A stretch of DNA of 64,000 nucleotides from Gammaproteobacteria bacterium (GTDB lineage Bacteria; Pseudomonadota; Gammaproteobacteria; CAISUE01). This document shows, piece after piece, positions 1-64,000 of the stretch. The notes below the pieces were generated by a model that saw only the letters and a program-made list of their open reading frames with translations, was not told the DNA's origin and ran no database searches. The position numbers and the translations under genes are program-made. The DNA lies in contig JAJNBD010000007.1 in NCBI GenBank assembly GCA_021156105.1, forward strand, positions 52,945-116,944, in the 5' to 3' direction. Numbering within the stretch: the stretch's first letter is position 1; every line of letters starts with the position of its first letter.

Positions 1-1
1 A

Positions 2-340
2 GGTAAAGGTGGACGAGATATTTTAGAGAAAACGCTGTTAGCACGCGGTGCAATCGTATATACTATGGACTGTTATGAACGCCGCCCTAAGCAAATTGAC
101 TTAACAAATGCCTTGAAAATCTGGCAAAATAATTATGTTCAGTTCTTGCTAATAGCGAGTGAGGAAAGCTTAAATGCTTTTACCACTCAAGTGGATCAGG
201 CTTGGTTATACAGTTTAACGCTTATAGTAACTAGCGAGCGTTTAGAACAAATCGCGCGAAACAAGGGATTTGGCCAAATTTTGCGTGCCAAACATTTTAC
301 AGTTGAAGACATTTTAAACACTATGGGTGCCTACTTATGA
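2..340 (+). CDS. hemD: uroporphyrinogen-III synthase, C-terminal part (gene starts before window)
   Basis: ORF is open from the window edge. Position immediately upstream of hemX-hemY with an ATGA stop/start overlap. Weak sequence recall only. Confidence 0.5.
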   Translation, partial: GKGGRDILEKTLLARGAIVYTMDCYERRPKQIDLTNALKIWQNNYVQFLLIASEESLNAFTTQVDQAWLYSLTLIVTSERLEQIARNKGFGQILRAKHFTVEDILNTMGAYL

Positions 341-1530
341 TGAACGAAGAACAAACTTCTACCCCCTCAACCCCGGTGAAAAAGAGCCGCTCATGGATTA
401 GCTGGGTTGCGCTACTCGCGATTTTGATTGCACTTGGCGCCTGGTTTCAATTAGTTCATCAACAAAAACGTAGCACAAAAAATTATAGTCAGTTACAAAG
501 TAGCTTTCACCAAACGCTAACTGATACGGCCCAGTTAAGCCAAACGATTACTGATTTGCAGACGCAAATTGCCAACCAAAGCCAACAGTTACAAGCGCTA
601 CAAGCAACCTTTAACCGTATGCAAGCCGCAAATTCTGGTTATGAAACGGATATTGCTTTACAACAAGTCGACCATTATTTATTACAAGCAAATTTAACCC
701 TCACTTTTAACCATGACATTGCGGGTACTATTGCGTTACTACAAGCGGCCGATCAACGTTTAAATGCTGTTTCAAATTCTCAAGTTATTTCTCTACGTCA
801 AGCATTAGCAAGCTGCATTGTTAAATTACAAGCTTTGCCGCAATTAGACTATGTCGGTATTCTGACAAAAATTAATGCCCTTAGCCAACAAACAGCAACT
901 TTGCCATTATTTGCAATTACCACCAAAACGCAAATGTTTCACAATGCGCCAGAAAACACACCAAGCAATAACCTTGCGCTTGCAAAGACCACTTGGCAAA
1001 AAACTTGGGCACAAACCTTAGAAACTTTAAAAACGTTAGTGGTTGTTCGTAATCGTCATGAAGATATCACACCGTTAATTTCTGATACACAAGAACAATT
1101 TTTACGTCAGAACTTACAACTCATTTTGCAGCAAGCTTCTTGGGCCGTATTACAGCATAACCAAAGCATTTATACTTTTAGCTTAACCCAGGCAAGCGAA
1201 TGGATTCAGCGATACTTTGCCGATAACAACCCAGCGAATCAAGGCTTTCAAACAAACATTCAGCAACTACAGCAAATTGATCTTGAGCCAAAATTACCGG
1301 ATATTGGCGCACTGATGAACCAACTACATACACTACAGTTAGAAATTAATAAATCTCGCACGCTTTCTCTAGGAAAACCTGTAACAAAAAACTTGGATGA
1401 AGAAGATGAGACAGACACTTCCCCAACACCTGATACAAAGCCAGCCCCTAACCCTTCCATACAAAAACCTGCAATACCAGCTGCTCCCACAAAACCCAAA
1501 CTCTCTGATTCAAAAGGAGAGTTAGTATGA
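337..1530 (+). CDS. hemX: HemX-like membrane protein (putative uroporphyrinogen-III C-methyltransferase-like)
   Basis: N-terminal TM helix, long Q-rich coiled-coil, Pro/acidic tail. Classic hemD-hemX-hemY order. Start codon overlaps the hemD stop. Confidence 0.7.
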   Translation: MMNEEQTSTPSTPVKKSRSWISWVALLAILIALGAWFQLVHQQKRSTKNYSQLQSSFHQTLTDTAQLSQTITDLQTQIANQSQQLQALQATFNRMQAANSGYETDIALQQVDHYLLQANLTLTFNHDIAGTIALLQAADQRLNAVSNSQVISLRQALASCIVKLQALPQLDYVGILTKINALSQQTATLPLFAITTKTQMFHNAPENTPSNNLALAKTTWQKTWAQTLETLKTLVVVRNRHEDITPLISDTQEQFLRQNLQLILQQASWAVLQHNQSIYTFSLTQASEWIQRYFADNNPANQGFQTNIQQLQQIDLEPKLPDIGALMNQLHTLQLEINKSRTLSLGKPVTKNLDEEDETDTSPTPDTKPAPNPSIQKPAIPAAPTKPKLSDSKGELV

Positions 1531-2711
1531 AACGTCTCATAACGCTACTAATTATTTTAGGTTTTGCTGCCTGGGCTGGCATTAGCATCGCTAAAGATCC
1601 AGGCTATATGCTACTTGCTTGGCATCAATGGACCCTCGAAACGCCTTTATGGTTCGGAATTATCCTTTGGTTAGTTTTTGCTTTTGCAATTATTTTTCTT
1701 GTTACCATTTGGCGGATGTTTGGTAATATTTCAAGCAATTGGCATGCATGGCGTAAACGCCGTAAATTAACCCGCTCAAATAACTTAACCATACGTGGCT
1801 TACTTGAATGTATCGAAGGTTATTATGAAAGCGCCGAAAAAAATATTAACAAAGCATTACCCAATGCTGAAATTCCGCTTGTTGATTATATCATTGCTGC
1901 TTACTGCGCCAATCAATTAGGTAAAACAGAAGCACGTGATACTTACCTATTGAATGCCAAAAATCTAGTTCCTGATGCAGAATCAGCCATTCACTTATTA
2001 AAAATCCAATGGCTCATTGCACAAAATGAAGTCAGCCAAGCTCAAACAGAACTTGATTTATTATTAAGTGAAGACCCTTACCAACCACGCGCATTAATGC
2101 TTGCCAAAGAGTTGCATCTGCGCGCAGGGCATTGGGATCCCCTTTTAAAAATTACCCAACTATTACGCAAGCGCAAAATTATTACGCCTGAAGCGCATGA
2201 AGATTTACAAAGCAAAGCTTATGCAGCCAAAATACTTGAAGCGGCTAATAGCAAAGATGTTAAAACCCTTAATGCTTGTTGGCTAACGATTCCTAGCCAG
2301 TATCAAACACTGCCCTCGCTGGTTTTAGTCTATGCGAAAGCCTTAGTTGATTTAGACCAAGGTAACATGGCTGAAGAAGCTTTACGCGATAGTTTGAAGA
2401 AATATTGGGATGATGAATTAGTGCGCTGCTATGGTTTAGCCGTCACGAACAATATTGAAAATCAATTGAAACAAGCAGAAAAATGGTTGCCTGATCATGA
2501 AAATGATGCCGTTTTATTGTTAACATTAGGCCGCCTATGTGCGCGCGCACAATTATGGGCAAAAGCACGTAGTTATCTGGAAGCTAGCCTCAATCTTGCA
2601 GAAACGCCAGAAACTTACCATGCTTTAGCCGAATTAGCACAAAGCCATCAAGAATATGCCAAAGCAGCGGAGTATTATGCAAAAGGTTTAATGTTGTCGC
2701 TGAAAAAATAA
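1527..2711 (+). CDS. hemY: HemY-like TPR membrane protein
   Basis: Two N-terminal TM helices then a TPR-like helical domain, 394 aa. SD AAGGAGAG upstream. Follows hemX. Confidence 0.7.
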   Translation: MKRLITLLIILGFAAWAGISIAKDPGYMLLAWHQWTLETPLWFGIILWLVFAFAIIFLVTIWRMFGNISSNWHAWRKRRKLTRSNNLTIRGLLECIEGYYESAEKNINKALPNAEIPLVDYIIAAYCANQLGKTEARDTYLLNAKNLVPDAESAIHLLKIQWLIAQNEVSQAQTELDLLLSEDPYQPRALMLAKELHLRAGHWDPLLKITQLLRKRKIITPEAHEDLQSKAYAAKILEAANSKDVKTLNACWLTIPSQYQTLPSLVLVYAKALVDLDQGNMAEEALRDSLKKYWDDELVRCYGLAVTNNIENQLKQAEKWLPDHENDAVLLLTLGRLCARAQLWAKARSYLEASLNLAETPETYHALAELAQSHQEYAKAAEYYAKGLMLSLKK

Positions 2712-2725
2712 TCTTCGGAGCCGTG

Positions 2726-3310
2726 TCAGCGGCTCTGAACCCTTAATAAACCATACCGTACCTCACCTGCCACTTGGTTTTTTAAAATTTCAACTTCAGG
2801 TGGTAGCCGGGTTAAATCAAATTGTTTTTCGACTTCAAAATAAATACTGTGCTCGCTTGCAAGCAAATTATTCTGTATCAATATTTCTAAGGCTGGCATT
2901 AAAAGATTACGCTGAAATGGCGGATCCAGAAAAACAATATCAAACTGTGTCCCTGGAACAAAGGCTGAGTGGAAAAAATCTGCTACTTGAAGGTTTAAAT
3001 TTTCTGCAGCAAATCTTATGGCATTTGCTTTAATTTGAGCCGCAAAGTTTGGATTTTTTTCAAAAGCCATCACACTGGCTGCTCCTCGAGAAAGCGCTTC
3101 TAGTGTCACCGCCCCACTGCCAGCAAATGCATCAAGGCAGCGCGCGCCAGAAATTTTCATCATCAACCAATTAAATAAAGTTTCGCGCACGCGATTAGGC
3201 GTGGGACGAATTTCTTGCGTATCCGGAAATTCAATCCAACGCCCACGCCATTTACCTGCAATAATTTTAATCTTCGACAGCTTCACGATAGATAACAATG
3301 ATATGGCCAA
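2726..3310 (-). CDS. rsmD: 16S rRNA (guanine966-N2)-methyltransferase RsmD
   Basis: Motifs GKWRGR, RPTxxRVRETLFNWL, DAFAGSGA, FLDPPF. Annotated start is TTG and overlaps yhbY, so the true start is uncertain. Confidence 0.8.
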   Translation of the reverse strand: MAISLLSIVKLSKIKIIAGKWRGRWIEFPDTQEIRPTPNRVRETLFNWLMMKISGARCLDAFAGSGAVTLEALSRGAASVMAFEKNPNFAAQIKANAIRFAAENLNLQVADFFHSAFVPGTQFDIVFLDPPFQRNLLMPALEILIQNNLLASEHSIYFEVEKQFDLTRLPPEVEILKNQVAGEVRYGLLRVQSR

Positions 3311-3566
3311 TCGATTGAATTAAATCAGCCTGGTGATGGTTTAAAATGTCGTTCGTGATTGCTTTGCGTGCTTCTTTATCTTCTGCATTAACACGGATTT
3401 TAATTAATTCATGAGCATTTAATGCTTCATCAATCGCCAGATGAACTTCAGGGGTGAGCCCGTTTTGGCCTAATAAAACGACTGGATGTAATTGGTGCGC
3501 CTGACGACGTAATTGGATTTTTTTAGCTTGCTGCATAGTATTTACCTCAGCGCTATTATGAGGCAT
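3267..3566 (-). CDS. yhbY: YhbY/CRS1-family RNA-binding protein
   Basis: 99 aa. The LGQNGLT...ELIKIRV pattern is typical of the CRM domain. Confidence 0.7.
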   Translation of the reverse strand: MPHNSAEVNTMQQAKKIQLRRQAHQLHPVVLLGQNGLTPEVHLAIDEALNAHELIKIRVNAEDKEARKAITNDILNHHQADLIQSIGHIIVIYREAVED

Positions 3567-3620
3567 TTGCCGTTAAGAATCTATACTTTTGGGCTTTCAA
3601 GCGAAGTCTACTTATAATAC

Positions 3621-3648
3621 TTGCCCCGAACTAAACTCGGGGCAAGTG
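3621..3648 (-). terminator. stem-loop terminator downstream of BNR-protein gene
   Basis: Inverted repeat CTTGCCCCGA...TCGGGGCAAG followed by a T-rich run on the minus strand. Confidence 0.45.
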
Positions 3649-3665
3649 CTATTAGGATAGCTATA

Positions 3666-5306
3666 TTACCTAGGCGCGCGTCGCATAACAGAATTTTGGG
3701 TATTTGCTGTTCCATTAAAGCCGCTCTCGTTCGGTATGCTACTAACACTTGGAATAGACCAAGTAGAACCGCCATTTATCGTTTGAGCAACTTTTCCTTT
3801 GTCTGCACCATCTTGTCCTGCTGCCGTACAAACTGCCGTGCTTCCCGACCCTGTGCAATGTACGGCAGCAAGTCTTCCTGCCCCCATACCAGTAACAGGC
3901 TCCCAGCTATTAATGCCAGTGGTAGCTTGGTACAAAGGTGAAACACTTGCATTTCCTGCGGCCGCACATCTCAAGTTAGAACCACTGCCACCAGTACAGC
4001 TCACCTGCGTGAACGATCCGTTTATGTCTGAAACCTGGGTATTTTTAGTCCAAGTTTGTCCCGCGTCTGCACTTGTCATTAGTAAGGTTTGAGAGTAATC
4101 TGCATTCGACCCTACAGCAACACAGGCTGCGCTATTACCACTGCCTGTACAACTAACACTATTTAATCTACCCGCAACTGAAGACGCAAGACTCCAATTA
4201 CCACTCCCATCTCTCGTTGCAATTAAAGTATCACCAGCAACTGTTGATCCTACCGCGACACAACGCTTGTCTGCGTCTGAACCCGTGCAGCTAACGGATG
4301 AAAATGTACCATTATCCGCCGTTAAATTCGAAATCACTGTCCAAGTACTTTCCAAGCCTGAAGTGGATTCCGCAAGCACAGGCGTCGCCGCATTTGAGTT
4401 AACGCCGCCAGCAACACAAAGGGTCGAATTTCCTGTATCAGTACACCCCACCGTGGTAAACGCTATTTCTTCTTCTGAGGGGGAAATAACGTTTAATTTG
4501 CTCCACGTAGCATTTTTACGCAGCAAAAGAAGAGCTTTTCCTGCCGCCCCGCTATTTTCACTTCCAGCGGCGATACAGCTACTATTACTGGCGCTACCAT
4601 CTCCCGTGCAAGCGATACTTTTAAGAAAACCGTCTGTCGCAAAGCTGCTTGTTGTCAACTTGCTCCAAGTTTGACCATCAGTTGTTTGATAAAGCAACAA
4701 CGCGCCGCCGTCAGTCTGCTCTCCTACAGCAGCACAAAAGCCTTGCTGTGTATCGCCTAAACAAGCACTACTATTCAGGTGACCTTCTGTCGCTGTATCA
4801 TTAAGAACCGTCTGCCAAGCACCACCACTGTTTAACGATCCCGCAATAAGCGGATAATAGGTAGAAGACTGAACACTATAGCCAACAGCATTTAAAAATG
4901 GCGATGCGCTTGGCGTTGGTGCCCTGACGGAAAAACTCAGCGTTGGATGATAACCAACACGTTCCCCTTGATAATCTACTTGAAAAAATGATTGATTAAA
5001 ACTTCGAGACACTTGGGAGCTCGTTGGTGAAACATGCACAGTAAAAGTACAGCTCGCATTTAACCTTAAACTACCACCGCAGCTATTGGTCGCTAAGGTA
5101 ACAGGGCTAATAAAACCGCTAATCCCTACAGTAAGGTTATCAACCCCTGTATTGTTTGTCAGCGTATAAGTGACTGTCGTTGTCGTACCCGCCGCTAGAG
5201 CCCCTAAGCTTTTGCTTAATGGCGAAAGTTCGACTGGCTGAATTCCATAAGCTAGCCCTGAGAAAAACAAACATCCTGATGCAACTGTTGTTATTAAACG
5301 TTTCAT
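3666..5306 (-). CDS. secreted BNR/Asp-box 7-bladed beta-propeller protein with N-terminal Ig-like domain
   Basis: Signal peptide. Seven repeats of xSCTGxxxxxxCVAVGS interleaved with SxDxGxTW-like Asp-boxes (TTDGQTWSKL, SADAGQTWTK, INGGSTWSI). Confidence 0.6.
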   Translation of the reverse strand: MKRLITTVASGCLFFSGLAYGIQPVELSPLSKSLGALAAGTTTTVTYTLTNNTGVDNLTVGISGFISPVTLATNSCGGSLRLNASCTFTVHVSPTSSQVSRSFNQSFFQVDYQGERVGYHPTLSFSVRAPTPSASPFLNAVGYSVQSSTYYPLIAGSLNSGGAWQTVLNDTATEGHLNSSACLGDTQQGFCAAVGEQTDGGALLLYQTTDGQTWSKLTTSSFATDGFLKSIACTGDGSASNSSCIAAGSENSGAAGKALLLLRKNATWSKLNVISPSEEEIAFTTVGCTDTGNSTLCVAGGVNSNAATPVLAESTSGLESTWTVISNLTADNGTFSSVSCTGSDADKRCVAVGSTVAGDTLIATRDGSGNWSLASSVAGRLNSVSCTGSGNSAACVAVGSNADYSQTLLMTSADAGQTWTKNTQVSDINGSFTQVSCTGGSGSNLRCAAAGNASVSPLYQATTGINSWEPVTGMGAGRLAAVHCTGSGSTAVCTAAGQDGADKGKVAQTINGGSTWSIPSVSSIPNESGFNGTANTQNSVMRRAPR

Positions 5307-5328
5307 GCTTATGCCCTCTTCGTGTTAA

Positions 5329-6072
5329 TCAAAACTTCCAACTCACTCCTAACATCACACTTTGTGTTCTTAAATTAAATTTCGGTGGCACTTCTAGTGG
5401 AAGGTTTCCGCTATTACCAGCAGCAGAAGATTTTCCTAACGAGCTGTACAAATATTCCACCGAAGCACTTAAGTGTGAAGTAAAATCGCGGCGTACACCC
5501 GCCCCCACATCATAAGCAAGCTGGGCAGTTGTATGAGAGCCTAAGTTATAAGCTGAATTAGGAGGATTACTTGGATCAGCTGATGACTCATAGTAGGAGA
5601 GCTTATTCCATGTTTCACCTATACCAACAACGCCATATGGTGAAAAGCTGTGATAAGTAAAAAGCACGGGTTTAACATCAAACATCACGCGAGTACTGTT
5701 AACAGGCGCCCGAAAATTATAGTTATAAGTATCTGTCGGGTATTGGTAAACTTCTCCTTGCAATGCCCCTGACGAATGATACATATTGACTTGTAATAGA
5801 AGATCATTCAAATAAGTATTTTGTGAAAGCCGGTCAGCAAAAGCATGATAACCAATGCCACATTTCCAAGGCATGCTGGTTACTGTATGTGATACATGCT
5901 CGGTGTTGATATTTGGCGGCGCAACCATCATGGTGCCATTATCTCTATGCAACCAATCGATACCCGTACCAGCAGATATTTCAATATCCTTCAGAAAATT
6001 TGGGGAAAAAGCAAAAGAAGTGCAAGAAACAGCAGACAAAAGAAAAATACATCCAAGTTTTTTAATTTCCAT
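5329..6072 (-). CDS. outer-membrane beta-barrel protein (OmpA-like / MOMP-like)
   Basis: Signal peptide, alternating amphipathic beta-strands, aromatic-rich, C-terminal WKF. Confidence 0.5.
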   Translation of the reverse strand: MEIKKLGCIFLLSAVSCTSFAFSPNFLKDIEISAGTGIDWLHRDNGTMMVAPPNINTEHVSHTVTSMPWKCGIGYHAFADRLSQNTYLNDLLLQVNMYHSSGALQGEVYQYPTDTYNYNFRAPVNSTRVMFDVKPVLFTYHSFSPYGVVGIGETWNKLSYYESSADPSNPPNSAYNLGSHTTAQLAYDVGAGVRRDFTSHLSASVEYLYSSLGKSSAAGNSGNLPLEVPPKFNLRTQSVMLGVSWKF

Positions 6073-6241
6073 GCAAAATCATCCTGATATGCGAACTTTG
6101 ATTATATACAAAAAAATATAAATTGCAATTAAAAAGAAATTTCCTTCTTAACTTTTTTAGCAGCAAGCCATGAAGTGTATCACTGATTCGCGTCCTAGCG
6201 ATATCATGCTAAAATAGCCATTTCATTGACTAAGCTAAGCC

Positions 6242-8212
6242 ATGCCTCGCCAGCTAGGATATAACCCAACGAAACTTGCTGACAAGCAATTTAATAAGCG
6301 TGTAACGCGCTTGCTGATTGCGCTTTTTGGCTTAGTACTTGTTTTAGCGACGCGCCTTTTTTATTTGCAAATTCAGCAGCATCATTATTATTTAGATCAA
6401 GAAGAACGCAACCGTTCAAACTTATTAGCCATTGAACCACGCCGTGGGCTTATTACCGATCGAAACGGTGTTGTACTCGCCAATGATATTACTGTCTATA
6501 GCTTGGTTGTACAGCGCGACAAAGTTAAAGACCTCAAACAAACCCTGGCTCAGTTACAAGACTTGTTAGGTATTTCAGCAAAAGAAATTCAAATATTTTT
6601 AAAAGATGTCAAAAGCCACCCGCGTTTTGCCCCTATTCCTTTAGTTGACCGACTAACAGAAGAGCAAACCGCAAAATTCATGTTAAACCAATATCGTTTC
6701 CCAGGGGTCTCTGCTGAAGTCACTTATATTCGCCATTACCCCCTTGGGGCTGCTATGGCGCCTGTCACAGGCTATGTCAGCCGCATTAATGAAAAAGAGT
6801 TACAGCAAGTTGACCCAGCTAACTATGGCGCAAGTACGAATATTGGAAAAATTGGTGTCGAAAAATATTTTGAAAAAGATTTACATGGCCAAATTGGTTA
6901 CCAACGCATTGCGATGGATGCTTTAGGGAGAAAAACAAAAGAACTTAGCAATATCCCACCGATTCCTGGCAACAATCTCACGCTAACGATTGATAGTCAA
7001 TTGCAAGAAGCAGCATATAAAGCCTTTAATGGTAGTCGCGGCGCACTCGTTGCCATCCAGCCGAGCACAGGGCAAATTTTAGCGCTTGTCAGCAGCCCTT
7101 CATATGACCCTAATCTTTTCGTCAGCGGCATTGATAGTAAAACTTATAACGCACTACAAAAAGATCCTCATCAACCTTTATTTAACCGAGCGATTCGCGG
7201 CCAGTTTCCTTTTGGTTCAACGATTAAACCATTTTATGCTTTACAAGGTTTAGAAACAGGCGCAATTACGCCAAACACAAATGTTTATGACCCCGGCTAT
7301 TTTACTTTGCCTGGAGTAAAACATGTTTGGCACAACTGGACTTGGAACGTGAAACACGGCGGTCAAGGCAATGTTAATGTCACTCGCGCATTAGAGCAAT
7401 CTAACGATACTTTTTTCTTTACCTTAGCCATCAAAATGGGCATCGATAAGATGGCGGATATTTTAAATCAATTTGGTTTTGGTAAAAAAACCAATATTGA
7501 AATGCTGGAAGAAAGTACAGGACATATTGGTACACCAGCTTGGAAGCAAGCTAAAAAGCATGAGAAGTGGTATGCAGGAGATACGGTGTCCGCTGGTATT
7601 GGCCAAGGTTATGTCACAATGACAATCACACAGCTTGCTCAAGGCATTAGCATGATTGCTAACCGTGGCCAACAGCATAAATTGACGCTTTTACTGCAAG
7701 AACAAACACCCGATGGAAAAACTCGGCCTTATGTATCTCCAATGCTGCCTGAAGTAAAATTAAAGCCTCAAACATGGGATGTGGTCATTAATGGCTTACA
7801 GCGTGTGATTGAAGTTGGTACTGGATCCTACCATTTTGGTCAAAAAGAATTTGGCAAGCCTAAATACACAGCGGCAGGAAAAACAGGCACTGCACAAGTT
7901 TATAACTATAAGGGTGTAAAATATAGTAAATCACAAACACCGATCGATCTAAGAGATAATAGTTTGTTTGAAGTTTTTGCGCCAGTTGATAATCCACAAA
8001 TTGCGGTAGCTGTTGTTAACGAGCACGAAGAAAATGCTGGTCTTATCGCAAGGCAAGTGGTCGATTTTTATCTACAAAAGCAAGAGGCGGCAAACGCTAA
8101 ACAGGCTTCCTCGTCAATCGCTGGCGCTTCTCCTGACGACCCGGATGCCGCCGCCGATGAACATCCAGATGATGGCTTAGCTGAAGAAGATGATGAAGAG
8201 GACGATGCCTAA
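6242..8212 (+). CDS. mrdA: penicillin-binding protein 2 (peptidoglycan D,D-transpeptidase)
   Basis: N-terminal TM helix. Active-site motifs STIK, SND, KTG. Unusual poly-acidic C-terminal tail. Confidence 0.9.
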   Translation: MPRQLGYNPTKLADKQFNKRVTRLLIALFGLVLVLATRLFYLQIQQHHYYLDQEERNRSNLLAIEPRRGLITDRNGVVLANDITVYSLVVQRDKVKDLKQTLAQLQDLLGISAKEIQIFLKDVKSHPRFAPIPLVDRLTEEQTAKFMLNQYRFPGVSAEVTYIRHYPLGAAMAPVTGYVSRINEKELQQVDPANYGASTNIGKIGVEKYFEKDLHGQIGYQRIAMDALGRKTKELSNIPPIPGNNLTLTIDSQLQEAAYKAFNGSRGALVAIQPSTGQILALVSSPSYDPNLFVSGIDSKTYNALQKDPHQPLFNRAIRGQFPFGSTIKPFYALQGLETGAITPNTNVYDPGYFTLPGVKHVWHNWTWNVKHGGQGNVNVTRALEQSNDTFFFTLAIKMGIDKMADILNQFGFGKKTNIEMLEESTGHIGTPAWKQAKKHEKWYAGDTVSAGIGQGYVTMTITQLAQGISMIANRGQQHKLTLLLQEQTPDGKTRPYVSPMLPEVKLKPQTWDVVINGLQRVIEVGTGSYHFGQKEFGKPKYTAAGKTGTAQVYNYKGVKYSKSQTPIDLRDNSLFEVFAPVDNPQIAVAVVNEHEENAGLIARQVVDFYLQKQEAANAKQASSSIAGASPDDPDAAADEHPDDGLAEEDDEEDDA

Positions 8213-8233
8213 GCACCAACACAACGGGAGTTT

Positions 8234-8863
8234 ATGATGATTACGCCCAACTGGCCAGCACCAGAGAATATTCACGCACTCACTTTAACCAAAGATGATT
8301 CAATCGCCGACCTGCCGCGGAATGTTGATTTGCGCTTATTGCAACAAGTGCATGAGAACAAAATCATTGAATTTCCCACTCCAGAAATAGAATTAAAAGC
8401 AGATGGTGCTTATACCCATCAAGCTAATATTGCCTGTACGATCAAGACTGCAGATTGTTTAGCCATTTTAATTTGCAGCCACGATGGTCAAGAAGTGGCA
8501 GCGCTACATGGCGGATGGCGCGGCTTAGCGCAAGGAATTATTGCGCAAGGCGTGAAAAAATTCCAAGCCCCCGCACAAGAATTAATCGCCTGGCTAAGCC
8601 CTGCGATTTGCCCGCAACACTATGAAGTTGATCAACAAGTGTTCAATGCTTTTTCTGGTTTAGAACATTGCTTTCATGAAAATCGCCCAGGTCATTGGTT
8701 ATGTGATTTATATGCCATTGCGCGTATGCAATTACAACAAGCTGGTATCGAAAGAGTTTTTGGGGAAACACATTGTACGTTTGAATATGAAGAGGAATTA
8801 TATTCCTATCGCCGGGATCCAACGGACCCCGGGCGATTGTTGCATGTGATTTGGCGAAGGTAA
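8234..8863 (+). CDS. pgeF: YfiH/PgeF-family (DUF152) purine nucleoside phosphorylase / peptidoglycan editing factor
   Basis: TADCLAILIC...ALHGGWRGL motif pattern matches the YfiH family. Confidence 0.7.
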   Translation: MMITPNWPAPENIHALTLTKDDSIADLPRNVDLRLLQQVHENKIIEFPTPEIELKADGAYTHQANIACTIKTADCLAILICSHDGQEVAALHGGWRGLAQGIIAQGVKKFQAPAQELIAWLSPAICPQHYEVDQQVFNAFSGLEHCFHENRPGHWLCDLYAIARMQLQQAGIERVFGETHCTFEYEEELYSYRRDPTDPGRLLHVIWRR

Positions 8864-8867
8864 AAAT

Positions 8868-9647
8868 TTATCTTTTAATTTTGAGTTGAGCTTTGCGCCG
8901 ATCGACTTCTTTGGCCACCGTCACATCAAGTGAGTGAAAAGTCTCTTTTGAAAGTTTAACAACTTTCATAAGCTTAAGCTTTACCTCTCCGTTACCAAGT
9001 GGCATACCAAAGACTACAACGGTGTTAGGGCTGCCGCTCACAGCTTCTAAAGTATTCCCATAGCGAACAGGGTCTTGCCTCTTAACTGCTGCCAGCGCCC
9101 CGATTAAATCATTAACACTTTGAAAAGAATTATCTGCCCCTAATCTTGTAGCTGTATTAGGCAAATATTCATATAGAAAATTAACCGTACTGCTTGGTAT
9201 TGCTGGAGCATCGAGATTCTTGAGAACAGAAACGAGTTCGGCCTTCTTGTCCATTGTTAGCCAGCCTTGTTCCGAAAGAATCGCATTAACATCCCACTCG
9301 TCTGCTTCATCTGCCATAGCGGCCGGGGGAACGCTCTGGGGGATGTATGCATATGTCAAGTTTTCAGCCCCATAAGTCTCCTGAATACGGGGTAAAGCAT
9401 CTTCTAACTCTACTGCTCGGATTGTTACTTCGCTTCTAGCAGCGAGTTGTTGTAGGATTTTATCATTAAAAACATTACTGGAAGCAGGACTGCCCCACTT
9501 AGCAACAGCATAAGAGCCAGTAGTAGCGCTAAGAGCTGAACGGAAATCTTTTGGCGATGAGAATAATTTAACATCCGCAGCAAAAGCCAACGCCGAAGAC
9601 GTTAACGCCACTAATCCAACAGCTAACAATAGTTTTTTCAACTTCAT
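8868..9647 (-). CDS. secreted hypothetical protein
   Basis: Signal peptide (ALAFAA). No recognisable motif. Confidence 0.4.
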   Translation of the reverse strand: MKLKKLLLAVGLVALTSSALAFAADVKLFSSPKDFRSALSATTGSYAVAKWGSPASSNVFNDKILQQLAARSEVTIRAVELEDALPRIQETYGAENLTYAYIPQSVPPAAMADEADEWDVNAILSEQGWLTMDKKAELVSVLKNLDAPAIPSSTVNFLYEYLPNTATRLGADNSFQSVNDLIGALAAVKRQDPVRYGNTLEAVSGSPNTVVVFGMPLGNGEVKLKLMKVVKLSKETFHSLDVTVAKEVDRRKAQLKIKR

Positions 9648-9671
9648 GGTTCATCTCCTTATGTAAAAAAA

Positions 9672-10235
9672 TTATTTTATCGGACGACGATCTTGTCTTT
9701 TAGTCTGTGCCTGTGTTTTTAATAAATCCCTTGCGCTCTGAGACACAGCTGCTGCATAAAGACCATCTAGGTTTTGCACTGCTTGGAAATCCTGCAGAGT
9801 TAAAGCCTCCCTTGCTTTTAACTTTTGCAAAACAAGTTGAAAATCTACTACTTTATCAGGGTTATCCATGCGAACAAGCGTCAATGCTTGACCTAAAACT
9901 TCTCGACGCTGTTTTAGGCCAAATGTAGACTCATACTGCGCAAGCATCTGTCCTGTTTGCGGGAAAACCCTAGTAACAGCGTCAATATTTATCGTAGCAG
10001 CTGCTCTTCTAATGTCTTTATCATTAGTAGCAGCAAAGAAAGCAGCGGTAGAGTGATCAGCTGCAAGAGTGTCCAAAAGAGCCTCATTAATAACCGCACC
10101 AGCCCCGGTTCCTGAAGCCTTAGGCGCAGGAGCAGCAAGACCATCAAGGTCGCCACCAGCATACTGCTCCTGCGAAAACGCCACATGCCCCAAACCTAGT
10201 AAAGCACTTAATAAAACAATTTTATTCATCTTCAT
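9672..10235 (-). CDS. secreted hypothetical protein
   Basis: Signal peptide, Ala-rich helical sequence. Confidence 0.4.
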   Translation of the reverse strand: MKMNKIVLLSALLGLGHVAFSQEQYAGGDLDGLAAPAPKASGTGAGAVINEALLDTLAADHSTAAFFAATNDKDIRRAAATINIDAVTRVFPQTGQMLAQYESTFGLKQRREVLGQALTLVRMDNPDKVVDFQLVLQKLKAREALTLQDFQAVQNLDGLYAAAVSQSARDLLKTQAQTKRQDRRPIK

Positions 10236-10290
10236 TAGTGTAAACTCCTTTTGAAAAAGAAAAATCTTAATTACTCACTAACCCAAGCCC

Positions 10291-10318
10291 TTGCACCCCC
10301 ACTCACTCAAGGTATAAT
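10291..10318 (+). promoter_or_regulatory. sigma70-like promoter for ftsK
   Basis: TTGCAC, 16-nt spacer, TATAAT, about 30 bp upstream of the ftsK ATG. Confidence 0.4.
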
Positions 10319-10349
10319 AACAAAGATTCAATGGATGCAATCTTAATTT

Positions 10350-12641
10350 ATGTCAAAACGCAAAATTTCGCAAGCCACCCCTAAAAGAAAACTATCGACA
10401 GAAACCGATAGTTATGCCATTAACCCACATTTAAGAGAAGCTGTTTTTCTTTTATCTCTCGCCTTAGGGGGATTAATCTTTGCTGTTTTACTCGCATTTG
10501 AACATGTCATTCTTGACCATTTTGGTGGTAATGCGGGGGCATGGATTGCCGAAACACTTTTAAACTTTTTTGGTTTTGTCAGTTATCTATTACCTGCCGC
10601 CATTATTTTTGCGGGTTGGTTATTTTTCCGAGCAAGAATTGTTTTCCCTAAAGAAGATTATCGCCATGCCTCTTTGCGTTTATTTGGTTTTTTACTTGGC
10701 TTAATTGGCGCAAATAGTTTTATCAGCATTGCCTTTAGTCACATGAGCTTAAGCTTTAACCCGGGTGGTTATTTTGGTGAATTTTTTAGCCAACTGGCGA
10801 TGAGTGTCCTTGGGGCTGCGGCAAGTGCTGTAATTTTTGCGGTATGTTTTTTGATTGGGGTGACTTTATTTACAGGCTTATCTTGGATTAAATTGCTTGA
10901 TAATGTTGGTCGCGGCGGCCTTTGGTTAATGAACTATATTTCTAGTAATATCAAACGCTTAAAAGCTTTTTTAATTGAACGTCGAATTAAACGTCAATTA
11001 AATAAGCCTGTTATTCCCGAAAAGCCTTTACCAAGGATCAAAGAGAAAAAAGTCGCGGCCAGCGCTGTTCCCCCGCGGATTGAAAAACCTCAACCTGCAC
11101 CTGTCCCATCCACTCGCGCGCGCAAAGATTTACAAAAAACTTTATTCCAAAGTAACGACAATACCACCTTACCTTCGTTAGCTTTATTAGATCAGCCTAG
11201 CGGCTCAGGACAAATTCAAGTTAATACCGCTGCGCTAGAGAGCATGTCACGTGAAGTTGAAGCACGTCTATTAGATTTTGGTGTTGAAGTCCAAGTTGTT
11301 GCCGTGCATCCTGGCCCCGTCGTCACGCGTTATGAAATGCAGCTTGCGCCTGGTTTGAAAGTCAGCAAAATCAGTGGCCTTGCCAAAGATCTGGCGCGTT
11401 CGCTTTCTGTGCCAAGCGTGCGTATCGTTGATGTCATCCCCGGCAAAACCACCGTGGGCTTAGAAATCCCTAATGAAGATCGTGAAGTTGTTCGCTTGTC
11501 CGAAGTACTCTCTTCGCAACCTTATGAACAAGCGAAATCACTCTTAAGTTTAGCTTTAGGCAAAGATATTGCTGGTCACCCTGTGATCGTAGATTTGGCT
11601 AAAATGCCTCACTTACTGGTGGCAGGTACAACAGGTTCTGGTAAATCTGTTGGCGTCAACGCAATGATTTTAAGCTTACTATTTAAAGCAAAGCCCGATG
11701 AAGTGCGCTTAATCATGATTGACCCCAAAATGTTGGAGTTATCCATTTATTCTGATATTCCGCATCTGCTCACTCCTGTTGTAACGGATATGAAAGAAGC
11801 CGCTAATGCCTTGCGTTGGTGTGTGGCAGAAATGGATCGCCGTTACAAACTCATGGCAATGCTTGGCGTACGTAACCTTTCCAGCTATAACCAAAAAATA
11901 AAAGAAGCTGAAAAAGCAGGCAAGCCTATTTTAGATCCTTTATGGAATCCCGCTAATTCCTTAGGCGAAGAGCAGCCAGCCTTAACCACCTTGCCATTCG
12001 TCGTTGTCGTGATTGATGAATTTGCAGATATGATGATGGTGGTTGGAAAAAAAGTTGAAGAATTAATCGCTCGTATCGCACAAAAAGCACGTGCCGCAGG
12101 GATTCACATGATTTTAGCAACGCAGCGTCCTTCGGTTGACGTCATCACGGGCTTGATTAAAGCTAACGTCCCTGCTCGTATTGCTTTCCAAGTTTCTTCA
12201 CGTATTGATTCACGCACTATTTTGGATCAACAAGGTGCAGAACAATTATTAGGCAATGGTGACATGCTTTATCTCACACCAGGCTCAGGTTTGCCTATTC
12301 GTGTCCATGGCGCTTTTGTCAGCGATCAAGAAGTGCATGCGGTAGTGAATGATTGGAAATCCCGTGGCGAGCCAGTTTATATTGAGCAAGTTACGCAAAT
12401 CCGCGACCCAAGTGAAAGCGCAGAGGGTGCTGATGAACAAGATCCTTTATATGATGAAGCTTGCAAAATTGTTTTAGAATCTCGCAAAGCATCCATCTCC
12501 AATATCCAACGCCGATTAAAAATTGGTTATAACCGGGCTGCCCGCTTAATCGAAACCATGGAAACTGCTGGCCTTGTTAGCCCAATGGAATCCAATGGCA
12601 ATCGTGAAGTATTAGCGCCAGGACCAGATGGAAATGTTTGA
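10350..12641 (+). CDS. ftsK: DNA translocase FtsK
   Basis: N-terminal 4-5 TM helices and a Pro-rich linker. Walker A (GTTGSGKS), Walker B ([11 protein letters not shown]). C-terminal winged-helix gamma domain. Confidence 0.9.
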
Positions 12642-12666
12642 ATCGGGTGAAACAACTGAGCTAAAG

Positions 12667-12700
12667 CGCATCTCCATAACGGATACCAGATGCGCTTCAC
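12667..12700. terminator. bidirectional hairpin between convergent ftsK and 12707 ORF
   Basis: AGCGCATCT, 14-nt loop, AGATGCGCT. Confidence 0.45.
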
Positions 12701-12706
12701 TATTAA

Positions 12707-13351
12707 TTAAATAGAACTATAGGAAATCTTTAAACCCTGAAAAGCAGGATGAATACCTGCGTATAAGCTACTTTCAGCTAAATCACTTGTTGGAGCTTGA
12801 TTTTCTTTTTCGCTGGGGGATAACCTATTAATCGGAGAACCAGGCGTGAAAAAACGAGTGACATTTTTTCCAAACGTAACTGAGCGAGAAACTTGACGCT
12901 CAATCTCTTGTAAGGCATCGGTGATTTCTTTATCTGCTGAAGCTTTCATAAACTCTAATGGTTCTGGTGCGAACTTTTCGACCAATAGATCATGTAAAAA
13001 AACTAATCCCGCATAATCCAGTAATTTTTCTGGCTCTTGCTCTATCGCAGCTTCAATCTCACAATAGCTTTGGCCAAGGTAATTGTCTTGAATCGCTTGT
13101 TGGAAAATTTTTGCGCAAAAAACTTGAAATGCTAATAAACTTTTTTCAGCCGATAATGGTGAGCTATAAATTTTGTTAAGCGCTTTTAAATATTTTTCAA
13201 CTATGGCATGCGCTATTTCAGAAGACCTTTCTGCGGCATCCTCTGAGAAAAGTCTTACATTATAGCCAGAGCGTTTTGCAATCTCAGTAACTGAGGTTGA
13301 TAAAAATTGTTCGCAAAGTTTTTGAACCGTCAGCAAAGAAACTGTTTTCAT
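12707..13351 (-). CDS. hypothetical helical protein
   Basis: Consistent AT-rich third-position codon usage. No signal peptide or recognisable motif. Confidence 0.4.
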   Translation of the reverse strand: MKTVSLLTVQKLCEQFLSTSVTEIAKRSGYNVRLFSEDAAERSSEIAHAIVEKYLKALNKIYSSPLSAEKSLLAFQVFCAKIFQQAIQDNYLGQSYCEIEAAIEQEPEKLLDYAGLVFLHDLLVEKFAPEPLEFMKASADKEITDALQEIERQVSRSVTFGKNVTRFFTPGSPINRLSPSEKENQAPTSDLAESSLYAGIHPAFQGLKISYSSI

Positions 13352-13400
13352 GTTTATTATTTCGCTTTTTGATGAAAGGGGTTAAATTGTTAAAATGAAT

Positions 13401-14294
13401 TTAATAACCAAAGTGAAACCTTCTATTGGGAACAATTTCAGCGTCGGGCACTTGTAAAGTCTGTTGCTTTATTCGATCAATCTTTATTTGAACATCCGGT
13501 TTTATTGCTATCAGCGTGTCTAATAAAGGTTTGTATTCTTCTCGCAGAATAAATTGATTAAGAGCCTCATTATTGACTAGTCCTAAGAGACATTGTTCAG
13601 CAATAAGTGTCAGTTCTTCCTGGGTAAAATCTGCCTCTTTACCGCCAACAACGGCTAAAGCATAAACAACTAGATAACGCGTTAAAATATTTAACCGGTC
13701 AGAAATAACCTCTAGGGCTCGAAAATTAACTTCTTTTAACTGTTTTAAACTTGCCAAAAAAACTGCGGCCTTAACGGATAAATCGACAAATAACTTCTCA
13801 GCTCTATCATGTGTGAGTTCTCTTATAAAAGTATTCACAAGCAATTCTAGCTCTCCTTTGCCGGCTAAAAATGTTGCTTGCGCTTTTAGCATTTGTAGGT
13901 TAGCCTCAAGAAAGACAATTAACTTTTGATAATGCTGAGAAGAATTAAGTGGTTCTAAAGCAATTTTTTCATAAATAATCTTTGCAAACTCACACTTCAT
14001 TTTTGTCCACTTAACATTACGTGAAGCGTGCTTAATGCGACTAAAAATACCTTCAATTGGACTTTGCGCCCAAGGCAAAGGGGATGAAGGAAAATGAGCA
14101 TTTGCCCTAAAAGAAGATGGCGAAATACTGCTAGCGGAGACGTTGTCTTGGCTAATAGCGCTATTGCTATCAATAGCATCGTAGTCTATTAGGACGGTAA
14201 AAGCCTCTTGCGTAATAACCGGGAGCTTTTGTCCACGCTCTTGTAAATATTTAGCCAAAGCGGCAAGCGCATATTCTTTAGAAAATTTTGGCAT
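13401..14294 (-). CDS. hypothetical helical protein (effector candidate)
   Basis: 297 aa, all-helical. Probably co-transcribed with the 12707 ORF. Confidence 0.4.
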   Translation of the reverse strand: MPKFSKEYALAALAKYLQERGQKLPVITQEAFTVLIDYDAIDSNSAISQDNVSASSISPSSFRANAHFPSSPLPWAQSPIEGIFSRIKHASRNVKWTKMKCEFAKIIYEKIALEPLNSSQHYQKLIVFLEANLQMLKAQATFLAGKGELELLVNTFIRELTHDRAEKLFVDLSVKAAVFLASLKQLKEVNFRALEVISDRLNILTRYLVVYALAVVGGKEADFTQEELTLIAEQCLLGLVNNEALNQFILREEYKPLLDTLIAIKPDVQIKIDRIKQQTLQVPDAEIVPNRRFHFGY

Positions 14295-14456
14295 AAGTTA
14301 TTATTATTTTAGATATTATTGATGCCAAACATTATACAGGCCTAATATTAAGGCTTTATTAAGCGATTTAAATATGAGAAATGCGTACCTTTGCAGGGAC
14401 AAAATTATTTCAGGTTTGATCAAATGGCTATTTCAACATTAATCTTAGAGCCATCA

Positions 14457-14873
14457 TTAGTGGACTTTAAACTTGCATAACGCTATATCTGCATTTTTAC
14501 AATCTTCTTCATCATTGTATACAGTACTCTGCGACCAGGAGCCCGTATCTGGTGTTAATTCTTGAGCAGCATCAAGTAATGCTACGGCTTCTTTTTGACC
14601 TTTTTCTGGAAATAATCTATTTAATGTATAGAGGCAATTCCCATGGACATCAACCGCGGGAGTTTTATTTGCACGGGCGCCTGCAAAATAATAACGACCA
14701 TCTTTTAAGCCTGCCTGAAAAGCAATATTCCAGCCTGACAAAGCTTTAATTGGGATACAAACTGAACGGCTACAATCAACCTCATCAACCGGACATTGCG
14801 TTGTACTTGCCACTGCATTAATGGAAAAAATACAAGATAACAAACCCAGACAAAAAACTTTTTTAAATAACAT
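14457..14873 (-). CDS. small secreted Cys-containing protein
   Basis: Signal peptide. 8 Cys in a 115-aa mature part. Confidence 0.4.
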   Translation of the reverse strand: MLFKKVFCLGLLSCIFSINAVASTTQCPVDEVDCSRSVCIPIKALSGWNIAFQAGLKDGRYYFAGARANKTPAVDVHGNCLYTLNRLFPEKGQKEAVALLDAAQELTPDTGSWSQSTVYNDEEDCKNADIALCKFKVH

Positions 14874-14886
14874 ATTTTTTTCCTTG

Positions 14887-16953
14887 TTACTTATCCCTTA
14901 ATACCATAGCAAACTTTGTCTGCAAGGACTGAATAAGACCTTCTGATAGTTGTGTAACTTTTTCATCTGCTAAAGTTTCTTGCTTATCTTGCAACACAAC
15001 GCCAAATGCAAGACTCTTTTGATCAGCTGGCATGTTTTTACCTTGATAAATATCAAACACAATGACATCTACACAGAGCGCGCCCAGCTTAGCTTTTACA
15101 AAATTGATAATTTCCCCTACTGCTTGACCACGGTTTAATAAAAAAGCAAAGTCCCTTCGCACAGAAGGAAACTTACTGATTTCTTGACACTTAATATGTA
15201 CAGGCAGCGCAATTTCCTCCAAAGCCAACTCAAATAAGTAAACTGGTACTGCAAAACCAAAATCTTGCTGCAAGGAAGGATGCAAGCGGCCAAGATGCCC
15301 AATAACTTTATCTTGCGAAATAATTTTTGCCGCTTGTCCTGGATGCAACATAGGACGTTCACTCTTCTCAAAAGTAATGGGCAATTTTAAGCTATCGAGC
15401 AATAACTCCACTTCACCTTTTAAATCAAAAAAATCTGTCTCACTCGCTTTATTGCTCCACTGCTCTGGCACGGCTGCGCCAGCCATTAAGCCGGCTAGCA
15501 TCATCGGCTGTTTTAAACATGCTTTAGCAGCGTCATGTTCATTAAAATAAACACGACCAATTTCAAAATAACGTGCACGTGCTTGTTGACGGTTGAAATT
15601 ATATTGTGCTGTATTTAATAAACTTGGCCATAAGCTGGTGCGCATAATAGCTAGCTCAGCGGATAAAGGATTTTTCAACTTCACTGCTTTATCATTTGGC
15701 ATACATTGCGCTTGCAGGTTTTCGCCAATAAAACTATAGCTAATGATCTCACGAAAGCCTTGGCTGGTGAGCGTTGCACGAATTTTTTGAAATTGGTCAA
15801 CTGCCATTTGCGTTGGCGCTAATTGTTCAATACGGGGTTGGTGCAAAGGTAAATGATCATAGCCATAAACACGCGCCAACTCTTCAATAAAATCGACTTC
15901 TTTGGCAATATCAAAACGAAATGTCGGTGGCGTCACTTGATAATCAGCACTAAGTTGCTGCACCTTCATCTCTAACGCAGTTAAAATTTTTTCTACCGTT
16001 GCCGATGGAATTTCATAGCCTAAAATTCGCTCAATGCGCGATTTTCTTAAAGGAATTGCTTTAGGAGCGGAAATCTCACTACCTTTACTGATTACATATT
16101 CACCAATTTCCCCACCTAAATGCTCAATAATTAATGCCGCTGCATAATCTAAAGCTATTAATGGCAAAGCAGGATCAACACCACGCTCAAAGCGCTGTGC
16201 AGCTTCCGTATGTAAACCATACTGGCGTGCACGACCGGCAATGGCTTCTGGTGCAAAATGGGCGCTTTCTAAAAAAATATTGGTTGTTGCTGGGGCAACG
16301 CCGGAATCTAATCCACCAATAACACCGGCAACTGCTTGCGCGCCATGATCATCGGCAATCACCAAAGTATTGCTTGCAAGTGTTAATGTTTGGCCGCCTA
16401 GCACGGTGAGCTTTTCACCATTTTGTGCAAATCGCACACAAAGATTTTTAACCTTATCCGCATCAAAAGCATGTAGCGGCTGCCCCATTTCTAGCATGAC
16501 ATAATTACAAATATCCACGACAGGATGAATACTTTCAATGCTTGACTTTTCAAGTCGCTCTATCATCCAGGCGGGCGCTTTTTTATTTTGTGGCATTTTA
16601 CGAATGAAACAACCGGTGTATAAGGGACAAGCACTTGGCGCATCAATTTTAACGGATGCAAGATGCTCTTTTTCTGCAGCAAAAGTAGTCGCTTTTTGCA
16701 AAGGTACAGCGGCGTCGGCAAAACCTAAACAAGCAATCTCGCGCACTAAACCGCGCACACTCATGCAATCACCACGATTCGGCGTAATGGAAAAATCAAT
16801 TAGCGTATCATTGCCCGCCTGCTCCATGCTTTCAACTTCAAAGCCACCGCGCGGCATAAAAAAATCAATTTCTTTTGCACTGGGAAACGCTTGTGCAACT
16901 GGCAAATAATTTTTCTCAAAATAATCTCTTAACCAATTTAATGAAACTTTCAT
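14887..16953 (-). CDS. pheT: phenylalanine--tRNA ligase beta subunit, short form lacking the B2 tRNA-binding OB domain
   Basis: Motifs MKVSLNWL, ITPNRGDC, B3/4 editing, B5, and catalytic-like and C-terminal FDX-ACB regions. 688 aa, against about 790 aa for typical PheT. Confidence 0.9.
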   Translation of the reverse strand: MKVSLNWLRDYFEKNYLPVAQAFPSAKEIDFFMPRGGFEVESMEQAGNDTLIDFSITPNRGDCMSVRGLVREIACLGFADAAVPLQKATTFAAEKEHLASVKIDAPSACPLYTGCFIRKMPQNKKAPAWMIERLEKSSIESIHPVVDICNYVMLEMGQPLHAFDADKVKNLCVRFAQNGEKLTVLGGQTLTLASNTLVIADDHGAQAVAGVIGGLDSGVAPATTNIFLESAHFAPEAIAGRARQYGLHTEAAQRFERGVDPALPLIALDYAAALIIEHLGGEIGEYVISKGSEISAPKAIPLRKSRIERILGYEIPSATVEKILTALEMKVQQLSADYQVTPPTFRFDIAKEVDFIEELARVYGYDHLPLHQPRIEQLAPTQMAVDQFQKIRATLTSQGFREIISYSFIGENLQAQCMPNDKAVKLKNPLSAELAIMRTSLWPSLLNTAQYNFNRQQARARYFEIGRVYFNEHDAAKACLKQPMMLAGLMAGAAVPEQWSNKASETDFFDLKGEVELLLDSLKLPITFEKSERPMLHPGQAAKIISQDKVIGHLGRLHPSLQQDFGFAVPVYLFELALEEIALPVHIKCQEISKFPSVRRDFAFLLNRGQAVGEIINFVKAKLGALCVDVIVFDIYQGKNMPADQKSLAFGVVLQDKQETLADEKVTQLSEGLIQSLQTKFAMVLRDK

Positions 16954-17012
16954 AAATATATTCTCACGTGCATTACTGCTTACTTTATTTAATCACTGCA
17001 GGCACAAAGTAT

Positions 17013-18137
<1,125 letters not shown>

Positions 18138-18404
18138 TTATGAGATAACTTAAATTATTAAGTACGTATTTTTAGAGAAGCGTAAGAATTTTCCTTCTGC
18201 AAGGGACAAAATTTAGCGCCATTCTCGCGAAAGCAGGAATCCAGGGTTGCGAGGATAGCTTTAGGGTAAAGTTATGCACATTTAAAAAAAACAAAAGAAA
18301 AAAATTTTAAGAAAAACAACAACAGGGAACATTTTTTGTGGTAAATAACCTATCTTATTGATTATTTATAGTTTATTTTTGATTGATTATTTGCCAACCA
18401 CTCC

Positions 18405-18485
18405 ACTTGACCCGCCCATTTCATAAGGCTTCGCGAAGCTTTACCAAGGTTTTTCCACAAAGTTATCCACAGATTTTGTGAGTAA
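18405..18485 (+). repeat. DnaA-box cluster element, copy 1
   Basis: TTGACC...TAAGGCT, then TTTTCCACA-AAG-TTATCCACA, and an inverted TTACTCACA. Confidence 0.6.
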
Positions 18486-18718
18486 GTTCTTCCCTGTTAC
18501 TAAAGTACTTGAATATAGCAAGATTAAGTTAGTGAAGTTAACATTTAAATATTCTTTACGCATCGTTTTTATCAACTTCGTAAAGTTATTCACACCGATC
18601 AAACTTGTTAAGAAAAAAATTTGGCGAAAAACAACAGACCGCTAAATAGCTTGCAGTAATTATCTTAACTGGTTGTATTTACAGGCTTTATTTTAATACG
18701 CTTATTTCTTTAGCACAC

Positions 18719-18800
18719 CACTTGACCCACGCTATTTATAAGGCTTTGCGAAGTTTTACCAAAGCTTTTCCACAAAGTTATCCACAGATTTTGTGAATAA
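18719..18800 (+). repeat. DnaA-box cluster element, copy 2
   Basis: About 85% identical to copy 1, with the same three 9-mers. Confidence 0.6.
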
Positions 18801-18839
18801 CTTGATTGTGCTAACAAAGTCAAAAAAGAAACAAGAAGT

Positions 18840-18887
18840 TAAAACCTAAAAAAGGTAAGCAGCGGATTCAGCTATCCAGCTGCTTAC
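18840..18887 (-). terminator. rho-independent terminator of 18906 ORF
   Basis: GTAAGCAGC / GCTGCTTAC stem followed by a T-run on the minus strand. Confidence 0.55.
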
Positions 18888-18905
18888 TACCTTCCTTATT
18901 AGGTT

Positions 18906-19805
18906 TTATATTGCCCCATAGTAAGACCGCCTAGGAAGTGGTGGCGTATCAGCAGCAGAGGTGTCGCCGCAACAGCAAGAAGACTTAGGCTTTTTTCCTA
19001 AAAGAGACTGTTTTTCACCATCGCCAAAGAATGTTTGCGAAGCACGATAAGTGTCAGCTAGTCTCCTTGCCATTACCTCAGAATCTTCTCTTGGAGCGCT
19101 TGGAGTACCTGCTACTTCCCCTGCAGAGTAAGTATTTCTTCCAAACCTACCAATAGTTGCATATCCAGCACCCGGAGTAGGTATAAACTGGTCAGCAATT
19201 CTGGTTTCCGGTGGAGGTGTGCTTTGTGAGCGAACATGCCCTCCGCCGCCCAACCTTGCTTTTGCATCTGCTAATCTTTGGGCAAGTAACACGGGGTGGG
19301 CCTTAAGTAACTTAACTGCATATTCATAATTTTTTTGGTTACCAGCATCATTTAATAAGCGATGAGTTTGATCAATAGCCGCATCTAACGCTTTTACTCG
19401 CTTCACTTTTTCTCCCTCAGATTTACGAGGTTTGTTAGCGATATAATCTTGAGCTGCTTTAAACAAAGCAACTAAATATTCTCGCTGGCGATCAATTTCT
19501 CGCATTGTTTTGCCAAGCTCCATATGAGTACTATGTGCTAATTTATCCTCTAGCCTCAAATTGTGAACATTTAAGCTCTGCAAACCACGAAAAGCTTCTT
19601 TCAAAGCTTTCAGCGCCTCATCAATATTTTTGTTAAAGTCATCCCAATGCGAAATGCGTTTCACACCCACAGCAAAAGCGGTATCTGAAAATTGTTTCGC
19701 CGTTTGTACAAATTGATCTAATTTTTGATTTAAACCTTCGAGCTTTTGAAGATTGAGAAGTAGAGCGTCTTTTAATTGGGTAAATGCAGCATCTGAACCA
19801 GGCAT
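18906..19805 (-). CDS. hypothetical coiled-coil protein with C-terminal Cys triplet (effector candidate)
   Basis: Helical N-domain, disordered Gly/Pro C-terminus ending KKPKSSCCCGD.... Confidence 0.45.
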   Translation of the reverse strand: MPGSDAAFTQLKDALLLNLQKLEGLNQKLDQFVQTAKQFSDTAFAVGVKRISHWDDFNKNIDEALKALKEAFRGLQSLNVHNLRLEDKLAHSTHMELGKTMREIDRQREYLVALFKAAQDYIANKPRKSEGEKVKRVKALDAAIDQTHRLLNDAGNQKNYEYAVKLLKAHPVLLAQRLADAKARLGGGGHVRSQSTPPPETRIADQFIPTPGAGYATIGRFGRNTYSAGEVAGTPSAPREDSEVMARRLADTYRASQTFFGDGEKQSLLGKKPKSSCCCGDTSAADTPPLPRRSYYGAI

Positions 19806-20032
19806 AAGTTTTCTCCTTAATATTAAAGTTATTGTTAACAGCAGATTGACTTATCACACGTTTTCTTGTTATTCCTTTTAATAGCCTCCTTTAATTAAGA
19901 GTATATACTTTCTAAAAGTGAAAAACTAGCAGATAAATTTTTCTCACCTGGGGAAACATTTGCCTCAATCTTTAGACTTTTTTTCTTAATAGCGGTAATA
20001 TTTAGCAAGTAATTTTTTCAGGGATAGGATGT

Positions 20033-21166
20033 ATGTATTTTTTGATAAGGAAGCTTTGGCAAATATTATTTAGTCTTACCTTAGTTTGCTTTGCGCATAT
20101 TGGCTTTGCTGCTGACACAGTTAATCATAACAACTCCCCTATTAAAGTTGGCGTTATTATTGGCGCCCCAATTGCTTATCAAGATAAAAATAAAGCTTGG
20201 CACGGCATTATTGTTAACATTTGGGAAGAGATTGCTGCAGAGAATGGTTGGCAGTATGAATTTATCCCAATGGGAGAAAATGTTGAAAATGCTATTAATG
20301 CTGTTTCAGAAAAAAAACTTGATGTCCTAATTGGCCCTATTACAGTTACCTATTCGCGCTTAAAACAAGCAGATTTTTCTCGTCCGTTTATGATTAATAA
20401 AGTCGAGGTGCTAGAACGCGGCCTGCCTATTAATCAGTTTGGCTCTCTGCTCTTGATGGTTTTAGCCAAAGCATTCAACACCTTTTTCTTGATTATCTTC
20501 ATTGTATTTCTCGTCATCGCCCATATCATTTGGCTCTTAGAACGCAAAACGCTCAAAGAATATGGTCAAGGGTATTTACGTGGAATAGCACATACCACTT
20601 GGTCTTTATTAATGCTACTAGTTGGTAGTCAATTGGTGGATCGTCCTAAGCATCACTTATCGCGCTTCTTAATTTTATTAGTGATTTTTTTATCTATTAC
20701 TTTTAGTTCTCTTGTGGCAGCTGCCTTTACTTCATCATTAACTTTATCCTTAGCACCTGCTGCTATACCTCAAGAAAAATCTATTAAGCAACTACAAAGC
20801 AAAACTTTCGCTTCTGTTACAGGCCAATCAACAGGCGCAACAATGCAGAATTTAGGCGGAGATGTGATTTATTTTAATAGTCTACATGAGGCTATTCAGT
20901 CTTTAAAAAATAACCCTAAAATTGATGCGATCGTTGGAGATTCTGTGCTGTTAAAATACAACATTGCTCACACAGCAGGATTTACTGGCCTTAGCTTAAC
21001 CCCTATTTCATTAGATACGGATGAATATGCTGTTGTTTTTCAACATAACAGCCTCTTACGTCAAAATTTTGATTACAGTTTAACTAAGCTAAAAGAAGAA
21101 AACCAAGCTATGCCAATTTGCTTACGTTATTTAGCAGAACAAGATGCCGCCGCTTGCGTGATTTAA
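20033..21166 (+). CDS. ionotropic-glutamate-receptor-like ligand-gated channel (GluR0-type S1-M1-P-M2-S2)
   Basis: Signal peptide. SBP-type-3 lobe split by three hydrophobic segments. Pore-loop-like GIAHTTWSLLMLLVGSQ. M3-like FSSLVAAAFTSSLT resembles the iGluR SYTANLAAF motif. Confidence 0.55.
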   Translation: MYFLIRKLWQILFSLTLVCFAHIGFAADTVNHNNSPIKVGVIIGAPIAYQDKNKAWHGIIVNIWEEIAAENGWQYEFIPMGENVENAINAVSEKKLDVLIGPITVTYSRLKQADFSRPFMINKVEVLERGLPINQFGSLLLMVLAKAFNTFFLIIFIVFLVIAHIIWLLERKTLKEYGQGYLRGIAHTTWSLLMLLVGSQLVDRPKHHLSRFLILLVIFLSITFSSLVAAAFTSSLTLSLAPAAIPQEKSIKQLQSKTFASVTGQSTGATMQNLGGDVIYFNSLHEAIQSLKNNPKIDAIVGDSVLLKYNIAHTAGFTGLSLTPISLDTDEYAVVFQHNSLLRQNFDYSLTKLKEENQAMPICLRYLAEQDAAACVI

Positions 21167-21168
21167 AC

Positions 21169-21510
21169 TTATCCAGAGAGGTGTTGTCGCGTATCAGAAA
21201 GCGTTTCCTTCTCCAAGGTTTCATAGTCATTCTCGTCTAGTGGTTGGAAAGTTTTATTATCATCAGGTTGTTGAAAGAGACTGACTTCCTGCTCAGGCCC
21301 CTTCATCCAACAGGATAATAGACGTTCTTCTAATGTACTATTGTTACTACATAGTATTTTTGCAGAAGCTCGGTCTCGAAGAGGCAATACTGATGACAAC
21401 CCTAAGCTTGTGACTTCTTTATCTTCTAAACTTAGCTCTTCAAATATCTCTTCTAAATCTATTTGCTCGCATGTAGCGCTACGATCACAGTCTTTTCGTT
21501 TACCTGCCAT
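21169..21510 (-). CDS. small acidic hypothetical protein
   Basis: 113 aa, pI strongly acidic. No recognisable motif. Confidence 0.3.
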   Translation of the reverse strand: MAGKRKDCDRSATCEQIDLEEIFEELSLEDKEVTSLGLSSVLPLRDRASAKILCSNNSTLEERLLSCWMKGPEQEVSLFQQPDDNKTFQPLDENDYETLEKETLSDTRQHLSG

Positions 21511-21595
21511 AGGTTTCCACTCATTATTTATTATTAAATGGCCGCCATTTTACCTGAATAAAATTAAAGTTTCCTTAACAGCAGGAGAAAAATCT

Positions 21596-21752
21596 ACAAG
21601 GATCCTCTGTGGGGTATGAAATTTATTGTAGGGTGGGCAAAGCGCTATGCAAGGGGCTTTTTTTACCGCTTTGGTGGGCACGTCGCTAGCGCTCCTTTAC
21701 CCACCCTACAGCGCGTGCCCACCATTTTCATACCCCACAGAGACGAGGATCT
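21596..21752. repeat. MITE/REP-like composite palindromic element
   Basis: About 22-bp terminal inverted repeats (GATCCTCTGTGGGGTATGAAA / TTTCATACCCCACAGAGACGAGGATC). These enclose nested GGTGGGCA...TGCCCACC hairpins. Confidence 0.5.
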
Positions 21753-21954
21753 TTGCAGGAATAAAATTGTTTCACGTTTACCCAATCGCTCTATGGAATA
21801 TTAATATCAGAGCCGCAAGTGTGAGATGAAGAAAACTGCTCTTAAAAAAAGCCAAACATGTAAATTTCAAAGAATAAAGCGGAAAAAAAGAATGTCACTT
21901 TAGTTTATCATGCCATATGGCATGATAAACGGTGACAGTGCTGACTTACTTATT

Positions 21955-22629
21955 TTACCAATCGATACTTGCCAAACCATCTAAACTTGCAGCGTCGCTA
22001 GTCGTATTTCTAAGCGCGCCTTGCGACATTAAATAATTTTCAATTCTCCAATGCCCTCGTTTGCTCGCCCAGTCAAGCGCCGTATTATGGTGGCGTGTTT
22101 CAGTATTTAATGAAGCCCCTTGTTCAACCAGATATTGCACAATATGGTAATGACCTAATACCGAAGCCAATACCAGAGGTGTACAATGGTGCCAATTGCT
22201 ATACCATGCGGTTGGGGCATTAAAAGAGAGCAATTGTAGCAATCCTTGGAGAATCTTAGAATGTGATAAATCAGGTAAGTAGCCTATCTGAGTATCTGGA
22301 TTAACACCTAACTCAATCCCAACGGCAACACCGGCAAAGTCCCCTTCGACCACATATTTTTGCAGTACATGCTCTTTATAACCGTTTTCAGAAAAGTTCT
22401 TGCTATAAAGACTAAGCACTTCAAAAACATATCGGGATTTTTGCTTGAGCAAGCCATCTTGCAGAGAAGCTAAAATCACTTTGATTGCTGCATTTTCCGA
22501 CTGGACTAAACGGATAAAGCTGGCTGACGTGGGTAAATTGCGATAGGCTAATAGCTGCTTGATTAAAGATTGGTTGTCAGCGCTAAGCTTTGCGTTTTCT
22601 AAAGCATCGAAGAAAATTTCTAGTGACAT
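21955..22629 (-). CDS. ankyrin-repeat protein (effector candidate)
   Basis: Two clear C-terminal ANK repeats (TPLVLASVLGHYHIVQYLVEQGASLN; NTALDWASKRGHWRIENYLMSQGA). Confidence 0.65.
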   Translation of the reverse strand: MSLEIFFDALENAKLSADNQSLIKQLLAYRNLPTSASFIRLVQSENAAIKVILASLQDGLLKQKSRYVFEVLSLYSKNFSENGYKEHVLQKYVVEGDFAGVAVGIELGVNPDTQIGYLPDLSHSKILQGLLQLLSFNAPTAWYSNWHHCTPLVLASVLGHYHIVQYLVEQGASLNTETRHHNTALDWASKRGHWRIENYLMSQGALRNTTSDAASLDGLASIDW

Positions 22630-22961
22630 ATATACCTCCTGATCTCTTGGGTTTCATCAAATGCACCCAATGTGCATTCTCCAAAGAGTAGCGAATTTTG
22701 CCGCTCGTTTAAGCCCATTTTGTAGAAGCCAATATGAAGTGTCAACGAGAACTATTCGCAACTCCCAGCAAACAACCACGCAATTTTTATTTATATTTTC
22801 AAAGATATAAGATATTAACCGCGAAGAGATAAGCCTAAAAAACTACTTACCAATGCGCCCAGCGTTGCCTGAAAAATACGACTAAACGACGTTTTAGCCT
22901 GAGTTAACAGGCCGAAAATAAGAATAGTTTATTCAAGCATGAGCTAATTTGATTGAAATAT

Positions 22962-22970
22962 GCTATAATT
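22962..22970 (+). promoter_or_regulatory. extended -10 promoter (TGcTATAAT) for rplY
   Basis: TGCTATAAT lies about 60 bp upstream of the rplY ATG. Confidence 0.4.
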
Positions 22971-23031
22971 TCGCGCTTATGTTTTCTGGTCGCGGAAAAC
23001 AACTATTAACTTTATGATTTAAGAGGCCTTT

Positions 23032-23697
23032 ATGTCCAAGAATGATTTTACAGTTACCGCTAAAAGTCGTAGCGAACAAGGTAAAGGTGCGAGCCGCCGC
23101 CTCCGACGTTTAGATAGCATGGTACCAGGCATTGTTTATGGTGGTGAAAACAAACCTGAAACCATCATGATTGCACACAACCATTTAACCAAACTGCTTG
23201 AGAACGAAGCTTTTTATTCTCACATTTTAACCCTTGAAATTGATGGCAAAAAACAACAAGTGGTATTAAAAGATTTACAACGTCACCCTTACCGTCCTAT
23301 CATCGTACACGTTGACTTCCAGCGTATTACTGGTAACGAAAAAATCACCATGCATGTTCCATTGCATTTCTCCGGTGAAGATGTTGCACCTGGCGTGAAA
23401 ATTGACAAAGGAATCGTGACACACTTAGTAACAGAAATTGAAGTACGCTGCTTACCAAAAGACCTTCCTGAGTTCATCGCAGTTGATTTATCCAACCTCA
23501 AACTCGGCGAAAGCGTGCATATTTCTGATCTTAAATTGCCTACAGGTATTGAAGCGACTGCGCTTCTTCACCGTAATGACATGGCAGTTGCGAACATCCA
23601 AGTTCCAAGAGCAGCATTGGCTGAAGAAACAACAGCAGCACCTGCAGCAGAAGTTCCTGTTGCACCAAAAGGTAAAGAAAAAGACGAAGCTAAATAA
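23032..23697 (+). CDS. rplY: 50S ribosomal protein L25 / general stress protein Ctc
   Basis: 221 aa. N-terminal L25 fold motifs and an Ala/Glu/Lys-rich C-terminal extension typical of Ctc-type L25. Confidence 0.85.
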   Translation: MSKNDFTVTAKSRSEQGKGASRRLRRLDSMVPGIVYGGENKPETIMIAHNHLTKLLENEAFYSHILTLEIDGKKQQVVLKDLQRHPYRPIIVHVDFQRITGNEKITMHVPLHFSGEDVAPGVKIDKGIVTHLVTEIEVRCLPKDLPEFIAVDLSNLKLGESVHISDLKLPTGIEATALLHRNDMAVANIQVPRAALAEETTAAPAAEVPVAPKGKEKDEAK

Positions 23698-23704
23698 GCT
23701 TGCA

Positions 23705-23745
23705 AGGTGGGCAAACCGCGTAAGCGTGCGCCCACCCCACTTCAA
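23705..23745 (+). terminator. hairpin after rplY
   Basis: GGTGGGC, 16-nt loop, GCCCACC. Same core as the 21596 element. Confidence 0.4.
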
Positions 23746-23756
23746 AATATTCACCT

Positions 23757-24338
23757 ATGTCCTCCATCCAGCTTATTGTCGGTCTCGGAAACCCTGGTTC
23801 TCAATATCAAAATACTCGGCACAATGCTGGCGCCTGGTTTGTTGAAGCGCTTGCAGAAAGCCACCATATCAAGTTAAGCAACGAAAAACGTTTTCGCGGA
23901 CGTTTCGCACAGCTCAACAGCGAGCATGGCAAAGTTGCTCTATTGGTACCTGAGACTTTTATGAATTTAAGTGGGGATGCCGTTGTAGCCGCAGCTAACT
24001 ATTACCATATAAAACCGCAAAATATTTTAGTTGTGCACGATGAATTAGATTTAGCTTGCGGCCGGGCTCAATTAAAACTAGGCGGCGGTCCTGCAGGCCA
24101 TAATGGCTTGAGAGATATTATTCAGAAATTAGGCACGAAAGATTTTTGGCGACTACGTATTGGTATCGCCAGGCCACCGGCACTTTTTCAGCAAAGTGTC
24201 GCTGATTATGTTTTAAGCAAACCATCAGCACAAGACTTAAGCGCTATTGAAGCAAGTATTGAAAAAAGTTTAAGCGTTTGCGAACTTCTCTTTTCAGGCC
24301 AGCTTGATAAAGCCATGCAAAAACTGCATAGCGCATAG
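23757..24338 (+). CDS. pth: peptidyl-tRNA hydrolase
   Basis: Motifs LIVGLGNPG, TRHNAG, HNG. 193 aa. Confidence 0.9.
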   Translation: MSSIQLIVGLGNPGSQYQNTRHNAGAWFVEALAESHHIKLSNEKRFRGRFAQLNSEHGKVALLVPETFMNLSGDAVVAAANYYHIKPQNILVVHDELDLACGRAQLKLGGGPAGHNGLRDIIQKLGTKDFWRLRIGIARPPALFQQSVADYVLSKPSAQDLSAIEASIEKSLSVCELLFSGQLDKAMQKLHSA

Positions 24339-24370
24339 ACTGTAAAGCATTATGTGAAAACAGCAAAATA

Positions 24371-24405
24371 TTCAGCGTAATCTGCCGCTGAACCTTCATT
24401 CAAAT
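24371..24405 (+). terminator. hairpin after pth
   Basis: TTCAGCG / CGCTGAA stem. Weak T-run. Confidence 0.35.
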
Positions 24406-24463
24406 TATACAGTTTTAGTACAAATTTATTGTATAATGTCAGATACTAAACAAGGCTAAGCTT

Positions 24464-25255
24464 ATGACATTAACGCCCATTATGATCATGAAAATTGTTT
24501 TCCTTCCGTTATGGCTGCTCATGGTCGCTGGCTTTGTTATCTTTGCCTTTTTGTTTCGGAAACAATTAGCCTGTCGTAAAGTGGATCCCACCTACCCACC
24601 TTTTAACAGAATTTTTAAAGATGCTTGCATTTCTTTCATTTCGCCATTGTTTTTTTATCCTAGTAGCATCTTTTTTGCTTACTGCGTTGTCATGCATAAA
24701 GGTTTTGTATATACCGATATCCACCAATACGGTATTCCTTATTTTATTTTTAGCCTTCTTCTAGCAATTGTTTTCCATGATTTCTATTATTACTGGATGC
24801 ATCGAGCAATACACACACGCTGGTTATTTCGCAAGATCCATCGTATTCACCACTATAGCCATAATCCAACCGCGCTAACTTTTCTGACCTTGCACCCTAT
24901 TGAGACTATGTTAACTTCCCTCTCAATTCCGATGTGCATTTTTTTATTTCCGATCAATGTAAATGCACTAATTATTTTATACATGCTGATTCTTATACAT
25001 GCTGCTTATGCCCATAATGGTTATGAGTGGTTCACAAGCAAACTTTCAAAACAATGGTTTAATAATGCAGTGGCGCATTATTTTCACCACAAACATGCCA
25101 AAGTTAATTACTCCTATTATTTCTTATTTTGGGACCGTTTATTTGGTACTTTAGACAAAAAATACGAGGAAACTTTTGATAAAGTTTCTGATAGAATCCA
25201 AGGCAAAAATCAAGCTCCAACCGAGGCAACTGTATGCAACCCAGTCTCCAATTAA
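24464..25255 (+). CDS. fatty-acid hydroxylase superfamily (sterol desaturase-like) membrane di-iron enzyme
   Basis: Three His boxes (HDFYYYWMHRAIH, HRIHHYSH, HYFHHKH). 4 TM segments. Confidence 0.7.
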   Translation: MTLTPIMIMKIVFLPLWLLMVAGFVIFAFLFRKQLACRKVDPTYPPFNRIFKDACISFISPLFFYPSSIFFAYCVVMHKGFVYTDIHQYGIPYFIFSLLLAIVFHDFYYYWMHRAIHTRWLFRKIHRIHHYSHNPTALTFLTLHPIETMLTSLSIPMCIFLFPINVNALIILYMLILIHAAYAHNGYEWFTSKLSKQWFNNAVAHYFHHKHAKVNYSYYFLFWDRLFGTLDKKYEETFDKVSDRIQGKNQAPTEATVCNPVSN

Positions 25256-25563
25256 CACCCGCAGCACTCAAACAACTTGAAAAGCTTTGCGAGCAGCAAA
25301 ATGGCAATGGTTTATTCATTACGATTAAAACGACTGGCTGCTCTGGTTATTCTTATGATTTAAGCATCATTAAAGAACCCGCCAAAGATGATCTTGTTTT
25401 CGAGCAAGAAAATCATCACTTTGTTGCAATTAACCCCAAAAATCTGCCTTTTATTAATGGCAGTACACTGGATTATGTTCGTGAAGGTTTAAATGCACGC
25501 TTTAAATTTTTAAACCCAAATGAAAAAGGCACCTGCGGGTGTGGCGAAAGTTTTACCATTTAA
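25234..25563 (+). CDS. HesB/IscA/ErpA-family iron-sulfur cluster insertion protein
   Basis: 109 aa. C-terminal CGCGESF motif, and Cys in TTGCSG. Confidence 0.8.
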
Positions 25564-25579
25564 CTTCTTGAAACTCTAC

Positions 25580-26452
25580 ATGACACCGACTACGAAAAAA
25601 TTATTACACTACACTGGCAAAGCTATTAGCGATTTTGCAATGATTGAAAAAGGCGATCGCGTAATGCTGTGTTTATCCGGCGGTAAAGACTCTTATTCTT
25701 TATTAACCATCCTGAATCTTTTACGCAAGCGCTCTGGCAACAAATTTGAACTATTTGCTTTTACGCTTGATCAAGCCCAGCCTGGCTGGGACGATAGCGC
25801 TATGCGCGCCTGGATGGCAGAGCAGAAAATTCCTCATGAAATTTTGCGCGAAGATACTTATTCCATCGTGAAAGAAAAAATTCCTGAAGGCAAAACTTAT
25901 TGCTCACTATGCTCAAGGTTACGTCGTGGGATTATTTATCGTTATGCCGAAACGCATGGATTTAATAAAATCGCTTTAGGCCATCACCGTGACGATTTAA
26001 TTCGGACTTTATTAATGTCAATTCTTTACGGTGGAAGAATGAGCGCTATGCCACCCAAACTCTTAAGCGATAACAAAAAACATATTGTCGTTCGCCCCTT
26101 TGTTTACGTCCAAGAAAAAGACATTATTAAATTTGCCCAAGAGCAACAATTCCCGATCATCCCCTGCTCGCTTTGCGGTTCACAAGAGAATTTAGCTCGC
26201 GTGCGAGTACGGAAACTCATTGATGATCTTGCGAAAGAAAATCCTAAAATTCCAAGCAATATGTTACATGCCTTAACCAATATCCAGCCTAGTCAGTTAA
26301 TGGATAAAAGTTTATGGGATTTTAAAGGATTGCGCACAAACGCAGAAGATTTTTCCAACTCAATAGATTTTGAATTAGAACCAGAAGAATTACCTGACAT
26401 GCCAGCTATTGCAATTAAGTCTGGTTGCCATAGTGAAGCAGACTTGTTTTAA
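25580..26452 (+). CDS. ttcA: tRNA 2-thiocytidine(32) synthetase TtcA
   Basis: PP-loop [16 protein letters not shown], and C-terminal CSLC. Start moved to an internal ATG matching the E. coli N-terminus (recalled from memory). Confidence 0.8.
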
Positions 26453-26466
26453 TGAATAATATACAA

Positions 26467-26495
26467 GGCGGACGCAAACACTGTCCGCCTTACCT
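26467..26495 (+). terminator. hairpin after ttcA
   Basis: GGCGGAC, loop, GTCCGCC. Confidence 0.35.
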
Positions 26496-26518
26496 AACGA
26501 CCACAATAAGGAATAAGT

Positions 26519-27430
26519 ATGTTACGGAAACTTATCTTTTGCCCACTTGCTATTATCCTTGAACTATTAATGGTTTTTTTGCTGCCTTTTCCTGTACTCA
26601 TTTTAAATGGGCTTAGTAGAATTATGCCCTCAGAGAAGCTTTGCAAGGCATGCTTGAATGCCTCTGAAGCATCTGCAAGATTTTGGGCAACTGCAAATCA
26701 TTTTATCTTAGTGCAGTTATTAGGCGTAAAGGTTCATATCAAAGGTCTAGGCAATATCATGCCTGGAAAAAATTATTTTGTTATCGCTAATCATCAATCC
26801 TGGATTGATATTTTAATGTTGGAAGAAGCTTTGCTCGGCCACTCCGGCTTCTCACGCTATTTTATTAAGAAAAATTTGCTGCATGTTCCACTTGCGGGCT
26901 GGACCTGCCGCGCACTTAATTTTCCTTATATGTATCGCTTTACTAAAGAACATTTAGCCAAACATCCAGAAGACAAAGGGAAAGATGTGGAAATTACTAA
27001 ACGAGCCTGCCAGCAACTACGTGGCATTTATTTTAAATTAAATAATTTCCCTGAAGGTACTCGTTTGACAGCCGAGAAACATAAACGCCAGCAAAGCCCT
27101 TTTCAAAATTTGCTCAAGCCAAAAAGTGGTGGTATCTCTTATGCTTTACAAATTCTGCATGATCAATTAGACAGTATCATTGACATGACAATTTATTACC
27201 ATCAGCCAGCACCCAATATCGTGCAACTTTTTCTTGGCAAAGTTCAAGAAGTGACGATTGTTTTACACAAATTACCTCTTTCATCTGACTTAATTGGCGA
27301 CTATCAAAACGATCCAAACTTTCGAGCATACTTTCATCAGTATATGAATACGCTATGGACAAGAAAAGATCAATTATTAACTCAACTGAAGCGTCAGAAT
27401 AGTCTGAGCATGCGTATTGGTAAAAAATAA
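26519..27430 (+). CDS. lysophospholipid acyltransferase (PlsC family)
   Basis: NHQSWIDIL (HX4D) and FPEGTR motifs. N-terminal TM helix. Confidence 0.7.
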   Translation: MLRKLIFCPLAIILELLMVFLLPFPVLILNGLSRIMPSEKLCKACLNASEASARFWATANHFILVQLLGVKVHIKGLGNIMPGKNYFVIANHQSWIDILMLEEALLGHSGFSRYFIKKNLLHVPLAGWTCRALNFPYMYRFTKEHLAKHPEDKGKDVEITKRACQQLRGIYFKLNNFPEGTRLTAEKHKRQQSPFQNLLKPKSGGISYALQILHDQLDSIIDMTIYYHQPAPNIVQLFLGKVQEVTIVLHKLPLSSDLIGDYQNDPNFRAYFHQYMNTLWTRKDQLLTQLKRQNSLSMRIGKK

Positions 27431-27440
27431 TGTTTGATTG

Positions 27441-27470
27441 GCAGAAGCAGTTAATACTGCTTCTGTAAAA
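27441..27470 (+). terminator. hairpin after acyltransferase gene
   Basis: GCAGAAGCAG / CTGCTTCTG stem. Confidence 0.4.
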
Positions 27471-27564
27471 TCATTCACTAGTGCTCTCTCTTGTAGAATT
27501 GTTATTTACCTCTCTCCAAATTTCCGCTATTCTTACCCTTTAGGATTATGATTAAGGATTCTGC

Positions 27565-29151
27565 ATGCTTTCCCGCCGTTTTTCACCATTACACATGCTG
27601 TTTTTAAGCATTAATGGCATCATTGGCTCAGCTTGGCTATTCGCACCGCTTTATTCTGCTAAGATTGCTGGCTCAGCTGTTTTACTTTCTTGGCTAATTG
27701 GCGGCGCAGCAACAGTGCTCATTGCTTTCACATTTGCAGAGCTCTCTTCTCTTCTGCCTACCGCTGGCGGCACAACACGCTTCGCAGAATTAACTCACGG
27801 CGCAACAACAGGCTTTATCATTAGCTGGGCATCGTGGCTATCCTGTGTCACCATGCCGCCTATTGAAGTACAAGCGGTATTGCAATATATCTCCACTTAT
27901 ATACCTAGTTTAGTGATTACTTCTGATAATCACATGCCAGTATTAAGTGGCTTTGGCTTAATGTGGGCTGTCATTTTAATGCTAGGTTTGACTTTCTTAA
28001 ATATTGCCAGCTTCAAAGGCTTTATTCGCGCAAACTTTTTAATTTTTAGCTTCAAAGTTCTCGTCATTATTCTAACGATTGCGATGCTCATCACCACCAA
28101 ATTTCATCCACAGAATTTTACTTTCTCTGCTAGCAGTGCAAGTAGTTTAAACTGGCAAGCCATTTTAAGCGCTGTCGCAACTGGCGGAATTGCATTTGCT
28201 TTTACGGGCTTTAAGCACGGCGTGGAACTTGCGGGAGAAATGACCAAGCCTAAACTTTCCATTCCACTTGCCATCGTTGGTTCTGTCATCATTTGTTTAA
28301 TATTATATGTTGGCTTGCAAATTGCTTTTATTGGCGCGCTTGAACCTTCCGAACTTACTCATGGCTGGGCTAATTTACACTTTAGCGGCGATGTCGGTCC
28401 GTTTGTTGGTATAGCCGCTAGCTTAGGTATTTTTTGGTTAGTGAAATTATTATTAGTTGATGCCGCGGTATCTCCGCTAGGCGCTGGCTTAATTTATGTC
28501 ACGTCAACCGCACGCATTATTTATGCCATGAGCCGCAATCATTATTTAAGCCCTTTTTTCTCGGAACTCAGCGAACAAAAAATGCCATTATTTGCCATCT
28601 GGTTTAATTTTGCGGTGGGTATCTTATTGTTTTTACCATTACCTGGCTGGCAAAATATGGTCAGTTTTTTAGTATCTGCGGTCGTTATTTCTTATGCAAT
28701 GGGCCCTATTGCAACGGTCGCACTTCGCAAACAATTACCCAACATCAAGCGTAGCTTCCGTTTGCCCTTTAATACGCTTTTATGCTTCGTCGCATTTTAT
28801 TGTTGCAACCTCATTAGCTACTGGACTGGCTGGGATACTTTATGGAAGCTTGCTATTGCCTTAATTGTTGGCAGTTTTCTATTTATTACGAATTCACGTT
28901 TCCGTTTAAGTAATCCAACAGTTGGCTTTAAAAGCCTTTGGTGGTTAATCCCCTACCTCGCTGGCTTAGTCATTTTAAGTTATTTAGGCGAATATGGCGG
29001 CGGCCATCACATTATTACTTTTGGCTGGGATTTTTTAATCATTGCCATTTTTAGTTTAATTATTTTTTCAATTGCAATTCAGACAAGATTACCAAGCCAT
29101 ATTGTAGAAAAAGAGTTTGCACAGCTACAGCTGGAAACCAACGCTGAGTAA
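27565..29151 (+). CDS. APC-family amino-acid permease
   Basis: 12 predicted TM helices. Gly-rich motifs typical of the APC superfamily. Confidence 0.7.
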   Translation: MLSRRFSPLHMLFLSINGIIGSAWLFAPLYSAKIAGSAVLLSWLIGGAATVLIAFTFAELSSLLPTAGGTTRFAELTHGATTGFIISWASWLSCVTMPPIEVQAVLQYISTYIPSLVITSDNHMPVLSGFGLMWAVILMLGLTFLNIASFKGFIRANFLIFSFKVLVIILTIAMLITTKFHPQNFTFSASSASSLNWQAILSAVATGGIAFAFTGFKHGVELAGEMTKPKLSIPLAIVGSVIICLILYVGLQIAFIGALEPSELTHGWANLHFSGDVGPFVGIAASLGIFWLVKLLLVDAAVSPLGAGLIYVTSTARIIYAMSRNHYLSPFFSELSEQKMPLFAIWFNFAVGILLFLPLPGWQNMVSFLVSAVVISYAMGPIATVALRKQLPNIKRSFRLPFNTLLCFVAFYCCNLISYWTGWDTLWKLAIALIVGSFLFITNSRFRLSNPTVGFKSLWWLIPYLAGLVILSYLGEYGGGHHIITFGWDFLIIAIFSLIIFSIAIQTRLPSHIVEKEFAQLQLETNAE

Positions 29152-29171
29152 CTTTCAAAACCTCATGTAAA

Positions 29172-29200
29172 CCGTGTGAGAATTTCCAAAACTCACACGG
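29172..29200. terminator. bidirectional hairpin between permease and trmB
   Basis: CCGTGTGAG, 11-nt loop, CTCACACGG. Confidence 0.5.
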
Positions 29201-29210
29201 CACGCAAGTT

Positions 29211-29903
29211 TTACTTTCTTATATAAACCAAATCCCAAACGCCATGACCAAGTTTTAAGCCACGACGCTCAAACTTAGTAACAGGTCGGCTTTCAGGGCG
29301 TGGCACGAAAGTTTTATCCTTAGAAGTATTATCAAATTTTTGAGAAGCCTCAATAACTTCTAACATCTGCTGTGCATAATTTTCCCAATCCGTTGCACAA
29401 TGCAAATAGCCACCAGCACGAATTTTTTCAGCTAACGTATTCACAAAAGGCAACTGAATTAAACGGCGTTTATGATGACGTTTTTTATGCCAGGGATCTG
29501 GAAAAAAGATTTGCACCCCTTGTAAGCTTTGTGAGGGAATTTTTTCTAAACTTAATACAGCATCGCCGTTAATTACACGGATATTGGTTAAACCCTCCTC
29601 TTGCACACCAGCCAACAAAGCACCGACACCTGGCTCATGCACTTCAATACCTAAAAAATTCGTTTGTGGATTTTGCTTGGCTTGTTCAAGCAGCGAATGC
29701 CCCATACCAAAGCCAATTTCTAAAACAACTGGATAAGTATTACCAAAAATTGCAGGAAAATCGAAAAATTCCTCAGTAAGTGATAATAAAAATTTAGGGC
29801 CAAGTGCTTCAAGGGCACGCGTTTGTCGTTGCGTTGTGCGACCTTGACGGCGCACAAAGCTGCGGATGGTTCGATAATGGCCCGGTGGAGTTTCGTTTTG
29901 CAT
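29211..29903 (-). CDS. trmB: tRNA (guanine46-N7)-methyltransferase
   Basis: LEIGFGMG, NFLGIEVH. 230 aa. Confidence 0.85.
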   Translation of the reverse strand: MQNETPPGHYRTIRSFVRRQGRTTQRQTRALEALGPKFLLSLTEEFFDFPAIFGNTYPVVLEIGFGMGHSLLEQAKQNPQTNFLGIEVHEPGVGALLAGVQEEGLTNIRVINGDAVLSLEKIPSQSLQGVQIFFPDPWHKKRHHKRRLIQLPFVNTLAEKIRAGGYLHCATDWENYAQQMLEVIEASQKFDNTSKDKTFVPRPESRPVTKFERRGLKLGHGVWDLVYIRK

Positions 29904-30332
29904 AAATTTCTCGTGGTTTTTTTAAAACTGGCTATTTGTTATTAACCAAATGATATAATCTCAACTTCAATCGTGCAAGCTAGGATTTTATTATAATTAA
30001 AAATATATTTAAATATTTCAGTAAAATAGATGATCAAGAACTTACTTTCATGCGAGAAAAGTTTCAATTAGCTTATCCTTATTCTTATCTGGCCATCCAA
30101 GGTTTTTTGCATCCAAACCTTTATAAAAGAATTCCCAAGTAAAGAGGATCCTGAATATAAGGGATTTTGTAAAGAAGATGGTGGAAAATATGGCACAAAA
30201 AAGCACACTAGATGTAGTCTTAAAAAAGGCATGCTTAGGGTGTTACAGTGTCCGCTACTAGTAACGCTGAAACTTTTAATCCCTCGATAATGGCGCTTGG
30301 ATTCCGTCTTGCGCACTCTTTTTAATGATCAT

Positions 30333-30962
30333 TTAACACTGTGTTCTGATCTCTCCTTGCAATTGAATGCCTGAGGCTTTTTGTTCAAAGCACATATTGA
30401 CTAAACTATTCTGGCTATTTATAGCCCCTATACCTTGAATGCTATTAACATTAACTTGGGATGCTACTAGATATAACTGCGGGGTTCCTGCATTCGCTAT
30501 AGTTTTTAATTTTCCTGTAGTTTTTTTATCTTCCTGCATTGTGTTATTTACCCATTCTAAGGTAATAAGCTTTGCTTGGATTTTTGCCGTATTTCCGTTA
30601 CCGCTATTACTATTATCGACCTTTATTGTTGCACCATTTTCTACCACGATATTTTGCGCGGAAATATTTCCTTGCACAATTAGGGTCGTGTTTGGATGGA
30701 GTAAAATCTCTCCTAAAACTGTTAAAGAGCCTGCGTTAACTGTATAAGTTTTACCCTCCGCAATAGCTAAAGAATTTAAGCTCGTATCACCTGAAGATGC
30801 TACGTTCTGAGCAATTGTATTTGCCGCAGGAATTCCATCATTTGATTGACTATCTACTGGCCCAAAGTATCCCGAGCCAATATTTAAAACCGTATCCTGA
30901 GCAAACCCACTTAAAGGTAATAACAAACCTGCTAACAATAACAATTTGCGATATTGGCTCAT
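30333..30962 (-). CDS. secreted hypothetical protein (beta-helix-like, Asn/Gly/Ser-rich)
   Basis: Signal peptide. Repetitive N/G/S/T-rich beta sequence. Confidence 0.4.
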   Translation of the reverse strand: MSQYRKLLLLAGLLLPLSGFAQDTVLNIGSGYFGPVDSQSNDGIPAANTIAQNVASSGDTSLNSLAIAEGKTYTVNAGSLTVLGEILLHPNTTLIVQGNISAQNIVVENGATIKVDNSNSGNGNTAKIQAKLITLEWVNNTMQEDKKTTGKLKTIANAGTPQLYLVASQVNVNSIQGIGAINSQNSLVNMCFEQKASGIQLQGEIRTQC

Positions 30963-31048
30963 AAAATTCCTCTAATAATCCCTCTTCCGTTTTCGCTTAA
31001 AACTTAATGACCAAAGCCTTGGTTATATAATCCAAAGCATACATTAAG

Positions 31049-31987
31049 TTAAATGAAATATCTACTACTAATTTCTTCAAGCTCTTTAAATGTTTCACAA
31101 AGATTCACCGCATCCTGAAATTCTTTTTGCCACGCTAATCTTCTTGCATAATATTTTGCAAAACGTCTTGCCTGCATTAAAGAAACTGTCTCATTACCCA
31201 TCAAAGCAATCAAGCCTTGCACATGATCTAAAAACATTTGTTTACGCTCATTTAACATAGGCGATAAAAACTCTGTACCCGCGAGTTTTGCGCTAAGCTC
31301 TGCAATTAACCACGGCTGCCCTACCCCAGCGCGGCCAATCATTACGCCCGCACAACCTGTTTTTAACATGCGCTGCAGAGAAGCAAAATCCGCAACATCC
31401 CCATTACCAATCACAGGAATATTTAAGTGTTCAACAAAAAATTGAATATGCTGATAATGACAAGGCGTCTCGTAGTGCTCAGTCCAATGACGGCCATGAA
31501 CCGTAAGAGAATCAATACCTGCATCTTGAATCGCCTGTACAAGCGTCTGATGAAACCGATCAGGACCATGACCTTCAACGCGAATTTTAATCGATACTGG
31601 CAAATGCGTACTTTGCTTCATTGCCCGCATTAACTGAAATAACCTTTGTGGATCCATTAGCAAACTTGAACCTGCTCCTTTGCTACGGATTTTTTTTACC
31701 GGGCAGCCGCAGTTTAGATTGATCAAATCAGCGCCATAATCTGTTGCACGTTTTGTCGCTTCTGCAAGCTCTTGAGGATCATTACCCGATAATTGAAAAC
31801 AAACAGGCCCTTCACTTGGATCTTTTGCAACATAACGATGATTAAGCGCAGCAGAACCTTCGTTTAAAGTCTTACAAGAAATCATTTCTGTATAACAATA
31901 TGCTGGCTGACTATAGCGCCAGATTAAAGCACGAAACGGTGCGCAACTAATGCCGGCAAGTGGGCCTTGGATCAATATCATAAACAA
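31049..31987 (-). CDS. tRNA-dihydrouridine synthase (DusC/DusB-like)
   Basis: TIM-barrel Dus motifs (LNCGCPVKK, MIGRAGVGQPW). 312 aa. Confidence 0.85.
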   Translation of the reverse strand: MFMILIQGPLAGISCAPFRALIWRYSQPAYCYTEMISCKTLNEGSAALNHRYVAKDPSEGPVCFQLSGNDPQELAEATKRATDYGADLINLNCGCPVKKIRSKGAGSSLLMDPQRLFQLMRAMKQSTHLPVSIKIRVEGHGPDRFHQTLVQAIQDAGIDSLTVHGRHWTEHYETPCHYQHIQFFVEHLNIPVIGNGDVADFASLQRMLKTGCAGVMIGRAGVGQPWLIAELSAKLAGTEFLSPMLNERKQMFLDHVQGLIALMGNETVSLMQARRFAKYYARRLAWQKEFQDAVNLCETFKELEEISSRYFI

Positions 31988-32286
31988 GCCATATTAATTA
32001 TATTCGACTCTATCACTAAGTAATTCTGCCTCAAAACACGCGCCCGCTTAACTCGAATAATTTTGTCGCGACCTAAGAGCTTTTCTACTTTTATACAAGC
32101 AAAACTAAAAGTCCAACAAATTTTTTTAAAGAAATTGATCATGCCTCAGCTTCGTCTTTAAGTTTGATCCATAAATCTTACCATAGGCAAAGCCCCTGAT
32201 TACATTTATTTTATCGCTGTAGCGATACCTATTCACTCTAAAATTTACCTCTAGCACTAGGGGGAGCTTGACGCCCCATAAAAAAC

Positions 32287-32310
32287 ACTGTACTATGTAA
32301 CTAATACAGT
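32287..32310 (+). promoter_or_regulatory. candidate operator palindrome for the YtrA-like GntR regulator
   Basis: ACTGTACTA-N6-TAATACAGT, about 20 bp upstream of the ABC ATPase start. Confidence 0.35.
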
Positions 32311-32328
32311 AAAGCAGCGGGGTTGGTT

Positions 32329-33168
32329 ATGATTTATCTTGACGAGCTTAATTTTGGCTATAAAAAACATAATGATCTTTTTCACCACCTAAAACTTATG
32401 CTTAATGCAGGCAGCATTTGTGGTTTATTAGGCGAAAACGGTTCTGGTAAAACAACCCTCCTCAAAATTCTGGCTGGATTAATTTTCCCAAGCAGCGGCA
32501 ACTGCCAAGTCATGGGTCAAACACCCAGCAAACGCTTACCACAATTCTTACAAGAGTTATATTTCTTACCCGAAGATATTTACGTTCCCGCTATTACTGC
32601 TGAGCAGTATGTCAATTTCTACGCAACTTTTTACCCACGCTTTAACCATGAATTACTCAAGCAGTGTTTAGCAGAATTTGAAATTCCTAGTCAGCAATTA
32701 TTGACCGAGCTTTCGCATGGTCAAAAGAAAAAATTTTTAATGAGTTTTGGCATCGCGACAAATTGCCGTTTATTAATTTTTGATGAACCGACCAATGGCT
32801 TAGATATCCCAAGCAAGTCGCAATTTCGTAAATTATTAGCTTCAAACTTCCATGAAGATAGGTTATTTATTATTTCAACCCATCAAGTGCATGATGTCGA
32901 AAACTTAATTGATACAGTAATTATTATTGAAAATGGCGAGGTTATTTTCCAACAAAGCTTAGAAAATATCACACAAAAGCTAGCTTTCACCGAACAAGCC
33001 GATATGCCTGAAATTAATGATTATTTTTATTACGAGAAAAAACTTGGCGGCTATTTTATTGTGAAACCGAATACAGGCCAACAAGACACACGTGTTGACT
33101 TAGAAACTTTATTTAATACCGTCAGAACAAATAAAGCAAAAATCCAACAATACTTTGCACAAGGATAA
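32329..33168 (+). CDS. ABC transporter ATP-binding protein
   Basis: Walker A GENGSGKTT, signature LSHGQKKK, Walker B LLIFDEPT. The ORF-track start is TTG, so ATG at 32329 was used. Confidence 0.8.
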   Translation: MIYLDELNFGYKKHNDLFHHLKLMLNAGSICGLLGENGSGKTTLLKILAGLIFPSSGNCQVMGQTPSKRLPQFLQELYFLPEDIYVPAITAEQYVNFYATFYPRFNHELLKQCLAEFEIPSQQLLTELSHGQKKKFLMSFGIATNCRLLIFDEPTNGLDIPSKSQFRKLLASNFHEDRLFIISTHQVHDVENLIDTVIIIENGEVIFQQSLENITQKLAFTEQADMPEINDYFYYEKKLGGYFIVKPNTGQQDTRVDLETLFNTVRTNKAKIQQYFAQG

Positions 33169-33172
33169 TCTT

Positions 33173-33868
33173 ATGAACAATATCTTTTGCTTAAAACGTT
33201 TTTCACAGCTTATTTTAAATGATCTACGTTTACGAAAAAAAATTATTTTTATTACTGCTGCAACATTGATTATATTCAGTGCGCTAATGCCTTTCCATGT
33301 CACGAGCCATACAGGCGCTTATTTTTTTATTTTATATCTAGGCGGATTTTATATTTCTAGTTCCGCCTTTGAAGAAGCACACGATCCTCGAAAAGCCTAT
33401 TTATTTTTAAGCCTTCCCTGCTCTAACCTTGAGCGTTTTTTATCCAAATGGTTCTTGACTTCTCTTGGCTATGCCCTAGGCATCTTAGCAATCTATTATG
33501 CTTTTTCCTGGCTGAGTTTTATTATGAATACCTTTGTTTTTCACCACTATATGCAAGTATTATATATAACTGACGCAGGCCTTTGGCTAGGGATTAAAAA
33601 ATATATCGTTTTGCAATCAGTGATTTTATTGGGTTCTATTTTGTTTAAGCGCCATGCTTTAATAAAAGTTGCTTTATGCATAGGCTGCCTATTTTTACTT
33701 TATAGTCTTTTCTCAGGTTTACTCGCCTGGATGTTTTGTGCAGATTGTATTGCTTATCCTTTAACAGGGCAAATAATCTCCTCTGTTTATCATGCCTTTT
33801 GGCTATTATTAGCACCTTTCTGCTGGCTATTAACCTATTATCGACTAACTGAATGTGAGTTGAAATAA
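33173..33868 (+). CDS. ABC-2-type transporter membrane component
   Basis: About 6 TM helices. AAGGA SD 7 nt upstream of ATG 33173. Confidence 0.55.
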   Translation: MNNIFCLKRFSQLILNDLRLRKKIIFITAATLIIFSALMPFHVTSHTGAYFFILYLGGFYISSSAFEEAHDPRKAYLFLSLPCSNLERFLSKWFLTSLGYALGILAIYYAFSWLSFIMNTFVFHHYMQVLYITDAGLWLGIKKYIVLQSVILLGSILFKRHALIKVALCIGCLFLLYSLFSGLLAWMFCADCIAYPLTGQIISSVYHAFWLLLAPFCWLLTYYRLTECELK

Positions 33869-34239
33869 TGGACTTTCAAAATAAAAAAGCTATTTACCTA
33901 CAAATCGCAGACTATGTCTGTGAGCAAATTTTGTTAAAGAAATGGCAAGTAGGCAATAAGATACCCTCCATCCGGGAGTTAGCAATTAGCCTAGAGGTTA
34001 ATCCTAATACGGTGATGCGCACCTATGCCTTTTTAGAAGATAAAAAAATTATTCAAACACAACGTGGCATTGGATATTTTGTCGCTGAAGATGCTTACCC
34101 ACAAGCGTTATCTTTAAAAAAGACAGAGTTTTTACAGCAAGATTTACCGCAAATTTTTCGCTCGATGGATCTACTCGGCATCAGCTTTGAAGCATTAAAT
34201 GAACTTTATCACACGAGGAAAACCTATGAAAAAGAGTAA
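33868..34239 (+). CDS. GntR-family (YtrA subfamily) transcriptional regulator
   Basis: 123 aa. wHTH signature IPSIRELAISLEVNPNTVMRTY. TAATG overlap with the upstream gene. Confidence 0.75.
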   Translation: MDFQNKKAIYLQIADYVCEQILLKKWQVGNKIPSIRELAISLEVNPNTVMRTYAFLEDKKIIQTQRGIGYFVAEDAYPQALSLKKTEFLQQDLPQIFRSMDLLGISFEALNELYHTRKTYEKE

Positions 34240-35071
34240 TAAAATCTTGCTTGGCGCGTTTGCAATTATTGCGCTATTAACCATTGGTCTGATCACAAAT
34301 TTAAGTGCCTTTTATCAATCGGAAGACGGCCAGTGCGGGCTCTCACCCCACTTTTTTATTTTCAACAAGTTAATCAAAGGCAATGGGAAAACCATAACAC
34401 AAAATTCCTCCTTGGACCGCTTCAATCGCATTAGCTTAAAAGGAAAATTAAATGTCATTCTTCAGCCTGGCAAAACTAATAGCCTTACTATTACGACTGA
34501 TGAGAATATCTTGCCCTTTCTAGTCATTAATAACAAAGATGATTTCCTCTCAATTAGCACAAAACCAGGCACATCATTATCGCCTTCGCAACAAGAAAAA
34601 ATTATTATTACAACAAACGCTGAAGTTAACGAAATCCATTTGGGCGGTAAAGTCCATCTAGCGGTTGATAATATTCAAACCACAGATCTAGATCTTGCCA
34701 TGGGTGGTAAAAGCCAAGTACAGCTAACAGGCAATATTAAAAATCTTCAAATAACCGCCAATGGAAAATCCCATATTGAAGCCAAAATAATTCATGGTGA
34801 AGCATTAAGATTAAATACCAGCGGCAAAAGCCAAGCGCAGTTATCTGGCAGCGTTAATAACCTTAGCATCACAGCAAGCGGCAAAACCAACATTGCAGCA
34901 CAGCATTTAATTGCCAATAATGTAACTGTGTTAGGCGCAGGAGAATCTGATATCTCACTTTATGCTAATAAAACGATCCTCGCGAATATGAACGGCGAAA
35001 GTCATGTGCAGTATCGCGGTAATGCAATCGTCAGCCAAAGTAGCACAGGTGTTTCGATCGTTAAACAATAG
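34226..35071 (+). CDS. DUF2807/GIN-domain putative adhesin-like beta-helix protein
   Basis: Signal/TM anchor. Repeated GGK/GKS beta-helical motifs. GAGGAA SD. Confidence 0.5.
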   Translation: MKKSNKILLGAFAIIALLTIGLITNLSAFYQSEDGQCGLSPHFFIFNKLIKGNGKTITQNSSLDRFNRISLKGKLNVILQPGKTNSLTITTDENILPFLVINNKDDFLSISTKPGTSLSPSQQEKIIITTNAEVNEIHLGGKVHLAVDNIQTTDLDLAMGGKSQVQLTGNIKNLQITANGKSHIEAKIIHGEALRLNTSGKSQAQLSGSVNNLSITASGKTNIAAQHLIANNVTVLGAGESDISLYANKTILANMNGESHVQYRGNAIVSQSSTGVSIVKQ

Positions 35072-35076
35072 CATCA

Positions 35077-35835
35077 TTAATGTGATTCTGCATCTGTCTT
35101 GTATAAGGTCGGCTTTTGACCTATTGTGTAGCTGTAAACTACTGCGCCAACTATTGCGCCAATCACGGACCCCAACACCGGCGGCAGCCAAGCTGCGGTA
35201 TTTTCAAAACCGGTGTTGCTAAAATGCATAAGGCTAATAAAAATCCGCGGACTTAAATCACGTGCGGGGTTCATCGCATAACCATGCATGCCGCCAAAAG
35301 ACATACCGAGCGCCACGATTAAGCCACCTATCGCAAATGGTGCCAGCCAGCCAGCACCTTCATTATTAAAATGCTCAACAATTGCGAGAATACCAAATAA
35401 TAAAATTGCACTAGCTATCAATTCCGCCATAAAGCTTGGCATAAAAGCAGAGACTGCAGGAAAAGTTGTAAAGATGCCAGCGCTATGAGAAAGGCTAGGA
35501 TCAATTAATACTAGTTTGGCAGCATAAAAATAATAAACTATTGCGGCGCCAACAAAGCCACCTAACATTTGCGCGATAATATAATGCAAAATTTTGTTAG
35601 TAGGAAACCTTTTCGTTGCCGCCAAAGCCAAGGTCACCGCTGGATTTAAATGTGCCCCGCTAATACGGTTACTGACTAAAATACCTAAAAACACACCAAC
35701 ACCCCAAGCAATCGTAATATTGGTATAGCCGCCAAGGTTAAATAAGTTATTCATCGCAACTACGCCACAACCAAATAACAATATAAACATCGTTCCAAAA
35801 AATTCAGCCATAAACTCTTGCGCTTTGGTATACAT
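35077..35835 (-). CDS. MIP-family aquaporin / glycerol facilitator
   Basis: Two NPA motifs (HLNPAVT, NPARDL). 6 TM helices. Confidence 0.8.
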   Translation of the reverse strand: MYTKAQEFMAEFFGTMFILLFGCGVVAMNNLFNLGGYTNITIAWGVGVFLGILVSNRISGAHLNPAVTLALAATKRFPTNKILHYIIAQMLGGFVGAAIVYYFYAAKLVLIDPSLSHSAGIFTTFPAVSAFMPSFMAELIASAILLFGILAIVEHFNNEGAGWLAPFAIGGLIVALGMSFGGMHGYAMNPARDLSPRIFISLMHFSNTGFENTAAWLPPVLGSVIGAIVGAVVYSYTIGQKPTLYKTDAESH

Positions 35836-35889
35836 AAATTTCCTCTTTAAAATATATCGATTGGCTTTAGCTAAAATTTTTATTAATAC

Positions 35890-36606
35890 TTACTTTGCAT
35901 CTACTGCTGTTAGAATACCCCGCAAAATTGCTACTTCGGATTTTAATAATTGGGTACGATTAAACATCGCTCGCAATTTAGGCATTAAGCGGCGGGGATT
36001 GTTTGGATCGTAAAAGTTAATGTCTGCCAACGTTTTTTCAAAATGCGCAAATAATAATTCAATTTCATGTTGTGTTGCATAAGCATCTTGCAATCTTGTT
36101 TCAACAGGTTTGCTTATGTTTTGACTCGCTAGAAAAACCTCATAGCACATCACTTGTACAGCAGCGCCTAAATTCAACGAGCTAAACTCAGGGTTAGCTG
36201 GAATATAGGCATGATACTGACATAAAGCTAATTCATCATTATTTAATCCTGCATGCTCACGACCAAAAACCAGCGCTACTTTTCGTTCAGCTACTGCTTC
36301 AACGGCAATAGAAGCTGCTTCGCGAAAAGATAAATCGATCACATCTGGCACATCTTGCCGAGCACTTGTACCAATCACAAGCTGGCAGTCAGCGATAGCC
36401 GTTTTTAAATCATCAAAATATTGCGCTTGGTACAAAATTTCTTCCGCTCCTGCACTACGCGCAATAGCATCGGCATCAACTTCACGCCTAGGTTTTACCA
36501 AACGCATCTGACTTAATCCCATCGTTTTCATCGCTCGCGCACAAGCGCCAATATTACCGGGATGGCTAGGATTAACAAGAATAATCGTAATATTTTCAAA
36601 ATTCAT
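35890..36606 (-). CDS. trmJ: tRNA (cytidine/uridine-2'-O)-methyltransferase TrmJ (SpoU family)
   Basis: VNPSHPGNIGACARAMKTMG N-terminus matches TrmJ. Confidence 0.75.
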   Translation of the reverse strand: MNFENITIILVNPSHPGNIGACARAMKTMGLSQMRLVKPRREVDADAIARSAGAEEILYQAQYFDDLKTAIADCQLVIGTSARQDVPDVIDLSFREAASIAVEAVAERKVALVFGREHAGLNNDELALCQYHAYIPANPEFSSLNLGAAVQVMCYEVFLASQNISKPVETRLQDAYATQHEIELLFAHFEKTLADINFYDPNNPRRLMPKLRAMFNRTQLLKSEVAILRGILTAVDAK

Positions 36607-36624
36607 AAAAATTAACAGCGGTGC

Positions 36625-37572
36625 TTGGCACCGAATTTGGTTTGTTTGGCGCCAGGCACCATGTTAATATATCATTTTACTGAAATCTGGCTAAAAATGT
36701 TTAACCCACTTAAATTTATTCAACAAAAAATTGCTCGGATCATGACCAATTGGTTAATCTCTGACATTTATCCTGTACCCCAGGATTTATTGTATAGCTT
36801 TGACCATCTTTGCTATGATTTAAAGCCCTGCGACGTCGTATTAGTTAACGGCCGCACCCGGGTTAGCGAAGTGATCAAAATCATTACGCAAAGCCGCTGG
36901 TCTCATGCGGCAATTTACATTGGGCGCTTACGTGATATTACCGACCCAGAACTTCGCGCAAAAATTCAACAATACTTTAGCGGCCATGAAGATACGCAAT
37001 TGCTGGTTGAAAGTCAAATGGGTTCTGGCGTAATCGTTACGCCTTTAGAATATTACCGCCATGAAGAACTGCGCATCTGCCGTCCTTCTGGACTTAACCG
37101 CAAAGACACTGAAAAAGTCGCAAGTTATTGCATTCAGCGCTTAGGCTTGAAATATGATGTACGGCAAATTTTAGATTTAGCACGCTTTATGTTCCCATGG
37201 CAATATATTCCTTTGCCACGCCAATGGCGTACCACGCTGTTTCAACACAATGCTCAAGACCCAACTATGGCAAGCTGTTCGCGCTTATTAGCCGATGCGT
37301 TTAGTTCTGTCTATTATCCTATTCTACCTGAAGTCATCATTGATCACTTAAATGAAGTGGAAGTTGTGCCACGTAACACACGTTTATTTACCCCCAGCGA
37401 TTTTGATGACTCGCCTTTCTTTGATATTTTGAAATTCCCACGTTTTGATCTTGCCGATCAGTCTATTTATCAAAAGCTTAAATGGCGCAACGATATCGTT
37501 AGCAATGATCGTGTTGGTTTGCGAGAAAACCCTCTATTTGCTAACCCAGCAGAAGATGAATCAGAAAGCTAA
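36625..37572 (+). CDS. YiiX-like permuted papain-fold (NlpC/P60 superfamily) protein
   Basis: CDVVLVNG...SHAAIYIG His-first arrangement with a downstream Cys. Start uncertain, with internal ATGs at 36661 and 36697. Confidence 0.45.
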   Translation: MAPNLVCLAPGTMLIYHFTEIWLKMFNPLKFIQQKIARIMTNWLISDIYPVPQDLLYSFDHLCYDLKPCDVVLVNGRTRVSEVIKIITQSRWSHAAIYIGRLRDITDPELRAKIQQYFSGHEDTQLLVESQMGSGVIVTPLEYYRHEELRICRPSGLNRKDTEKVASYCIQRLGLKYDVRQILDLARFMFPWQYIPLPRQWRTTLFQHNAQDPTMASCSRLLADAFSSVYYPILPEVIIDHLNEVEVVPRNTRLFTPSDFDDSPFFDILKFPRFDLADQSIYQKLKWRNDIVSNDRVGLRENPLFANPAEDESES

Positions 37573-37772
37573 AACTTAATCCCATCATTAATTTTTTTGG
37601 CCCTTGCTCAAAGCAGTTTGAGTAAGGGCTTGCCCTATCTATTAAATTCCTAGAATAAGCTTATGGTATAAGATTTGCATGTTAAAAATAGATTGGTGCG
37701 TAGTGCTAAGAGCACCAATCTGCAGCAAGTCAATAATAATGTCAAAAAACTCCATTAACAGGCTCCCTAATC

Positions 37773-39530
37773 ATGGCAAAGCGCTCTTTTCTCCGTAAAA
37801 TTTTTAGTTGGAAAACACCCGCCAAGCTACTGGCGGTTGTCGGTGTTGGCGTGATTACCTTTCTTACAACATTATTCACCAAGCAAGGGCTAGCAGATTT
37901 TTTATCAAGCTATACCGCTTCATTAACTGAGCCAGCAATCCAAGTCATCTCTTGGACCACAGGTGCACTAACCGGCGTTGCTACCTTCTCACGCTTAATC
38001 GACAACAGTTGGATAAAATTAACTTTTTGGGGACAAAAACTTGATAATCAAACAGCAAGTGCTTTTACTGGCAGAATATACTTCCTGGATCTTGCTGAAA
38101 CAAAATTAAAAGGTATTGAAAAAATTGTTAACATTGTTTTCAATCAAACCACGCGCTGCCAACAAGAATTCTATAAATACGCTTTAACAATAGAACAATT
38201 AGAAGAGCTTAGCCAAAAATTAAAAAAATTGAAAAAAGAATTGAATACCATGCCAAAGTTACGTGATGAAATTCTACAATTATTATTAAATAATGAAGCC
38301 GAAGATAAAAAACACCTAGAAAAAAAAAGAAAATTACAAGCCAGGTTAAATCTTTTTATTGCTCAGCACCATAAAGCCAATAAACAACTTAATAAGCTTC
38401 AAAGTAAAATTATAAAAATCATCACTCCTCAGATAAACAGAAAACAAAAATACTTAGCATCTCGTACCGCCCCACTTCCTGCACCAATATCATCTTATCA
38501 ACAATCTCAACCACAAATAGGCGCTGGAGTGGTTGACCCTGTTGAGAACGATACTAACCATGAGATTGCTTTACACTTACCCGATCAATCCTTACGGCAA
38601 CCAGATCGACCGTTATCACTACCCAGAGTATTTAATACCTACCAATTTTCTATCGCAGAAATACCCATGGCATTATTAGCAGCTGGGGCTATTACCGCAA
38701 TCGTTGTTACATCAACAGCGATTACAGAAAGAGAGATCAAAAGTTTTTTAATGCATTACGCAAAAGAAATAGCATTACCACGTGCACTAGCTCTCGCCTG
38801 GTCAGCTGCCAGCTTTTTTGGGATTATCGCAACAACAGAAGCAGGCGCATTTTGGCATAAGTTAAGTTATTGGGGACAAATAATTGATAAAACTTTATGG
38901 AGAATTTTTACTGGTGAAAGATATTTCCTTGATAAAGTAGAAAATAAATTAACTGACGTTGAAAATCATATTAGCGTAATTTTTTCTAGAGCGAGTGACT
39001 TCTATGATATGTTCTATTCAGGAGAATTAAGTGATAGCGAGCTCAAAAAACTTAACAGCGACCTGGAAGCGTTAAAAACAACTTTAGAAACCAGACCTAC
39101 AGAACTCAGCGAAGAAATTGTCGCCCTGTTAACTCACAATGACCCTAGAGATCATCATCATTTTAAACGTAAAAAAGCTCAACAAGAAAGATTAAATTTT
39201 TTCATTATTAACGCTAGTACTATTTTTGAAAGCATTAATGAGCTGCAACAGAAAATTCTGGGCGTTTTACAACCAGAGGCAAATGCACTTGATCTTTACA
39301 CGGCAAGAACTCAGTATCTACCATTGCCCCCAGTAGAGCAACAAGCTCAAGAGGATAACGAGGTTGTGCTTAGCGGACAAGAACCAACAGCAACGCCACG
39401 AATACCGCAAAGACGAATAAATACCTATCCTCATCCGGTATTTCAAACCACAACGAGAAGCAATCCAGACCAGTCGACGCCAGCAGAAAGCGCAGATGAA
39501 ACGACTGCGCTACTGCTAAAAACATCTTAA
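37773..39530 (+). CDS. hypothetical membrane-anchored coiled-coil protein with internal tandem duplication (effector candidate)
   Basis: Two homologous ~290-aa halves, each with a TM segment, a W/YWGQxxDx and GxRYFLD motif, a coiled-coil, a [15 protein letters not shown] / [13 protein letters not shown] basic motif and a TxYLPLP tail. Confidence 0.5.
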
Positions 39531-42109
39531 ACGTCAGCAGATTCTACGGCCTCGCCAGTTTCATCACCTTCACCACCAGCATCCGCAACTTTTTCTAAGC
39601 TAACTAACTTTTCATCTTCGGCTAAGTTAATTAAACGCACACCTTGTGTGTTTCTACCAACACAAGAAATTTCTGCTATGCGCGTACGCACCATCGTTCC
39701 AGCATCAGAAATTAAGAAAACTTCATCGCTTTCTTGAACTTCTGTTGCAGCAACAACTAAGCCATTACGTTCGCTGACTTGGATAGAGATAACGCCCTGA
39801 CCACCACGGCCTGTAATGCGGTAGTCTTCAAGCTCAGTACGTTTACCATAACCATTTTCAGTGGCTGTTAAAATTGCGCCACCTTCTTTAACGACGACAA
39901 GAGAGATGACTTTCTGACTGTCTTGCAACAGCATTCCGCGCACACCATGAGCGCCACGTCCCATTTGACGGACTTTTTCTTCAGGGAAACGGATCACTTT
40001 ACCAGCATCAGAGAACAACATAACATCGCGAGTACCATCAGTTAAATCAGCACCAATAAGTACTTCACTTTCTTCTAAATCAATGGCAATAATACCCGTG
40101 CTACGAGGACGTGAAAATTCGCTCAAAGCTGTTTTTTTCACTGTTCCCGTTGAGGTTGCCATGAAGACGAAGTGCTTATCATCAAATTCTTTAACAGGTA
40201 ATATCGCGGTAATTTTTTCGTTTTCTTGTAAATTTAAAATATTCACAATTGGACGGCCACGTGAAGCGCGGCTTGCATCTGGTAATTGGTAAACTTTTAA
40301 CCAGTATACTTTACCAATATTGGAGAAACACAATAGCATATCGTGCGTATTTGCTACCCAAAGTGCTTCAATGAAATCTTCTTCTTTGGTTGCTGCTGCG
40401 CTCTTACCTTTGCCCCCACGACGCTGTGCTTGATAAGCTGAGACTGGTTGCGTTTTAATATAGCCTTCATGAGAAAGCGTAATCACCCGGTCTTCTTGTG
40501 GGATCAAATCTTCGATGGATAAATCTTCTTCAGATTCCGTGATCACGGTTTTACGGGGATCAGCAAATTCTTTTCTTACTTCTGCTAGTTCTTCTTTAAT
40601 GACTGTCATGAGACGAATAGGATCGCCCAAAATATCTAATAAATTAGCAATTTCAATTAATAAATTTTGATATTCTTCAACAATTTTTTCTTGCTCCAAA
40701 CCAGTCAAACGTTGCAAACGCATTTCAAGGATCGCATTGGCTTGTGCTGGTGACAAATAATAACCCGTCGTTTGCATGCCAAGGTTTATCGCTAAGTCTT
40801 CTGGACGAGAAGTGTGAGCATCTTTGCCTGCTTTTTCAATCAATGCTTTCACTAAGCCTGCTTCCCAAACTTCTGCCATAAGTTTTTCTTTTGCTTCGTT
40901 TGCCGTTGGCGAAGCTTTGATGATCGCAATCATTTTATCGATATTAGAAAGCGCAACCGCTAAACCTTCTAAAATATGCGCACGCTCACGCGCTTTGCGC
41001 AATTCAAAAATCGAACGACGAGTTACCACTTCACGGCGATGGCGCAAAAATGCATCTAATAATTGGCGCAGATTTAAGGTTTGGGGTTGACCATCTAATA
41101 GCGCAACGTTATTAATACCATAAACCACTTCAAGCTGAGTATTCGTATAGAGTTTGTTGATCATCACCTCTGCATTTTCACCGCGACGCAGCTCAACGAC
41201 GACTCGCATACCTTCACGGTCAGACTCATCACGCAGATGGGTAATACCTTCAACAATTTTTTCTTTTACTAATTCAGCAATACGCTCTACTAATCGTGCT
41301 TTATTGACTTGGTAAGGCAGCTCAGTAATGATGATACTTGGCTTACCATTATCTTCATCTTCCTCAACATGAACTTTGGCACGAATCCGAATACGGCCAC
41401 GGCCAGTGCGATAAGCTTCAATAATACCTGCACGGCCATTGATAATGCCTGCGGTCGGAAAATCTGGGCCAGGAATAATAGAAATTAATTCTTCAAAAGA
41501 AAGTTCAGGGGTATCGATCAAAGCAATACAAGCATCAATCAACTCACCTAAATTGTGCGGTGGCATATTGGTTGCCATACCAACAGCAATACCTGAAGAG
41601 CCATTAGCTAACAAGTTAGGAATACGAGTAGGCAGAACCGTTGGTTCTCTTTCATTACCATCATAGTTTGGCACAAAATCAACTGTTTCTTTTTCAAGAT
41701 CAGCTAAAAGCGAGTGCGTCATTTTTGCCATACGGGCTTCGGTATAACGCATAGCCGCTGGCGCATCACCATCGATTGAACCAAAGTTACCTTGACCATC
41801 TACCAGCACATAACGCAAAGAAAATGTTTGCGCCATACGCACCAAACTGTCATAAATCGCCACGTCACCATGCGGGTGATATTTTGCAATCACGTCACCG
41901 ACGATACGGGCAGACTTTTTGTAAGCTTTATTGTAATCATTTCCTAATTCATGCATAGCAAACAGAATACGACGGTGCACAGGTTTTAAACCGTCACGCG
42001 CATCAGGTAATGCACGCCCAACCAAGACGCTCATTGCATATTCTAAATAAGAATTTTTTAATTCCGTTTCAACTGAAATAGGTAAAATTTCGCGGGCGAA
42101 TCCACTCAT
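39527..42109 (-). CDS. gyrA: DNA gyrase subunit A
   Basis: [23 protein letters not shown], active-site Tyr region, C-terminal beta-pinwheel repeats and acidic tail. Start set to ATG (MSGFAREI), since the ORF-track start is TTG. Confidence 0.95.
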
Positions 42110-42387
42110 GAACAATCCCAAAAATGATCAATTTTAAAAGGTCAATTATACCATGCGATAGCAGATAAATGGGAGATTTTTGAGGAAATAATAATTCAGC
42201 TATTTGAGTAGGTTTTATCAGGTAAATAAGGTTTAGAGCATCTTCAAATCAAGGTTTATGCACATCCTAGCTAAAGCCATTGAAAATTTTCTTAGAAATA
42301 CAAAGAGGAAAAAGAGCTATTCAAAAATAAATTCATAACCAATTGATAAAATTCAAACTTATTTAGAATGGGTATTTTTCAAGCATC

Positions 42388-42470
42388 CCGCTTGACAAGC
42401 CCATGCTACAAGGGCTGCGCTCTCTTTCCCAAACGTTTTCCACAAACTTATCCACAGCTTTTGTGAGTAA
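42388..42470 (+). repeat. DnaA-box cluster element, copy 3 (upstream of gyrA)
   Basis: TTGACA...AGGGCT, then TTTTCCACA-AAC-TTATCCACA and an inverted TTACTCACA. Confidence 0.6.
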
Positions 42471-42486
42471 CTTCTTCCAGCATAAA

Positions 42487-43731
42487 TTAAGAAATATAAC
42501 TCATACCTGGCTGCTGATACCTTACTTCATTAGCCACCAATTTTGCAGGCCTCGCCGCTGGCTTTTTAAAAATGCCAACCTGGCTAGCATCTATTGCTCT
42601 TTTTGCTCTTTTGCTAGAGTCTGCATCCATAGGCAATAAAGGGACAGGCCGCTTATATGCTTTAGTAGCTTGTTGTTGAAGCATCTCTCCTGCAATCGTC
42701 TTAATGAAGCTTGCGCTAGACAGAATTGCTTGCTCAAAGAATATTGAGGCTTCGCCTCGGTTAACCTCCACTACTTGAAAACCATGCCAAAGTAGCATTG
42801 CTTTAATAAAAGAGACCTCTGGCGTTGGCAAATAGGTATAATTTTCTAAAAATTCAACCATCTCCTTGGCTTCGCTAAGCGTAACTTTTGCAAGCTTCCT
42901 TTGAAAGCAAGTTAATAAGTTAATGAAATGGGGTAACCGCAACACATCCTCGAGTTGCTGTGCCCGCAAAGCTAATATTTGGCACAAGCGAGTACACAAT
43001 ACTTGGCTCCATAGCCTTTGCTGCACATCAAATAATAAAGTTTTTGCCCGCTCACACGCTTGAGAGAAATTGTGAGGGAAAATAGCGGGGCCTGTAAAAT
43101 AAAATACATTTAGCTTACAAAAGGTTCGTTCATGCCTATCCTCAGTAACGGATAAAGCATGCTCTGACTGCGCTTGAATAATTGACCAAACTTTAGAAGA
43201 TAAAATAATTTTTTTCTGCTGATCCAAAATGATTAAAGCCGAGTAAATGTGTGGTCTTAGCCGACAGTCTATGTCATCAACCATCGGCATCCTCCCATCA
43301 TCTATAAGCATAGCGCCACATTCTTGAAGCAGTAAAATATTCAATAGTGGTTGATGAATTTTGTAAGGCAAAACCAAAATGCTTTTAACTAACTCGAATA
43401 TTAAACCAGCAGAAATTTGCGGTGCGTCTTTTGCTTTATTCTCTAAAACTTGCAGCACCGCTGGTAACTGACTAGAAAAATTAAAATCAAGAAAATTTAT
43501 CAAAGCACCATATGCCTCATCCACACCTCGCGCGGCGTAATAAAGGCATTGCGCTTGGAGGATTTGGATTTGCGCTGCATTCAGCTCAGATGCCAGAAGA
43601 ACCTTCTTATCCTTTTTTGCTTGCTCTAATTTCAATGCAGCAATAAGTTCAAGCAAAGCTGCTTGATTTCTTTTGTCATCCCAAGGACCTTCAAGGCAAT
43701 GAAAAAAATTTGCTATCTTCTCTTTTAACAT
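42487..43731 (-). CDS. hypothetical helical protein (effector candidate)
   Basis: 414 aa, no signal peptide, no known motif. Basic C-terminus. Confidence 0.4.
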   Translation of the reverse strand: MLKEKIANFFHCLEGPWDDKRNQAALLELIAALKLEQAKKDKKVLLASELNAAQIQILQAQCLYYAARGVDEAYGALINFLDFNFSSQLPAVLQVLENKAKDAPQISAGLIFELVKSILVLPYKIHQPLLNILLLQECGAMLIDDGRMPMVDDIDCRLRPHIYSALIILDQQKKIILSSKVWSIIQAQSEHALSVTEDRHERTFCKLNVFYFTGPAIFPHNFSQACERAKTLLFDVQQRLWSQVLCTRLCQILALRAQQLEDVLRLPHFINLLTCFQRKLAKVTLSEAKEMVEFLENYTYLPTPEVSFIKAMLLWHGFQVVEVNRGEASIFFEQAILSSASFIKTIAGEMLQQQATKAYKRPVPLLPMDADSSKRAKRAIDASQVGIFKKPAARPAKLVANEVRYQQPGMSYIS

Positions 43732-43900
43732 ATTTAAGTTTTATTAGAAATTTAGGACGGCCATTTTATCATTAAGCCAGTTATTTTGCTGTGTGTGTTA
43801 GTTCATGGCAGGTAAACTTTATGTGCAACTTTTATCAAAGCACTAAGGGCACAATAATTGCTTCCTATTCTAAAATACTTTTTAACTTATTGGAGGTATT

Positions 43901-44335
43901 ATGAAAAATTTACATCTTGTATTAGCAGGTAGTTTACTTATCTCTACCAGCATGGCTTATGCAACCGTCCCTTTAGCAGCTATGAATAATAAAATTGGCC
44001 AGTGTCAATTAGGCCAGACCTGCAGTCTACCTCAAAAGACATTAGGCTATCTTGCCGTACCCATTAAAGCCAACAGTCAAAAAGAACACGCCTATGAGTG
44101 TGTTGTTCACTCCACCCAAAATAAACAACTTTATGTTGAAACTTACAGCGATGGAGATCTAACAATGGATCCAGCGGGTCAAGGCACCCTTACCTACGAT
44201 ATAGGTTTATTACGTATGAGAGCAGAGTTCCAAACACCAAACAGTAACGGAGATATTAAAGTCTTGAATGTTTTAGGCACCGGGGGCGCGACAGTGACTT
44301 GCCAGCAAACATTATTGAATCAAAATAAAGCTTGA
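43901..44335 (+). CDS. small secreted hypothetical protein
   Basis: Signal peptide (SMAYA). 4 Cys. SD GGAGG upstream. Confidence 0.45.
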   Translation: MKNLHLVLAGSLLISTSMAYATVPLAAMNNKIGQCQLGQTCSLPQKTLGYLAVPIKANSQKEHAYECVVHSTQNKQLYVETYSDGDLTMDPAGQGTLTYDIGLLRMRAEFQTPNSNGDIKVLNVLGTGGATVTCQQTLLNQNKA

Positions 44336-44388
44336 CAAAATCTTTGCCTAGGAACAGCAAAAAACTGTTCCTAGGAAAGTGCTTTAAA

Positions 44389-44730
44389 TTATGAATTAAG
44401 AAGTAACGCCAACTTACAGTTAATTAAACATTCCGCATAATCATTACCGGGTGGATTAGGACACCAGCTTGGATATTGTAAAGAATAAACCTTGCCCTTT
44501 TGCGTCGAGCAACCCATACCATAACAATTGCCTTTAGTACTCACACAAAAATTACCATAACAATCTCCATTAGCTGCCCGGCAATAATCGCCTGCACAAG
44601 CCGCTCTCACGGAATGCCCAAACGCACCGCAAGCTGCTTGGTTAAGCGATGAAGGTGGCAGAGGACTAAATTTATACTGCGAGGCACAACTAACCAATTT
44701 GCGGCGCAGCCAAACCCACAGGCGAGCCAT
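44389..44730 (-). CDS. Cys-rich small ORF (16 Cys, repeated GxCYG), doubtful
   Basis: Coding-like codon usage and an internal repeat. No signal peptide. Overlaps the def remnant in another frame. Confidence 0.25.
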   Translation of the reverse strand: MARLWVWLRRKLVSCASQYKFSPLPPSSLNQAACGAFGHSVRAACAGDYCRAANGDCYGNFCVSTKGNCYGMGCSTQKGKVYSLQYPSWCPNPPGNDYAECLINCKLALLLNS

Positions 44731-44869
44731 AAGCCCCCTGAAGAGTAGAAAAAAAATTTTTCATTTCTATGATCAAAAGTTTTGTTTTTTCATCAAGCGG
44801 AAACTGTACAGTCTGTGAAGTTTGCCTCAACACTAAGGCTCGATCAGATTGAATATCAACAAGCTTCAT
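44690..44869 (-). pseudogene. def: peptide deformylase (def) N-terminal remnant
   Basis: MKLVDIQSDRALVLRQTSQTVQFPLDEKTKLLIIEMKNFFSTLQGAYGSPVGLAAPQIG matches the Def N-terminus including motif 1 G-x-G-L-A-A-P-Q-I-G. A TAG stop follows immediately. Motifs 2 (EGCLS) and 3 (HExxH) were not found in any downstream frame. Confidence 0.5.
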
Positions 44870-45000
44870 AGGACGCCTCTTGCCTTCCCTCTTAGCCTGC
44901 TCGGCTGTTGTTTTGGTACAAGCTGCTAACACTAAAACTATCAGCAAAGTAATAATAAAAGTTTTTTTATATCAACATTTTCTCTTTCAAATCCTTACCC

Positions 45001-47163
45001 TTAACCAAGACCAGGACGAGAACGGGCACTACCCGGCAACGTTGATCGCGTACTAGTATCAGCAGGCATTGGAATTGCCGCGGCTGCTCTTTGCGCCAAA
45101 AGCCCATTACCACGTTGCATCAGCTGAGCAACACCAGAGGTAGGTTGCTGGCACGCTTCAAAAACAAGCGTTTCGTTATACTTTAGCTCTGGCAACCGTT
45201 CAGGTTGACCTTGGCAATTAATGGTAATTTTTTCCCGACAAAATGGCGAGCCAAAGCCCTTTCGAGAAAACTGCATTTTCATAATAGCTCGCTCTTTAGA
45301 TAAAGAAATTTCCTCTGGATCAAATTTAATAAGCGATTCTTCAGAGTCTGAGCGTGCTGAAAAATTTTGTGTGAAATATAAAGTTAAACTATGACATGAA
45401 TAATCTACTGCAAAAATATGAGTTAAATTTATTTTTAATTTATCTGCCGTAAAAGCTTGGTAGTATTTAGCAATACCCATTAAACCTAATTGGAAGAACG
45501 TAGTTAAATCAAGTTTAAAACGGCTCCTTTGCTCGGACGTCGTTAAAGGTTCTTCAATTTGAGTTAACAACCAAGCCCCCAGCCCTGCCATATTAACTAT
45601 ATCTGAATAAAGCTTAACCAACGGCCCCAAGTTTCTCGGAAAAACGTTCCTGCTTACAACTTCATCAATCGCCATTTCAAGTGCATTATCACGAGACATC
45701 GCAATCCTTTCTTCAAAACTCATACTACAAGCTAGCGGTGTAGATGCAATGTTTGTTAATAAATCTATTAAACGAGTATTTTCTTGAAGCGCGGCTTTCG
45801 TCACCAAACCAGTAAAAGTATATTCTGGGGAAGTAAAAAAATCTTGAGAAACTTGAGTGCTCAATTGAAAAAATCGTTTGAATTTCTCGCACTCCCTAGG
45901 GTCTTTTAATACGCTAATATATGCCTCTTGCAACTTATCTAAAATGGTCGGATCGTATTGAAGGAATTTCTCCACCACCTCAGCCATACTAAATTCTCGT
46001 AGGCCTGTTAAAAAATACCTTAAAAATGTATTTTTTTCTATTAAATTAGAAATCGCAACGGTCTCAAAGTGTTGTAATGAAAAATAATTCTTAGCAAATT
46101 TTTGTAATTCGTCATCATAAAAATTTCCTTTATCTATTTCCTGAATCTTTTCAGACAAGAATTTATAAGCGTTTTCGTCCTTTAAGCCAGCCAATTTTTC
46201 AAGCTCTTCTGCAGAAATAAAATGCCTCAAATAAACTGTATCATCAATATTTTTTTGACCAGGCTTTAAATGTTGAAACTCTGTAAATACCCGCTTCATT
46301 AACCAGAAAGAAGCTTTATTAGGAAACTGCGCCAATCTCAAACGATAAAAAAACTGTAATTTTTGTAAACATTCTTTCGAATCAGAAAAGCGCGCAAAAT
46401 AAGTAATTAACTCTGCCCTAACCTCTTCAAAATCCTTTTGTATCTTACCAAAATCTTCCTGCTTAAGATCATACCTGCTTTTTTTCCCCACAATAAAACA
46501 CTGCGCACTCGCAAAACCTTTGCCAAGCACCGAGCATAATTTGTTTAAACTGCCACAAATTTTTGATAGGGCATTTGAATCAATTTCGACATTATGGAAT
46601 TGCAGATACTGGTTAATAGCGGCAGCCAAGTCAGGGGTACTTTCTTTGACTTGATAATAAAGCTTGGCCAATATTTCGCTTTCATCCTCTGTTAAACACA
46701 TGCATGGTGTCAATAAGCGCTGCAGAAAATCTGGATATGCCAAAATAGCCGCTTGATAATTATTCTCTAAGCGTTGCAAATCTAAAAGAAGATGCGAAAT
46801 AATAGAAGATTGGTTTTTTCCTTGTAAAGCAGTTTTTATTTTCGTCAACAAATCGATTAGAAGATAAAAACCATAATGCTTTATCTGTCTCTCAGTCTTT
46901 GCCTCTTGTGCCTTGGCATTCTCACCATTTCTATACCAAGTTTCATCTACCAAAAAACTTCCGGAAGAAATATTTTTTAACTCAGGACGAGCTTCTAATA
47001 ACTTGCTAATTTTGGCAAATTCATTATTTTTTAAAGCGCTAATCGCGTCTTTAAAATCAGTAGGAAATTTATTAGAGAAAGCTAAATAATATTCGGTATT
47101 GGCATGATAATATAATGCAGCCTTCGCAAATGATTCTATCAACGTAGGATCAGAAAAAGGCAT
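45001..47163 (-). CDS. large hypothetical helical protein (effector candidate)
   Basis: 720 aa, no signal peptide. Ala/Pro/Arg-rich disordered C-terminal 40 aa. Confidence 0.45.
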   Translation of the reverse strand: MPFSDPTLIESFAKAALYYHANTEYYLAFSNKFPTDFKDAISALKNNEFAKISKLLEARPELKNISSGSFLVDETWYRNGENAKAQEAKTERQIKHYGFYLLIDLLTKIKTALQGKNQSSIISHLLLDLQRLENNYQAAILAYPDFLQRLLTPCMCLTEDESEILAKLYYQVKESTPDLAAAINQYLQFHNVEIDSNALSKICGSLNKLCSVLGKGFASAQCFIVGKKSRYDLKQEDFGKIQKDFEEVRAELITYFARFSDSKECLQKLQFFYRLRLAQFPNKASFWLMKRVFTEFQHLKPGQKNIDDTVYLRHFISAEELEKLAGLKDENAYKFLSEKIQEIDKGNFYDDELQKFAKNYFSLQHFETVAISNLIEKNTFLRYFLTGLREFSMAEVVEKFLQYDPTILDKLQEAYISVLKDPRECEKFKRFFQLSTQVSQDFFTSPEYTFTGLVTKAALQENTRLIDLLTNIASTPLACSMSFEERIAMSRDNALEMAIDEVVSRNVFPRNLGPLVKLYSDIVNMAGLGAWLLTQIEEPLTTSEQRSRFKLDLTTFFQLGLMGIAKYYQAFTADKLKINLTHIFAVDYSCHSLTLYFTQNFSARSDSEESLIKFDPEEISLSKERAIMKMQFSRKGFGSPFCREKITINCQGQPERLPELKYNETLVFEACQQPTSGVAQLMQRGNGLLAQRAAAAIPMPADTSTRSTLPGSARSRPGLG

Positions 47164-47323
47164 GGCATACCTCCAGAATAGGCTATTAAGCTAGATAGTT
47201 ATTTTTCTCTTACTCTTAGCAAAAAGCATACCACAAACTTATTAAAATCAAAAATTGGTCATAAAAGCGTATTTTTTAACCTAGCGACACCCTTAGTTAA
47301 TAATCAAACATACTTAATGCTTA

Positions 47324-48844
47324 TTATTTTGCTAGGTGGTAAATCTGAACCTGATCCCCTCGCCTATTAATAAAAACCTTCATTGGTTGATGGCTGCTTA
47401 AAAAGTTTTTTACATTGTCACTAAGTAGATCATCTTTATTAATTCTTAATGCAACCCAATCATAATCTTCAGCTTTAGAAATATCTCTTAATTCGCCATC
47501 TGTAATATTCGCTTGACGCATCTCATCGGCATATTCGTCGCTAGCATAAAAACTGAGCTGGTTACTGGTAGAAAATAAAGTTTGATTTGGCTGCATGTGC
47601 TGATATAGCCAACGCCCACCATTAGAAATATAAGCTTTTGAAACACCAAAATGGCACAAGCCGCTTATTGCCATTCCAAGCAACCATAGCAAAATTATTG
47701 GCCAAAATATTCGTGCCATTTTATGCTGTTGCTGCCAAGCTTGATAAATATTTTCTAGCGCAAAAGGTACCCAGCTCATCCAAAGCAACACCATAAAAAT
47801 CGGATAACGCGCCACGATAAAATACTGCTCTGCAACAAATAAAGCAAGCATGATTAAGTTTACAAAAATCGTCCAATTTAATAAGGTCACTTGTCCATCG
47901 GTATTTTTAATGAGTTTTTGCTGCTGACCAAAGCAAGCTAAAAATAAATATAAAGGTTTAAAAGCAGTAATAATGCCCATAATTAAAACAGCTAATAATC
48001 CGCCATAAAACAAAGTTGGCGCACTATCTTTAGAAAGGTAATTTAATACCGTTGCTTTAATCGTTTGAATATCCGTTTGCATTTTATGCCATGTTGCAGG
48101 CAAAGTTTGGGTTAACTGACTAACTAATTCATATAAACGACTATTTCCTTGCTCTGGAGAATGGTGAATAATGTGGAAAGTAATCATGCCTACCAGTCCA
48201 AGCCATAAACAAAGATTTACTTTAAGATAGCACTTTATTCGCTGACGCCAAAAAACACCTGGCTGAATAAGTAAAACCATTGGAGCTGTTGCTAAAAAGA
48301 CAAATCCCTCCACGCGGAAGAGACTTGCGATAATCATGAACAGTCCCCAAAATAACGCATATTTATAATTAGGCTGTTTTAAATAATTTATTAAAAAAGA
48401 AAAAGCATAAAGCGCAAACGCCCAATAAGCAAAATCACGCGTCACGTAATCACGCATACCATTAAGTGTGGGAAAAATTAAAATTACCAATGCCGACCAG
48501 AGCAGTATCCGCTGCTGAGCACCTAAGATCTTTAATAAACGAATAAAGCCCAGCACGAGCAAAACCTGAAAGATAATATTTAAAAGATGAAAAGCATATA
48601 CCAATTTAATGCTTATTACTTTTGCGACCCAAGCGGCCAGAATAGAAAAGAAAGGCCAGTTATAAGCAACAAATGCAGCCTTTACGCCATGCTGCAAATA
48701 AGCTTGGGCTGTTTTAATATAAACCATGCCGTCCGGATTAATTGGATCATTTGATAAAAGCGCGCTTAAACTAAAAAGCAAACTAAAAATCGCTGCAATC
48801 GTTAGCAGCTTTGGATAGGATAAATTTTGAAAAAAGTTTTTCAT
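47324..48844 (-). CDS. GT-C-fold membrane glycosyltransferase (ArnT/PMT-like)
   Basis: About 11 TM helices. First periplasmic loop with a D/E-rich motif. About 100-aa soluble C-terminal domain. Confidence 0.5.
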   Translation of the reverse strand: MKNFFQNLSYPKLLTIAAIFSLLFSLSALLSNDPINPDGMVYIKTAQAYLQHGVKAAFVAYNWPFFSILAAWVAKVISIKLVYAFHLLNIIFQVLLVLGFIRLLKILGAQQRILLWSALVILIFPTLNGMRDYVTRDFAYWAFALYAFSFLINYLKQPNYKYALFWGLFMIIASLFRVEGFVFLATAPMVLLIQPGVFWRQRIKCYLKVNLCLWLGLVGMITFHIIHHSPEQGNSRLYELVSQLTQTLPATWHKMQTDIQTIKATVLNYLSKDSAPTLFYGGLLAVLIMGIITAFKPLYLFLACFGQQQKLIKNTDGQVTLLNWTIFVNLIMLALFVAEQYFIVARYPIFMVLLWMSWVPFALENIYQAWQQQHKMARIFWPIILLWLLGMAISGLCHFGVSKAYISNGGRWLYQHMQPNQTLFSTSNQLSFYASDEYADEMRQANITDGELRDISKAEDYDWVALRINKDDLLSDNVKNFLSSHQPMKVFINRRGDQVQIYHLAK

Positions 48845-48865
48845 AAGTATTTTGAAAATATAAGT

Positions 48866-49990
48866 TTATTCGCTTACTACGCCCGGCGTTTTTGTTATCA
48901 CTTTTAAAATTTGTTCTGCAATACTTGTTTGGTCTTGTTGCTGCATATAACCACGCGCAGATTTTTGCCAGTGCTCATTAGGTAAGTCAGCCAAGCTTTC
49001 TAGCAAAGCCTGGTTATAAACCCCTTGCTGAAATGGTTGGCCCGAGATCACTTTACCCGCACCCGATTGTCTAACATAGGAGGCATATCCACAAGTGTCC
49101 GTCACCAACACTGGCAAACCATTAGCTAGCGCCTCAGCAATCACTGTACCTGTTGTATCATGATAGGCTGCGTGTAAAAAGATGTCGGAAGCTTGCATTA
49201 AAGTATAAACATCCTTTCGGCTACCTAAAAAGCATACATGCTCAGCGATGCCTAGCTTTTCTGCCATCTTAGCAAAATATGTTTTTCTTTGTTCACCCAC
49301 AACTAAAAAATAAACATCTTCTAGAATATGTTTTGGTAAAGCAGCTAAAGCGCGTAAATCTCTTTCAATTCCTTTTAACTTCAAGTTATGCCCCACCATT
49401 AATAACCACTTTACCTTCTTTTCACAAAAGGAAAGATTTAATTGTAAGCGCGCATCTTCCTTTGCTAGAGGCATATCAGGCAATTTTATACCCGCTGAAA
49501 TACGATGAAATTTTTCATCTTGGGTTTGATAATATTGTTGATAAATGGCCTGCTGGCTTTCATTTAAAAGTAAGATCTGGGTTTTTGCGCAAGGCTCAAA
49601 TATTTGCTTTTCTATCGCAAGATAACTGCGATACCTCGGCAGCCATCGGTAAAGCCAAGGATGTTTTCGCGCCGCCTCTTTACGCAGGCATAAATCACAG
49701 GCGAAATAATAATCTAATCCTGGCAGGCGACTAAAACCAATGCTTACGACTGGATCTTTTGTTAACGCTTGATGTAATAAATAGATAAACTTTTTGACAC
49801 GCTGATGGTTACTGAAAGCTTTTACTGGCAAAAGTTTCACTTCAAGACCCGCAGGAATCTCCCCTTGCCAACTTGTTGTATAGCAAATGACTTCATGCCC
49901 TTGTTGCAGCGCAAGTTGCGAAAACTTCAACATATCGCGCTGCGCGCCACCAAAGGGAAAATATTTAAAAATACATAAAGCGAGCTTCAT
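48866..49990 (-). CDS. GT4 glycosyltransferase, WaaG/RfaG-like LPS core glucosyltransferase
   Basis: N-terminus MKLALCIFKYFPFGGAQRD closely resembles the WaaG N-terminus (from memory). C-terminal EX7E-type region. Confidence 0.65.
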   Translation of the reverse strand: MKLALCIFKYFPFGGAQRDMLKFSQLALQQGHEVICYTTSWQGEIPAGLEVKLLPVKAFSNHQRVKKFIYLLHQALTKDPVVSIGFSRLPGLDYYFACDLCLRKEAARKHPWLYRWLPRYRSYLAIEKQIFEPCAKTQILLLNESQQAIYQQYYQTQDEKFHRISAGIKLPDMPLAKEDARLQLNLSFCEKKVKWLLMVGHNLKLKGIERDLRALAALPKHILEDVYFLVVGEQRKTYFAKMAEKLGIAEHVCFLGSRKDVYTLMQASDIFLHAAYHDTTGTVIAEALANGLPVLVTDTCGYASYVRQSGAGKVISGQPFQQGVYNQALLESLADLPNEHWQKSARGYMQQQDQTSIAEQILKVITKTPGVVSE

Positions 49991-50551
49991 ACATTGTATC
50001 CCTGGCTCTTCTCTAATTTACCATCTACTATGACTAATCTTATTTTGAAGAAAACTGACTTAATTTTAGCAAAAACCGAAACCAAAATCGCATGCTCTTT
50101 ATTGCTTATTAATCTTACCAAATTATTAAAAACAAAATCCTCTGTAGGCAATTTCAGTAAAACCTGGGCTGTTCTCTTGATAATAATTGTAGCACTGATA
50201 AAAGGACACCAGCCATTTTATCAAACATCATAATCATTAGAGTTTAAAATTAGCACCTTTCTTCGCATAACTTACTCCAAACTTAAAAACCCACAACAAT
50301 TATACGCTAAAGTCGCCTTATATCGTAAACTATTTTTTTGAAACAACTGTGAAAAAGCAGTTAAATAAATGAGTTGCACAGCTACACGGATATTGGCAAA
50401 TAATTTTACTTCGCCGCTTACACAGCAAAACTGTTTTATCCCCCTGCAAAAAAGATAGCGCTTAAAAATCATCTTTGTCGTTAATCTTTTCTTAAGATTC
50501 TTAATCTATAATACAAGTATAAAAAAAATAATACTTATAAAAATAAAAAAT

Positions 50552-51784
50552 ATGAATCCTTCAGACTTGCAACCAGGTGATGTTGTTTTTTTTGTTACTC
50601 CCTGGGGTTATGTTGATCACGTTGGCATTATTAGCGGACGCGATAAGCATGGCTTACCACTGATCATTCACGCCATTGATGATAAACGTTACAACTGTGT
50701 GTTACAGACAACGCTTAATCCTAAAACAATCGTCGATGATGATGGCGTGACGCATGATTTAAAATTTATTGTTGCTCGCTGTAAAGATTCAAGCATTGCC
50801 GCATTAGCAGCGCAACAAGCTATGGTATGGGCGCAATATGCCCCACCCTACAGTCACAATCGTTTAAAAAAATCGCTTGCATTAGAAGATGAATTTGATA
50901 ATGATGACAAACAGATTTGTGAGCGTTCGCAGCAAAAATATCTTGAAGAAAACCGCATATTTGCTAGTATTAAATATACAGCTCGTCGTGATTTACCACC
51001 AGTTAATGCTAAAAAAGGCATTATTTGCAATACTTTCTTTACTCTATGCTATCAAGTACCACAGCTTAGCCCTTATACTAAAACTATTGATGACATAGCT
51101 AGCTGCACCTGGATTTCAGATAAGCATCCTGCAAAAGTGATAATTAATCCTGCAATAGCGCAAGAGTATGAGAAATATATGGACGCCAAAACAAAACGCC
51201 GTATGGCAGCTGGCGTAGCCGAAGCAATAATAACTGATGTTGACCAAGAAGTCATAGCTTTGTGCCAACAAGACTTTCAGTCTTCTGCTGCCGCTTGGGA
51301 TTACAAGGATGGCGTACCACTCCCTAGCGAAATTGCAAGACAACTAGTACTTCCAGTAGATGTTAAAGAAACTCCTTGCGGCGCTTTGAAATATTATATG
51401 GATCATTCTAAAGATTGGACGGTATTTAATGATAACCCATTAGAATTAAAGGCAGTAGTGTTTGAAACGTCAGAAAAATCTGAGTATAAAGAGCAAATTA
51501 CGCGAACACTTGAATTCTCAAAGGCATTGCGTACTCAACATCAGGACATGTTGCTTTCACCTCGCCGCTGCGTTTCAGCTAGTACCATTGAAGTACCAGC
51601 CGGATTAATTGATAGTGATATGAGCGGTTTAAAACGACAAGTGGTATCTGCGCCAGCTTCTCCAAGTGAGTATATTCGCAAATTTTTCCGAGCTATCCCC
51701 TCCGCTTCACCTGTAGCAATTGCTCAATTTTCAACTGAACTAGATAGTGAAGAACAACCTGCAGCCGCAGCAAGTGCGCGATAA
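50552..51784 (+). CDS. hypothetical protein with N-terminal permuted NlpC/P60-like (His-first) domain (effector candidate)
   Basis: PGDVVFF...HVGII...IHA at the extreme N-terminus, with candidate Cys downstream. Long C-terminal region of unknown function. Confidence 0.4.
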   Translation: MNPSDLQPGDVVFFVTPWGYVDHVGIISGRDKHGLPLIIHAIDDKRYNCVLQTTLNPKTIVDDDGVTHDLKFIVARCKDSSIAALAAQQAMVWAQYAPPYSHNRLKKSLALEDEFDNDDKQICERSQQKYLEENRIFASIKYTARRDLPPVNAKKGIICNTFFTLCYQVPQLSPYTKTIDDIASCTWISDKHPAKVIINPAIAQEYEKYMDAKTKRRMAAGVAEAIITDVDQEVIALCQQDFQSSAAAWDYKDGVPLPSEIARQLVLPVDVKETPCGALKYYMDHSKDWTVFNDNPLELKAVVFETSEKSEYKEQITRTLEFSKALRTQHQDMLLSPRRCVSASTIEVPAGLIDSDMSGLKRQVVSAPASPSEYIRKFFRAIPSASPVAIAQFSTELDSEEQPAAAASAR

Positions 51785-52194
51785 GACCATAACATATATG
51801 GAAAAGAGCCATAGATAATAAAAAATTGTTAGAAAAACAAGGACTGATAAAATTAGAAGGGCTACAAGCAGATAATATTATCTCCCTTGTTCGCGTATGG
51901 AGTTATGCGTAGGCAGCAAAAAATATCGCCAACAAGTCTCAACACTCTCGTACAAAAATAAATCCATTATAAGCTGGATATTGCTTAAGCTCCTGATAAA
52001 ACTGCCTTTATTGAAGCAGATGCTGTAGCCCATTGCGGCAATTTTGAGAGCCCCTACTTTTGAATGGGAAGAACGAGAATCCTTTAATTTTCACCCAGTA
52101 CAAAGTTATAGTTTCAAAAAGAAGGCTTTTTTAAGCTTCTGTTAAGCTTTATCTGCTAAAATTTTGCTATAAAAAGAACAATAATAAAAAAAGC

Positions 52195-53361
52195 ATGTCA
52201 TATTTTACAGAACTCTTTGCGTTGGCGAGCATTGCTCACGAGCGCATTACTGCTGAAAAACAAAACCAGCAACCACTTAAAAGCGTTTCACCTGAAGTTA
52301 TCATGAGGACGCTGCATTCATTTAGCTGCGCTATCACAGCCCCTATGCTTGTTGCGACAGCCTTAACTTGTATTATTAATTTGCAGTACTTAAAAAATGG
52401 TATTGGTAAAGAAGGCTTGGAGAAAACGAAAAATCGCTTTGCTAAACTCTATTATATCTTTACAGATGGTTTAGAAAGCAATGTTAAAAGTAGCCTCTCA
52501 AGAAATGGCATTAACATCATACTAAGCCAAACCGCCCGCGAGGAAGAGCTTTCTTCTACCATGATTAAAGAAAAACAACTCGGCGAAAAAATGCTACCCG
52601 CTAAAGGACTTATGCTTCAAACAGGTTTGGCATCTTTTGCCGGTATTACTAGCGCTCTTGTAACTTCACCTTTTACAGCAAATAATGTCTTCCAAAAAAT
52701 GAATCCTGCGTTTGGTAAATTAAAGTTTATCGAGCAAATACAGGCTTCAAAATCAGCATTCTGGGTACGAGCTCTTGATAGCCAGCTTAATGCCATCGCT
52801 TTTATGACGTTAGCCCCTTATCTAAAAAGCCTTTTACAGCAGCACTGTTTTTTATCTGACTTCACAGCAGATACGGCGGGTTCTGCTTTAGCAGGCGGCA
52901 TTGCAGGATTATTAACCACCCCAACATATAACCTTGCACGCGGCGTAATGTCTCAAACTAAGGCAATAAGAACGGTAGAAGATAAGGTTATTTTTGAGAT
53001 GAACAGTACTTATAAAATATTAAAAGACGAATATCTACGAGGAAAGAGAAAATTTTTTAGTGGTGCTGTGGCCAACGTTTGTAAAGGTAGCCTAGCTTTG
53101 CCTTTAATCATTTTGGCCGATAAAGGCTTAGATTTTGTTATCTTTAAGCACTTATTTCCCATGATGGAAGCAAATCAAACGAAGCAACCGCTGCTTGAAG
53201 TGACACCAGAAGATACGATGCGTTCTGAAACAAAAGAAAAAACTGAAAAATCATCTCAGCTTCTGGGTCAGATTAGTGGCTTATTCTCAGTTAAACCATT
53301 ATCAACCCAAGAAGCTGATTATCTGCAACATACTTTGTATACAACACATTTTGATTTCTAA
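52195..53361 (+). CDS. hypothetical membrane protein, weakly mitochondrial-carrier-like
   Basis: Repeated G-x-x-A-G-x-x-A...P-x-x-x-x-x-R/K...Q patterns (AGGIAGLLTTPTYNLARGVMSQ). Degenerate. Confidence 0.3.
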   Translation: MSYFTELFALASIAHERITAEKQNQQPLKSVSPEVIMRTLHSFSCAITAPMLVATALTCIINLQYLKNGIGKEGLEKTKNRFAKLYYIFTDGLESNVKSSLSRNGINIILSQTAREEELSSTMIKEKQLGEKMLPAKGLMLQTGLASFAGITSALVTSPFTANNVFQKMNPAFGKLKFIEQIQASKSAFWVRALDSQLNAIAFMTLAPYLKSLLQQHCFLSDFTADTAGSALAGGIAGLLTTPTYNLARGVMSQTKAIRTVEDKVIFEMNSTYKILKDEYLRGKRKFFSGAVANVCKGSLALPLIILADKGLDFVIFKHLFPMMEANQTKQPLLEVTPEDTMRSETKEKTEKSSQLLGQISGLFSVKPLSTQEADYLQHTLYTTHFDF

Positions 53362-54011
53362 TGCGATTGTTCAACTTGCGCAACAGCTGCTTTAAACTCA
53401 GGCAGTTCATTGCCTTTTTCATCTTCAAACGGACCGGTCCAAAGCATAGCTGTTCCTGATTGTGTTTGAATGCTATGCGGATTGACGATCAAAATTGCAG
53501 GGACCGTTGCTACATTAATACTATCAATTAATTTGGCATTTGACGCTAATTCATTCGATACAACAGTACTTTTTGCCTTTGTTTGATATTGTGCAAAGGA
53601 AAGATTTAAAAATTTTTGCGCAAACGCTCCCATTTGACGCTCATCAAGTACCCCTATATAGCTCATGATGGCCTTATGCACCTTTAGCTCCTGCTCCTTG
53701 TTGCCCGCTAGCCTTGCCACAACAAGTGCAGTTGCGCCAGGTTCAGACCTAGGTCCTAAAAAAGGATAATTCACATAGAAGGGATGAAGCTTGTCATGAA
53801 TTTGCTGATCTCTTGCTCTGCAATAAGAACAATGCACATCAAAAAATTCAAAGTAATAGACCTTTTCTTTCGTTTTTTTGCCAGCATCTTTACCCATCAC
53901 GACTTTCAAACCCGCGGCAATATCTTGGGTTAAAGAAATCGATTGTGCACCATCAGCAAATGCCGCCAAAGGCAAGCAGGCGATGGCTAAAGCAAAAATA
54001 AGTTTACGCAT
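53358..54011 (-). CDS. DsbA-like periplasmic thiol:disulfide oxidoreductase
   Basis: Signal peptide. CSYC thioredoxin-fold active site. Confidence 0.6.
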   Translation of the reverse strand: MRKLIFALAIACLPLAAFADGAQSISLTQDIAAGLKVVMGKDAGKKTKEKVYYFEFFDVHCSYCRARDQQIHDKLHPFYVNYPFLGPRSEPGATALVVARLAGNKEQELKVHKAIMSYIGVLDERQMGAFAQKFLNLSFAQYQTKAKSTVVSNELASNAKLIDSINVATVPAILIVNPHSIQTQSGTAMLWTGPFEDEKGNELPEFKAAVAQVEQSH

Positions 54012-54216
54012 ATTTATTACCTCTTCTATTGCTATGCAAATTTTATCGAATGTTTACAGGATGATGTTAACAACAAGACCTATTTTAGCTTAACGACCAT
54101 ACAACCCCATATCAAGCTTTTATAAAATTACGGCTATAAATACCACTCTATCATTCTTCCAAATTTTATGCAAAACTGTTAAAGTTTAATAATTTAATTG
54201 TCGAAGAATACCCCTT

Positions 54217-55962
54217 ATGCGCACTTCAAACTTTTTTCTTGCAACTTTACGTGAAACACCTAGCGATGCTGACACTATCAGCCAACAGCTTATGCTGCGT
54301 GCCGGCTTAATCCGCAAACTTGCTTCTGGATTATATACCTGGCTACCCTTAGGCTTCCGTGTGCTGAAAAAAGTTGAACAAATCGTGCGGGAAGAGATGA
54401 ATGCCGCAGGCGCACAAGAGGTACTAATGCCCGCTGTACAACCAGCAGAATTATGGCAAGAATCTGGTCGTTGGGATCAATATGGTGCAGAATTATTACG
54501 CATTATTGATCGCCATGATCGCGCTTTTTGTTTTGGTCCAACGCATGAAGAAATTATTACTGATTTAGCACGCGGTGAGTTATCCAGCTACAAACAACTG
54601 CCTATCACTTTTTATCAAATTCAAACTAAATTCCGTGATGAGATACGTCCACGCTTTGGCGTCATGCGTGCGCGCGAATTCACCATGAAAGATGCTTATT
54701 CTTTTAATCTTGACCAAGATTCATTAGCCAAAACCTATCAAACTATGTATGACGCCTATAACAAAATTTTCAAGCGTCTTGGTTTGAAGTTTCGTGCTGT
54801 TGAAGCTGATACGGGCAGTATTGGTGGCAGTCGCTCTCATGAGTTTCAAGTATTAGCTCAATCCGGTGAAGATTTAATTTTTTATTCCAATGGTAGCGAT
54901 TATGCTGCTAACGTAGAACTTGCAACCACTATACCCTCCGCTAAACAAACACCTAGCGGCAAAGCTTGTGAAAAAATTGCAACACCTGAGCAAAAAACTA
55001 TTGCAGAAGTTAGTGAATTTTTAAAAGTATCGCCTGAGCGTACCGTTAAATGCGTGTTAGTGAAAGGCATGAAGGAACCTGTCATTGCCTTAGTGTTACG
55101 TGGTGATCATGAATTAAATGAAGTAAAAGCTACCAAGCTTGCTGAAGTTGTTAACCCTCTTACCATGGCAGACGCTAGTGATATTAGCAAAGCCTGTGGC
55201 TCAGAAGCCGGTTTTATTGGCCCGATTAATTCAAAAATTCCTTTCTTTGTCGATGCAGATGCAGCCAACTTAGCTGACTTTGTCTGCGGCGCAAATGAAA
55301 CAGGCTTCCATCTTATTAACGCTAATTGGCAAAACCTATCTGCCGATCAAATTAAGGATCTACGCAAAGTAGTGGTTGGCGATAAAAGCCCTGATGGCCA
55401 TGGCACACTTGAATCTGCACGAGGCATTGAAGTTGGCCATATTTTCCAGCTTGGCACTAAGTATTCTGCTGCGTTAAAAATGACTGTATTAAATGAAAAT
55501 GGTAAAGCCGTAACACCTCTGATGGGTTGTTATGGCATTGGTGTATCGCGTGTAATCGCAGCAGCTATCGAACAAAATCATGATGACAAAGGTATTATCT
55601 GGCCAAGCAGCATGGCGCCTTTCCAAGTGGCTTTAATCGGCATCAATATGCATCGATCCGAAGCCGTACAACTTAGAACGCAAGCTATTTATGAAACATT
55701 AACTGCTGCTGGTTTTGAAGTCCTTTGGGACGACCGCAATGAACGTCCAGGTGTGATGTTCGCCGACATGGAGCTTATTGGAATTCCACATCGTATTGTT
55801 GTCAGCGAAAAATTGCTTGCTGACAATTATGTCGAATATAAAAACCGCGCTACTGGCGAACAAGAAACCACTTCTTTTGAAGAAGTTCTGAAAAAATTAA
55901 AAACCCAAGGAAGAGAACATAGCAATGATGCTAACAAATCCAAAACAGTCGCTGCAAATTGA
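54217..55962 (+). CDS. proS: proline--tRNA ligase (bacterial type with editing insertion)
   Basis: Class II motifs. 581 aa with an INS editing domain. Typical N-terminus [15 protein letters not shown]. Confidence 0.95.
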
Positions 55963-57949
55963 TGCTTTCACTAGCAAAGAATGGTTAGAAACGAATGAAA
56001 CTGGCAGTTATGCTTCAAGTAGCTTAGTAGAATGCCACACACGTAAGTATCATGGCTTACTGGTGGCTAAACTACAAGCGCCTTATGGCAAATTTGTTTT
56101 GCTTTCAAAATTTGACGAGCAAGTATTGATTAACGACAGCTATATTCCTTTAAGCGTTAGTCAGTATTTAAATGCTTTAGATGCTCGCGGCTTTACAAAT
56201 TTTAACTGCTTTGATCTAGCAGCGAATCCTTGTTTCCGCTATGTTTGTAATGGATTAGAAATAACCAAAGAGTTACTTTTCTTAAATAGCAAAAACACTT
56301 TGCTAATCAAATATCGCATTCAACAACCAAATACAAACGCTAAACTGCTTTTGCGTCCGCTGCTAGCCTATCGTTCTTACCACGCACTCGCCAAAGCAAA
56401 TACAAATATTTGCAGCACAGCAACACTTTTAGAAAATGGCGTAACGTTTTCTCCCTACGAGGAAATGCCTAAGCTACGCCTATATGCCAACGGCCCCTTC
56501 AGTTTTAATGCTCAGCCCTACTGGTATTATGATTTTGCTTACCTTGAAGAAAAAGCGCGTGGTTATGATTACACGGAAGATTTATTTTCGCCAGGAAGTA
56601 TTGAGCTTAGCTTTGGTGAACAACAAGAAATTATTTTAGCTTGCTCCATTGAAGACGATCTTGAAACTGATTTAGCAAAACTATGGCACGATGAAATCGC
56701 GCGCCGGCAAGCTTTTGCCAAACAAGCTACGGCAAAAGAAGCGTCTTTGTGGCAACAGATTAAGCATCATCTTGGTTTCCGTGATCGCACCGCTAACCTT
56801 TTAGCCATCTTAAAACAACAGGCTTCACCTCAACTATTTGTTAATCCTAATAGCAACAATGCCGCTATCGTCGCAGGCTTCCACTGGTTCACAGAATGGG
56901 GCCGAGACACTATGATATCGCTACCTGGACTAACACTTTATTCAGGTTTAGAAAAAGTCTGCCTACAAATTCTTAGCTATTTTGCTAGCCATGAATATCA
57001 AGGCATTATCCCAAACCGTATCGCACCATTAGCAACTGACTCAGATGAACTCGATGCTGTTGATGCAAGCCTATGGTTTTGCTGGGCAGTGCAACAGTAC
57101 TACAGCAAAACAAAAGATTTAACCGGTATTCAAAAAAATCTTTGGCAAACCTTAAAAAACATTGTGTATTACTATCGCAAAGGAACGCTATTTAACATTA
57201 AACAAGCGGCAAATGGTTTAATTTATGCTGGCAGTCCAGAAATTAAACTTACCTGGATGGATGTTAAAATTAATAACCTTGCTTTAACGCCACGCAATGG
57301 TGCACCAGTAGAAGTCAACGCCTTATGGTATAACGCGCTTTGCTTTATTAATCAGTTAGCTGAAGCATTGCAAGATCCCATTGCCAAAGAACTTGCGCCA
57401 CTTATTCCCCAAGTGAAAAAAAGTTTTGTAGAAGTATTTTGGAATGCTCAATCTGACTGCCTGTATGATTTTGTGAATGAACATGAATCAAACGCACAAA
57501 TTCGTCCCAACCAAATTTTTGCGGTTTCTCTGCCTTATTCCCCGCTAGAGCTTAAGATGGCCCAAGCTGTGACAAATACCGTGCGTCAGCACTTGCTAAC
57601 CCCCTATGGTTTACGCACACTATCACCGCAAGACCCAGCTTACCATGCTGCTTATGAAGGCGACCAAACACAGCGCGATACAGCCTATCATAATGGCACT
57701 GCTTGGCCATGGCTGCTTGCTGCTTTTGGAGAAGCCTTATTAAAAACCCAAGGCTTGCTTGCTCGGCAAAGAGCCCGTAAAATTCTACAACCTTGCTTAC
57801 AAGCACTGTGGCAACACGTAACGGCACAAGCAGGTTTGGCTTGTGTTTCTGAAATTTTTGATGGTTCTGCGCCTTACAATGCACGCGGATGTATACAGCA
57901 GGCGTGGAGCGTAGGTGAACTCATTAGATTAATACAAATATTGCAATGA
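55925..57949 (+). CDS. glycogen-debranching-enzyme-like (amylo-alpha-1,6-glucosidase, GDE_N+GDE_C)
   Basis: N-terminal [28 protein letters not shown] (GDE_N). C-terminal (alpha/alpha)6 barrel motifs. Overlaps the proS end. Confidence 0.7.
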
Positions 57950-59139
57950 AAATTTTAATGTATGGCTGGGAATTTCCACCCTTGATCAGCGGAGGCTTAG
58001 GCGTTGCCTGCTATGGCATCGTGCAAAGCTTGCTAGCGGCAGGAGCAGAAGTTGAATTAGCCTTGCCTACGATTAGTGACCACCTTTTCACAAACGAGCA
58101 CCTCCACTATTTAAATGTGCTAGATGCAGACGTAGCTGGAGGACCAACACCACAGCCATTGTTACAACCTTATTTAAATGCTAACCAATATCTGTCGTTA
58201 AAAGAAAAACAGGTGCATGCAGCGCTTTATGGAAAGGATCTTTGGGAAGAAGTTCATCGCTATGCTGAAACTGCAGGAAAATTAGCACTGAATACACCTC
58301 ACGATATTATTCACGCACATGATTGGTTAACAATTTTAGCAGGTATGAAAGCTAAACAAATTAGCAATAAACCACTGGTATTTCATGTCCATGCTTTAGA
58401 AGTCGACCGCTGCCCACAGCATATTTATCAAGCGGTATTTGATATTGAAAAACTAGGCTTAGAAGCAGCAGATAGGATTATTGCCGTCAGCCAATACACT
58501 AAAAATATTATTATCGAAAAATACGGTATTGCCGCTGAAAAGATTTCCGTGGTCTACAATGGTCTTTTGACAACAGCAAAGAAATTACTAACCCCAAAAG
58601 CACAAAAGGATTATTTTACGGTGTTATTTTTAGGACGGCTTACTGAGCAAAAAGGCCCCTATTATTTTATTAAAGCGGCTGAAAAAGTTCTCTCTGTTCG
58701 TCAAGACGTTGAATTTGTCCTTGCTGGTGATGGAGATCAGCTGCCTGCGCTAATGCAGGAAACCGCACGTTTAGATATTTCTCAGCATATTCATTTCACC
58801 GGTTTTTTAGCTCCGCATGATGTTGGAAAAATTTATCAACTCAGCGATATCTATGTCATGCCCAGCGTTTCTGAACCTTTTGGCATCTCTTGCTTAGAAG
58901 CAGCTTCTTATCAATTACCAGTCATTATCTCTAAACAATCTGGCGTTTCTGAAGTACTAAGCCATGCATTAAAAGTAGACTACTGGGATACTGATAAACT
59001 TGCAGCATGCATTTTAGCTTTGTTGGAATATCCAGCGCTAAAAAAAGAAATGCTTATGCACTCTCATAAACAGCTCGCTAAACTCACATGGGATGAAGCT
59101 GCCAAAAATATTATTTCTGTTTATAACTCGCTTGCCTGA
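57946..59139 (+). CDS. GT4 glycosyltransferase, glycogen(alpha-glucan) synthase-like
   Basis: N-terminus [25 protein letters not shown]-terminal E-x7-E region. ATGA overlap with the upstream gene. Confidence 0.65.
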   Translation: MKILMYGWEFPPLISGGLGVACYGIVQSLLAAGAEVELALPTISDHLFTNEHLHYLNVLDADVAGGPTPQPLLQPYLNANQYLSLKEKQVHAALYGKDLWEEVHRYAETAGKLALNTPHDIIHAHDWLTILAGMKAKQISNKPLVFHVHALEVDRCPQHIYQAVFDIEKLGLEAADRIIAVSQYTKNIIIEKYGIAAEKISVVYNGLLTTAKKLLTPKAQKDYFTVLFLGRLTEQKGPYYFIKAAEKVLSVRQDVEFVLAGDGDQLPALMQETARLDISQHIHFTGFLAPHDVGKIYQLSDIYVMPSVSEPFGISCLEAASYQLPVIISKQSGVSEVLSHALKVDYWDTDKLAACILALLEYPALKKEMLMHSHKQLAKLTWDEAAKNIISVYNSLA

Positions 59140-59148
59140 GGAACTATC

Positions 59149-60330
59149 ATGCCATCTGTGTGTTTTTATTTTCAAGTACACCAGCCATTACGTTTAAGAC
59201 CCTATACTTTTTTTGATATTGGTCACCAAAGCCATTATGAAGACGATGCGCTTAATCAAGAAATTTTGTTAAAAGTCGCTAATAAGTGTTATTTACCCAC
59301 AAATGCACTCATTTTAAAACTTATTCAGCAAACCCAAGGCAGATTTAAAGTTGCTTATTCTATTAGCGGTGTAACTATTGAGCAATTTAAAAAATATAGT
59401 CCAGAAACACTAGACTCTTTCAAGCGCCTTGCGGATACTGGCTGCGTTGAAATGCTCAATGAAACGTATTACCACAGTTTAAGTTTTTTATTTTCACCAA
59501 AAGAATTTTTAGCTCAAGTACAGTTACATCGAGAATTAATTCAACAAGAGTTTGGCCAAACACCAACAACATTTCGCAACACTGAATTAATTTACAATAA
59601 TGACTTAGCGAAATTCGTTGAATCCTTAGGTTATCGCACTATCTTAGCTGAAGGCGCAGAAAAAATTCTTAACGGCCGTAGTCCAAACTTCGTTTATCAA
59701 GCACAAGGATGTAAACAATTAAAATTATTATTACGTAATTATCCCCTGTCAGATGATATCGCTTTCCGCTTTTCTAATATTGACTGGGAAGAACACCCAT
59801 TAACTGCAGAAAAGTTTTCGCATTGGGTTCACCAAACTGCGGGCAATGGTGAAGTGGTTAATCTTTTCATGGATTATGAAACTTTTGGTGAGCATCAATG
59901 GGAAGATAAAGGCATTTTTCAATTCCTTGCTGCTTTACCAAATAAAATTTTATCTCACGATGATTTTGATTTTTGCACTCCCCAGGAAGCAACCGCAAGA
60001 TATCCTTCTCATGGAATACTCGACGTACCTAACTTTTGCTCATGGGCAGATATCGATAGGGACCTCACCGCTTGGCGAGGTAATGAATTACAAGAGAGCG
60101 CTTTAAAGAACATCTATGAACTAGAAGCAGCGGTACACGCCCAGCAAGACGAAGCTTTGCTAAAAAAATGGCGGTCATTATTGACCTCCGACCACTTCTA
60201 TTATATGTGCACAAAATGGTGCGCAGATGGGGATGTTCATAAATACTTTAGCCATTATGACAACCCCTACGCTGCTTACATCAACTTTCAAAATGCCGCA
60301 AAAGATTTGCGTTTACGCTGCAGCCAATAG
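59149..60330 (+). CDS. glycoside hydrolase family 57 (branching-enzyme/alpha-amylase-like)
   Basis: CFYFQVHQP N-terminal motif and ETYYHS, typical of GH57. Confidence 0.7.
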   Translation: MPSVCFYFQVHQPLRLRPYTFFDIGHQSHYEDDALNQEILLKVANKCYLPTNALILKLIQQTQGRFKVAYSISGVTIEQFKKYSPETLDSFKRLADTGCVEMLNETYYHSLSFLFSPKEFLAQVQLHRELIQQEFGQTPTTFRNTELIYNNDLAKFVESLGYRTILAEGAEKILNGRSPNFVYQAQGCKQLKLLLRNYPLSDDIAFRFSNIDWEEHPLTAEKFSHWVHQTAGNGEVVNLFMDYETFGEHQWEDKGIFQFLAALPNKILSHDDFDFCTPQEATARYPSHGILDVPNFCSWADIDRDLTAWRGNELQESALKNIYELEAAVHAQQDEALLKKWRSLLTSDHFYYMCTKWCADGDVHKYFSHYDNPYAAYINFQNAAKDLRLRCSQ

Positions 60331-61767
60331 TTTTACTGTTTCTGCCCGAAGACGCACAGCAGTTAACAAAGTTGCATAACTCCAGGACAAATCCTGGGCG
60401 CTTATTTGCTTGCCGGACGCACGATCAATTTGCTCCGACATATGCAATGCACTGCCATCTTTATACGTTACGCTGCAAGCTTTTATCACTTGCAAAATAT
60501 CATCACCCTGAGTAACGAGTGTTTCAATTAATGCCTTAAAGCATGGTGAAGCTTTGCTAAGCTTATCTCCAATCGCAATATCAATTGCAGGCGCTACCTG
60601 TTGCAAAAATTGTTTTACCAAAAAGCTAACCGAAATACTATTTCCTTCGAGTAGTTGTTGAGCAAGACCATAATAGAAAGCCGCCAACATATTTGTACAC
60701 AAAAACCAGGAGTTGCCATAGATTGAATGGTTGCCATCGTAAACATCAGAACAGTATCTACCTACCAGAGAGCCACCAATACCAAGCGCTTTATTTCGAG
60801 TATTAATTTGATAAAGCCCTTCAAATGCATAGCGGGCATAATAGGCTGTGCTTATAACCTCTTCCGAGGTTAGAGCAAAATCATCATTCGCTTGCTTAAT
60901 TTGGCCATACAGTAAAGCAATAAGCACTGAAGTATTAATTCCACCGCCGCGCTGGTCTTGTGCCGCTAATGTTTCAGAAAAGTAACCCAGGCTATCATTC
61001 CAATGCATATTTAAAGCATTACCAATATGCTGCGCTTGTGTTTGATAATAGCTAGTCGCACCTGTATCACCTAACTGTGTGGCCAAAGCCGCGCCTTCCA
61101 ACAAAGCTCGTCGCTGTACAATTTGCACAGAGAAATGCAGACCAAATAATTCTTCCCAAGGTCCAATCGTATTTGCTTGCCAATTAGCCGCCGTATATTC
61201 TAAATTTGCTTTTAATATACTAGCAAAACTTTGAGGGTTATAAATGTTATCGATAACAAATTGTTTATTACCTTCTTGTAAAAAAATATTGGCAATATGG
61301 GTTAATGTCAGCGCTTGGTAAGCTGCACCATCATTTTGTGGTCTTGACCAAACTCCCGTCCAAAGCGTACCGTCTACATTAAACTTCGGTTCGCCTAAAA
61401 TATCAATGCTATTTAATTCAGGCTGCGATTGAACTTTTTTAACAAAATTCAAATAACAGAGTAAAATTTCTTTAAACTTATTTTTCTCTTGCGGATCTGT
61501 AGCAGTTTTATATAATACCGCAATTTCATTTATGACAATTGCACCATCTCTTACCCAGTAAAAAAAATAATCTTGGCTAAAGGTATTTCCCGGAAGCGAT
61601 GGCGAAGCAATTACGGCGCCTGGCATTGCTTCAATCGTAGCGCCAGTCGTTACTTTTGTTAACGCATGACTAGGTGTTGCAATATTATTTAGTAAATTAT
61701 TTTTAATGGCGTTAATATCTTCTGGCGTAAAAGGACAATTCTTTATAGTCATAGCATTAAACCCCAT
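60313..61767 (-). CDS. glycoside hydrolase family 15 (glucoamylase/glucodextranase-like), cytoplasmic
   Basis: (alpha/alpha)6 GH15 motifs (WVRDGA, GPWEE, WFLCT). No signal peptide. TAATG coupling with the upstream gene. Confidence 0.75.
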   Translation of the reverse strand: MGFNAMTIKNCPFTPEDINAIKNNLLNNIATPSHALTKVTTGATIEAMPGAVIASPSLPGNTFSQDYFFYWVRDGAIVINEIAVLYKTATDPQEKNKFKEILLCYLNFVKKVQSQPELNSIDILGEPKFNVDGTLWTGVWSRPQNDGAAYQALTLTHIANIFLQEGNKQFVIDNIYNPQSFASILKANLEYTAANWQANTIGPWEELFGLHFSVQIVQRRALLEGAALATQLGDTGATSYYQTQAQHIGNALNMHWNDSLGYFSETLAAQDQRGGGINTSVLIALLYGQIKQANDDFALTSEEVISTAYYARYAFEGLYQINTRNKALGIGGSLVGRYCSDVYDGNHSIYGNSWFLCTNMLAAFYYGLAQQLLEGNSISVSFLVKQFLQQVAPAIDIAIGDKLSKASPCFKALIETLVTQGDDILQVIKACSVTYKDGSALHMSEQIDRASGKQISAQDLSWSYATLLTAVRLRAETVKLLAAA

Positions 61768-62891
61768 TAAGAAATTTTTAAAACATTTTTGAAATTGTCA
61801 TTCGCTTGAAACAATAAGGTTTCATATTGCTCCATTGGAAACCTAACAATCAAAGTCTGCATCAACGCTGGCCACTTAGCTAAAAAATCGCCTAAATCAT
61901 CGATTGCTTTTTGATAATCCGCTTTAGCAGCATTCACCGTACCCACAAGCGCTTGGTTTTTTAGCACGAGATTACGCATAATGTCACCCACTGGCTCTGA
62001 CGCAACCACATCTGCTCGTGAAACACCTGTAAAAGCAAAGATACCATTAATACCTAAAACATCTACCATTTCAAAAGAGATTTTTGCGCCACCGGTTGCT
62101 TCAAAAACATAATCAACATTGCCGAGCATTGCGGCAAATTCAGGTATTGTTTTATCTTGGGCAGATACATAATGCGTGCCGATTGTTTTTGCAATATTGG
62201 CATGAGGAGAGTTTTCAGCTTCTAAAGAATAAACAAAAGTATTGAAACCCGCGTTAACAAAAACCATTGCGCCCAGTAAACCAACAGGCCCTGCGCCTAA
62301 GATAGCGGCACGATTATAATTTGCCAGCTTGCCAATATTGGCGCCTTGCCCTTGCGCAGAGTTTGTCCAAGGAAAGCGACTAGCGATAGGACATACCTGA
62401 CTCATGGCTTTTTCTGCAATTGTTAATGGCTCGGTAAGCACAGCAATCGGTAGTAATGCTTGTGGCGCAGGCAACATATAGCATTCTTCATCCACCACAA
62501 ATTCTGTCATAAAGCCATGCAGCCCTTTAATACCTCGCTCTTTGTAATCGCCGGTATAACAAAAATCTTGACGGCCTGATCGGCAAGCGATGCAATCGCT
62601 ATGATCACATGGCCGGCGAACCATCGTTACCACTAAATCACCAGGCTTAAATTTTGTAACGCCCGCCCCTACTTCAATAACTTGCCCCAGAGATTCATGG
62701 CCAAGAACAAGATAATCCGACCCCTCAGGCGGCGTTCCATAAGCAAAGCTACAAATTTCACGATCGGTACCGCAAATACCTACTTCAATAATTTTTAACT
62801 TCACTTGATTTGGTGAAGTAATTTGTGGTTCTGGATGGTTATCAATCAGCGTAACCCGTCGCTCTTTAGGAAAAACTGCTATCGCTTTCAT
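61767..62891 (-). CDS. zinc-dependent MDR-family dehydrogenase, glucose-1-dehydrogenase-like
   Basis: GICGTDREI and GHESLGQV zinc-binding motifs. Rossmann GxGxxG (GAGPVG). Confidence 0.7.
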   Translation of the reverse strand: MKAIAVFPKERRVTLIDNHPEPQITSPNQVKLKIIEVGICGTDREICSFAYGTPPEGSDYLVLGHESLGQVIEVGAGVTKFKPGDLVVTMVRRPCDHSDCIACRSGRQDFCYTGDYKERGIKGLHGFMTEFVVDEECYMLPAPQALLPIAVLTEPLTIAEKAMSQVCPIASRFPWTNSAQGQGANIGKLANYNRAAILGAGPVGLLGAMVFVNAGFNTFVYSLEAENSPHANIAKTIGTHYVSAQDKTIPEFAAMLGNVDYVFEATGGAKISFEMVDVLGINGIFAFTGVSRADVVASEPVGDIMRNLVLKNQALVGTVNAAKADYQKAIDDLGDFLAKWPALMQTLIVRFPMEQYETLLFQANDNFKNVLKIS

Positions 62892-62928
62892 AACATATCC
62901 TTAAAATAATTATTTATCAATTTCCAAG

Positions 62929-63921
62929 CTATTCTTCGCGATGTACAATCGTATTTGGGTCAAGACCATTAAAATAGTATTGCCCAACACGCCCTCGATA
63001 CCGCTCATCTTCTGAAACTTGAGAATGTCCATAAGCATGCCCACCAAAACCATGACGAATCATGCTAATGGCTTTCGCCCAATTTTTCTTTTCATCGCGG
63101 CTATTAATAAGTTGCATAACAGCCATTGCAATAACCGGTGTAGGAACTTCCATATGCATCGCATCATCCACTAACCAGTTGACTTCACCTGTGTCATCAA
63201 CATAACTATCAATTTTTTCTAAGCCATCATTTTGTCGGTAAGCCGCGGCCATTAATTCAATTAGCCAACCTCGGATAACTGAACCACGCGTATAAACATC
63301 CAGTGTTGCTTGAATATTTAATTTTAATGGACATGCTTCTAATAAAGCCATGCCCTCACCAATTGCTTCGAGCATACCATATTCAATACCATTATGAACA
63401 AGTTTTACAAAATGGCCCGCACCAGGAGGCCCCGCATGTACATAACCACCACTTACAGATAAAGATGTTAAGATCGGTTCGATAATTGCAGACTCTTCCG
63501 GCGTTCCCCCCAGCATAAAACAAGCACCTGACTCGGCACCTGAGATGCCACCACTCGTTCCCAAATCCACAAAATGGATGCCTTTTTCTAAATATTTTTT
63601 ATGCCGACGAATAGAATCACCCCAATAAGAGTTTCCACCATCAACAATGACGTCGCCATCTTCTAAAATTTCACTTAATTTATCGGCACAGTCATCAACA
63701 GCGTGACCTGCAGGAATATAAATGAAAATCACTCGGGGACGCGCAAGATTCGCAACAAAGCCTTGGTAGTCTTGAACTTGAATTAAACCTTTGCCTAACA
63801 AGTCTGCACTTGCTGGATGAAAATCATATCCCGCAACTTTCATTCCTTTCGCTAACGCTTGTGCTGCAAGATTTCCACCCATGCGTCCTAAACCAATTAC
63901 ACCAAATTGTAGCTGTGACAT
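62929..63921 (-). CDS. 6-phosphogluconate dehydrogenase, short decarboxylating (GndA/YqeC-like) form
   Basis: GVIGLGRMGGNLA Rossmann motif. IVDGGNS and GxGHFVKLVHNGIEYG catalytic region. Start set to ATG with AAGGAG SD, since the track start is further upstream. Confidence 0.75.
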   Translation of the reverse strand: MSQLQFGVIGLGRMGGNLAAQALAKGMKVAGYDFHPASADLLGKGLIQVQDYQGFVANLARPRVIFIYIPAGHAVDDCADKLSEILEDGDVIVDGGNSYWGDSIRRHKKYLEKGIHFVDLGTSGGISGAESGACFMLGGTPEESAIIEPILTSLSVSGGYVHAGPPGAGHFVKLVHNGIEYGMLEAIGEGMALLEACPLKLNIQATLDVYTRGSVIRGWLIELMAAAYRQNDGLEKIDSYVDDTGEVNWLVDDAMHMEVPTPVIAMAVMQLINSRDEKKNWAKAISMIRHGFGGHAYGHSQVSEDERYRGRVGQYYFNGLDPNTIVHREE

Positions 63922-64000
63922 ATTTTCATTCTCCTTAAATAATTTAATAGCTATAGCAAGGTTCTGGCAATCCTTGAACATCATCAATATAAACGGCAAA

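Follow-up and report, generated by a model that had tools for sequence, protein, structure and literature searches.

The locus analysed here raises the question of whether a bacterial gene with the hallmarks of an amino-acid-binding protein in fact encodes an ionotropic glutamate receptor (iGluR) and, if so, whether its pore is of the bacterial K+-channel type or is akin to those of animal receptors. The gene lies on the + strand of a 64,000-nt stretch of DNA, the whole of which we refer to as the window. Our analysis identifies it as a GluR0-type prokaryotic iGluR homologue and a new example of the known non-K+ prokaryotic iGluRs, and we give a probability of about 0.7 to the reading that its product is an amino-acid-gated tetrameric channel of GluR0 type. 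A sequence-only reading of the same DNA had already proposed the GluR0 architecture, which was retained, together with an animal-like pore and M3 and possible acquisition by horizontal transfer, neither of which is supported.

The gene is an ATG-initiated open reading frame (ORF) of 377 aa, at exactly the position and strand given by the sequence-only reading, and the two segments quoted there fall at residues 183-199 (GIAHTTWSLLMLLVGSQ) and 224-237 (FSSLVAAAFTSSLT). Its features, with coordinates in the window, are as follows:

20033..21166, + strand: whole gene, GluR0-type prokaryotic iGluR homologue, 377 aa, monocistronic
20020..20028, + strand: Shine-Dalgarno-like purine-rich AGGGATAGG, read from the sequence, with 4 nt between its end and the ATG
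20033..20110, + strand: predicted signal peptide, residues 1-26, with predicted cleavage after G-F-A and before A-D
20132..20428, + strand: S1 of the ligand-binding domain, residues 34-132, aligning to GluR0 residues 5-96
20435..20542, + strand: pre-M1 helix and M1, residues 135-147 and 150-170, from AlphaFold2 and a hydropathy peak of 3.1
20573..20653, + strand: pore helix and re-entrant loop, residues 181-198 and 199-207, YLRGIAHTTWSLLMLLVGSQLVDRPKH, from the hhalign register and family alignments
20654..20752, + strand: M3 inner helix, residues 208-240, with A230, T233 and L236-T237 of the motif (F)TAxxTSxLT
20774..21163, + strand: S2 of the ligand-binding domain, residues 248-377, aligning to GluR0 residues 90-211

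No overlapping ORF of 60 aa or more was found on the opposite strand of 20033..21166. The gene is flanked by two ORFans, one upstream and divergent to it (18906..19805) and one downstream and convergent to it (21169..21510), the latter ending 2 bp past the stop codon of the channel gene. A sigma-70-like site was not detected in the 227-bp spacer upstream, the sole promoter-like site on the + strand around the gene being within the ORF itself, and Rfam, tRNA and terminator scans around the gene returned no match. As a MAG labelled 'Gammaproteobacteria bacterium' encodes the identical protein on a 185-kb contig, five relatives share 40-88% identity with it, and the gene is under purifying selection, with a dN/dS against the 88% relative of 0.095 over the whole gene and 0.049 in the membrane part, we conclude that the ORF is a real gene and did not arise by chance.

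When 1.84 billion cluster representatives were searched exhaustively with a profile, 1130 proteins were recovered at E<=1e-30, mostly of 350-400 residues and matching end to end. Among the 141 best single-module representatives, 31 carry the K+-channel filter motif [TS][VIL]GYG and 110 do not, and the filter region is extremely variable across these 110; variants without the K+ motif are thus common among bacteria. Matches to Lig_chan (E<=0.001) and to Ion_trans_2 were obtained for 31/31 and 31/31 of the K+-type representatives, respectively, and for 98/110 and 20/110 of the non-K+ representatives. In a neighbour-joining tree, the clade containing our protein nests in a bacterial subgroup of at least 63 tips with zero K+-type members. 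This close clade is rare, comprising six 90%-identity clusters among 5.8 billion proteins, all from uncultured gammaproteobacteria. A profile search with a 27-sequence subgroup brought in no members beyond those already found, and searching the GTDB species genomes with the six-sequence clade alignment found a single genome, that of clade member P0006.

The amino terminus of the protein has a basic start (R6, K7), a hydrophobic core and small residues at -3/-1, as in a signal peptide; the leader is modelled as a helix spanning residues 2-28, and its end fits a signal-peptidase I site, at which the protein would probably be cleaved. S1 begins approximately 10 residues past the signal peptide, and an amino-terminal LIVBP-like domain is absent. 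Besides the leader, hydropathy analysis revealed two strong transmembrane segments (centres of the hydropathy window at 145-165 and 216-227) with a weaker stretch between them, and nothing hydrophobic beyond residue 241; as the chain terminates within S2, at residue 377, it has no M4. Pfam searches returned SBP_bac_3 as one domain split over residues 37-359 (60.6 bits) and, over residues 153-258, the Lig_chan family (PF00060; E 4.7e-6), the two families that the sequence-only reading had named. The Lig_chan score of 26.9 bits is below the curated cut-off of 30.8, as is that of Lig_chan-Glu_bd (29.1 bits, E about 1e-6; cut-off 30); for Lig_chan this is a shortfall against the threshold, and the similarity is present. 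Ion_trans_2 had no match in the 377-aa protein at E<=1. The best match in a sequence search of the PDB was the ligand-binding core of Synechocystis GluR0, Slr1257 (E 1e-14), in two pieces that correspond to S1 and S2, and plant GLR3.4 and GluN2B/2C also aligned over residues 83-353, membrane part included.

We next consider the fold. An AlphaFold2 monomer generated from a 141-sequence alignment reached a pLDDT of 91.7 and a pTM of 0.81 (an earlier model from seven sequences was poor, with a pLDDT of 68.8). In addition to the leader, the model contains S1 (residues 37-129), the pre-M1 helix (135-147), M1 (150-170), the pore helix (181-198), the loop (199-207), M3 (208-240) and S2 (248-375), with M4 absent; within S1, pLDDT is approximately 98 over residues 41-120 and lower towards both ends. 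The membrane module that interrupts the ligand-binding domain comprises 115 residues and sits between the two lobes. M1 ends in the family motif W167..E170-R171, whose residues are found in 119/141 (W), 126/141 (E) and 112/141 (R) representatives. S2 contains G264-Q265-S266-T267, D303 and a C-terminal pair, C363/C375, which is invariant in the clade and present in 65/110 non-K+ representatives and 0/31 K+-type representatives. When the model was compared with the PDB using Foldseek, the best 50 matches were all LBD-TMD chains of AMPA, kainate and NMDA receptors, with a best E of 3e-19 over approximately 374 aligned columns and TM-scores of 0.47-0.62, values that the relative pose of the domains may lower. 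Taken together, the split SBP_bac_3 match, the AlphaFold2 model and the Foldseek matches bear out the proposed arrangement of S1, M1/pore loop/M3 and S2 as in GluR0, and hydropathy and the positions of the modelled elements agree with the earlier view that an N-terminal domain and M4 are lacking. The outcomes that would have spoken against the GluR0 architecture according to the sequence-only reading, namely the lack of any iGluR-family match or of a pore module separating the lobes, were thus not observed.

The S1 segment GPITVTYSR places P102, T104 and R109 at the Pro, Thr and Arg positions of GluR0 and GluA2, residues that in iGluRs hold the alpha-carboxylate of the ligand. R109 aligns to the corresponding GluR0 residue and is an Arg in 132/141 family representatives. 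In S2, D303, within VGDSVLLKY, aligns with the Asp of GluR0 FDRP and with the residue of GluA2 that contacts the alpha-amino group, E705; 106/141 representatives have an Asp at this position, and P0006 has an Asn. D298 was considered as the alpha-amino contact and rejected, as the GluR0 alignment assigns D303. The GluA2 counterparts of P102, T104, R109 and D303 are P478, T480, R485 and E705. As R109, D303 and the P102/T104 positions are kept, the ligand is likely to be an alpha-amino acid. Ger et al. reported that prokaryotic iGluRs conserve both the S1 Arg, which binds the ligand's alpha-carboxyl group, and the S2 Asp, which binds its alpha-amino group (PMC2950845). The loops on either side of the pore segment are rich in Lys/Arg (4/13 residues between M1 and P, 3/14 between P and M3), which together with the signal peptide predicts that the ligand-binding domain is in the periplasm and that the pore loop enters from the cytoplasm, a topology inverted relative to K+ channels. 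For Synechocystis GluR0, localisation to the plasma membrane and an inverted topology have been confirmed by experiment (PMC13099474).

The sequence-only reading had described the pore and M3 as more like those of animal iGluRs than like K+-channel filters. Aligning a profile of the membrane part of the six clade members with that of the 31 K+-type GluR0-like proteins using hhalign gave a probability of 99% (E 5.4e-18) over 104 columns with 30% identity. This alignment places LLVGSQLVDRPK opposite tTVG-YGDKtP, such that LVGSQ occupies the site of TVGYG: the T, Y and second G are replaced by L, S and Q, while the V-G of the filter and the following Asp and Pro are kept, in a register that shifts by up to two positions among alignments. 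Searched against all PDB sequences, the clade membrane profile matched no eukaryotic iGluR and no K+ channel, the only matches being at chance level (Vangl, uS4; E>=0.28), and the single membrane and linker sequence reached plant GLR3.4 in the PDB at an E of 1.1, which is not significant. The K+-type bacterial relative P0022 scores 56.8 bits against Lig_chan, above the 26.9 bits of our protein. In the family register of M3, LVAAAFTSSLT shares 3/11 identities with SYTANLAAFLT, other registers being no better, and this is under the family means of 3.9 for K+-type and 3.7 for non-K+ representatives, 83/141 of which score at least 4. The claim of a eukaryote-like pore and M3 is thus not sustained. 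As the clade profile aligns to K+-type GluR0 pores at 99%, we read the pore as a degenerate bacterial K+-type pore with no link to animal receptors. The bacterial sequence that truly corresponds to SYTANLAAF is the consensus (F/Y)TAxxTSxLT, from which this clade has drifted away. In K+ channels, the backbone carbonyls of GYG are required for K+ selectivity. As this carbonyl cage is lost in the change from TVGYG to LVGSQ, the channel is most likely not K+-selective, and our best guess from the lost GYG is a weakly selective cation pore.

The GC3 of the channel gene is 0.302, within the range of 17 other ORFs in the window (0.285-0.388). In the 88% relative the neighbourhood is the same, consisting of pheST, an ORFan, the channel gene, a small ORFan, an ankyrin gene, rplY and pth, and in the 42% relative the channel gene adjoins ftsK and is near pheT, both of which are also found within the window. 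On the same contigs, identity of the channel compared with that of PheT is 88 vs 86% for the closer relative and 42 vs 53% for the more distant one. As synteny is kept, GC3 is host-like and divergence tracks PheT, these data point to vertical descent within the lineage as opposed to recent transfer, contrary to the horizontal acquisition put forward earlier. A conserved functional partner gene was also considered and rejected, since the flanking ORFans are shared with the 88% relative alone and are absent from the 42% relative; no signalling partner gene is conserved beside the channel gene at the loci of these two relatives. The PheT of the window has at most about 41-45% identity to that of any named organism and is short, without the tRNA-binding N-domain, as in many relatives and one Candidatus Berkiella entry. 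The window also contains an ankyrin-repeat gene and many ORFs without a Pfam match, which would fit a host-associated genome.

We propose the following mechanism. The Sec signal peptide would export the two-lobed amino-acid-binding domain formed by S1 and S2 to the periplasm, with the chain entering the inner membrane between the lobes as the pre-M1 helix and M1, the pore helix with its re-entrant loop on the cytoplasmic side, and M3. GluR0 and eukaryotic iGluRs suggest, by analogy, an assembly of four subunits around a single central pore. Once an alpha-amino acid is bound through R109 and D303, the clamshell may close and pull on the M3-S2 linkers, which would open the gate located where M3 reaches its outer end. 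One helix face at this outer end carries small residues, A229, T233 and T237, of which T233 is kept in 117/141 and T237 in 128/141 representatives. If a poorly selective cation pore is opened in this manner, an amino acid outside the cell, possibly one derived from a host, could trigger depolarisation or ion exchange. The analysis establishes the architecture and fold of the protein, its place in the family, its ligand-contact residues and the purifying selection on the gene, whereas assembly into tetramers, gating, the nature of the ligand, ion selectivity and this physiological role are inferred.

Loss of the K+ signature could alternatively mean that the protein no longer conducts, in which case it would be a membrane-anchored amino-acid sensor or binding protein with a non-conducting former pore, a filter that is a relic, and a membrane part that serves as anchor or signal relay. 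The extreme variability of non-K+ filters might be expected were selectivity unconstrained, and conductance is undemonstrated for non-K+ prokaryotic iGluRs (PMC2950845). Conservation within the clade argues against this reading, which we consider the main rival, though an unlikely one: the pore loop and M3 have the highest mean pairwise identity (0.69 and 0.71, compared with 0.50-0.60 for the lobes), the membrane part has the lowest dN/dS, and no neighbouring signalling partner gene is conserved. Moreover, WSLLMLL.G..L.D.P and SS/AL..AA.TSSLTLSL are near-invariant among members that are 40-88% identical overall, and a mere anchor would have no need of the former. That conservation in the clade peaks in the pore loop and M3 argues for a role of the membrane part beyond anchoring. 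A conducting pore could in turn be K+-selective, making the protein a glutamate-gated channel functionally equal to Synechocystis GluR0, with which it shares its architecture, a clearly homologous pore domain (E 5.4e-18), and the V-G of the filter followed by Asp and Pro. Replacement of the T, Y and second G of TVGYG by L, S and Q, and the lack of an Ion_trans_2 match that all 31 K+-type representatives have, render K+ selectivity very unlikely.

The absence of TVGYG is likewise compatible with acquisition of the channel by horizontal transfer and with a specific relationship of its pore and M3 to their animal iGluR counterparts. When aligned by eye and without gaps, the protein and the M2-M3 region of GluA2 share G-I...W, P, R and L-T, and the top Foldseek matches are animal receptors, with no full-length bacterial GluR0 chain among the matches listed. 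Against this, the membrane profile matches no eukaryotic iGluR, the Lig_chan score is below that of the K+-type P0022, the 3/11 identities to SYTANLAAFLT are under the family mean, bacterial GluR0 cores are the nearest relatives of the ligand-binding domain, and the clade falls inside the bacterial subgroup of at least 63 tips. Vertical descent is favoured by GC3, by synteny and by divergence in step with PheT, leaving this reading highly improbable. The JGI annotation makes the protein an ordinary ABC-transporter component that binds polar amino acids as substrates, as would be suggested by its SBP_bac_3 match, weak NCBIfam matches of the GlnH/ArtJ type and the source annotations. All NCBIfam scores are far under their cut-offs, however (51 vs 303 bits for GlnH), the 115-residue membrane module interrupts the domain, and permease or ATPase genes are adjacent in none of the three loci, such that this annotation is almost certainly incorrect. 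The amino-acid-gated, GluR0-type channel therefore remains our preferred reading; counting against it are Lig_chan and Lig_chan-Glu_bd scores slightly under the Pfam cut-offs, the variable register of the filter residues, and clade member P0006, which has an Asn for D303 and GGF where the others have GSQ.

Synaptic glutamate receptors are presumed to descend from prokaryotic iGluR homologues. To our knowledge, function has been measured for no prokaryotic iGluR without a K+ filter, functional work being confined to the K+-selective GluR0. The present locus adds one well-modelled and strongly constrained non-K+ example and leaves the picture of iGluR evolution unchanged; its value is mainly that it offers a well-constrained protein with which functional work on the non-K+ prokaryotic iGluRs could begin. 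As non-K+ representatives outnumber K+-type ones by 110 to 31 among the 141 closest, their ion selectivity and ligand range are a reasonable experimental target. A more speculative reading, to which we attach little weight, is that the clade is a functionally new amino-acid-gated channel in which WSLLMLLVGSQLVD.P confers a selectivity unlike that of GluR0, that it serves host amino-acid signalling, and that the non-K+ iGluRs are an uncharacterised class. Were this so, the pore might pass cations without selectivity, divalent ions or even anions, as GluR0 is not seen to do, the channel could let a host-associated bacterium sense the amino-acid levels of its host as an electrical or ionic signal, and the non-K+ majority of prokaryotic iGluRs, many with the C-terminal Cys pair, would form that uncharacterised channel class.

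Among known systems, GlnH, ArtJ and HisJ/LAO have an uninterrupted binding domain, whereas our protein has a channel module inside it and no ABC partner genes. In GluR0, glutamate gates a K+ channel (Chen et al. 1999, cited by PMC2950845 and PMC12226733), and its first physiological role was reported in 2026 (PMC13099474). In 2010, Ger et al. distinguished 12 'Group 1' prokaryotic iGluRs, which have a K+ filter, from 10 'Group 2' proteins, whose pore regions resemble no known selectivity filter, and proposed the annotation 'putative glutamate-sensitive ion channel' (PMC2950845). In contrast to GluR0 (Slr1257) and Group 1, which have TVGYG and Ion_trans_2, our protein has LVGSQ, does not match Ion_trans_2 and is about 20-30% identical to them; it also has the pair Cys363/Cys375, while the 31 K+-type representatives have no C-terminal Cys pair. 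Its identity to a Group 2 example, the ligand-binding core of Nostoc punctiforme 'GluR0' (PDB 2pyy), is 23%, a comparison that covers the ligand-binding core, and its clade has its own near-invariant WSLLMLLVGSQLVD.P pore. Eukaryotic iGluRs have an amino-terminal domain, M4 and SYTANLAAF, all three of which are missing from our protein (its M3 has 3/11 identities when LT is included), and their membrane part alone has no significant sequence similarity to it. The LBD-TMD fold is nevertheless shared with AMPA, kainate, NMDA and plant GLR receptors, as is the order pre-M1, M1, pore helix and M3, and the LBD-TMD chains of GluA1-4 align to the model at a Foldseek E of 3e-19 over approximately 374 columns, with 16-18% identity in the structural alignments.

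The C-terminal S2 segment of the channel protein, a 377-aa homologue of GluR0, carries a pair of cysteines in the motif ICLRYL....AACVI, encoded at the following position.

Window 21119..21157: codons of C363 and C375, C-terminal cysteine pair

Both cysteines are found in all members of the clade formed by the channel protein and its close relatives, as revealed by the clade alignment. Among the best family representatives, at least two cysteines are present within the last 40 residues in 65 of 110 non-K+ relatives versus none of the 31 K+-type relatives. C363 and C375 may form a periplasmic disulfide that marks the non-K+ subgroup.

The channel gene and a convergent 113-aa ORF without family match end 2 bp apart (window 21164..21171), and no terminator-like hairpin was detected across window 19700..21700. 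Further downstream, 6.4 kb from the channel gene, lies an ORF whose position with respect to that gene is kept in the 88% relative.

Window 27565..29151 (+): ORF downstream of the channel gene

Its counterpart at L003, the locus of that relative, is of equal length (528 aa), occupies the equivalent place in the gene order and contains AA_permease domains. The proximity of the window ORF to the channel gene probably reflects coincidental synteny.

Housekeeping genes near the channel gene include pheT.

Window 14887..16953 (-): PheT, 688 aa

This PheT lacks the N-terminal tRNA-binding domain PF01588, whereas the gammaproteobacterial PheT proteins of ~790 aa among the listed matches have it; the short form is common to the closest relatives and an entry labelled Candidatus Berkiella sp. 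Scattered among the housekeeping genes, namely hemX/hemY, a penicillin-binding protein gene (Transpeptidase/PBP_dimer), ftsK, pheST, rplY, pth and gyrA, are an ankyrin-repeat gene and eight sizeable ORFs for which a Pfam scan returned zero matches.

Window 3666..5306 (-): ORF without Pfam match
Window 8868..9647 (-): ORF without Pfam match
Window 18906..19805 (-): ORF without Pfam match
Window 21169..21510 (-): ORF without Pfam match
Window 21955..22629 (-): ankyrin-repeat protein gene
Window 30333..30962 (-): ORF without Pfam match
Window 37773..39530 (+): ORF without Pfam match
Window 42487..43731 (-): ORF without Pfam match
Window 45001..47163 (-): ORF without Pfam match

Together these nine genes constitute a predicted effector-like load, typical of host-associated bacteria. 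Across window 1..64000, a tRNA scan came back empty, and none of the Rfam families reached the gathering threshold. Of 32 2-kb windows, 31 show negative GC skew, and the cumulative curve drops nearly continuously; the stretch therefore probably lies inside one replichore, distant from origin and terminus.

Database proteins matched by the family profile include other layouts. Five giant proteins of 1225-2009 aa (P0008, P0063, P0085, P0140 and P0144) were matched in 8-16 separate stretches; in P0008, a domain scan recognised SBP_bac_3 in nine stretches and none of the channel families. Four distant K+-type relatives of 606-722 aa (P0032, P0037, P0093 and P0048) carry OpuAC, a glycine-betaine binding protein domain, N-terminal to the GluR0 module. 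The resulting two-tier extracellular layout is a parallel, not a homologue, of the way ATD and LBD are stacked in eukaryotic iGluRs. The C363/C375 pair differs from the C718-C773 disulfide of GluA2, whose cysteines are 55 residues apart.

Follow-up and report, generated by a model that had tools for sequence, protein, structure and literature searches.

The window analysed here, the whole stretch of 64,000 nucleotides, carries three copies of a non-coding module of ~215 bp, each composed of four DnaA boxes, an IHF-type site and a Fis-type site, and the 83 bases at 42388-42470 that were originally flagged are the core part of one of these copies. The explanation that accounts best for the data, to which we assign a probability of roughly 0.6, is that the three copies are nucleoprotein sites of the DARS type, which would act on DnaA in trans and not on the neighbouring genes. 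The sites and their exact geometry are conserved in many genomes. Because the module is found in more than 100 other species, a role in replication timing appears likelier than that of a gyrA or pheS promoter or of an RNA gene.

The Repeated Module and Its Parts

The flagged interval reads cttgacaagcccatgctacaagggctgcgctctctttcccaaacg, followed by TTTTCCACA-AAC-TTATCCACA-GCTTT-TGTGAGTAA, the latter occupying 42436-42470. With up to three mismatches allowed, its two-box 21-mer, TTTTCCACAAACTTATCCACA, occurs three times in the window, at 18451, 18766 and 42436, and not once in 100 dinucleotide-preserving shuffles. The original prediction of three copies sharing a tripartite 9-mer layout (42436-42470, 18451-18485 and 18766-18800) is borne out by this search. 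Furthermore, a repeat search of the window returns a 55-nt family of three copies with 84-87% identity, as well as a 194-nt tandem pair with a spacing of 315 bp, formed by copies 1 and 2. Alignment of the three copies together with the orthologous copy of a close relative extends the repeated unit to ~215 bp; the 83-bp element had been described correctly as to its sequence, but the real unit runs further leftward, as far as box IV (Table 1). The exact match to a DARS core and the IHF-type, Fis-type and distal-box parts do not appear in the original prediction. A candidate fourth copy at 47213-47242 (repeat family D3) proved to be a partial chance similarity only.

Taking the T of TCCACA in box III as position 0, the parts lie at the same places in all three copies: box IV at -182 or -183, the IHF-type site at -103, the Fis-type site at -69 and the core from -3 to +31. 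In each module, boxes IV, III and II match the DnaA-box consensus and box I deviates from it by one mismatch. The motifs CTTGAC and AAGG(G)CT are present in all three copies, in agreement with the common TTGACA...AGGGCT head noted previously.

Table 1. Positions of the three module copies and of their parts in the window
Feature	Positions	Strand	Sequence and match	Basis
Copy 3 module (gyrA side), box IV to box I	42256..42470	+		alignment and flank-only HMM
Copy 3 distal DnaA box IV	42256..42264	+	TTATGCACA, fits TTWTNCACA	
Copy 3 IHF-type site	42336..42348	+	TAACCAATTGATA, perfect TAAnnnnTTGATW, 0 mismatches	
Copy 3 Fis-type site	42370..42384	no strand	GGGTATTTTTCAAGC, 1 mismatch to GnnYAnnnnnTRnnC	
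Copy 3 core box III	42436..42444	+	TTTTCCACA	
Copy 3 core box II	42448..42456	+	TTATCCACA, perfect consensus	
Copy 3 core box I, inverted	42462..42470	-	TGTGAGTAA on +, TTACTCACA on -, 5 bp from box II	
Copy 1 module (pheS-proximal), whole unit	18272..18485	+		alignment, tandem repeat
Copy 1 box IV	18272..18280	+	TTATGCACA	
Copy 1 IHF-type site	18351..18363	+	TATCTTATTGATT, 1 mismatch	
Copy 1 Fis-type site	18385..18399	no strand	GATTATTTGCCAACC, 1 mismatch	
Copy 1 core, boxes III, II and inverted I	18451..18485	+	TTTTCCACA-AAG-TTATCCACA-GATTT-TGTGAGTAA	
Copy 2 module, tandem, 315 bp right of copy 1, whole unit	18586..18800	+		
Copy 2 box IV	18586..18594	+	TTATTCACA	
Copy 2 IHF-type site	18666..18678	+	TAACTGGTTGTAT, degraded, 2 mismatches	
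Copy 2 Fis-type site	18700..18714	no strand	GCTTATTTCTTTAGC, 1 mismatch	
Copy 2 core	18766..18800	+	TTTTCCACA-AAG-TTATCCACA-GATTT-TGTGAATAA	

The distribution of identity among the paralogous copies is uneven. The core is 91-97% and box IV 88-100% identical, whereas identity falls to 50-80% in the spacer that joins the Fis-type site to box III and to 30-59% in the other spacers. In the comparison of copy 3 with its counterpart in the relative whose GyrA is 96% identical (locus L129), a 40-nt block over the core is invariant, and the 51-nt spacer beside it contains 12 differences. The copies, this relative and the 120 listed loci of the survey described below agree that the element is a DnaA-box cluster whose boxes are more constrained than their surroundings. 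The claim that the boxes are conserved and the head has diverged is supported (core 91-97% against 30-80% for the spacers of the paralogous copies), the three-copy alignment placing box conservation above that of the flanks.

Agreement of the Core with E. coli DARS

The core consists of box III, a gap of 3 bp, box II, a gap of 5 bp and an inverted box I, and this reproduces base for base the layout seen in the DARS1 and DARS2 cores of E. coli (NC_000913). The same arrangement is read in DARS1, between bioD and uvrB, as TACACA-TGG-TTATCCACA-GGAAT-AGTGGATAA, and in DARS2, upstream of mutH, as TTCACA-ACT-CTATCCACA-GAAAA-GGTGAATAA. In DARS, boxes I and II face opposite ways 5 bp apart, box II carries the full consensus and box III stands head-to-tail with it; a head-to-head DnaA dimer on boxes I and II releases ADP, and box II nucleates the assembly (PMC6868365). 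Each of these sequence features is present in the window: boxes I and II are opposed across a 5-bp gap in all three copies, box III is head-to-tail with box II across 3 bp (TTTTCCACA-AAC-TTATCCACA), and every copy has TTATCCACA as its box II, as does DARS1.

The accessory sites known from DARS2 also have candidates here. Judged by sequence, a putative IHF site lies at -103 with 0, 1 and 2 mismatches to the consensus in copies 3, 1 and 2, respectively, and a putative Fis site lies at -69 with one mismatch in each copy. The genomic position is a different matter. The E. coli sites occupy the promoter positions of uvrB (DARS1) and mutH (DARS2), and the neighbours in the window are gyrA, pheS and orphan ORFs; moreover, a tblastn search with MutH and with the N-terminus of UvrB (158 residues) gives no match in any of the 120 listed loci. 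Synteny with DARS1 or DARS2 was accordingly discarded as a line of argument, mutH and uvrB being present at none of these loci. Association with uvrB and mutH belongs to the loci of E. coli and is not part of the DARS mechanism.

Conservation of the Flank in Other Genomes

Scanning one genome per species for the exact pattern TCCACA-N3-TTATCCACA-N5-TGTG-NN-TAA yields at least 120 loci, and the 120 listed are mostly MAG contigs. Since these loci were selected for near-perfect boxes, the 120 listed represent the best-conserved subset; the pattern constrains the core only, so that the flanks constitute an unbiased sample. According to their labels, nearly all of the listed loci belong to Gamma- or Betaproteobacteria: 17 come from betaproteobacterial genera, as given by the record titles, while the remainder are mostly assigned to Gammaproteobacteria or its orders and a few only to Proteobacteria/Pseudomonadota. 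One listed locus is labelled Actinomycetota, which is probably due to bin contamination.

The flanks of these loci contain the same parts at the same distances. The Fis consensus is found exactly at -69 in 50 of the 120 listed loci, against a background of 9e-4 per position, and with at most one mismatch between -74 and -65 in 104 of 120, compared with 17 of 120 in the control window. Base counts over the 120 listed loci fit the Fis logo GnnYA-W5-TRnnC, with G at -69 in 97, A at -65 in 100, T at -59 in 93 and C at -55 in 84 of them, and with Y/R at the -4/+4 positions of the site in 72-73%. The IHF consensus occurs exactly at -101 to -103 in 17/120 listed loci (background 2e-5 per position) and with at most one mismatch between -112 and -85 in 67/120, against 1/120 in the control window. 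Finally, an exact forward DnaA box, usually TTATGCACA, lies between -200 and -165, mostly at -183 to -179, in 73 of 115 listed loci and in none of 117 in the control window.

A flank-only HMM, built from the survey flanks with the core excluded, was then compared with the window. It recovers copy 3 at 42251-42440 (E=8e-4) and copy 2 at 18585-18767 (E=5e-3); in copy 1 the match is weak and covers the IHF/Fis part at 18340-18393 (E=0.59), with a second weak match at E=6.7. Outside the three copies, the 64-kb window gives no match to this model. As a negative control, 15 viral contigs that carry the core were inspected and the flank was found in none of them, which indicates that the presence of the core does not by itself entail the flank.

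Resemblance to datA

The same flank brings in the main rival to a DARS-type role, because datA promotes hydrolysis of the ATP bound to DnaA. The modules could form a datA-like complex in which DnaA and IHF promote this hydrolysis, or could simply sequester DnaA, in either case lowering the initiation potential; we regard this as unlikely. The succession of a forward box, an IHF-type site, ~87-97 bp, a forward box and an inverted box resembles E. coli datA, where box 2 stands at 2745, the IBS TAACCTATTGATA at 2810, box 3 at 2907 and the inverted box 4 3 bp further on. Counted from where the IHF site begins, the next forward box follows after 97 bp in datA and after ~99 bp in the module, and box IV, the IHF-type site and box III are disposed in a manner similar to box 2, the IBS and box 3 of datA. 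In addition, the flank-only HMM matches datA box 2 and the IBS (E=7e-3) but not the DARS2 flank, and the three modules together place ~12 DnaA sites within 24 kb, as might suit a titrating locus.

Against this stands the core. The three-box DARS arrangement is exact in the module, whereas the best match to it in datA has 6 mismatches, and the head-to-head pair of datA is separated by 3 bp and not by 5. The third core box has no counterpart in datA, and datA box 7, which is required there, has none in the module. The conserved Fis-type site is likewise a feature of DARS2, whereas datA needs IHF and has no reported need for Fis (PMC11724364; PMC10380432). The outcome of datA is opposite to that of DARS (PMC11724364), and since the half of the module formed by box IV and the IHF-type site resembles datA more than DARS2, the effect of the module on DnaA may run in either direction.

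Gene Neighbourhoods and Regulation of Adjacent Genes

Both gyrA and pheS are minus-strand genes whose identity is confirmed by Pfam. Copy 3 lies upstream of gyrA, which starts with the ATG at 42109, and the tandem pair upstream of pheS, for which 18083 and 18047 are the candidate ATGs. The flagged element starts 279 bp from the gyrA ATG and the equivalent point of copy 1 is 320 or 356 bp from the pheS candidates, so the equal distance previously noted holds only approximately. Its location on the strand opposite to the gyrA coding sequence, also remarked upon, has no meaning for double-stranded protein-binding sites. Among the window ORFs that were scanned, neither fis nor dnaA is found, and ihfA is not downstream of pheT.

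In the listed loci the module is always intergenic and its neighbours vary. The gene priA is situated ~100 bp beyond box I in 31/120 listed loci and reads away from box I in 30 of these; in 18/120 the neighbour on the IHF side is a HemN-like radical-SAM gene, often with citrate synthase (gltA) opposite; and a divergent xseA adjoins the module in 10/120, all betaproteobacterial, often together with exbB. EngB and an M48 peptidase are among the other neighbours. The IHF side is turned towards gyrA, pheS and xseA and the box I side towards priA, while the spacing of the parts remains rigid whatever the neighbouring gene. At least two copies of the module can be present in one MAG (loci L012 and L058).

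The position of the module changes among relatives of the window organism, an uncultured gammaproteobacterium. Its GyrA is 67-68% identical to that of Legionella species, and the closer matches, at 72-96%, are metagenome sequences. The relative with 96% identical GyrA (L129) retains the module at gyrA, and a relative with 94% identical PheS (L131) has the two pheS-side copies, which stand 1.6 kb apart and are separated by an unrelated ORF. No module is found upstream of gyrA within at most 4 kb in L124-L128 and L130 (1 kb in the case of L128), whose GyrA is 74-86% identical, nor upstream of pheS within 1.7 and 4 kb, respectively, in L132 and L133 (PheS 69-74%). These comparisons indicate that the location of the module is evolutionarily labile, whereas its internal geometry is not, and its occurrence in unrelated intergenic contexts, combined with movement between close relatives, fits a trans-acting site. 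A mobile unit made of the module and an orphan ORF was considered and rejected: the 414-aa ORF beside copy 3 has no Pfam domain, is missing in the 96% relative and shows no relationship to the 425-aa ORF lying between the pheS-side copies of L131.

These contexts bear directly on the possibility that DnaA, IHF and Fis assembled at the module regulate the adjacent promoters, those of gyrA and pheST in the window and of priA and xseA elsewhere. E. coli DARS1 and DARS2 do lie in the promoter regions of uvrB and mutH (PMC5835720), and genes of DNA metabolism are frequent neighbours, as seen from the priA and xseA counts given above and from gyrA in the window. As the primary function, however, regulation in cis has a rather low probability. 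The promoter consensus is absent at the module, where a scan for sigma-70-like promoters and terminators, including the TTGACA head, finds nothing above chance; gyrA has its own proximal promoter, with a conserved extended -10, TGgTATAAT (42146-42151), ~37 bp before the ATG; relatives whose GyrA or PheS is 69-86% identical lack the module within the upstream flanks of up to 4 kb that were compared; and its orientation relative to the neighbouring gene varies with context although the spacing of its parts does not. The shared promoter module for gyrA and pheST that was originally proposed is not supported, on the same grounds, in that no sigma-70-like promoter is found at the TTGACA head, the relatives lack the module within these flanks of gyrA or pheS, and elsewhere it occurs in both orientations in unrelated gene contexts. 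A secondary cis-regulatory role on DNA-metabolism neighbours may nevertheless coexist with the DARS role.

Origin, Mobile Repeat and Small RNA

Clustered DnaA boxes accompanied by IHF and Fis sites and AT-rich spacers are also found in oriC, which raises the question of whether the modules are a relic or a functional piece of an origin (oriC, or the origin of an integrated plasmid or phage) or else a selfish mobile repeat. The existence of three paralogues, two of which form a tandem, their differing positions among relatives and the occurrence of the core alone in viral contigs with box arrays could be read in this sense. We nevertheless hold this explanation to be very improbable. GC skew is negative across the 64 kb and does not switch at 18.5 or 42.4 kb, from which it follows that the window contains neither an origin nor a terminus; at the tandem pair, examined as a candidate oriC, the gene orientation switches but the GC skew does not. 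No copy is flanked by dnaA, gidA or a replication-initiator gene, and of the features expected of oriC (a GC-skew switch and dnaA, gidA, mioC or rpmH as neighbours) none is seen, the neighbours being gyrA, pheS and orphans. Moreover, priA and hemN/gltA are non-origin contexts, two or more copies coexist within one MAG, terminal inverted repeats were not noticed, nor does Pfam recognise a transposase in the vicinity.

The idea of a small repeated RNA gene, likewise raised at the outset and considered here with transcription from the TTGACA head, is barely credible: the TTGAC hexamer is common to the three copies and the plus strand of copy 3 folds with z=-2.7, but the head has no matching -10 and no terminator, the other copies give folding z values of -1.1 to +0.65, the TTGAC is shifted by 4 nt relative to its counterpart in other genomes, and no Rfam match reaches the gathering score, those at E<1 being noise. 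Examination of 117 loci by RNAalifold, on both strands and in four windows, reveals only the trivial pairing of the inverted boxes II and I, and a hairpin AAGCC...GGCTT between the Fis-type site and the core, seen in some loci, was set aside because its arms do not covary. A promoter, a terminator, a conserved structure beyond the inverted boxes and a known family are thus all lacking for an RNA gene.

Proposed Mode of Action

Returning to the DARS-type reading, binding of the module by DnaA, IHF and Fis and the resulting nucleotide exchange are inferred by analogy with E. coli. ADP-DnaA would bind to the perfect-consensus box II, and the DnaA bound there would recruit additional protomers, head-to-tail across the 3-bp gap on box III and head-to-head across the 5-bp gap on the inverted box I. 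Head-to-head AAA+ contact of the DnaA on box I with that on box II would then cause the release of ADP, after which apo-DnaA would depart and rebind ATP, enlarging the pool of initiation-competent ATP-DnaA.

The flank would presumably serve to shape this complex, by means of a Fis dimer centred ~59 bp from box III and a sharp IHF bend ~95 bp from it. With ~95 bp between box III and the middle of the IHF-type site, and ~80 bp between that point and box IV, a U-turn imposed by IHF could return the DnaA bound at box IV (-183) to the core. Activity would be expected to depend on growth phase, through the level of Fis, and on supercoiling and cell-cycle state, through IHF binding. In E. coli DARS2, which is activated through its IHF and Fis sites and needs both proteins at defined positions, Fis ties activity to growth phase and IHF ties it to the cell cycle and supercoiling (PMC4245941; PMC11724364), and the manner in which the two proteins activate it is still unclear (PMC11724364). 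Taking into account that the order of the accessory sites differs from that of E. coli DARS2, the E. coli mechanism may not transfer.

Significance

In the searchable literature, experimental reactivation of DnaA by DARS is confined to E. coli, and outside it "similar sequences" are reported at the uvrB and mutH positions in relatives and in V. cholerae (PMC6090056, PMC4245941, PMC10380432). The same literature, to whose scope Fujimitsu et al. 2009 does not belong, contains no description of the core-Fis-IHF-box IV arrangement or of the gene contexts in which it lies. If the DARS-type reading is true, the recharging of DnaA would extend to Gamma- and Betaproteobacteria in general, relatives of Legionella among them. 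A natural variant with Fis beside the core and with an IHF fold-back of a fourth DnaA would constrain the models for DARS2 activation, and sites, spacings and mutations become defined for organisms without studied replication control. For annotation, DnaA-box clusters before gyrA, pheS and priA should not be taken as promoters or origins by default.

A broader and distinctly tentative proposal, which we consider rather doubtful as a whole, is that the module is a single IHF- and Fis-dependent complex joining a datA-like half to a DARS core, and that it represents a widespread, perhaps ancestral, control of the nucleotide state of DnaA in Gamma- and Betaproteobacteria, of which E. coli DARS2 and datA would be rearranged or specialised descendants. 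Its placement before DNA-metabolism genes (priA, xseA, gyrA; uvrB and mutH in E. coli) would couple the recharging of the initiator to the expression of replication and repair genes, and the three copies in the window, including one tandem duplication, would amount to a lineage-specific increase in dosage.

Comparison with Known DnaA-Reactivating Sites

The ColE1 plasmid DARS, the first DnaA-reactivating sequence to be described, comprises 70 bp and three DnaA boxes, two of which, correctly oriented, are essential (PMC5835720). It is likened to the module by description only and differs from it in being plasmid-borne, with no IHF, Fis or distal-box flank described.

The module shares more with E. 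coli DARS2 (rppH/ygdT-mutH), which is also non-coding and intergenic, has IHF and Fis consensus sites on the box III side and possesses a further DnaA box ~185 bp away. The order of these elements is nevertheless different: in DARS2 the core is followed by IHF at -90 (IBS1-2), Fis at -128 (FBS2-3) and an inverted distal box at -188, whereas in the module it is followed by Fis at -69, IHF at -102 and a direct box IV at -183. Box II is a perfect consensus in the module and CTATCCACA in DARS2, for which an overlap of the PciI site and box V has also been described (PMC11724364). In view of the exchanged positions of Fis and IHF, the module is filed as a variant and not as an orthologue of DARS2.

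With respect to E. coli DARS1, the presence of IHF- and Fis-type sites sets the module apart, as DARS1 is factor-independent and needs neither protein (PMC11724364). The two agree in the three-box core with a perfect-consensus box II (PMC6868365) and, furthermore, in their surroundings, DARS1 preceding a DNA-repair gene and the module often preceding genes of DNA metabolism.

Module Surroundings and Genomic Setting

Even between genomes that are very closely related, the genes adjoining the module vary. Copy 3 is neighbored in the window by a 414-aa orphan ORF, which the relative with 96% GyrA identity (L129) lacks. The two pheS-side copies, which lie in tandem in the window, are in contrast separated in the relative with 94% PheS identity (L131) by a 425-aa orphan ORF, itself unrelated to that adjoining copy 3. 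The extended -10 element of the gyrA promoter, TGgTATAAT, is separate from the module and conserved, being identical in the 96% relative.

Around the housekeeping genes of the window lie the gene for an ankyrin-repeat protein and numerous ORFs, 110-720 aa long, that have no Pfam domain. Taken together with a GyrA 67-68% identical to that of Legionella, this gene content suggests an uncultured, host-associated relative of Legionellales.

Features and their coordinates (window positions unless another locus is named)
Feature	Position	Strand	Remark
gyrA	39527-42109
gyrA extended -10	42146-42151	minus	~37 bp before ATG
Box-like 9-mer CTTTACCAA	18439-18447
Box-like 9-mer TTTTACCAA	18754-18762
Box-like 9-mer CTTTCCCAA	42424-42432
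Variable module-adjacent segments	42487-43731; 18486-18585; L129 2141-3989; L131 1863-3535
Ankyrin-repeat protein	21955-22629
ORFs without Pfam domains	12707-14873; 18906-19805; 37773-39530; 42487-47163
Flank HMM match, datA box 2 and IHF site	L134 2738-2832		E=7e-3

Occurrence in Other Genomes and Viral Contigs

A complete module is also present on a contig labelled Candidatus Planktophila lacus (L011), an actinobacterial MAG, where it lies beside a HemN-like gene, the same setting as in gammaproteobacterial loci; this occurrence is probably due to bin contamination. The three-box DARS-like core (TCCACATACTTATCCACAGAAACTGTGGATAA) is common to about 10 related viral contigs from IMG/VR, and the IHF-type, Fis-type and box IV flank is absent from them. 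The contigs concerned are L135, L136, L138, L139, L143-L146 and L148, and also L140 and L141, whose DnaA-box arrays look like phage or plasmid origins.

Among the listed species-representative loci, RnTTAGC is kept at a fixed 26-nt distance past box I (+57 to +63, counted from the T of TCCACA in box III) in about 33 of 120, and about 15 of those carry the complementary GCTAAC(T) roughly 38 nt further on (about +95 to +105), as exemplified by L003, L042, L054 and L068. Within the module of these listed loci, CTTAG recurs at -23. None of the three motifs was found in the window copies.

Comparison with E. coli DnaA-Control Loci

With the core excluded, the HMM of the module flank matches box 2 and the IHF site of E. 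coli datA and gives no match to the DARS2 flank, which hints at a box-IHF design common to the module and datA. All three window copies carry a degenerate box-like 9-mer head-to-tail with box III, 3 bp upstream of it; its conservation is weak in other genomes. It is reminiscent of box III' of E. coli DARS1, reported to be dispensable there.

By raw count, DNA-metabolism genes are frequent among module neighbors in the listed loci and the window: priA adjoins the module in 31 and xseA in 10 of the 120 loci listed, and gyrA does so in the window, much as uvrB and mutH are neighbors of the DARS loci in E. coli.

Follow-up and report, generated by a model that had tools for sequence, protein, structure and literature searches.

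The two-operon island described here probably makes, degrades and oxidises an intracellular glycogen-like alpha-glucan with an archaeal enzyme set of the Sulfolobus type, instead of GlgC, GlgA, GlgB and GlgP. We assign this reading a probability of roughly two in three. The island lies in a 64-kb stretch of gammaproteobacterial DNA, the whole of which is called the window in the following. A non-canonical alpha-glucan gene set had already been suspected in a sequence-only reading; Pfam and NCBIfam profile scores confirmed the family calls for its three genes, and the catalytic residues are intact.

Organization and conservation of the locus

Four genes follow each other head to tail on the forward strand (ORF coordinates): proS (54217-55962; proline-tRNA ligase, NF006625 836 bits), included as context only, and the genes encoding a GH133-type debranching enzyme (GDE, 55925-57949), a retaining GT-B glycosyltransferase of GT4/GT5 hybrid type (GT, 397 aa, 57946-59139) and a 393-aa GH57 enzyme of the AAMY subfamily (59149-60330). 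Read from the sequence, the proS stop codon TGA (55960-55962) and the GDE start codon ATG at 55925 result in an overlap of 38 nt, GDE and GT overlap in an ATGA (57946-57949), and the GT stop codon (59137-59139) is separated by 9 nt from the GH57 ATG at 59149. That these genes overlap or abut was recognized before, only the last gap having been given as 10 nt. Still within proS, a Shine-Dalgarno-like stretch, AAGGAAGAG (55908-55916, forward strand), lies 9 nt ahead of the GDE start codon and may serve as ribosome-binding site. The closest relatives possess an equally tight GDE-GT-GH57 operon, there without proS ahead of it, indicating that the packing reflects a conserved operon and not chance.

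The sequence-only reading placed the three ORFs correctly but let the operon stand by itself at 55925-60330; the system runs on beyond this point. The tail of the GH57 gene overlaps by 18 nt with a convergent minus-strand operon consisting of the genes for a GH15 glucoamylase (60313-61767), an MDR glucose 1-dehydrogenase of archaeal type (61767-62891), 6-phosphogluconate dehydrogenase (6PGDH, 62929-63999) and, just past the window end, an SGL gluconolactonase (L001 14796-15668, same contig; SGL 282 bits). This second operon belongs to the same glucan system. A weak terminator-like hairpin (60381-60398, forward strand) was found about 50 nt past the GH57 stop codon, within the 3' end of the GH15 gene. 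Promoter and terminator predictions for the region were at chance level (14 terminator-like hairpins, compared to 10.8 expected from shuffled sequences).

As noticed earlier, glgA/glgB/glgC-type genes are missing: the window ORFs of at least 120 aa contain no NTP_transferase (GlgC/GalU type), GH13/CBM48, GT35 or phosphoglucomutase family. Genes for a nucleotide-sugar pyrophosphorylase, a phosphoglucomutase or a gluconate kinase are absent from the 64 kb, transporter and export genes from the island, and methyltransferase, acyltransferase and phosphatase genes from the operon and its immediate neighbourhood.

The combination of GT and GH57 is widespread. We sampled 80 genome loci from bacteria (Planctomycetota, Bacteroidota, Desulfobacterota, Verrucomicrobiota, Spirochaetota, Fibrobacterota, Patescibacteria) and archaea (Woesearchaeota, Nanoarchaeota, Methanosarcinales). 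A GT of this family was located directly upstream of an AAMY-type GH57 gene on the same strand in 68 of them (median gap about 36 nt), and 30 carried a GDE gene within 10 kb. One relative (L089) has the same seven genes arranged as two divergent operons; three others exhibit the orders GH57-tal-gnd-zwf-pgl-glucokinase-GH15-GT (L093), GH57...MFS-GDH-GH15-GT (L091) and GH57-SemiSWEET-GH15-GT (L088). This retention of the genes in rearranged form among close relatives links the glucan genes to the oxidation of glucose and to the pentose-phosphate pathway.

The glycosyltransferase

We propose that GT is an NDP-glucose alpha-1,4-glucan synthase, for which we infer the acceptor. Its Pfam domains (Glycos_transf_1, Glyco_transf_4 and Glyco_transf_5), its fold of two Rossmann-like domains and an E-x7-E motif (E310-x7-E318) are those of a retaining, GT4-like GT-B enzyme. 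The motifs HAHDW (123-127) and GRLTEQKG (230-237) are kept, too, but KxGGL has lost its Lys (ISGGLG). GT resembles the GT5 GlgA family without being a member (TIGR02095, 89 bits, cutoff 328). In a single-sequence search of the PDB the top match was the glycogen synthase of Pyrococcus abyssi, over the full length (E 7e-20). The best matches overall were alpha-1,4-glucosyl transferases, namely GlgM, the P. abyssi enzyme and the NCBIfam model glgA_Coryne (TIGR02149), which presumably represents the GlgM-type family. Grouping of GT with LPS or other non-glucan transferases, together with loss of the catalytic residues in GH57 and GDE, had been named as evidence against a glucan pathway; the LPS transferases scored lower, and the residues are in place. 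An AF2 model of GT (pLDDT 89) gave MshA, BshA, P. abyssi glycogen synthase and GlgM as top folds, so that by fold alone glycogen synthase and GlgM are not distinguishable from MshA and BshA.

When solved structures were scored with the family profile, GlgM ranked first with 126 bits (P. abyssi glycogen synthase 102, MshA 91). Mycobacterial GlgM is a maltose-1-phosphate synthase, and GT might accordingly use NDP-glucose and glucose-1-phosphate to form maltose-1-phosphate or a different activated alpha-glucoside of small size, which GH57, as a retaining transglycosylase replacing GlgE, would then polymerise or transfer. The near-obligate pairing of GT and GH57 would suit such a two-step polymerase, and the GlgM question has been raised for the GT4 of Picrophilus (PMC11046441). 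However, although glgA_Coryne is the best NCBIfam model, its 133 bits are far under the cutoff of 302, and by score GT falls outside the GlgM type. Furthermore, the N-terminal acceptor domain of GT matches the starch-synthase model along its whole length, and P. abyssi glycogen synthase aligns with residues 1-394, but GlgM only from residue ~120. We also know of no GH57 enzyme using maltose-1-phosphate and regard this route as unlikely.

The small GH57 enzyme

GH57 matched Glyco_hydro_57 (PF03065) with 266 bits and exhibits all features by which CAZy defines the family, i.e. five CSRs (QVHQP 9-13, GCVEML 98-103, RNTELI 143-148, FMDYETFGEH 240-249 and LLTSDHFYY 344-352), the catalytic Glu and Asp and the (beta/alpha)7-barrel. 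The nucleophile E146 (in RNTELI) and the proton donor D242 (in FMDYETFGEH) were invariant in 20 homologues. Foldseek searches with an AF2 model (pLDDT 85) returned GH57 structures as all top matches (TMq 0.66-0.74). The AAMY ('alpha-amylase') subfamily, whose sole characterised member is AmyA of Methanocaldococcus jannaschii, has a mean length of 414 aa; in its fingerprint, CSR-1 begins with Gln or Glu, CSR-3 begins with Arg or Glu in place of Trp, CSR-5 closes with two Tyr, and the catalytic pair is full (Martinovicova and Janecek 2018, PMC6037648). By motif reading, the bacterial, slightly shorter enzyme of the window carries this fingerprint in QVHQP, RNTELI, LLTSDHFYY and E146 plus D242, sharing CSR features and catalytic pair with the subfamily. 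The fingerprint of GH57 branching enzymes, as quoted from Xiang 2021 in PMC11206854, comprises HxHLP (x = A/S/T) in CSR-I and ELF(Y)GHW in CSR-IV. It was not found in GH57, where CSR-I reads QVHQP and CSR-IV (ETFGEHQW) is similar but has two extra residues. With a mean of ~546 aa, proteins of the GBE subfamily are also longer. Within the clade of GH57, bacterial and archaeal sequences share 55-77% identity. To our knowledge, no bacterial enzyme of this GT family or of the GH57 AAMY subfamily has been characterised.

In mycobacteria, the gene for the GT4 alpha-1,4-glucosyltransferase Rv3032 adjoins that for the GH57 enzyme Rv3031, and the product is an intracellular alpha-glucan. Rv3031 belongs to the branching-enzyme type of GH57 (~520 aa), and methyltransferase genes for methylglucose lipopolysaccharide are found at the same locus. 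The window, in contrast, encodes an alpha-amylase-type GH57 and no such methyltransferases. The comparison with Rv3031/Rv3032 drawn in the sequence-only reading is therefore an analogy only. We propose that GH57 acts as obligate partner of the synthase GT.

Predicted enzymes of debranching, glucose release and glucose oxidation

GDE matched GDE_N with 221 bits and GDE_C with 360 bits. Its score for the model gde_arch (TIGR01561, 406 bits, cutoff 364) assigns it to the archaeal-type GH133 enzymes; the eukaryotic bifunctional debranching enzyme model TIGR01531 reached 76 bits against a cutoff of 1399, aligning with the C-terminal region only. The protein consists of the amylo-alpha-1,6-glucosidase domain and lacks a 4-alpha-glucanotransferase domain. 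Residues D328 (WGRD) and D446 (WMD) align with D1078 and D1241 of the Candida glabrata GDE, and E643 (SEIFDG) with a Glu that is conserved in the mammalian PELT motif and would by homology be the E1492 position.

The GH15 protein (Glyco_hydro_15, PF00723, 197 bits) comprises only the (alpha/alpha)6 catalytic domain, of fungal type. With WEE (204-206, general acid) and SEQID (444-448, general base) present, it has the characteristics of a glucoamylase. The best PDB match was 27xj, a 438-aa glucan 1,4-alpha-glucosidase (E 8e-54), and fungal glucoamylases were matched with E 1e-41. The glucose dehydrogenase (Glu_dehyd_C, 133 bits) is closest to the PDB glucose dehydrogenases 2cd9 (E 2e-44), 2b5w and 3wic, which lead any alcohol dehydrogenase by about 30 orders of magnitude. 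6PGDH scored above the cutoffs of NF007161 (349 bits) and TIGR00872 (305 bits) and is a decarboxylating enzyme of the short gnd-related type. The match begins at residue 31, and translation probably starts at the ATG near 63921.

Comparison with known glucan systems

The glg cluster of S. acidocaldarius (saci_1197-1201) comprises glgX (GH133), gaa (GH15), glgC, amyA (GH57) and glgA (Lee et al. 2021, PMC8158581). There, amyA and glgA are co-transcribed and deletion of either abolishes glycogen (PMC8158581), while glgX and gaa work in degradation (PMC8158581, PMC11046441). Production of recombinant Sulfolobus AmyA was not achieved. Both clusters combine GH133 and GH15 enzymes with a GH57 'alpha-amylase' and a glucan synthase using NDP-glucose, which in the window is the proposed role of GT; both are divided into two transcription units, predicted ones in the window, and lack a GH13 or GH57 branching enzyme and a phosphorylase. 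They differ in the synthase, a GT5 GlgA in Sulfolobus but the GT4/GT5 hybrid in the window, and in the position of the debranching enzyme gene, grouped with the glucoamylase in Sulfolobus and with the synthase in the window. Moreover, glgC is part of the Sulfolobus cluster only, and amyA precedes glgA there, whereas GT precedes GH57 here; co-transcription in Sulfolobus compares with adjacent genes in the window. Finally, the module of glucose dehydrogenase, lactonase and 6PGDH is attached in the window only, and the host is a mesophilic gammaproteobacterium.

A 2024 review (Chem Rev, PMC11046441) flagged archaeal GT4-GH133-GH57 clusters as unresolved, on the basis of annotation, citing the GT4-GH133-GH57(amylase) cluster of Picrophilus torridus and a GT4-GH57 neighbourhood of Methanoculleus bourgensis. 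The review suspects the GT4 of being a glycogen synthase not yet characterised and proposes the GH57 of 'alpha-amylase' type as a possible missing branching enzyme (PMC11046441). As in Picrophilus, GT4-like, GH133 and GH57 genes stand side by side in the window, which, unlike these archaeal clusters, is bacterial and adds GH15 and the genes of glucose oxidation. The classical GlgC-GlgA-GlgB-GlgX-GlgP pathway has the same presumed product, a branched alpha-1,4/1,6 glucan as carbon and energy reserve. None of its families is present in the window, however, and degradation would be hydrolytic to free glucose, not phosphorolytic as in the classical pathway. To call a glycogen-like pathway unexpected, as was done before, was an overstatement, considering the wide distribution of the GT-GH57 pair, the genetics of Sulfolobus glycogen (PMC8158581) and the discussion of this cluster type in PMC11046441.

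Proposed pathway and alternatives

In the pathway we favour, GT would extend alpha-1,4 chains from NDP-glucose made elsewhere in the genome. GH57 would work with it as a chain-cleaving transglycosylase or amylase that creates branches or new chain ends, and without GH57 no polymer would build up, as in the Sulfolobus amyA deletion. The stand-alone GH133 enzyme would strip alpha-1,6-linked glucose stubs and the cytoplasmic GH15 enzyme would free glucose, which glucose dehydrogenase and gluconolactonase could convert to gluconate. After phosphorylation by a kinase encoded outside the window, 6PGDH would yield ribulose-5-phosphate and reducing power. Synthesis would thus be assigned to the operon behind proS and degradation to the convergent one, and one may speculate that their overlap leads to transcription interference. 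Against the pathway count the scores of GT below the cutoffs of both glgA models, the loss of the KxGGL Lys, the missing branching-enzyme fingerprints of GH57 and the lack of pyrophosphorylase, phosphoglucomutase and gluconate kinase genes in the 64 kb.

Alternatively, GH57, GH133 and GH15 might form a purely catabolic set digesting imported starch, malto-oligosaccharides or host glycogen, with GT acting on an unrelated glycoconjugate. Annotations commonly label a GH57 protein of this size as a starch-degrading alpha-amylase, the relatives L089, L091 and L088 have sugar transporters beside the cluster, and in Legionella pneumophila the GH15 enzyme GamA degrades glycogen. But no signal peptide or membrane segment was predicted in GDE, GT, GH57 or GH15 (a neighbouring DsbA-like control was clearly positive), leaving external polymers out of reach of an island devoid of transporters. 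GT is moreover translationally coupled between GDE and GH57 and adjoins GH57 in most sampled genomes, and the Sulfolobus GH57 mutant loses glycogen instead of gaining it. We consider a purely catabolic role improbable.

The product could also be a small alpha-glucoside or oligosaccharide, either a compatible solute or an oligomer like methylglucose lipopolysaccharide (compare Rv3030-Rv3032), to which the earlier GT4 plus GH57 analogy points likewise. GT4 enzymes with small acceptors (sucrose-phosphate, MshA-type) are structurally as near to GT as glycogen synthases, and the GDE_C domain weakly matches models of mannosylglycerate hydrolase (MGH1, 38 bits) and invertase (GH100, 21 bits). These scores are, however, dwarfed by the 360 bits for GDE_C, methyltransferase, acyltransferase and phosphatase genes are missing in and beside the operon, and a glucoamylase together with an endo-acting GH57 makes sense for a polymer. 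A small product thus seems quite improbable. A secreted or capsular alpha-glucan, put forward only in the sequence-only reading, is very improbable in an island without signal peptides, membrane segments and export genes; the lack of the first two in all four glucan enzymes indicates that the polymer is internal.

The host lineage

ProS shows 91% identity to a sibling from the same metagenome and at most 76% to any other lineage, the named matches being Thioploca and Chromatiales-type Gammaproteobacteria, all at ~65%. The designation of the host as Legionella-like is thus unproven, and no Dot/Icm genes were detected in the window. The window also encodes an ankyrin protein and numerous orphan ORFs, a hint of a host-associated lifestyle. 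The last ~15 codons of proS, which run over the start of the GDE gene, encode a tail specific to this lineage. It was found only in the window and the 91% sibling; the ProS proteins of the relatives (561-570 aa) lack it.

Possible implications for glycogen formation

The enzyme set is already known, though poorly understood, from Sulfolobus and other archaea; new is its occurrence in an uncultured gammaproteobacterium. We tentatively suggest that GT and the small GH57 constitute a minimal two-enzyme glycogen builder, in which the AAMY-type GH57 might be the long-sought branching enzyme of organisms devoid of GlgB, or else be indispensable to them for chain transfer or priming. Such a machine might be common to many bacteria, to bacteria of the candidate phyla radiation and to DPANN and methanogenic archaea. 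If this is true, the mesophilic bacterial GT-GH57 version would provide an expressible model of the glycogen-building machine.

Gene arrangement

The glucan genes behind proS, together with the operon converging on them, most probably encode an intracellular glycogen-like storage cycle; we put the probability of this reading at about two in three. It is based on intact enzymes, a cytoplasmic location of the four glucan enzymes and an operon-like layout, and glucan genes are repeatedly co-located with genes for glucose oxidation.

The tight same-strand run described in the sequence-only reading was borne out by the ORF map and the junction sequences. The gene of the GH133-type debranching enzyme (GDE, 674 aa, 55925-57949, + strand) overlaps proS (54217-55962, +) by 38 nt. 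It is followed by the gene of a GT4/GT5-like glycosyltransferase (GT, 397 aa, 57946-59139, +), starting within an ATGA overlap, and by that of a GH57 enzyme (393 aa, 59149-60330, +) after a gap of 9 nt, not 10 bp as previously read. A Shine-Dalgarno-like AAGGAAGAG is located within proS, 9 nt 5' of the GDE start. The proS/GDE overlap codes for a ProS tail of about 15 residues, apparently a side effect of the junction. The window and a sibling contig of 91% identity share this tail, and other relatives lack it. As promoter and terminator scans stayed at chance level, the operon boundaries were drawn from gene spacing only. A second, unrelated GT4 (374 aa, 48866-49990, -), which gave no starch-synthase domain match, is encoded some 6 kb upstream, with orphan genes between it and the operon.

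While the earlier operon claim holds for these three genes, the system extends further: a convergent operon for a glucoamylase (GH15), a glucose 1-dehydrogenase (GDH) and a 6-phosphogluconate dehydrogenase (6PGDH) had been missed. Its overlap with the GH57 stop amounts to 18 nt (60313-60330), against 15 nt in the sibling contig L004 (7366-7380). This overlapping, convergent arrangement of GH57 and GH15 leaves no intergenic room for their terminators; transcription of the synthesis side and of the degradation side could collide or yield antisense RNA. GH15 (60313-61767, -) consists of the catalytic domain only, is of the fungal type and possesses the catalytic glutamates. Its closest solved structure is the recently deposited 27xj, a 438-aa 'glucan 1,4-alpha-glucosidase' (E 8e-54), well above fungal glucoamylases; bacterial-type GH15 with an N-terminal domain was not among the PDB matches. 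The closest solved structures of GDH were deposited as glucose dehydrogenases, with E-values some 30 orders of magnitude better than that of any alcohol dehydrogenase; we take the matched chains to be the archaeal enzymes of Sulfolobus, Haloferax and Thermoplasma. The third gene encodes a short-type 6PGDH, and the contig encodes a gluconolactonase (SGL domain) immediately outside the window. Directly after the lactonase gene, beyond the right end of the window, follows a very large gene (>2559 aa, 16085-21182 of L001, the extended contig) with SpvB, TcdB_toxin_midN and RHS/YD-shell domains, resembling an insecticidal toxin complex (Tc toxin).

Enzymes and cellular location

The sequence-only reading had been made dependent on the catalytic residues of GDE and GH57, and these are present in both enzymes. 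D328, D446 and E643 of GDE align with residues required for glucosidase activity of the Candida glabrata enzyme according to mutagenesis (E643 was aligned directly to the conserved Glu of mammalian GDE, its equivalence to E1492 being by homology). GDE carries GDE_N and GDE_C and exceeds the curated cutoff of TIGR01561 ('archaeal type' debranching enzyme). Its score is far under the eukaryotic bifunctional model, indicating that only the amylo-alpha-1,6-glucosidase half is present.

In GH57 all five conserved regions are complete, with the nucleophile E146 and the proton donor D242 invariant among homologues. Structure prediction and Foldseek were used because a single-sequence search of the PDB gave no match and a profile search only marginal GH57 matches (E 0.05-0.1). 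The top structural matches of the AF2 model (pLDDT 85) were all GH57 enzymes of 13-16% identity, namely a 4-alpha-glucanotransferase, amylopullulanases and branching enzymes. Its Gln at CSR-1, its Arg at CSR-3 and the YY closing CSR-5 place the enzyme in the GH57 'alpha-amylase' subfamily according to the published sequence fingerprints (PMC6037648). An assignment as canonical branching enzyme was rejected, the HxHLP and ELFGHW motifs being absent.

GT is a retaining GT-B enzyme combining features of GT4 and GT5. The motifs HAHDW, GRLTEQKG and E-x7-E are present; the Lys of KxGGL is missing. Its top curated model was glgA_Coryne (133 bits, under the cutoff), and a single-sequence PDB search returned the Pyrococcus abyssi glycogen synthase as top match over the full length. 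A family profile of 20 sequences ranked GlgM first (126 bits), followed by the P. abyssi synthase (102), MshA (91) and BshA (76). This ranking bears on the main rival to the storage cycle, a maltose-1-phosphate route resembling that of GlgM, in which GH57 would serve as polymerising transferase; given the full-length synthase match, we regard it as unlikely. A purely catabolic set would account for GDE, GH57 and GH15 and leaves a glycosyltransferase in the same operon; it ranks a little lower still. The fold of the GT model (AF2, pLDDT 89) resembles MshA, BshA, glycogen synthase and GlgM to about the same degree, so that acceptor specificity is not settled by the fold. A small glucoside as product, to which the MshA and BshA matches would correspond, appears slightly less probable again.

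For GDE, GT, GH57 and GH15 neither a signal peptide nor a membrane segment was predicted, whereas the adjoining DsbA-like protein gave a clear export score. All of the system is accordingly placed in the cytoplasm, and a capsular glucan, proposed earlier beside storage as a product of the same enzymes, was rejected as very improbable.

Distribution in other genomes

The GH57 clade is both very widespread and highly conserved: apart from the sibling (95%), identities were 62-77% in the best 120 of 8000 matches, and genomes of many bacterial phyla, candidate-phyla-radiation bacteria, Woesearchaeota, Nanoarchaeota and Methanosarcinales encode proteins of 55-65% identity. A GT homologue was located directly upstream of GH57 on the same strand in 68 of 80 genome loci (median gap about 36 nt), and in 6 of the 12 exceptions the upstream sequence was too short to judge. 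GDE homologues within 10 kb of GH57 were found in 30 of the 80. That GT and GH57 stay adjacent in lineages so far apart, with identities of 55-77%, argues that these GH57 genes, commonly annotated as starch-degrading amylases, are synthase partners.

The closest relatives (GH57 76-77% identity) keep the GDE-GT-GH57 operon with its overlaps, without proS in front. More distant gammaproteobacterial relatives retain the wider gene association in shuffled order: L089 has two divergent operons made up of the same seven genes, L091 GH57...MFS transporter-GDH-GH15-GT, L088 GH57-SemiSWEET-GH15-GT and L093 GH57-transaldolase-6PGDH-Zwf-Pgl-glucokinase-GH15-GT. Thus GH57 and GH15-GT bracket a full oxidative pentose-phosphate set including a ROK glucokinase in L093 (10001-19049); in place of its phosphorylating steps, the window has glucose dehydrogenase and lactonase.

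On the contig of a relative with 76% ProS identity (L085, 389-3104), proS is directly followed by FUSC-bamB-TPR_21-hisS, genes which in L004 (1270-13890) come after the glycogen/glucose-oxidation block of about 10 kb. This block is accordingly a presence/absence unit there. The island shows no GC anomaly, tRNA, integrase or mobility gene, and the whole window (1-64000) contains neither a tRNA gene nor any Rfam family reaching the gathering score; a mark of recent mobile insertion is hence lacking.

Host organism

The contig stems from JGI metagenomes. In ProS identity, a sibling species (91%) is followed by two further genomes (76% and 73%) and, at about 65%, by Thioploca and Chromatiales-type Gammaproteobacteria. 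Legionella was not among the few named top matches, and the 'Legionella-like' host assumed earlier is unproven.

Ankyrin repeats, an eukaryote-like domain typical of host-associated bacteria, occur in a 224-aa protein (21955-22629, -); L089 has an ankyrin protein near its glucan cluster, too. An unusually large share of the window's ORFs, several of 400-720 aa, had no Pfam family at E 1e-5 (3666-5306, 8868-10235, 12707-14873, 18906-19805, 30333-30962, 37773-39530, 42487-44335, 45001-48844, 50552-53361); these may represent effectors or surface proteins particular to the lineage. Together with the giant Tc-toxin-like gene by the island, these features hint at a host-associated lifestyle. A 377-aa protein (20033-21166, +) with a periplasmic solute-binding domain, Lig_chan and Lig_chan-Glu_bd (ligand-gated ion channel) looks like a bacterial glutamate-receptor-like channel. 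The PheT ORF (14887-16953, -) has only 688 aa, bacterial PheT having about 790; its B3_4 domain starts at residue 108 and an N-terminal tRNA-binding domain was not detected.

Proposed cycle and known systems

In the storage cycle, GT would use NDP-glucose to lengthen alpha-1,4 chains, with GH57 as its putative working partner for branching, chain transfer or priming. Hydrolysis of the polymer to glucose would fall to GH133 and GH15, and the glucose may then be converted to ribulose-5-phosphate by glucose dehydrogenase, lactonase, a kinase encoded at another locus and 6PGDH.

The glg cluster of Sulfolobus acidocaldarius is built from the same four families. There, amyA (GH57) and glgA are co-transcribed and deletion of either abolishes glycogen, while glgX (GH133) and gaa (GH15) constitute the degradation side (PMC8158581, PMC11046441); recombinant production of AmyA failed (PMC8158581). 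A 2024 Chemical Reviews survey lists a GT4-GH133-GH57 cluster in Picrophilus and GT4 beside GH57 in Methanoculleus, flags the function of GT4 next to GH57 'amylases' as needing clarification and raises the question whether archaea lacking GlgB have their missing branching enzyme in the GH57 'alpha-amylase' type (PMC11046441). The locus is real and biologically coherent, another bacterial case of a known, biochemically unsettled glycogen system.

Loss of the classical glgPACXB operon is inferred to predate the common ancestor of the Legionellales (PMC8896642); if the host placement is confirmed, glycogen storage could persist by another route in organisms of this type. A branching enzyme cannot be recognised in many glycogen-storing archaea and bacteria, and the GT-GH57 module is now seen in a gammaproteobacterium, hard-wired to glucose oxidation. 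Its mesophilic GT-GH57 pair offers a means of testing the synthase-partner idea. The value of the finding lies in the breadth and tightness of this pairing and in a tractable system for addressing the question of the 'missing branching enzyme'.

Follow-up and report, generated by a model that had tools for sequence, protein, structure and literature searches.

A glucan-linked operon for a glucoamylase, an archaeal-type glucose dehydrogenase, a lactonase and a divergent 6-phosphogluconate dehydrogenase-like protein in an uncultured gammaproteobacterium

Glucoamylase, debranching enzyme and compatible-solute hydrolases can set glucose free inside bacterial cells, and glucokinase is generally assumed to deal with it. 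Gluconate shunts are also known, and one has been described in fission yeast as well. In gammaproteobacterial methanotrophs, a shunt from glycogen through glucose and gluconate to 6-phosphogluconate has been shown genetically (PMC8062543), and in Methylotuvimicrobium alcaliphilum it consists of a glucose dehydrogenase (GDH) and GntK (Rozova et al. 2021, PMC8062543). The locus described here lies at the end of a 64-kb stretch of gammaproteobacterial DNA (hereafter the window). It resembles the methanotroph system in that an NAD(P)-dependent GDH would turn free glucose from a storage glucan into gluconate, to be directed toward 6-phosphogluconate and then to the pentose phosphate or Entner-Doudoroff pathways; in both cases the hosts are Gammaproteobacteria, for which growth on sugars is not a given. 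However, the methanotroph GDH is an SDR, whereas that of the window is an archaeal-type zinc MDR, and the methanotroph GntK has been identified and genetically tested, whereas no kinase was found around the window locus. In addition, a glucoamylase, a lactonase and a divergent 6-phosphogluconate dehydrogenase (6PGDH) share the operon with the GDH in the window.

Other known systems are close to this locus as well. The archaeal GDHs of branched or semi-phosphorylative Entner-Doudoroff pathways (Sulfolobus solfataricus 2cd9, Haloferax mediterranei 2b5v, Thermoplasma 3wic) have the same fold, Glu_dehyd_C domain and zinc ligands as the window MDR, and their E-values against it are better than those of other MDRs by some 30 orders of magnitude. 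In archaea, a gluconate dehydratase and a KD(P)G aldolase process the product further, whereas the window locus has neither and its GDH is partnered with a 6PGDH-like enzyme. In L. pneumophila, an analogous operon contains glk (PMC4158876), which counts against the gluconate shunt preferred below. There, too, the genes for glucose oxidation are accompanied by one for a eukaryote-like GH15 glucoamylase in an amoeba-associated type of gammaproteobacterium, and its YwtG-like sugar porter also occurs in clusters related to the window operon. [quoted passage not shown]

The locus is a four-gene operon on the minus strand, in the order lactonase-6PGDH-GDH-GH15. The first-pass annotation had described three closely spaced genes, and all three are present as minus-strand ORFs: a short-chain 6PGDH-like enzyme (62929..63921, 330 aa), a zinc MDR of the archaeal glucose 1-dehydrogenase type (61767..62891, 374 aa), and a GH15 glucoamylase (60313..61767, 484 aa). 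The coupling that it reported is likewise visible in the sequence: 37 nt with a TAAGGA ribosome-binding site (62892..62928) separate the 6PGDH from the MDR ATG, and the MDR stop overlaps the GH15 start as TAATG. The operon begins one gene earlier, because an SMP30/gluconolactonase (SGL) gene stops 22 nt upstream of the 6PGDH. Its last 18 codons, FAVYIDDVQGLPEPCYSY, and the stop occupy 63944..64000 on the minus strand, and the rest lies right past the window end, where a lactonase had been predicted. The 22-nt spacer (63922..63943; L001 8949-8970) carries an AAGGAG ribosome-binding site ahead of the ATG that gives the 330-aa 6PGDH. This tightness speaks for a gluconate shunt. The operon converges, also as annotated, with three plus-strand glucan-metabolism genes (55925..60330) coding for an archaeal-type debranching enzyme with GDE_N and GDE_C domains (55925-57949), a GT4/GT5 glycogen-synthase-like transferase (57946-59139) and a GH57 protein (59149-60330); the GH15 and GH57 reading frames share 18 nt at their 3' ends (60313-60330). 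These convergent genes are likely to be the source of the glucose.

The grouping of the four genes is not due to chance. All four recur in unchanged order, together with the convergent glucan genes, in a sister species (L094) whose MDR is 92% identical to that of the window. Rearranged versions were found in six related Gammaproteobacteria (L030, L087, L093, L028, L049 and the P0129 contig). The glucan genes are co-located with GH15/MDR in L030, L087, L093, L094 and the P0129 contig, GH15 directly follows the MDR in 5 genomes, and the MDR, 6PGDH and lactonase genes are clustered in at least 9. Related clusters also contain a glucose/xylose-type sugar porter (YwtG-like) and an aldose 1-epimerase that resembles galactose-mutarotase-like proteins and not YeaD. 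One of them, L028, includes RpiB, an enzyme that uses ribulose 5-phosphate. Among more divergent arrangements, L093 has the order MFS-MDR-GH15-GT, with neither 6PGDH nor lactonase on the examined part of the contig, and L089 encodes an enolase-superfamily (MR_MLE) protein and an Amidohydro_2 protein.

The GH15 protein consists of the catalytic domain only. It matches PF00723 (6e-58) over profile positions 17-426 of 427, that is, the full-length (alpha/alpha)6 domain, and it lacks a hydrophobic signal sequence at the N-terminus (MGFNAMTIKNCPFTPEDINAIKNN...), in agreement with the cytoplasmic location first proposed. Its closest solved relative is a 438-aa glucan 1,4-alpha-glucosidase (27xj, 8e-54); solved glucoamylase relatives span 8e-54 to 1e-33, with the fungal enzymes at 1e-41. 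The segments GPWEELFG and MSEQIDRASG align with the matching segments of the solved enzyme, and we take WEE and SEQ to hold the general acid and the general base, as carried over from Aspergillus glucoamylase. The GH15 family also includes trehalases and glucodextranases, and its members are inverting enzymes that yield beta-glucose according to CAZy. By its sequence, the window enzyme probably frees glucose from alpha-1,4-glucan. As beta-glucose is the substrate of GDH (PMC8062543), the fit between the two enzymes counts for the gluconate shunt.

The identification of the zinc MDR also held. The protein matches PF16912 Glu_dehyd_C (9e-39, 133.5 bits, cutoff 34.9), PF08240 ADH_N (68.7 bits, cutoff 23.5) and PF00107, and contains the GICGTDRE motif. 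The catalytic-zinc ligands (C40, H65, E66, E154) and structural-zinc cysteines (C95, C100, C103, C111) align with those of 2cd9 and 2b5w. The noted likeness to archaeal glucose 1-dehydrogenases was borne out by the solved structures, among which the Sulfolobus, Haloferax and Thermoplasma GDHs are the top matches (1e-44 to 1e-35), followed by alcohol dehydrogenases at 1e-15. NCBI names the protein gcd (MCD6047841.1), and all of its NCBIfam equivalog matches are far under their cutoffs. It belongs to a bacterial clade that is, to our knowledge, uncharacterised so far, and its nearest genome relatives are only about 50-57% identical. At the positions aligned with SsGDH D154 and H297, which we take to lie near the glucose C6-OH, it has the non-basic residues Ile and Leu. 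The glycosidase partners of the family are GH15, GH63/MGH-like (50 of 80 loci) and GDE-like enzymes, and these constant glucose-releasing neighbours suggest that the MDR may prefer D-glucose.

The lactonase gene (L001 8076-8948, 290 aa; NCBI gluconolactonase, MCD6047843.1) codes for a six-bladed propeller SGL domain (PF08450, 5e-84). Its top solved relatives are the Caulobacter xylonolactonase XylC (7plb, 8e-51) and SMP30/regucalcin (1e-43), and the segments LGEcPvW, tNGiawSPD and lPDGltVDa align with their equivalents in both. The Glu, Asn and Asp of these segments are presumably metal ligands, as established for the SGL family. SGL lactonases show broad specificity across the family, and the window enzyme, though closest among solved enzymes to a xylonolactonase, is predicted to hydrolyse D-glucono-1,5-lactone.

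We propose that the operon serves to dispose of free glucose set free inside the cell from storage alpha-glucan. The cytoplasmic GH15 and the neighbouring debranching enzyme would release beta-D-glucose, the zinc MDR would oxidise it with NAD(P)+ to D-glucono-1,5-lactone, and the SMP30-type lactonase would convert the lactone to D-gluconate. This oxidative front end from glucan through glucose to gluconate, tied together by synteny, is well supported, and it is the part of the originally suggested glucose-to-pentose route that stood. The following step, from gluconate to 6-phosphogluconate, was not found. A gluconate kinase or lactonase had been expected nearby, and the search past position 64000 gave the lactonase but no gntK within the 10-kb flank. 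The window and its 10-kb flanks gave no homolog of GntK, Glk, FGGY or PfkB kinases, and neither did the sequence up to 10 kb from each tail-bearing 6PGDH (see below) of about 20 related clusters. With no kinase found there and the 6PGDH divergent, passage of carbon via 6-phosphogluconate is a prediction. The gluconate dehydratase, KD(P)G aldolase and KDG kinase of a non- or semi-phosphorylative Entner-Doudoroff route were missing from the window as well, where tblastn gave no edd, eda or kdgK homologs and the Pfam gene tables held no MR_MLE, ILVD_EDD or aldolase families; an MR_MLE gene occurs only in the distant relative L089.

The reading that we prefer, and to which we give about an even chance, is a variant of the methanotroph pathway: a gluconate shunt that is fed by glycogen, leads into the pentose phosphate pathway and depends on a kinase whose gene is not linked to the operon. 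A kinase encoded elsewhere would convert D-gluconate to 6-phosphogluconate, and the 6PGDH-like enzyme would oxidatively decarboxylate the latter to ribulose 5-phosphate. What speaks for this shunt was observed in the sequences: the order of the genes and the coupling of their translation, the families to which the proteins belong, the catalytic residues that they retain, and the synteny shared with other genomes. All of its substrates, including 6-phosphogluconate for the last enzyme, are predicted, as is the existence of the kinase. The association of gntK-gntU with ordinary short 6PGDHs at three loci of the same sample (L127, L134, L151) weighs against it, as do the negative kinase search and the sequence divergence of the 6PGDH described below. 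Together with the module found across phyla, the locus points to an oxidative alternative to glucokinase that is widespread and would yield 2 NAD(P)H per glucose through an archaeal-type glucose dehydrogenase, an enzyme that we do not know to have been characterised in bacteria.

The 6PGDH-like enzyme (MCD6047842.1, 'hypothetical' in the source MAG) was rightly placed in the short 6PGDH family, but it is not an ordinary member. It scores 349.6 bits against NCBIfam NF007161 (cutoff 271) and 305.8 bits, barely over the cutoff of 297.2, against TIGR00872; both 6PGDH models stop at residue 297, ahead of the C-terminal tail. Its closest solved relatives are proven short 6PGDHs (4e-63 to 1e-53), namely tetrameric enzymes such as those of Gluconobacter oxydans (6xeq/10gw), Gluconacetobacter diazotrophicus (6vpb), M. 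tuberculosis (Gnd2, 8ihe/9ijb) and Geobacter (4e21), with which it shares the two domains, the catalytic Lys, His, Asn and Glu, and the RX2FGXH motif. The catalytic residues K173, H176, N177, E180 and Y181 are retained, and the motif, which in short 6PGDHs holds the phosphate and the gamma-hydroxyl through its Arg and His, is intact (R289-H-G-F-G-G-H295); R289 and H295 correspond to the 6-phosphate binders R322 and H328 of G. oxydans 6PGDH (Go6PGDH). In contrast, Leu271 stands at the place of Go6PGDH R304 (sheep R287 in our alignment), an Arg that contacts the phosphate (PMC8900737). When the window enzyme was aligned with its 120 top database homologs, all 121 sequences had Leu, Cys or Met at this position. 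The 'lock' Arg281 of the proven enzymes is Asn in the window subfamily, their 277-283 loop is altered, and about 20-35 residues with an invariant ERxxGR motif are added at the C-terminus. In the window protein, this tail comprises residues 296-330, with E306, R307, G310 and R311 invariant; subfamily-specific changes lie in the 6PG-contact loop (residues 244-250) and beside the catalytic lysine.

The gene neighbourhoods divide in the same way. Among 95 short 6PGDH genes, the R304-equivalent is Leu or Cys in the 20 complete tail-bearing ones and Arg in all 74 tail-less ones. Of the tail-less genes, 46 adjoin zwf and 3 adjoin gntK, whereas 15 of the complete tail-bearing genes adjoin a GDH-type MDR and 14 an SGL or PF04199 hydrolase; zwf or gntK within 6 kb was found for none of these 20, compared with 49/74. 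The window subfamily is thus linked to GDH and not to zwf, unlike the proven short 6PGDHs. The MDR link was present at all loci chosen through the 6PGDH itself, and therefore unbiased toward the MDR (L087, L089, L095, L098, L100, L101, L102). Tail-bearing 6PGDHs are co-inherited with the MDR in Gammaproteobacteria, Elusimicrobia, Anaeromyxobacteraceae and others, with reading frames that often overlap or almost abut. Judged from these sequences, the enzyme belongs to a distinct, widespread subfamily, for which we found no solved structure and, in a literature search, no published characterisation. This defines a large and unstudied 6PGDH-like group, now annotated as ordinary 6PGDH, which its sequence signature and its gene neighbours set sharply apart from the proven enzymes.

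[quoted passage not shown] The module would then consist of an inverting alpha-glucosidase, an MDR GDH, a lactonase (SGL or PF04199) and a decarboxylating dehydrogenase in many bacterial phyla, and would represent a new non-phosphorylated hexose-to-pentose route. Loss of the Arg and gain of the tail would reshape the 6-phosphate pocket, and the clean split of the 95 genes by Arg, tail and neighbours, the MDR link at the 6PGDH-chosen loci, the concentration of subfamily-distinguishing positions at 6PG-contact elements, the lack of all four kinase families in every cluster and the unphosphorylated gluconate made by the partner enzymes are in its favour. However, the main phosphate binders R289, H295 and Y181 are invariant, R307 and R311 of the tail could simply substitute for the lost Arg, the protein clears the 6PGDH cutoffs, and RpiB is present within cluster L028. 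D-Ribulose would still require a kinase, and none is clustered. A gluconate-decarboxylating activity of this kind was not found in the literature search, and we know of no enzyme that converts D-gluconate directly to D-ribulose and CO2. We regard this route as unlikely, at roughly one chance in five.

The genes may instead be neighbours without belonging to a single linear route. In that case, the GDH and the lactonase would remove or detoxify glucose as gluconate, for export or an Entner-Doudoroff-type route, while the 6PGDH would be the pentose-phosphate enzyme of the organism, co-regulated with glucan turnover. Of 80 MDR loci in other phyla, the majority have no 6PGDH within 10 kb, the gene order of L093 agrees with this, and the two L089 proteins would fit a dehydratase route; but the co-inheritance of the tail-bearing 6PGDH with the MDR across groups, and the Entner-Doudoroff genes not found in the window, make such a division of labour improbable. 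It is more doubtful still that the MDR acts on another aldose or a polyol and that the cluster serves a different sugar. The subthreshold equivalog matches of the MDR and the xylonolactonase match of the lactonase would allow this, and archaeal GDHs of the MDR fold are frequently promiscuous, but the constant MDR partners are glucose-releasing alpha-glucosidases and the porter of the related clusters is of the glucose/xylose type. A fully phosphorylated alternative, in which a housekeeping glucokinase would make glucose 6-phosphate and the MDR and SGL would replace Zwf and 6-phosphogluconolactonase, is very unlikely, since the nearest characterised MDR and lactonase relatives act on unphosphorylated sugars, the Ile and Leu near the predicted C6-OH site are not basic, related clusters carry a free-sugar porter and a non-YeaD-like epimerase, and the loss of the phosphate-binding Arg would be left unexplained, although the dehydrogenase-lactonase-6PGDH series parallels Zwf-Pgl-Gnd, zwf-gnd clusters are usually without glk too, and at L004 zwf and glk adjoin an MDR of the same family as that of the window.

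The three minus-strand ORFs of the first-pass annotation were found exactly where it had placed them, and its observation is confirmed. They code for a GH15 glucoamylase (60313-61767, 484 aa), a zinc MDR of the glucose dehydrogenase (GDH) type (61767-62891, 374 aa), and a short 6PGDH (62929-63921, 330 aa); the last 18 codons of a lactonase gene lie on the same strand (63944-64000), with the remainder past the window end. The MDR stop overlaps the GH15 start (TAATG), and the MDR gene is preceded by a 37-nt spacer carrying a TAAGGA ribosome-binding site. In public metagenomes the same contig (locus L001) runs on past position 64000, and a 290-aa SMP30/gluconolactonase-family gene stops 22 nt short of the 6PGDH start codon, an ATG served by an AAGGAG ribosome-binding site. 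Since this gene lies directly upstream of the 6PGDH gene, the operon comprises lactonase, 6PGDH, MDR, and GH15 in that order, and the lactonase (PF08450) anticipated beyond the window is its first gene. In the NCBI record of this MAG, the protein names are gluconolactonase (MCD6047843), hypothetical protein (MCD6047842), gcd (MCD6047841), and hypothetical protein (MCD6047840), with locus tags K0S08_1487-1490. On the plus strand, the neighbours code for an archaeal-type debranching enzyme, a GT4/GT5 glycogen-synthase-like transferase, and a GH57 enzyme (Pfam, NCBIfam), and the GH57 gene is convergent with the GH15 gene, with an 18-nt tail-to-tail overlap. A further overlap of 38 nt (55925-55962; the same in public gene calls) exists between the debranching-enzyme ORF and the end of the prolyl-tRNA synthetase gene, so the glucan genes may be co-transcribed with proS.

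Upstream of the lactonase gene, a 416-nt intergenic region is followed by a divergent giant Tc-toxin-like gene. The window species shares a conserved stretch of about 130 nt ahead of the lactonase ATG with a sister species from the same metagenome (L094), and an inverted repeat is present there (8020-8060 in both L001 and L094), reading TTGCCAA-N5-TTGGCAA in the sister species and TTGTCAG-N6-TTGGCAA in the window species. The repeat overlaps a weak promoter-like match and may be an operator. Promoter and terminator scans returned weak consensus matches only, with a count near chance expectation, and an Rfam scan of the window gave no match.

The GH15 protein matched PF00723 (6e-58), and its nearest solved relatives were a 438-aa glucan 1,4-alpha-glucosidase structure and fungal glucoamylases. 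Both of its catalytic motifs, WEE and SEQ, are retained, and it lacks a signal peptide. The MDR matched PF16912 (glucose dehydrogenase C-terminus, 9e-39) and ADH_N, and its best solved relatives were the glucose dehydrogenases of Sulfolobus, Haloferax, and Thermoplasma (1e-44 to 1e-35), with alcohol dehydrogenases as the next family at 1e-15. The catalytic-zinc ligands C40, H65, E66, and E154 and the four structural-zinc cysteines are present; the best match in a genome-contig search was 57% identical. The lactonase (PF08450 at 5e-84) is nearest to Caulobacter xylonolactonase XylC (8e-51) and SMP30/regucalcin (1e-43), both of which act on unphosphorylated sugar lactones. In our literature searches, we found no description of bacterial Glu_dehyd_C glucose dehydrogenases and none of a GDH-GH15 operon in Legionella-like bacteria.

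In the sister species, whose MDR is 92% identical, the operon is unchanged, again lies convergent to these glucan genes and ProRS, and has no Tc toxin upstream. In related clusters, the genes are arranged as GH57, GT, and GDE divergent from GH15-6PGDH-SDR-ABM-lactonase-MDR-sugar porter-aldose epimerase (L030), as 6PGDH-SDR-RpiB-lactonase-MDR-porter-epimerase (L028), as 6PGDH-lactonase-MDR-porter-epimerase (L049), as MDR-GH15 adjoining GT and GH57 with 6PGDH and lactonase adjacent (L087 and the P0129 contig), or as MFS-MDR-GH15-GT (L093). The most constant pair was MDR followed directly by GH15, in five genomes. In Verrucomicrobiota, Acidobacteriota, Planctomycetota, Binatia, and Myxococcota (loci L004-L083), an approximately 880-aa GH63/MGH1-like glycosidase follows the same-family MDR in 50 of 80 loci, a PF04199 'cyclase' protein lies beside it in 28, and several other loci have a GDE-like enzyme. 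These partners suggest that in many soil phyla glucose set free from glucosides or compatible solutes undergoes oxidation instead of phosphorylation.

The 6PGDH scored 350 bits against NF007161 (cutoff 271) and 306 bits against TIGR00872 (cutoff 297), and its nearest solved relatives were the short tetrameric enzymes of Gluconobacter, Gluconacetobacter, Mycobacterium, and Geobacter (4e-63 to 1e-53). In the structure of the Gluconobacter oxydans (Go) enzyme with 6-phosphogluconate, Arg322 and His328 (RX2FGXH) contact the phosphate and the gamma-hydroxyl, and Arg304 provides a further phosphate contact (bioRxiv 10.64898/2026.01.21.700892). Alignment to solved short 6PGDHs, with the numbering checked at nine residues, showed that the window enzyme keeps K173, N177, Y181, R289, and H295, while Go Arg304 is replaced by Leu271, Ser277 by Thr244, and the 'lock' Arg281 by Asn248. 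In addition, it has 35 extra residues past the GGHA end of known enzymes. Across 121 sequences (the window enzyme and its 120 best database homologs, 58-100% identical and from many phyla), position 271 was Leu in 106, Cys in 13, Met in 2, and never Arg, and in the tail E306, R307, and G310 were invariant and R311 nearly so. None of the solved structures covers this tail, and all 4 solved short 6PGDHs have the arginine at the Go Arg304 position. An AlphaFold2 monomer (22-sequence alignment) had pLDDT below 50 over residues 242-330, including the tail.

A metagenome scan with the 6PGDH, covering at least 80 loci as a sample rather than the closest relatives, served as the ordinary-6PGDH control; the matches listed were for the most part ordinary short 6PGDHs sharing 38-47% identity with the window enzyme. 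The combined set held, among the matches listed, 95 genes: 74 tail-less, 20 complete tail-bearing, and one cut gene. Among these matches, position 271 was Arg in 74/74 tail-less genes and Leu or Cys in 20/20 tail-bearing ones. Within 6 kb, zwf was found beside 46/74 tail-less and 0/20 tail-bearing genes, gntK beside 3/74 and 0/20, and a GDH-type MDR beside 0/74 and 15/20, respectively; an SGL or PF04199 hydrolase accompanied 14/20 tail-bearing genes. The few partnerless tail-bearing genes all had under 1.5 kb of flanking sequence on their contigs. The loci picked via the 6PGDH itself, and hence unbiased toward the MDR, were all MDR-linked (L087, L089, L095-97, L098-99, L100, L101, L102), for example GDE_C-cyclase-6PGDH-MDR-MGH-like GH in Elusimicrobia (L095-97), MDR-6PGDH-cyclase in Anaeromyxobacteraceae (L098-99), and MDR-cyclase-6PGDH-bacterial GH15 (L101). 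Positions separating the two classes include 244, 247, 248, and 250 (the 6-phosphogluconate contact loop), 271, 174, which adjoins the catalytic lysine, and 297, directly after His295. On these sequence comparisons, the window 6PGDH belongs to a distinct, previously unrecognised subfamily.

Either a gluconate kinase or a lactonase had been expected near the operon, and only the lactonase was found. The E. coli proteins GntK, Glk, Edd, Eda, Zwf, GntU, AraB (FGGY), KdgK, RbsK (PfkB), and Pgl gave no tblastn match in the window, in related gammaproteobacterial clusters, or beside any tail-bearing 6PGDH. A sugar kinase was also absent from the Pfam tables covering the full window plus the 10 kb on its left side, which held housekeeping genes, many family-less ORFs, an ankyrin protein, and a phosphoglucomutase. 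A kinase domain hidden in a cluster gene was rejected, as all four proteins are of single-function length and fully covered by family models. In a Binatia MAG (L004 6108-11107), zwf and glk lie immediately upstream of the same-family MDR, the sole locus with a sugar kinase found beside the MDR.

The interpretation of the first-pass annotation, a non-phosphorylative glucose-to-pentose route, was partly supported. For the predicted front end from storage glucan to gluconate, support is good and comes from homology, the catalytic residues retained, and conserved synteny, but no linked kinase step was found. The inverting GH15 and the debranching enzyme would release beta-glucose from storage glucan, the MDR would oxidise it to gluconolactone, and the lactonase would yield gluconate. 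Among known concepts the gluconate shunt comes closest; it has been shown genetically to handle glycogen-derived glucose in methanotrophs (Rozova et al., PMC8062543), where an SDR serves as the GDH and GntK has been identified, whereas here the GDH is a zinc MDR. The pathway is of a known kind in a new combination of archaeal-type GDH, SMP30 lactonase, cytoplasmic GH15, and the unrecognised 6PGDH subfamily, and the module recurs across phyla; GCA_016180425.1 and GCA_035762305.1 are among the other genomes carrying it. We give about an even chance to a variant shunt in which an unlinked kinase, encoded elsewhere, would supply 6-phosphogluconate to the 6PGDH; it is favoured because the main phosphate binders are kept, the tail adds invariant arginines, and RpiB lies inside one related cluster. 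A kinase-free route, with direct oxidative decarboxylation of gluconate to ribulose by the tail-bearing enzyme, appears rather unlikely, and our literature searches found no such enzyme described. It draws support from the systematic absence of a kinase, in contrast to those ordinary 6PGDHs of the sample that are linked to gntK, and from the perfect correlation between loss of the phosphate-contact arginine and linkage to enzymes making unphosphorylated gluconate. Less likely than either of these is a fully phosphorylated alternative oxidative pentose phosphate pathway, which gains no support from the approximately 297-aa epimerase of related clusters: this protein was considered as a possible glucose-6-phosphate 1-epimerase, but its solved relatives are galactose-mutarotase-like. 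It is also less likely that the genes are associated but do not form one linear route, or that the MDR acts on a different sugar, as its partners consistently release free glucose, supporting glucose as its substrate.

Several accessory genes were observed beside the module. The PF04199 protein (about 215 aa) takes the place of the SGL lactonase in L095-L099, L101, L102, and L043, has kynurenine formamidase as its best solved match (2e-37), and also adjoins gntK-gntU next to ordinary 6PGDHs (L127, L134, L151); this protein may be a non-homologous gluconolactonase. In three clusters, the tail-bearing 6PGDH gene is followed, 3 nt past its stop, by a gene for an SDR of about 248 aa (L028 7873-8622, L030 7478-8221, L089 7007-7750). 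The best NCBIfam matches of this SDR, to aldose, glucose, or butanediol dehydrogenase types, were below the cutoffs, and its role may be to convert the product of the 6PGDH or to carry out a second sugar oxidation. In two unrelated phyla, a radical-SAM and methyltransferase fusion (about 830-850 aa) is encoded directly upstream of the MDR/6PGDH module (L043 7374-9863, L095 1474-4026).

The Tc-toxin-like gene lies beyond the window on the locus minus strand (L001 1-7659), codes for more than 2559 aa, and contains SpvB, TcdB_toxin_midN, and TEN_YD-shell domains and RHS repeats. At its position, the sister species has unrelated genes (Metallophos, FUSC, PQQ_2, HisRS), so the toxin gene looks like an insertion or rearrangement. 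Within the window, an ankyrin-repeat protein is encoded at 21955-22629 on the minus strand, and many large ORFs without a Pfam family lie between 30000 and 54000 (e.g., 37773-39530, 42487-43731, 45001-47163, 47324-48844, and 52195-53361). These features are consistent with a host-associated, Legionellales-like lifestyle.
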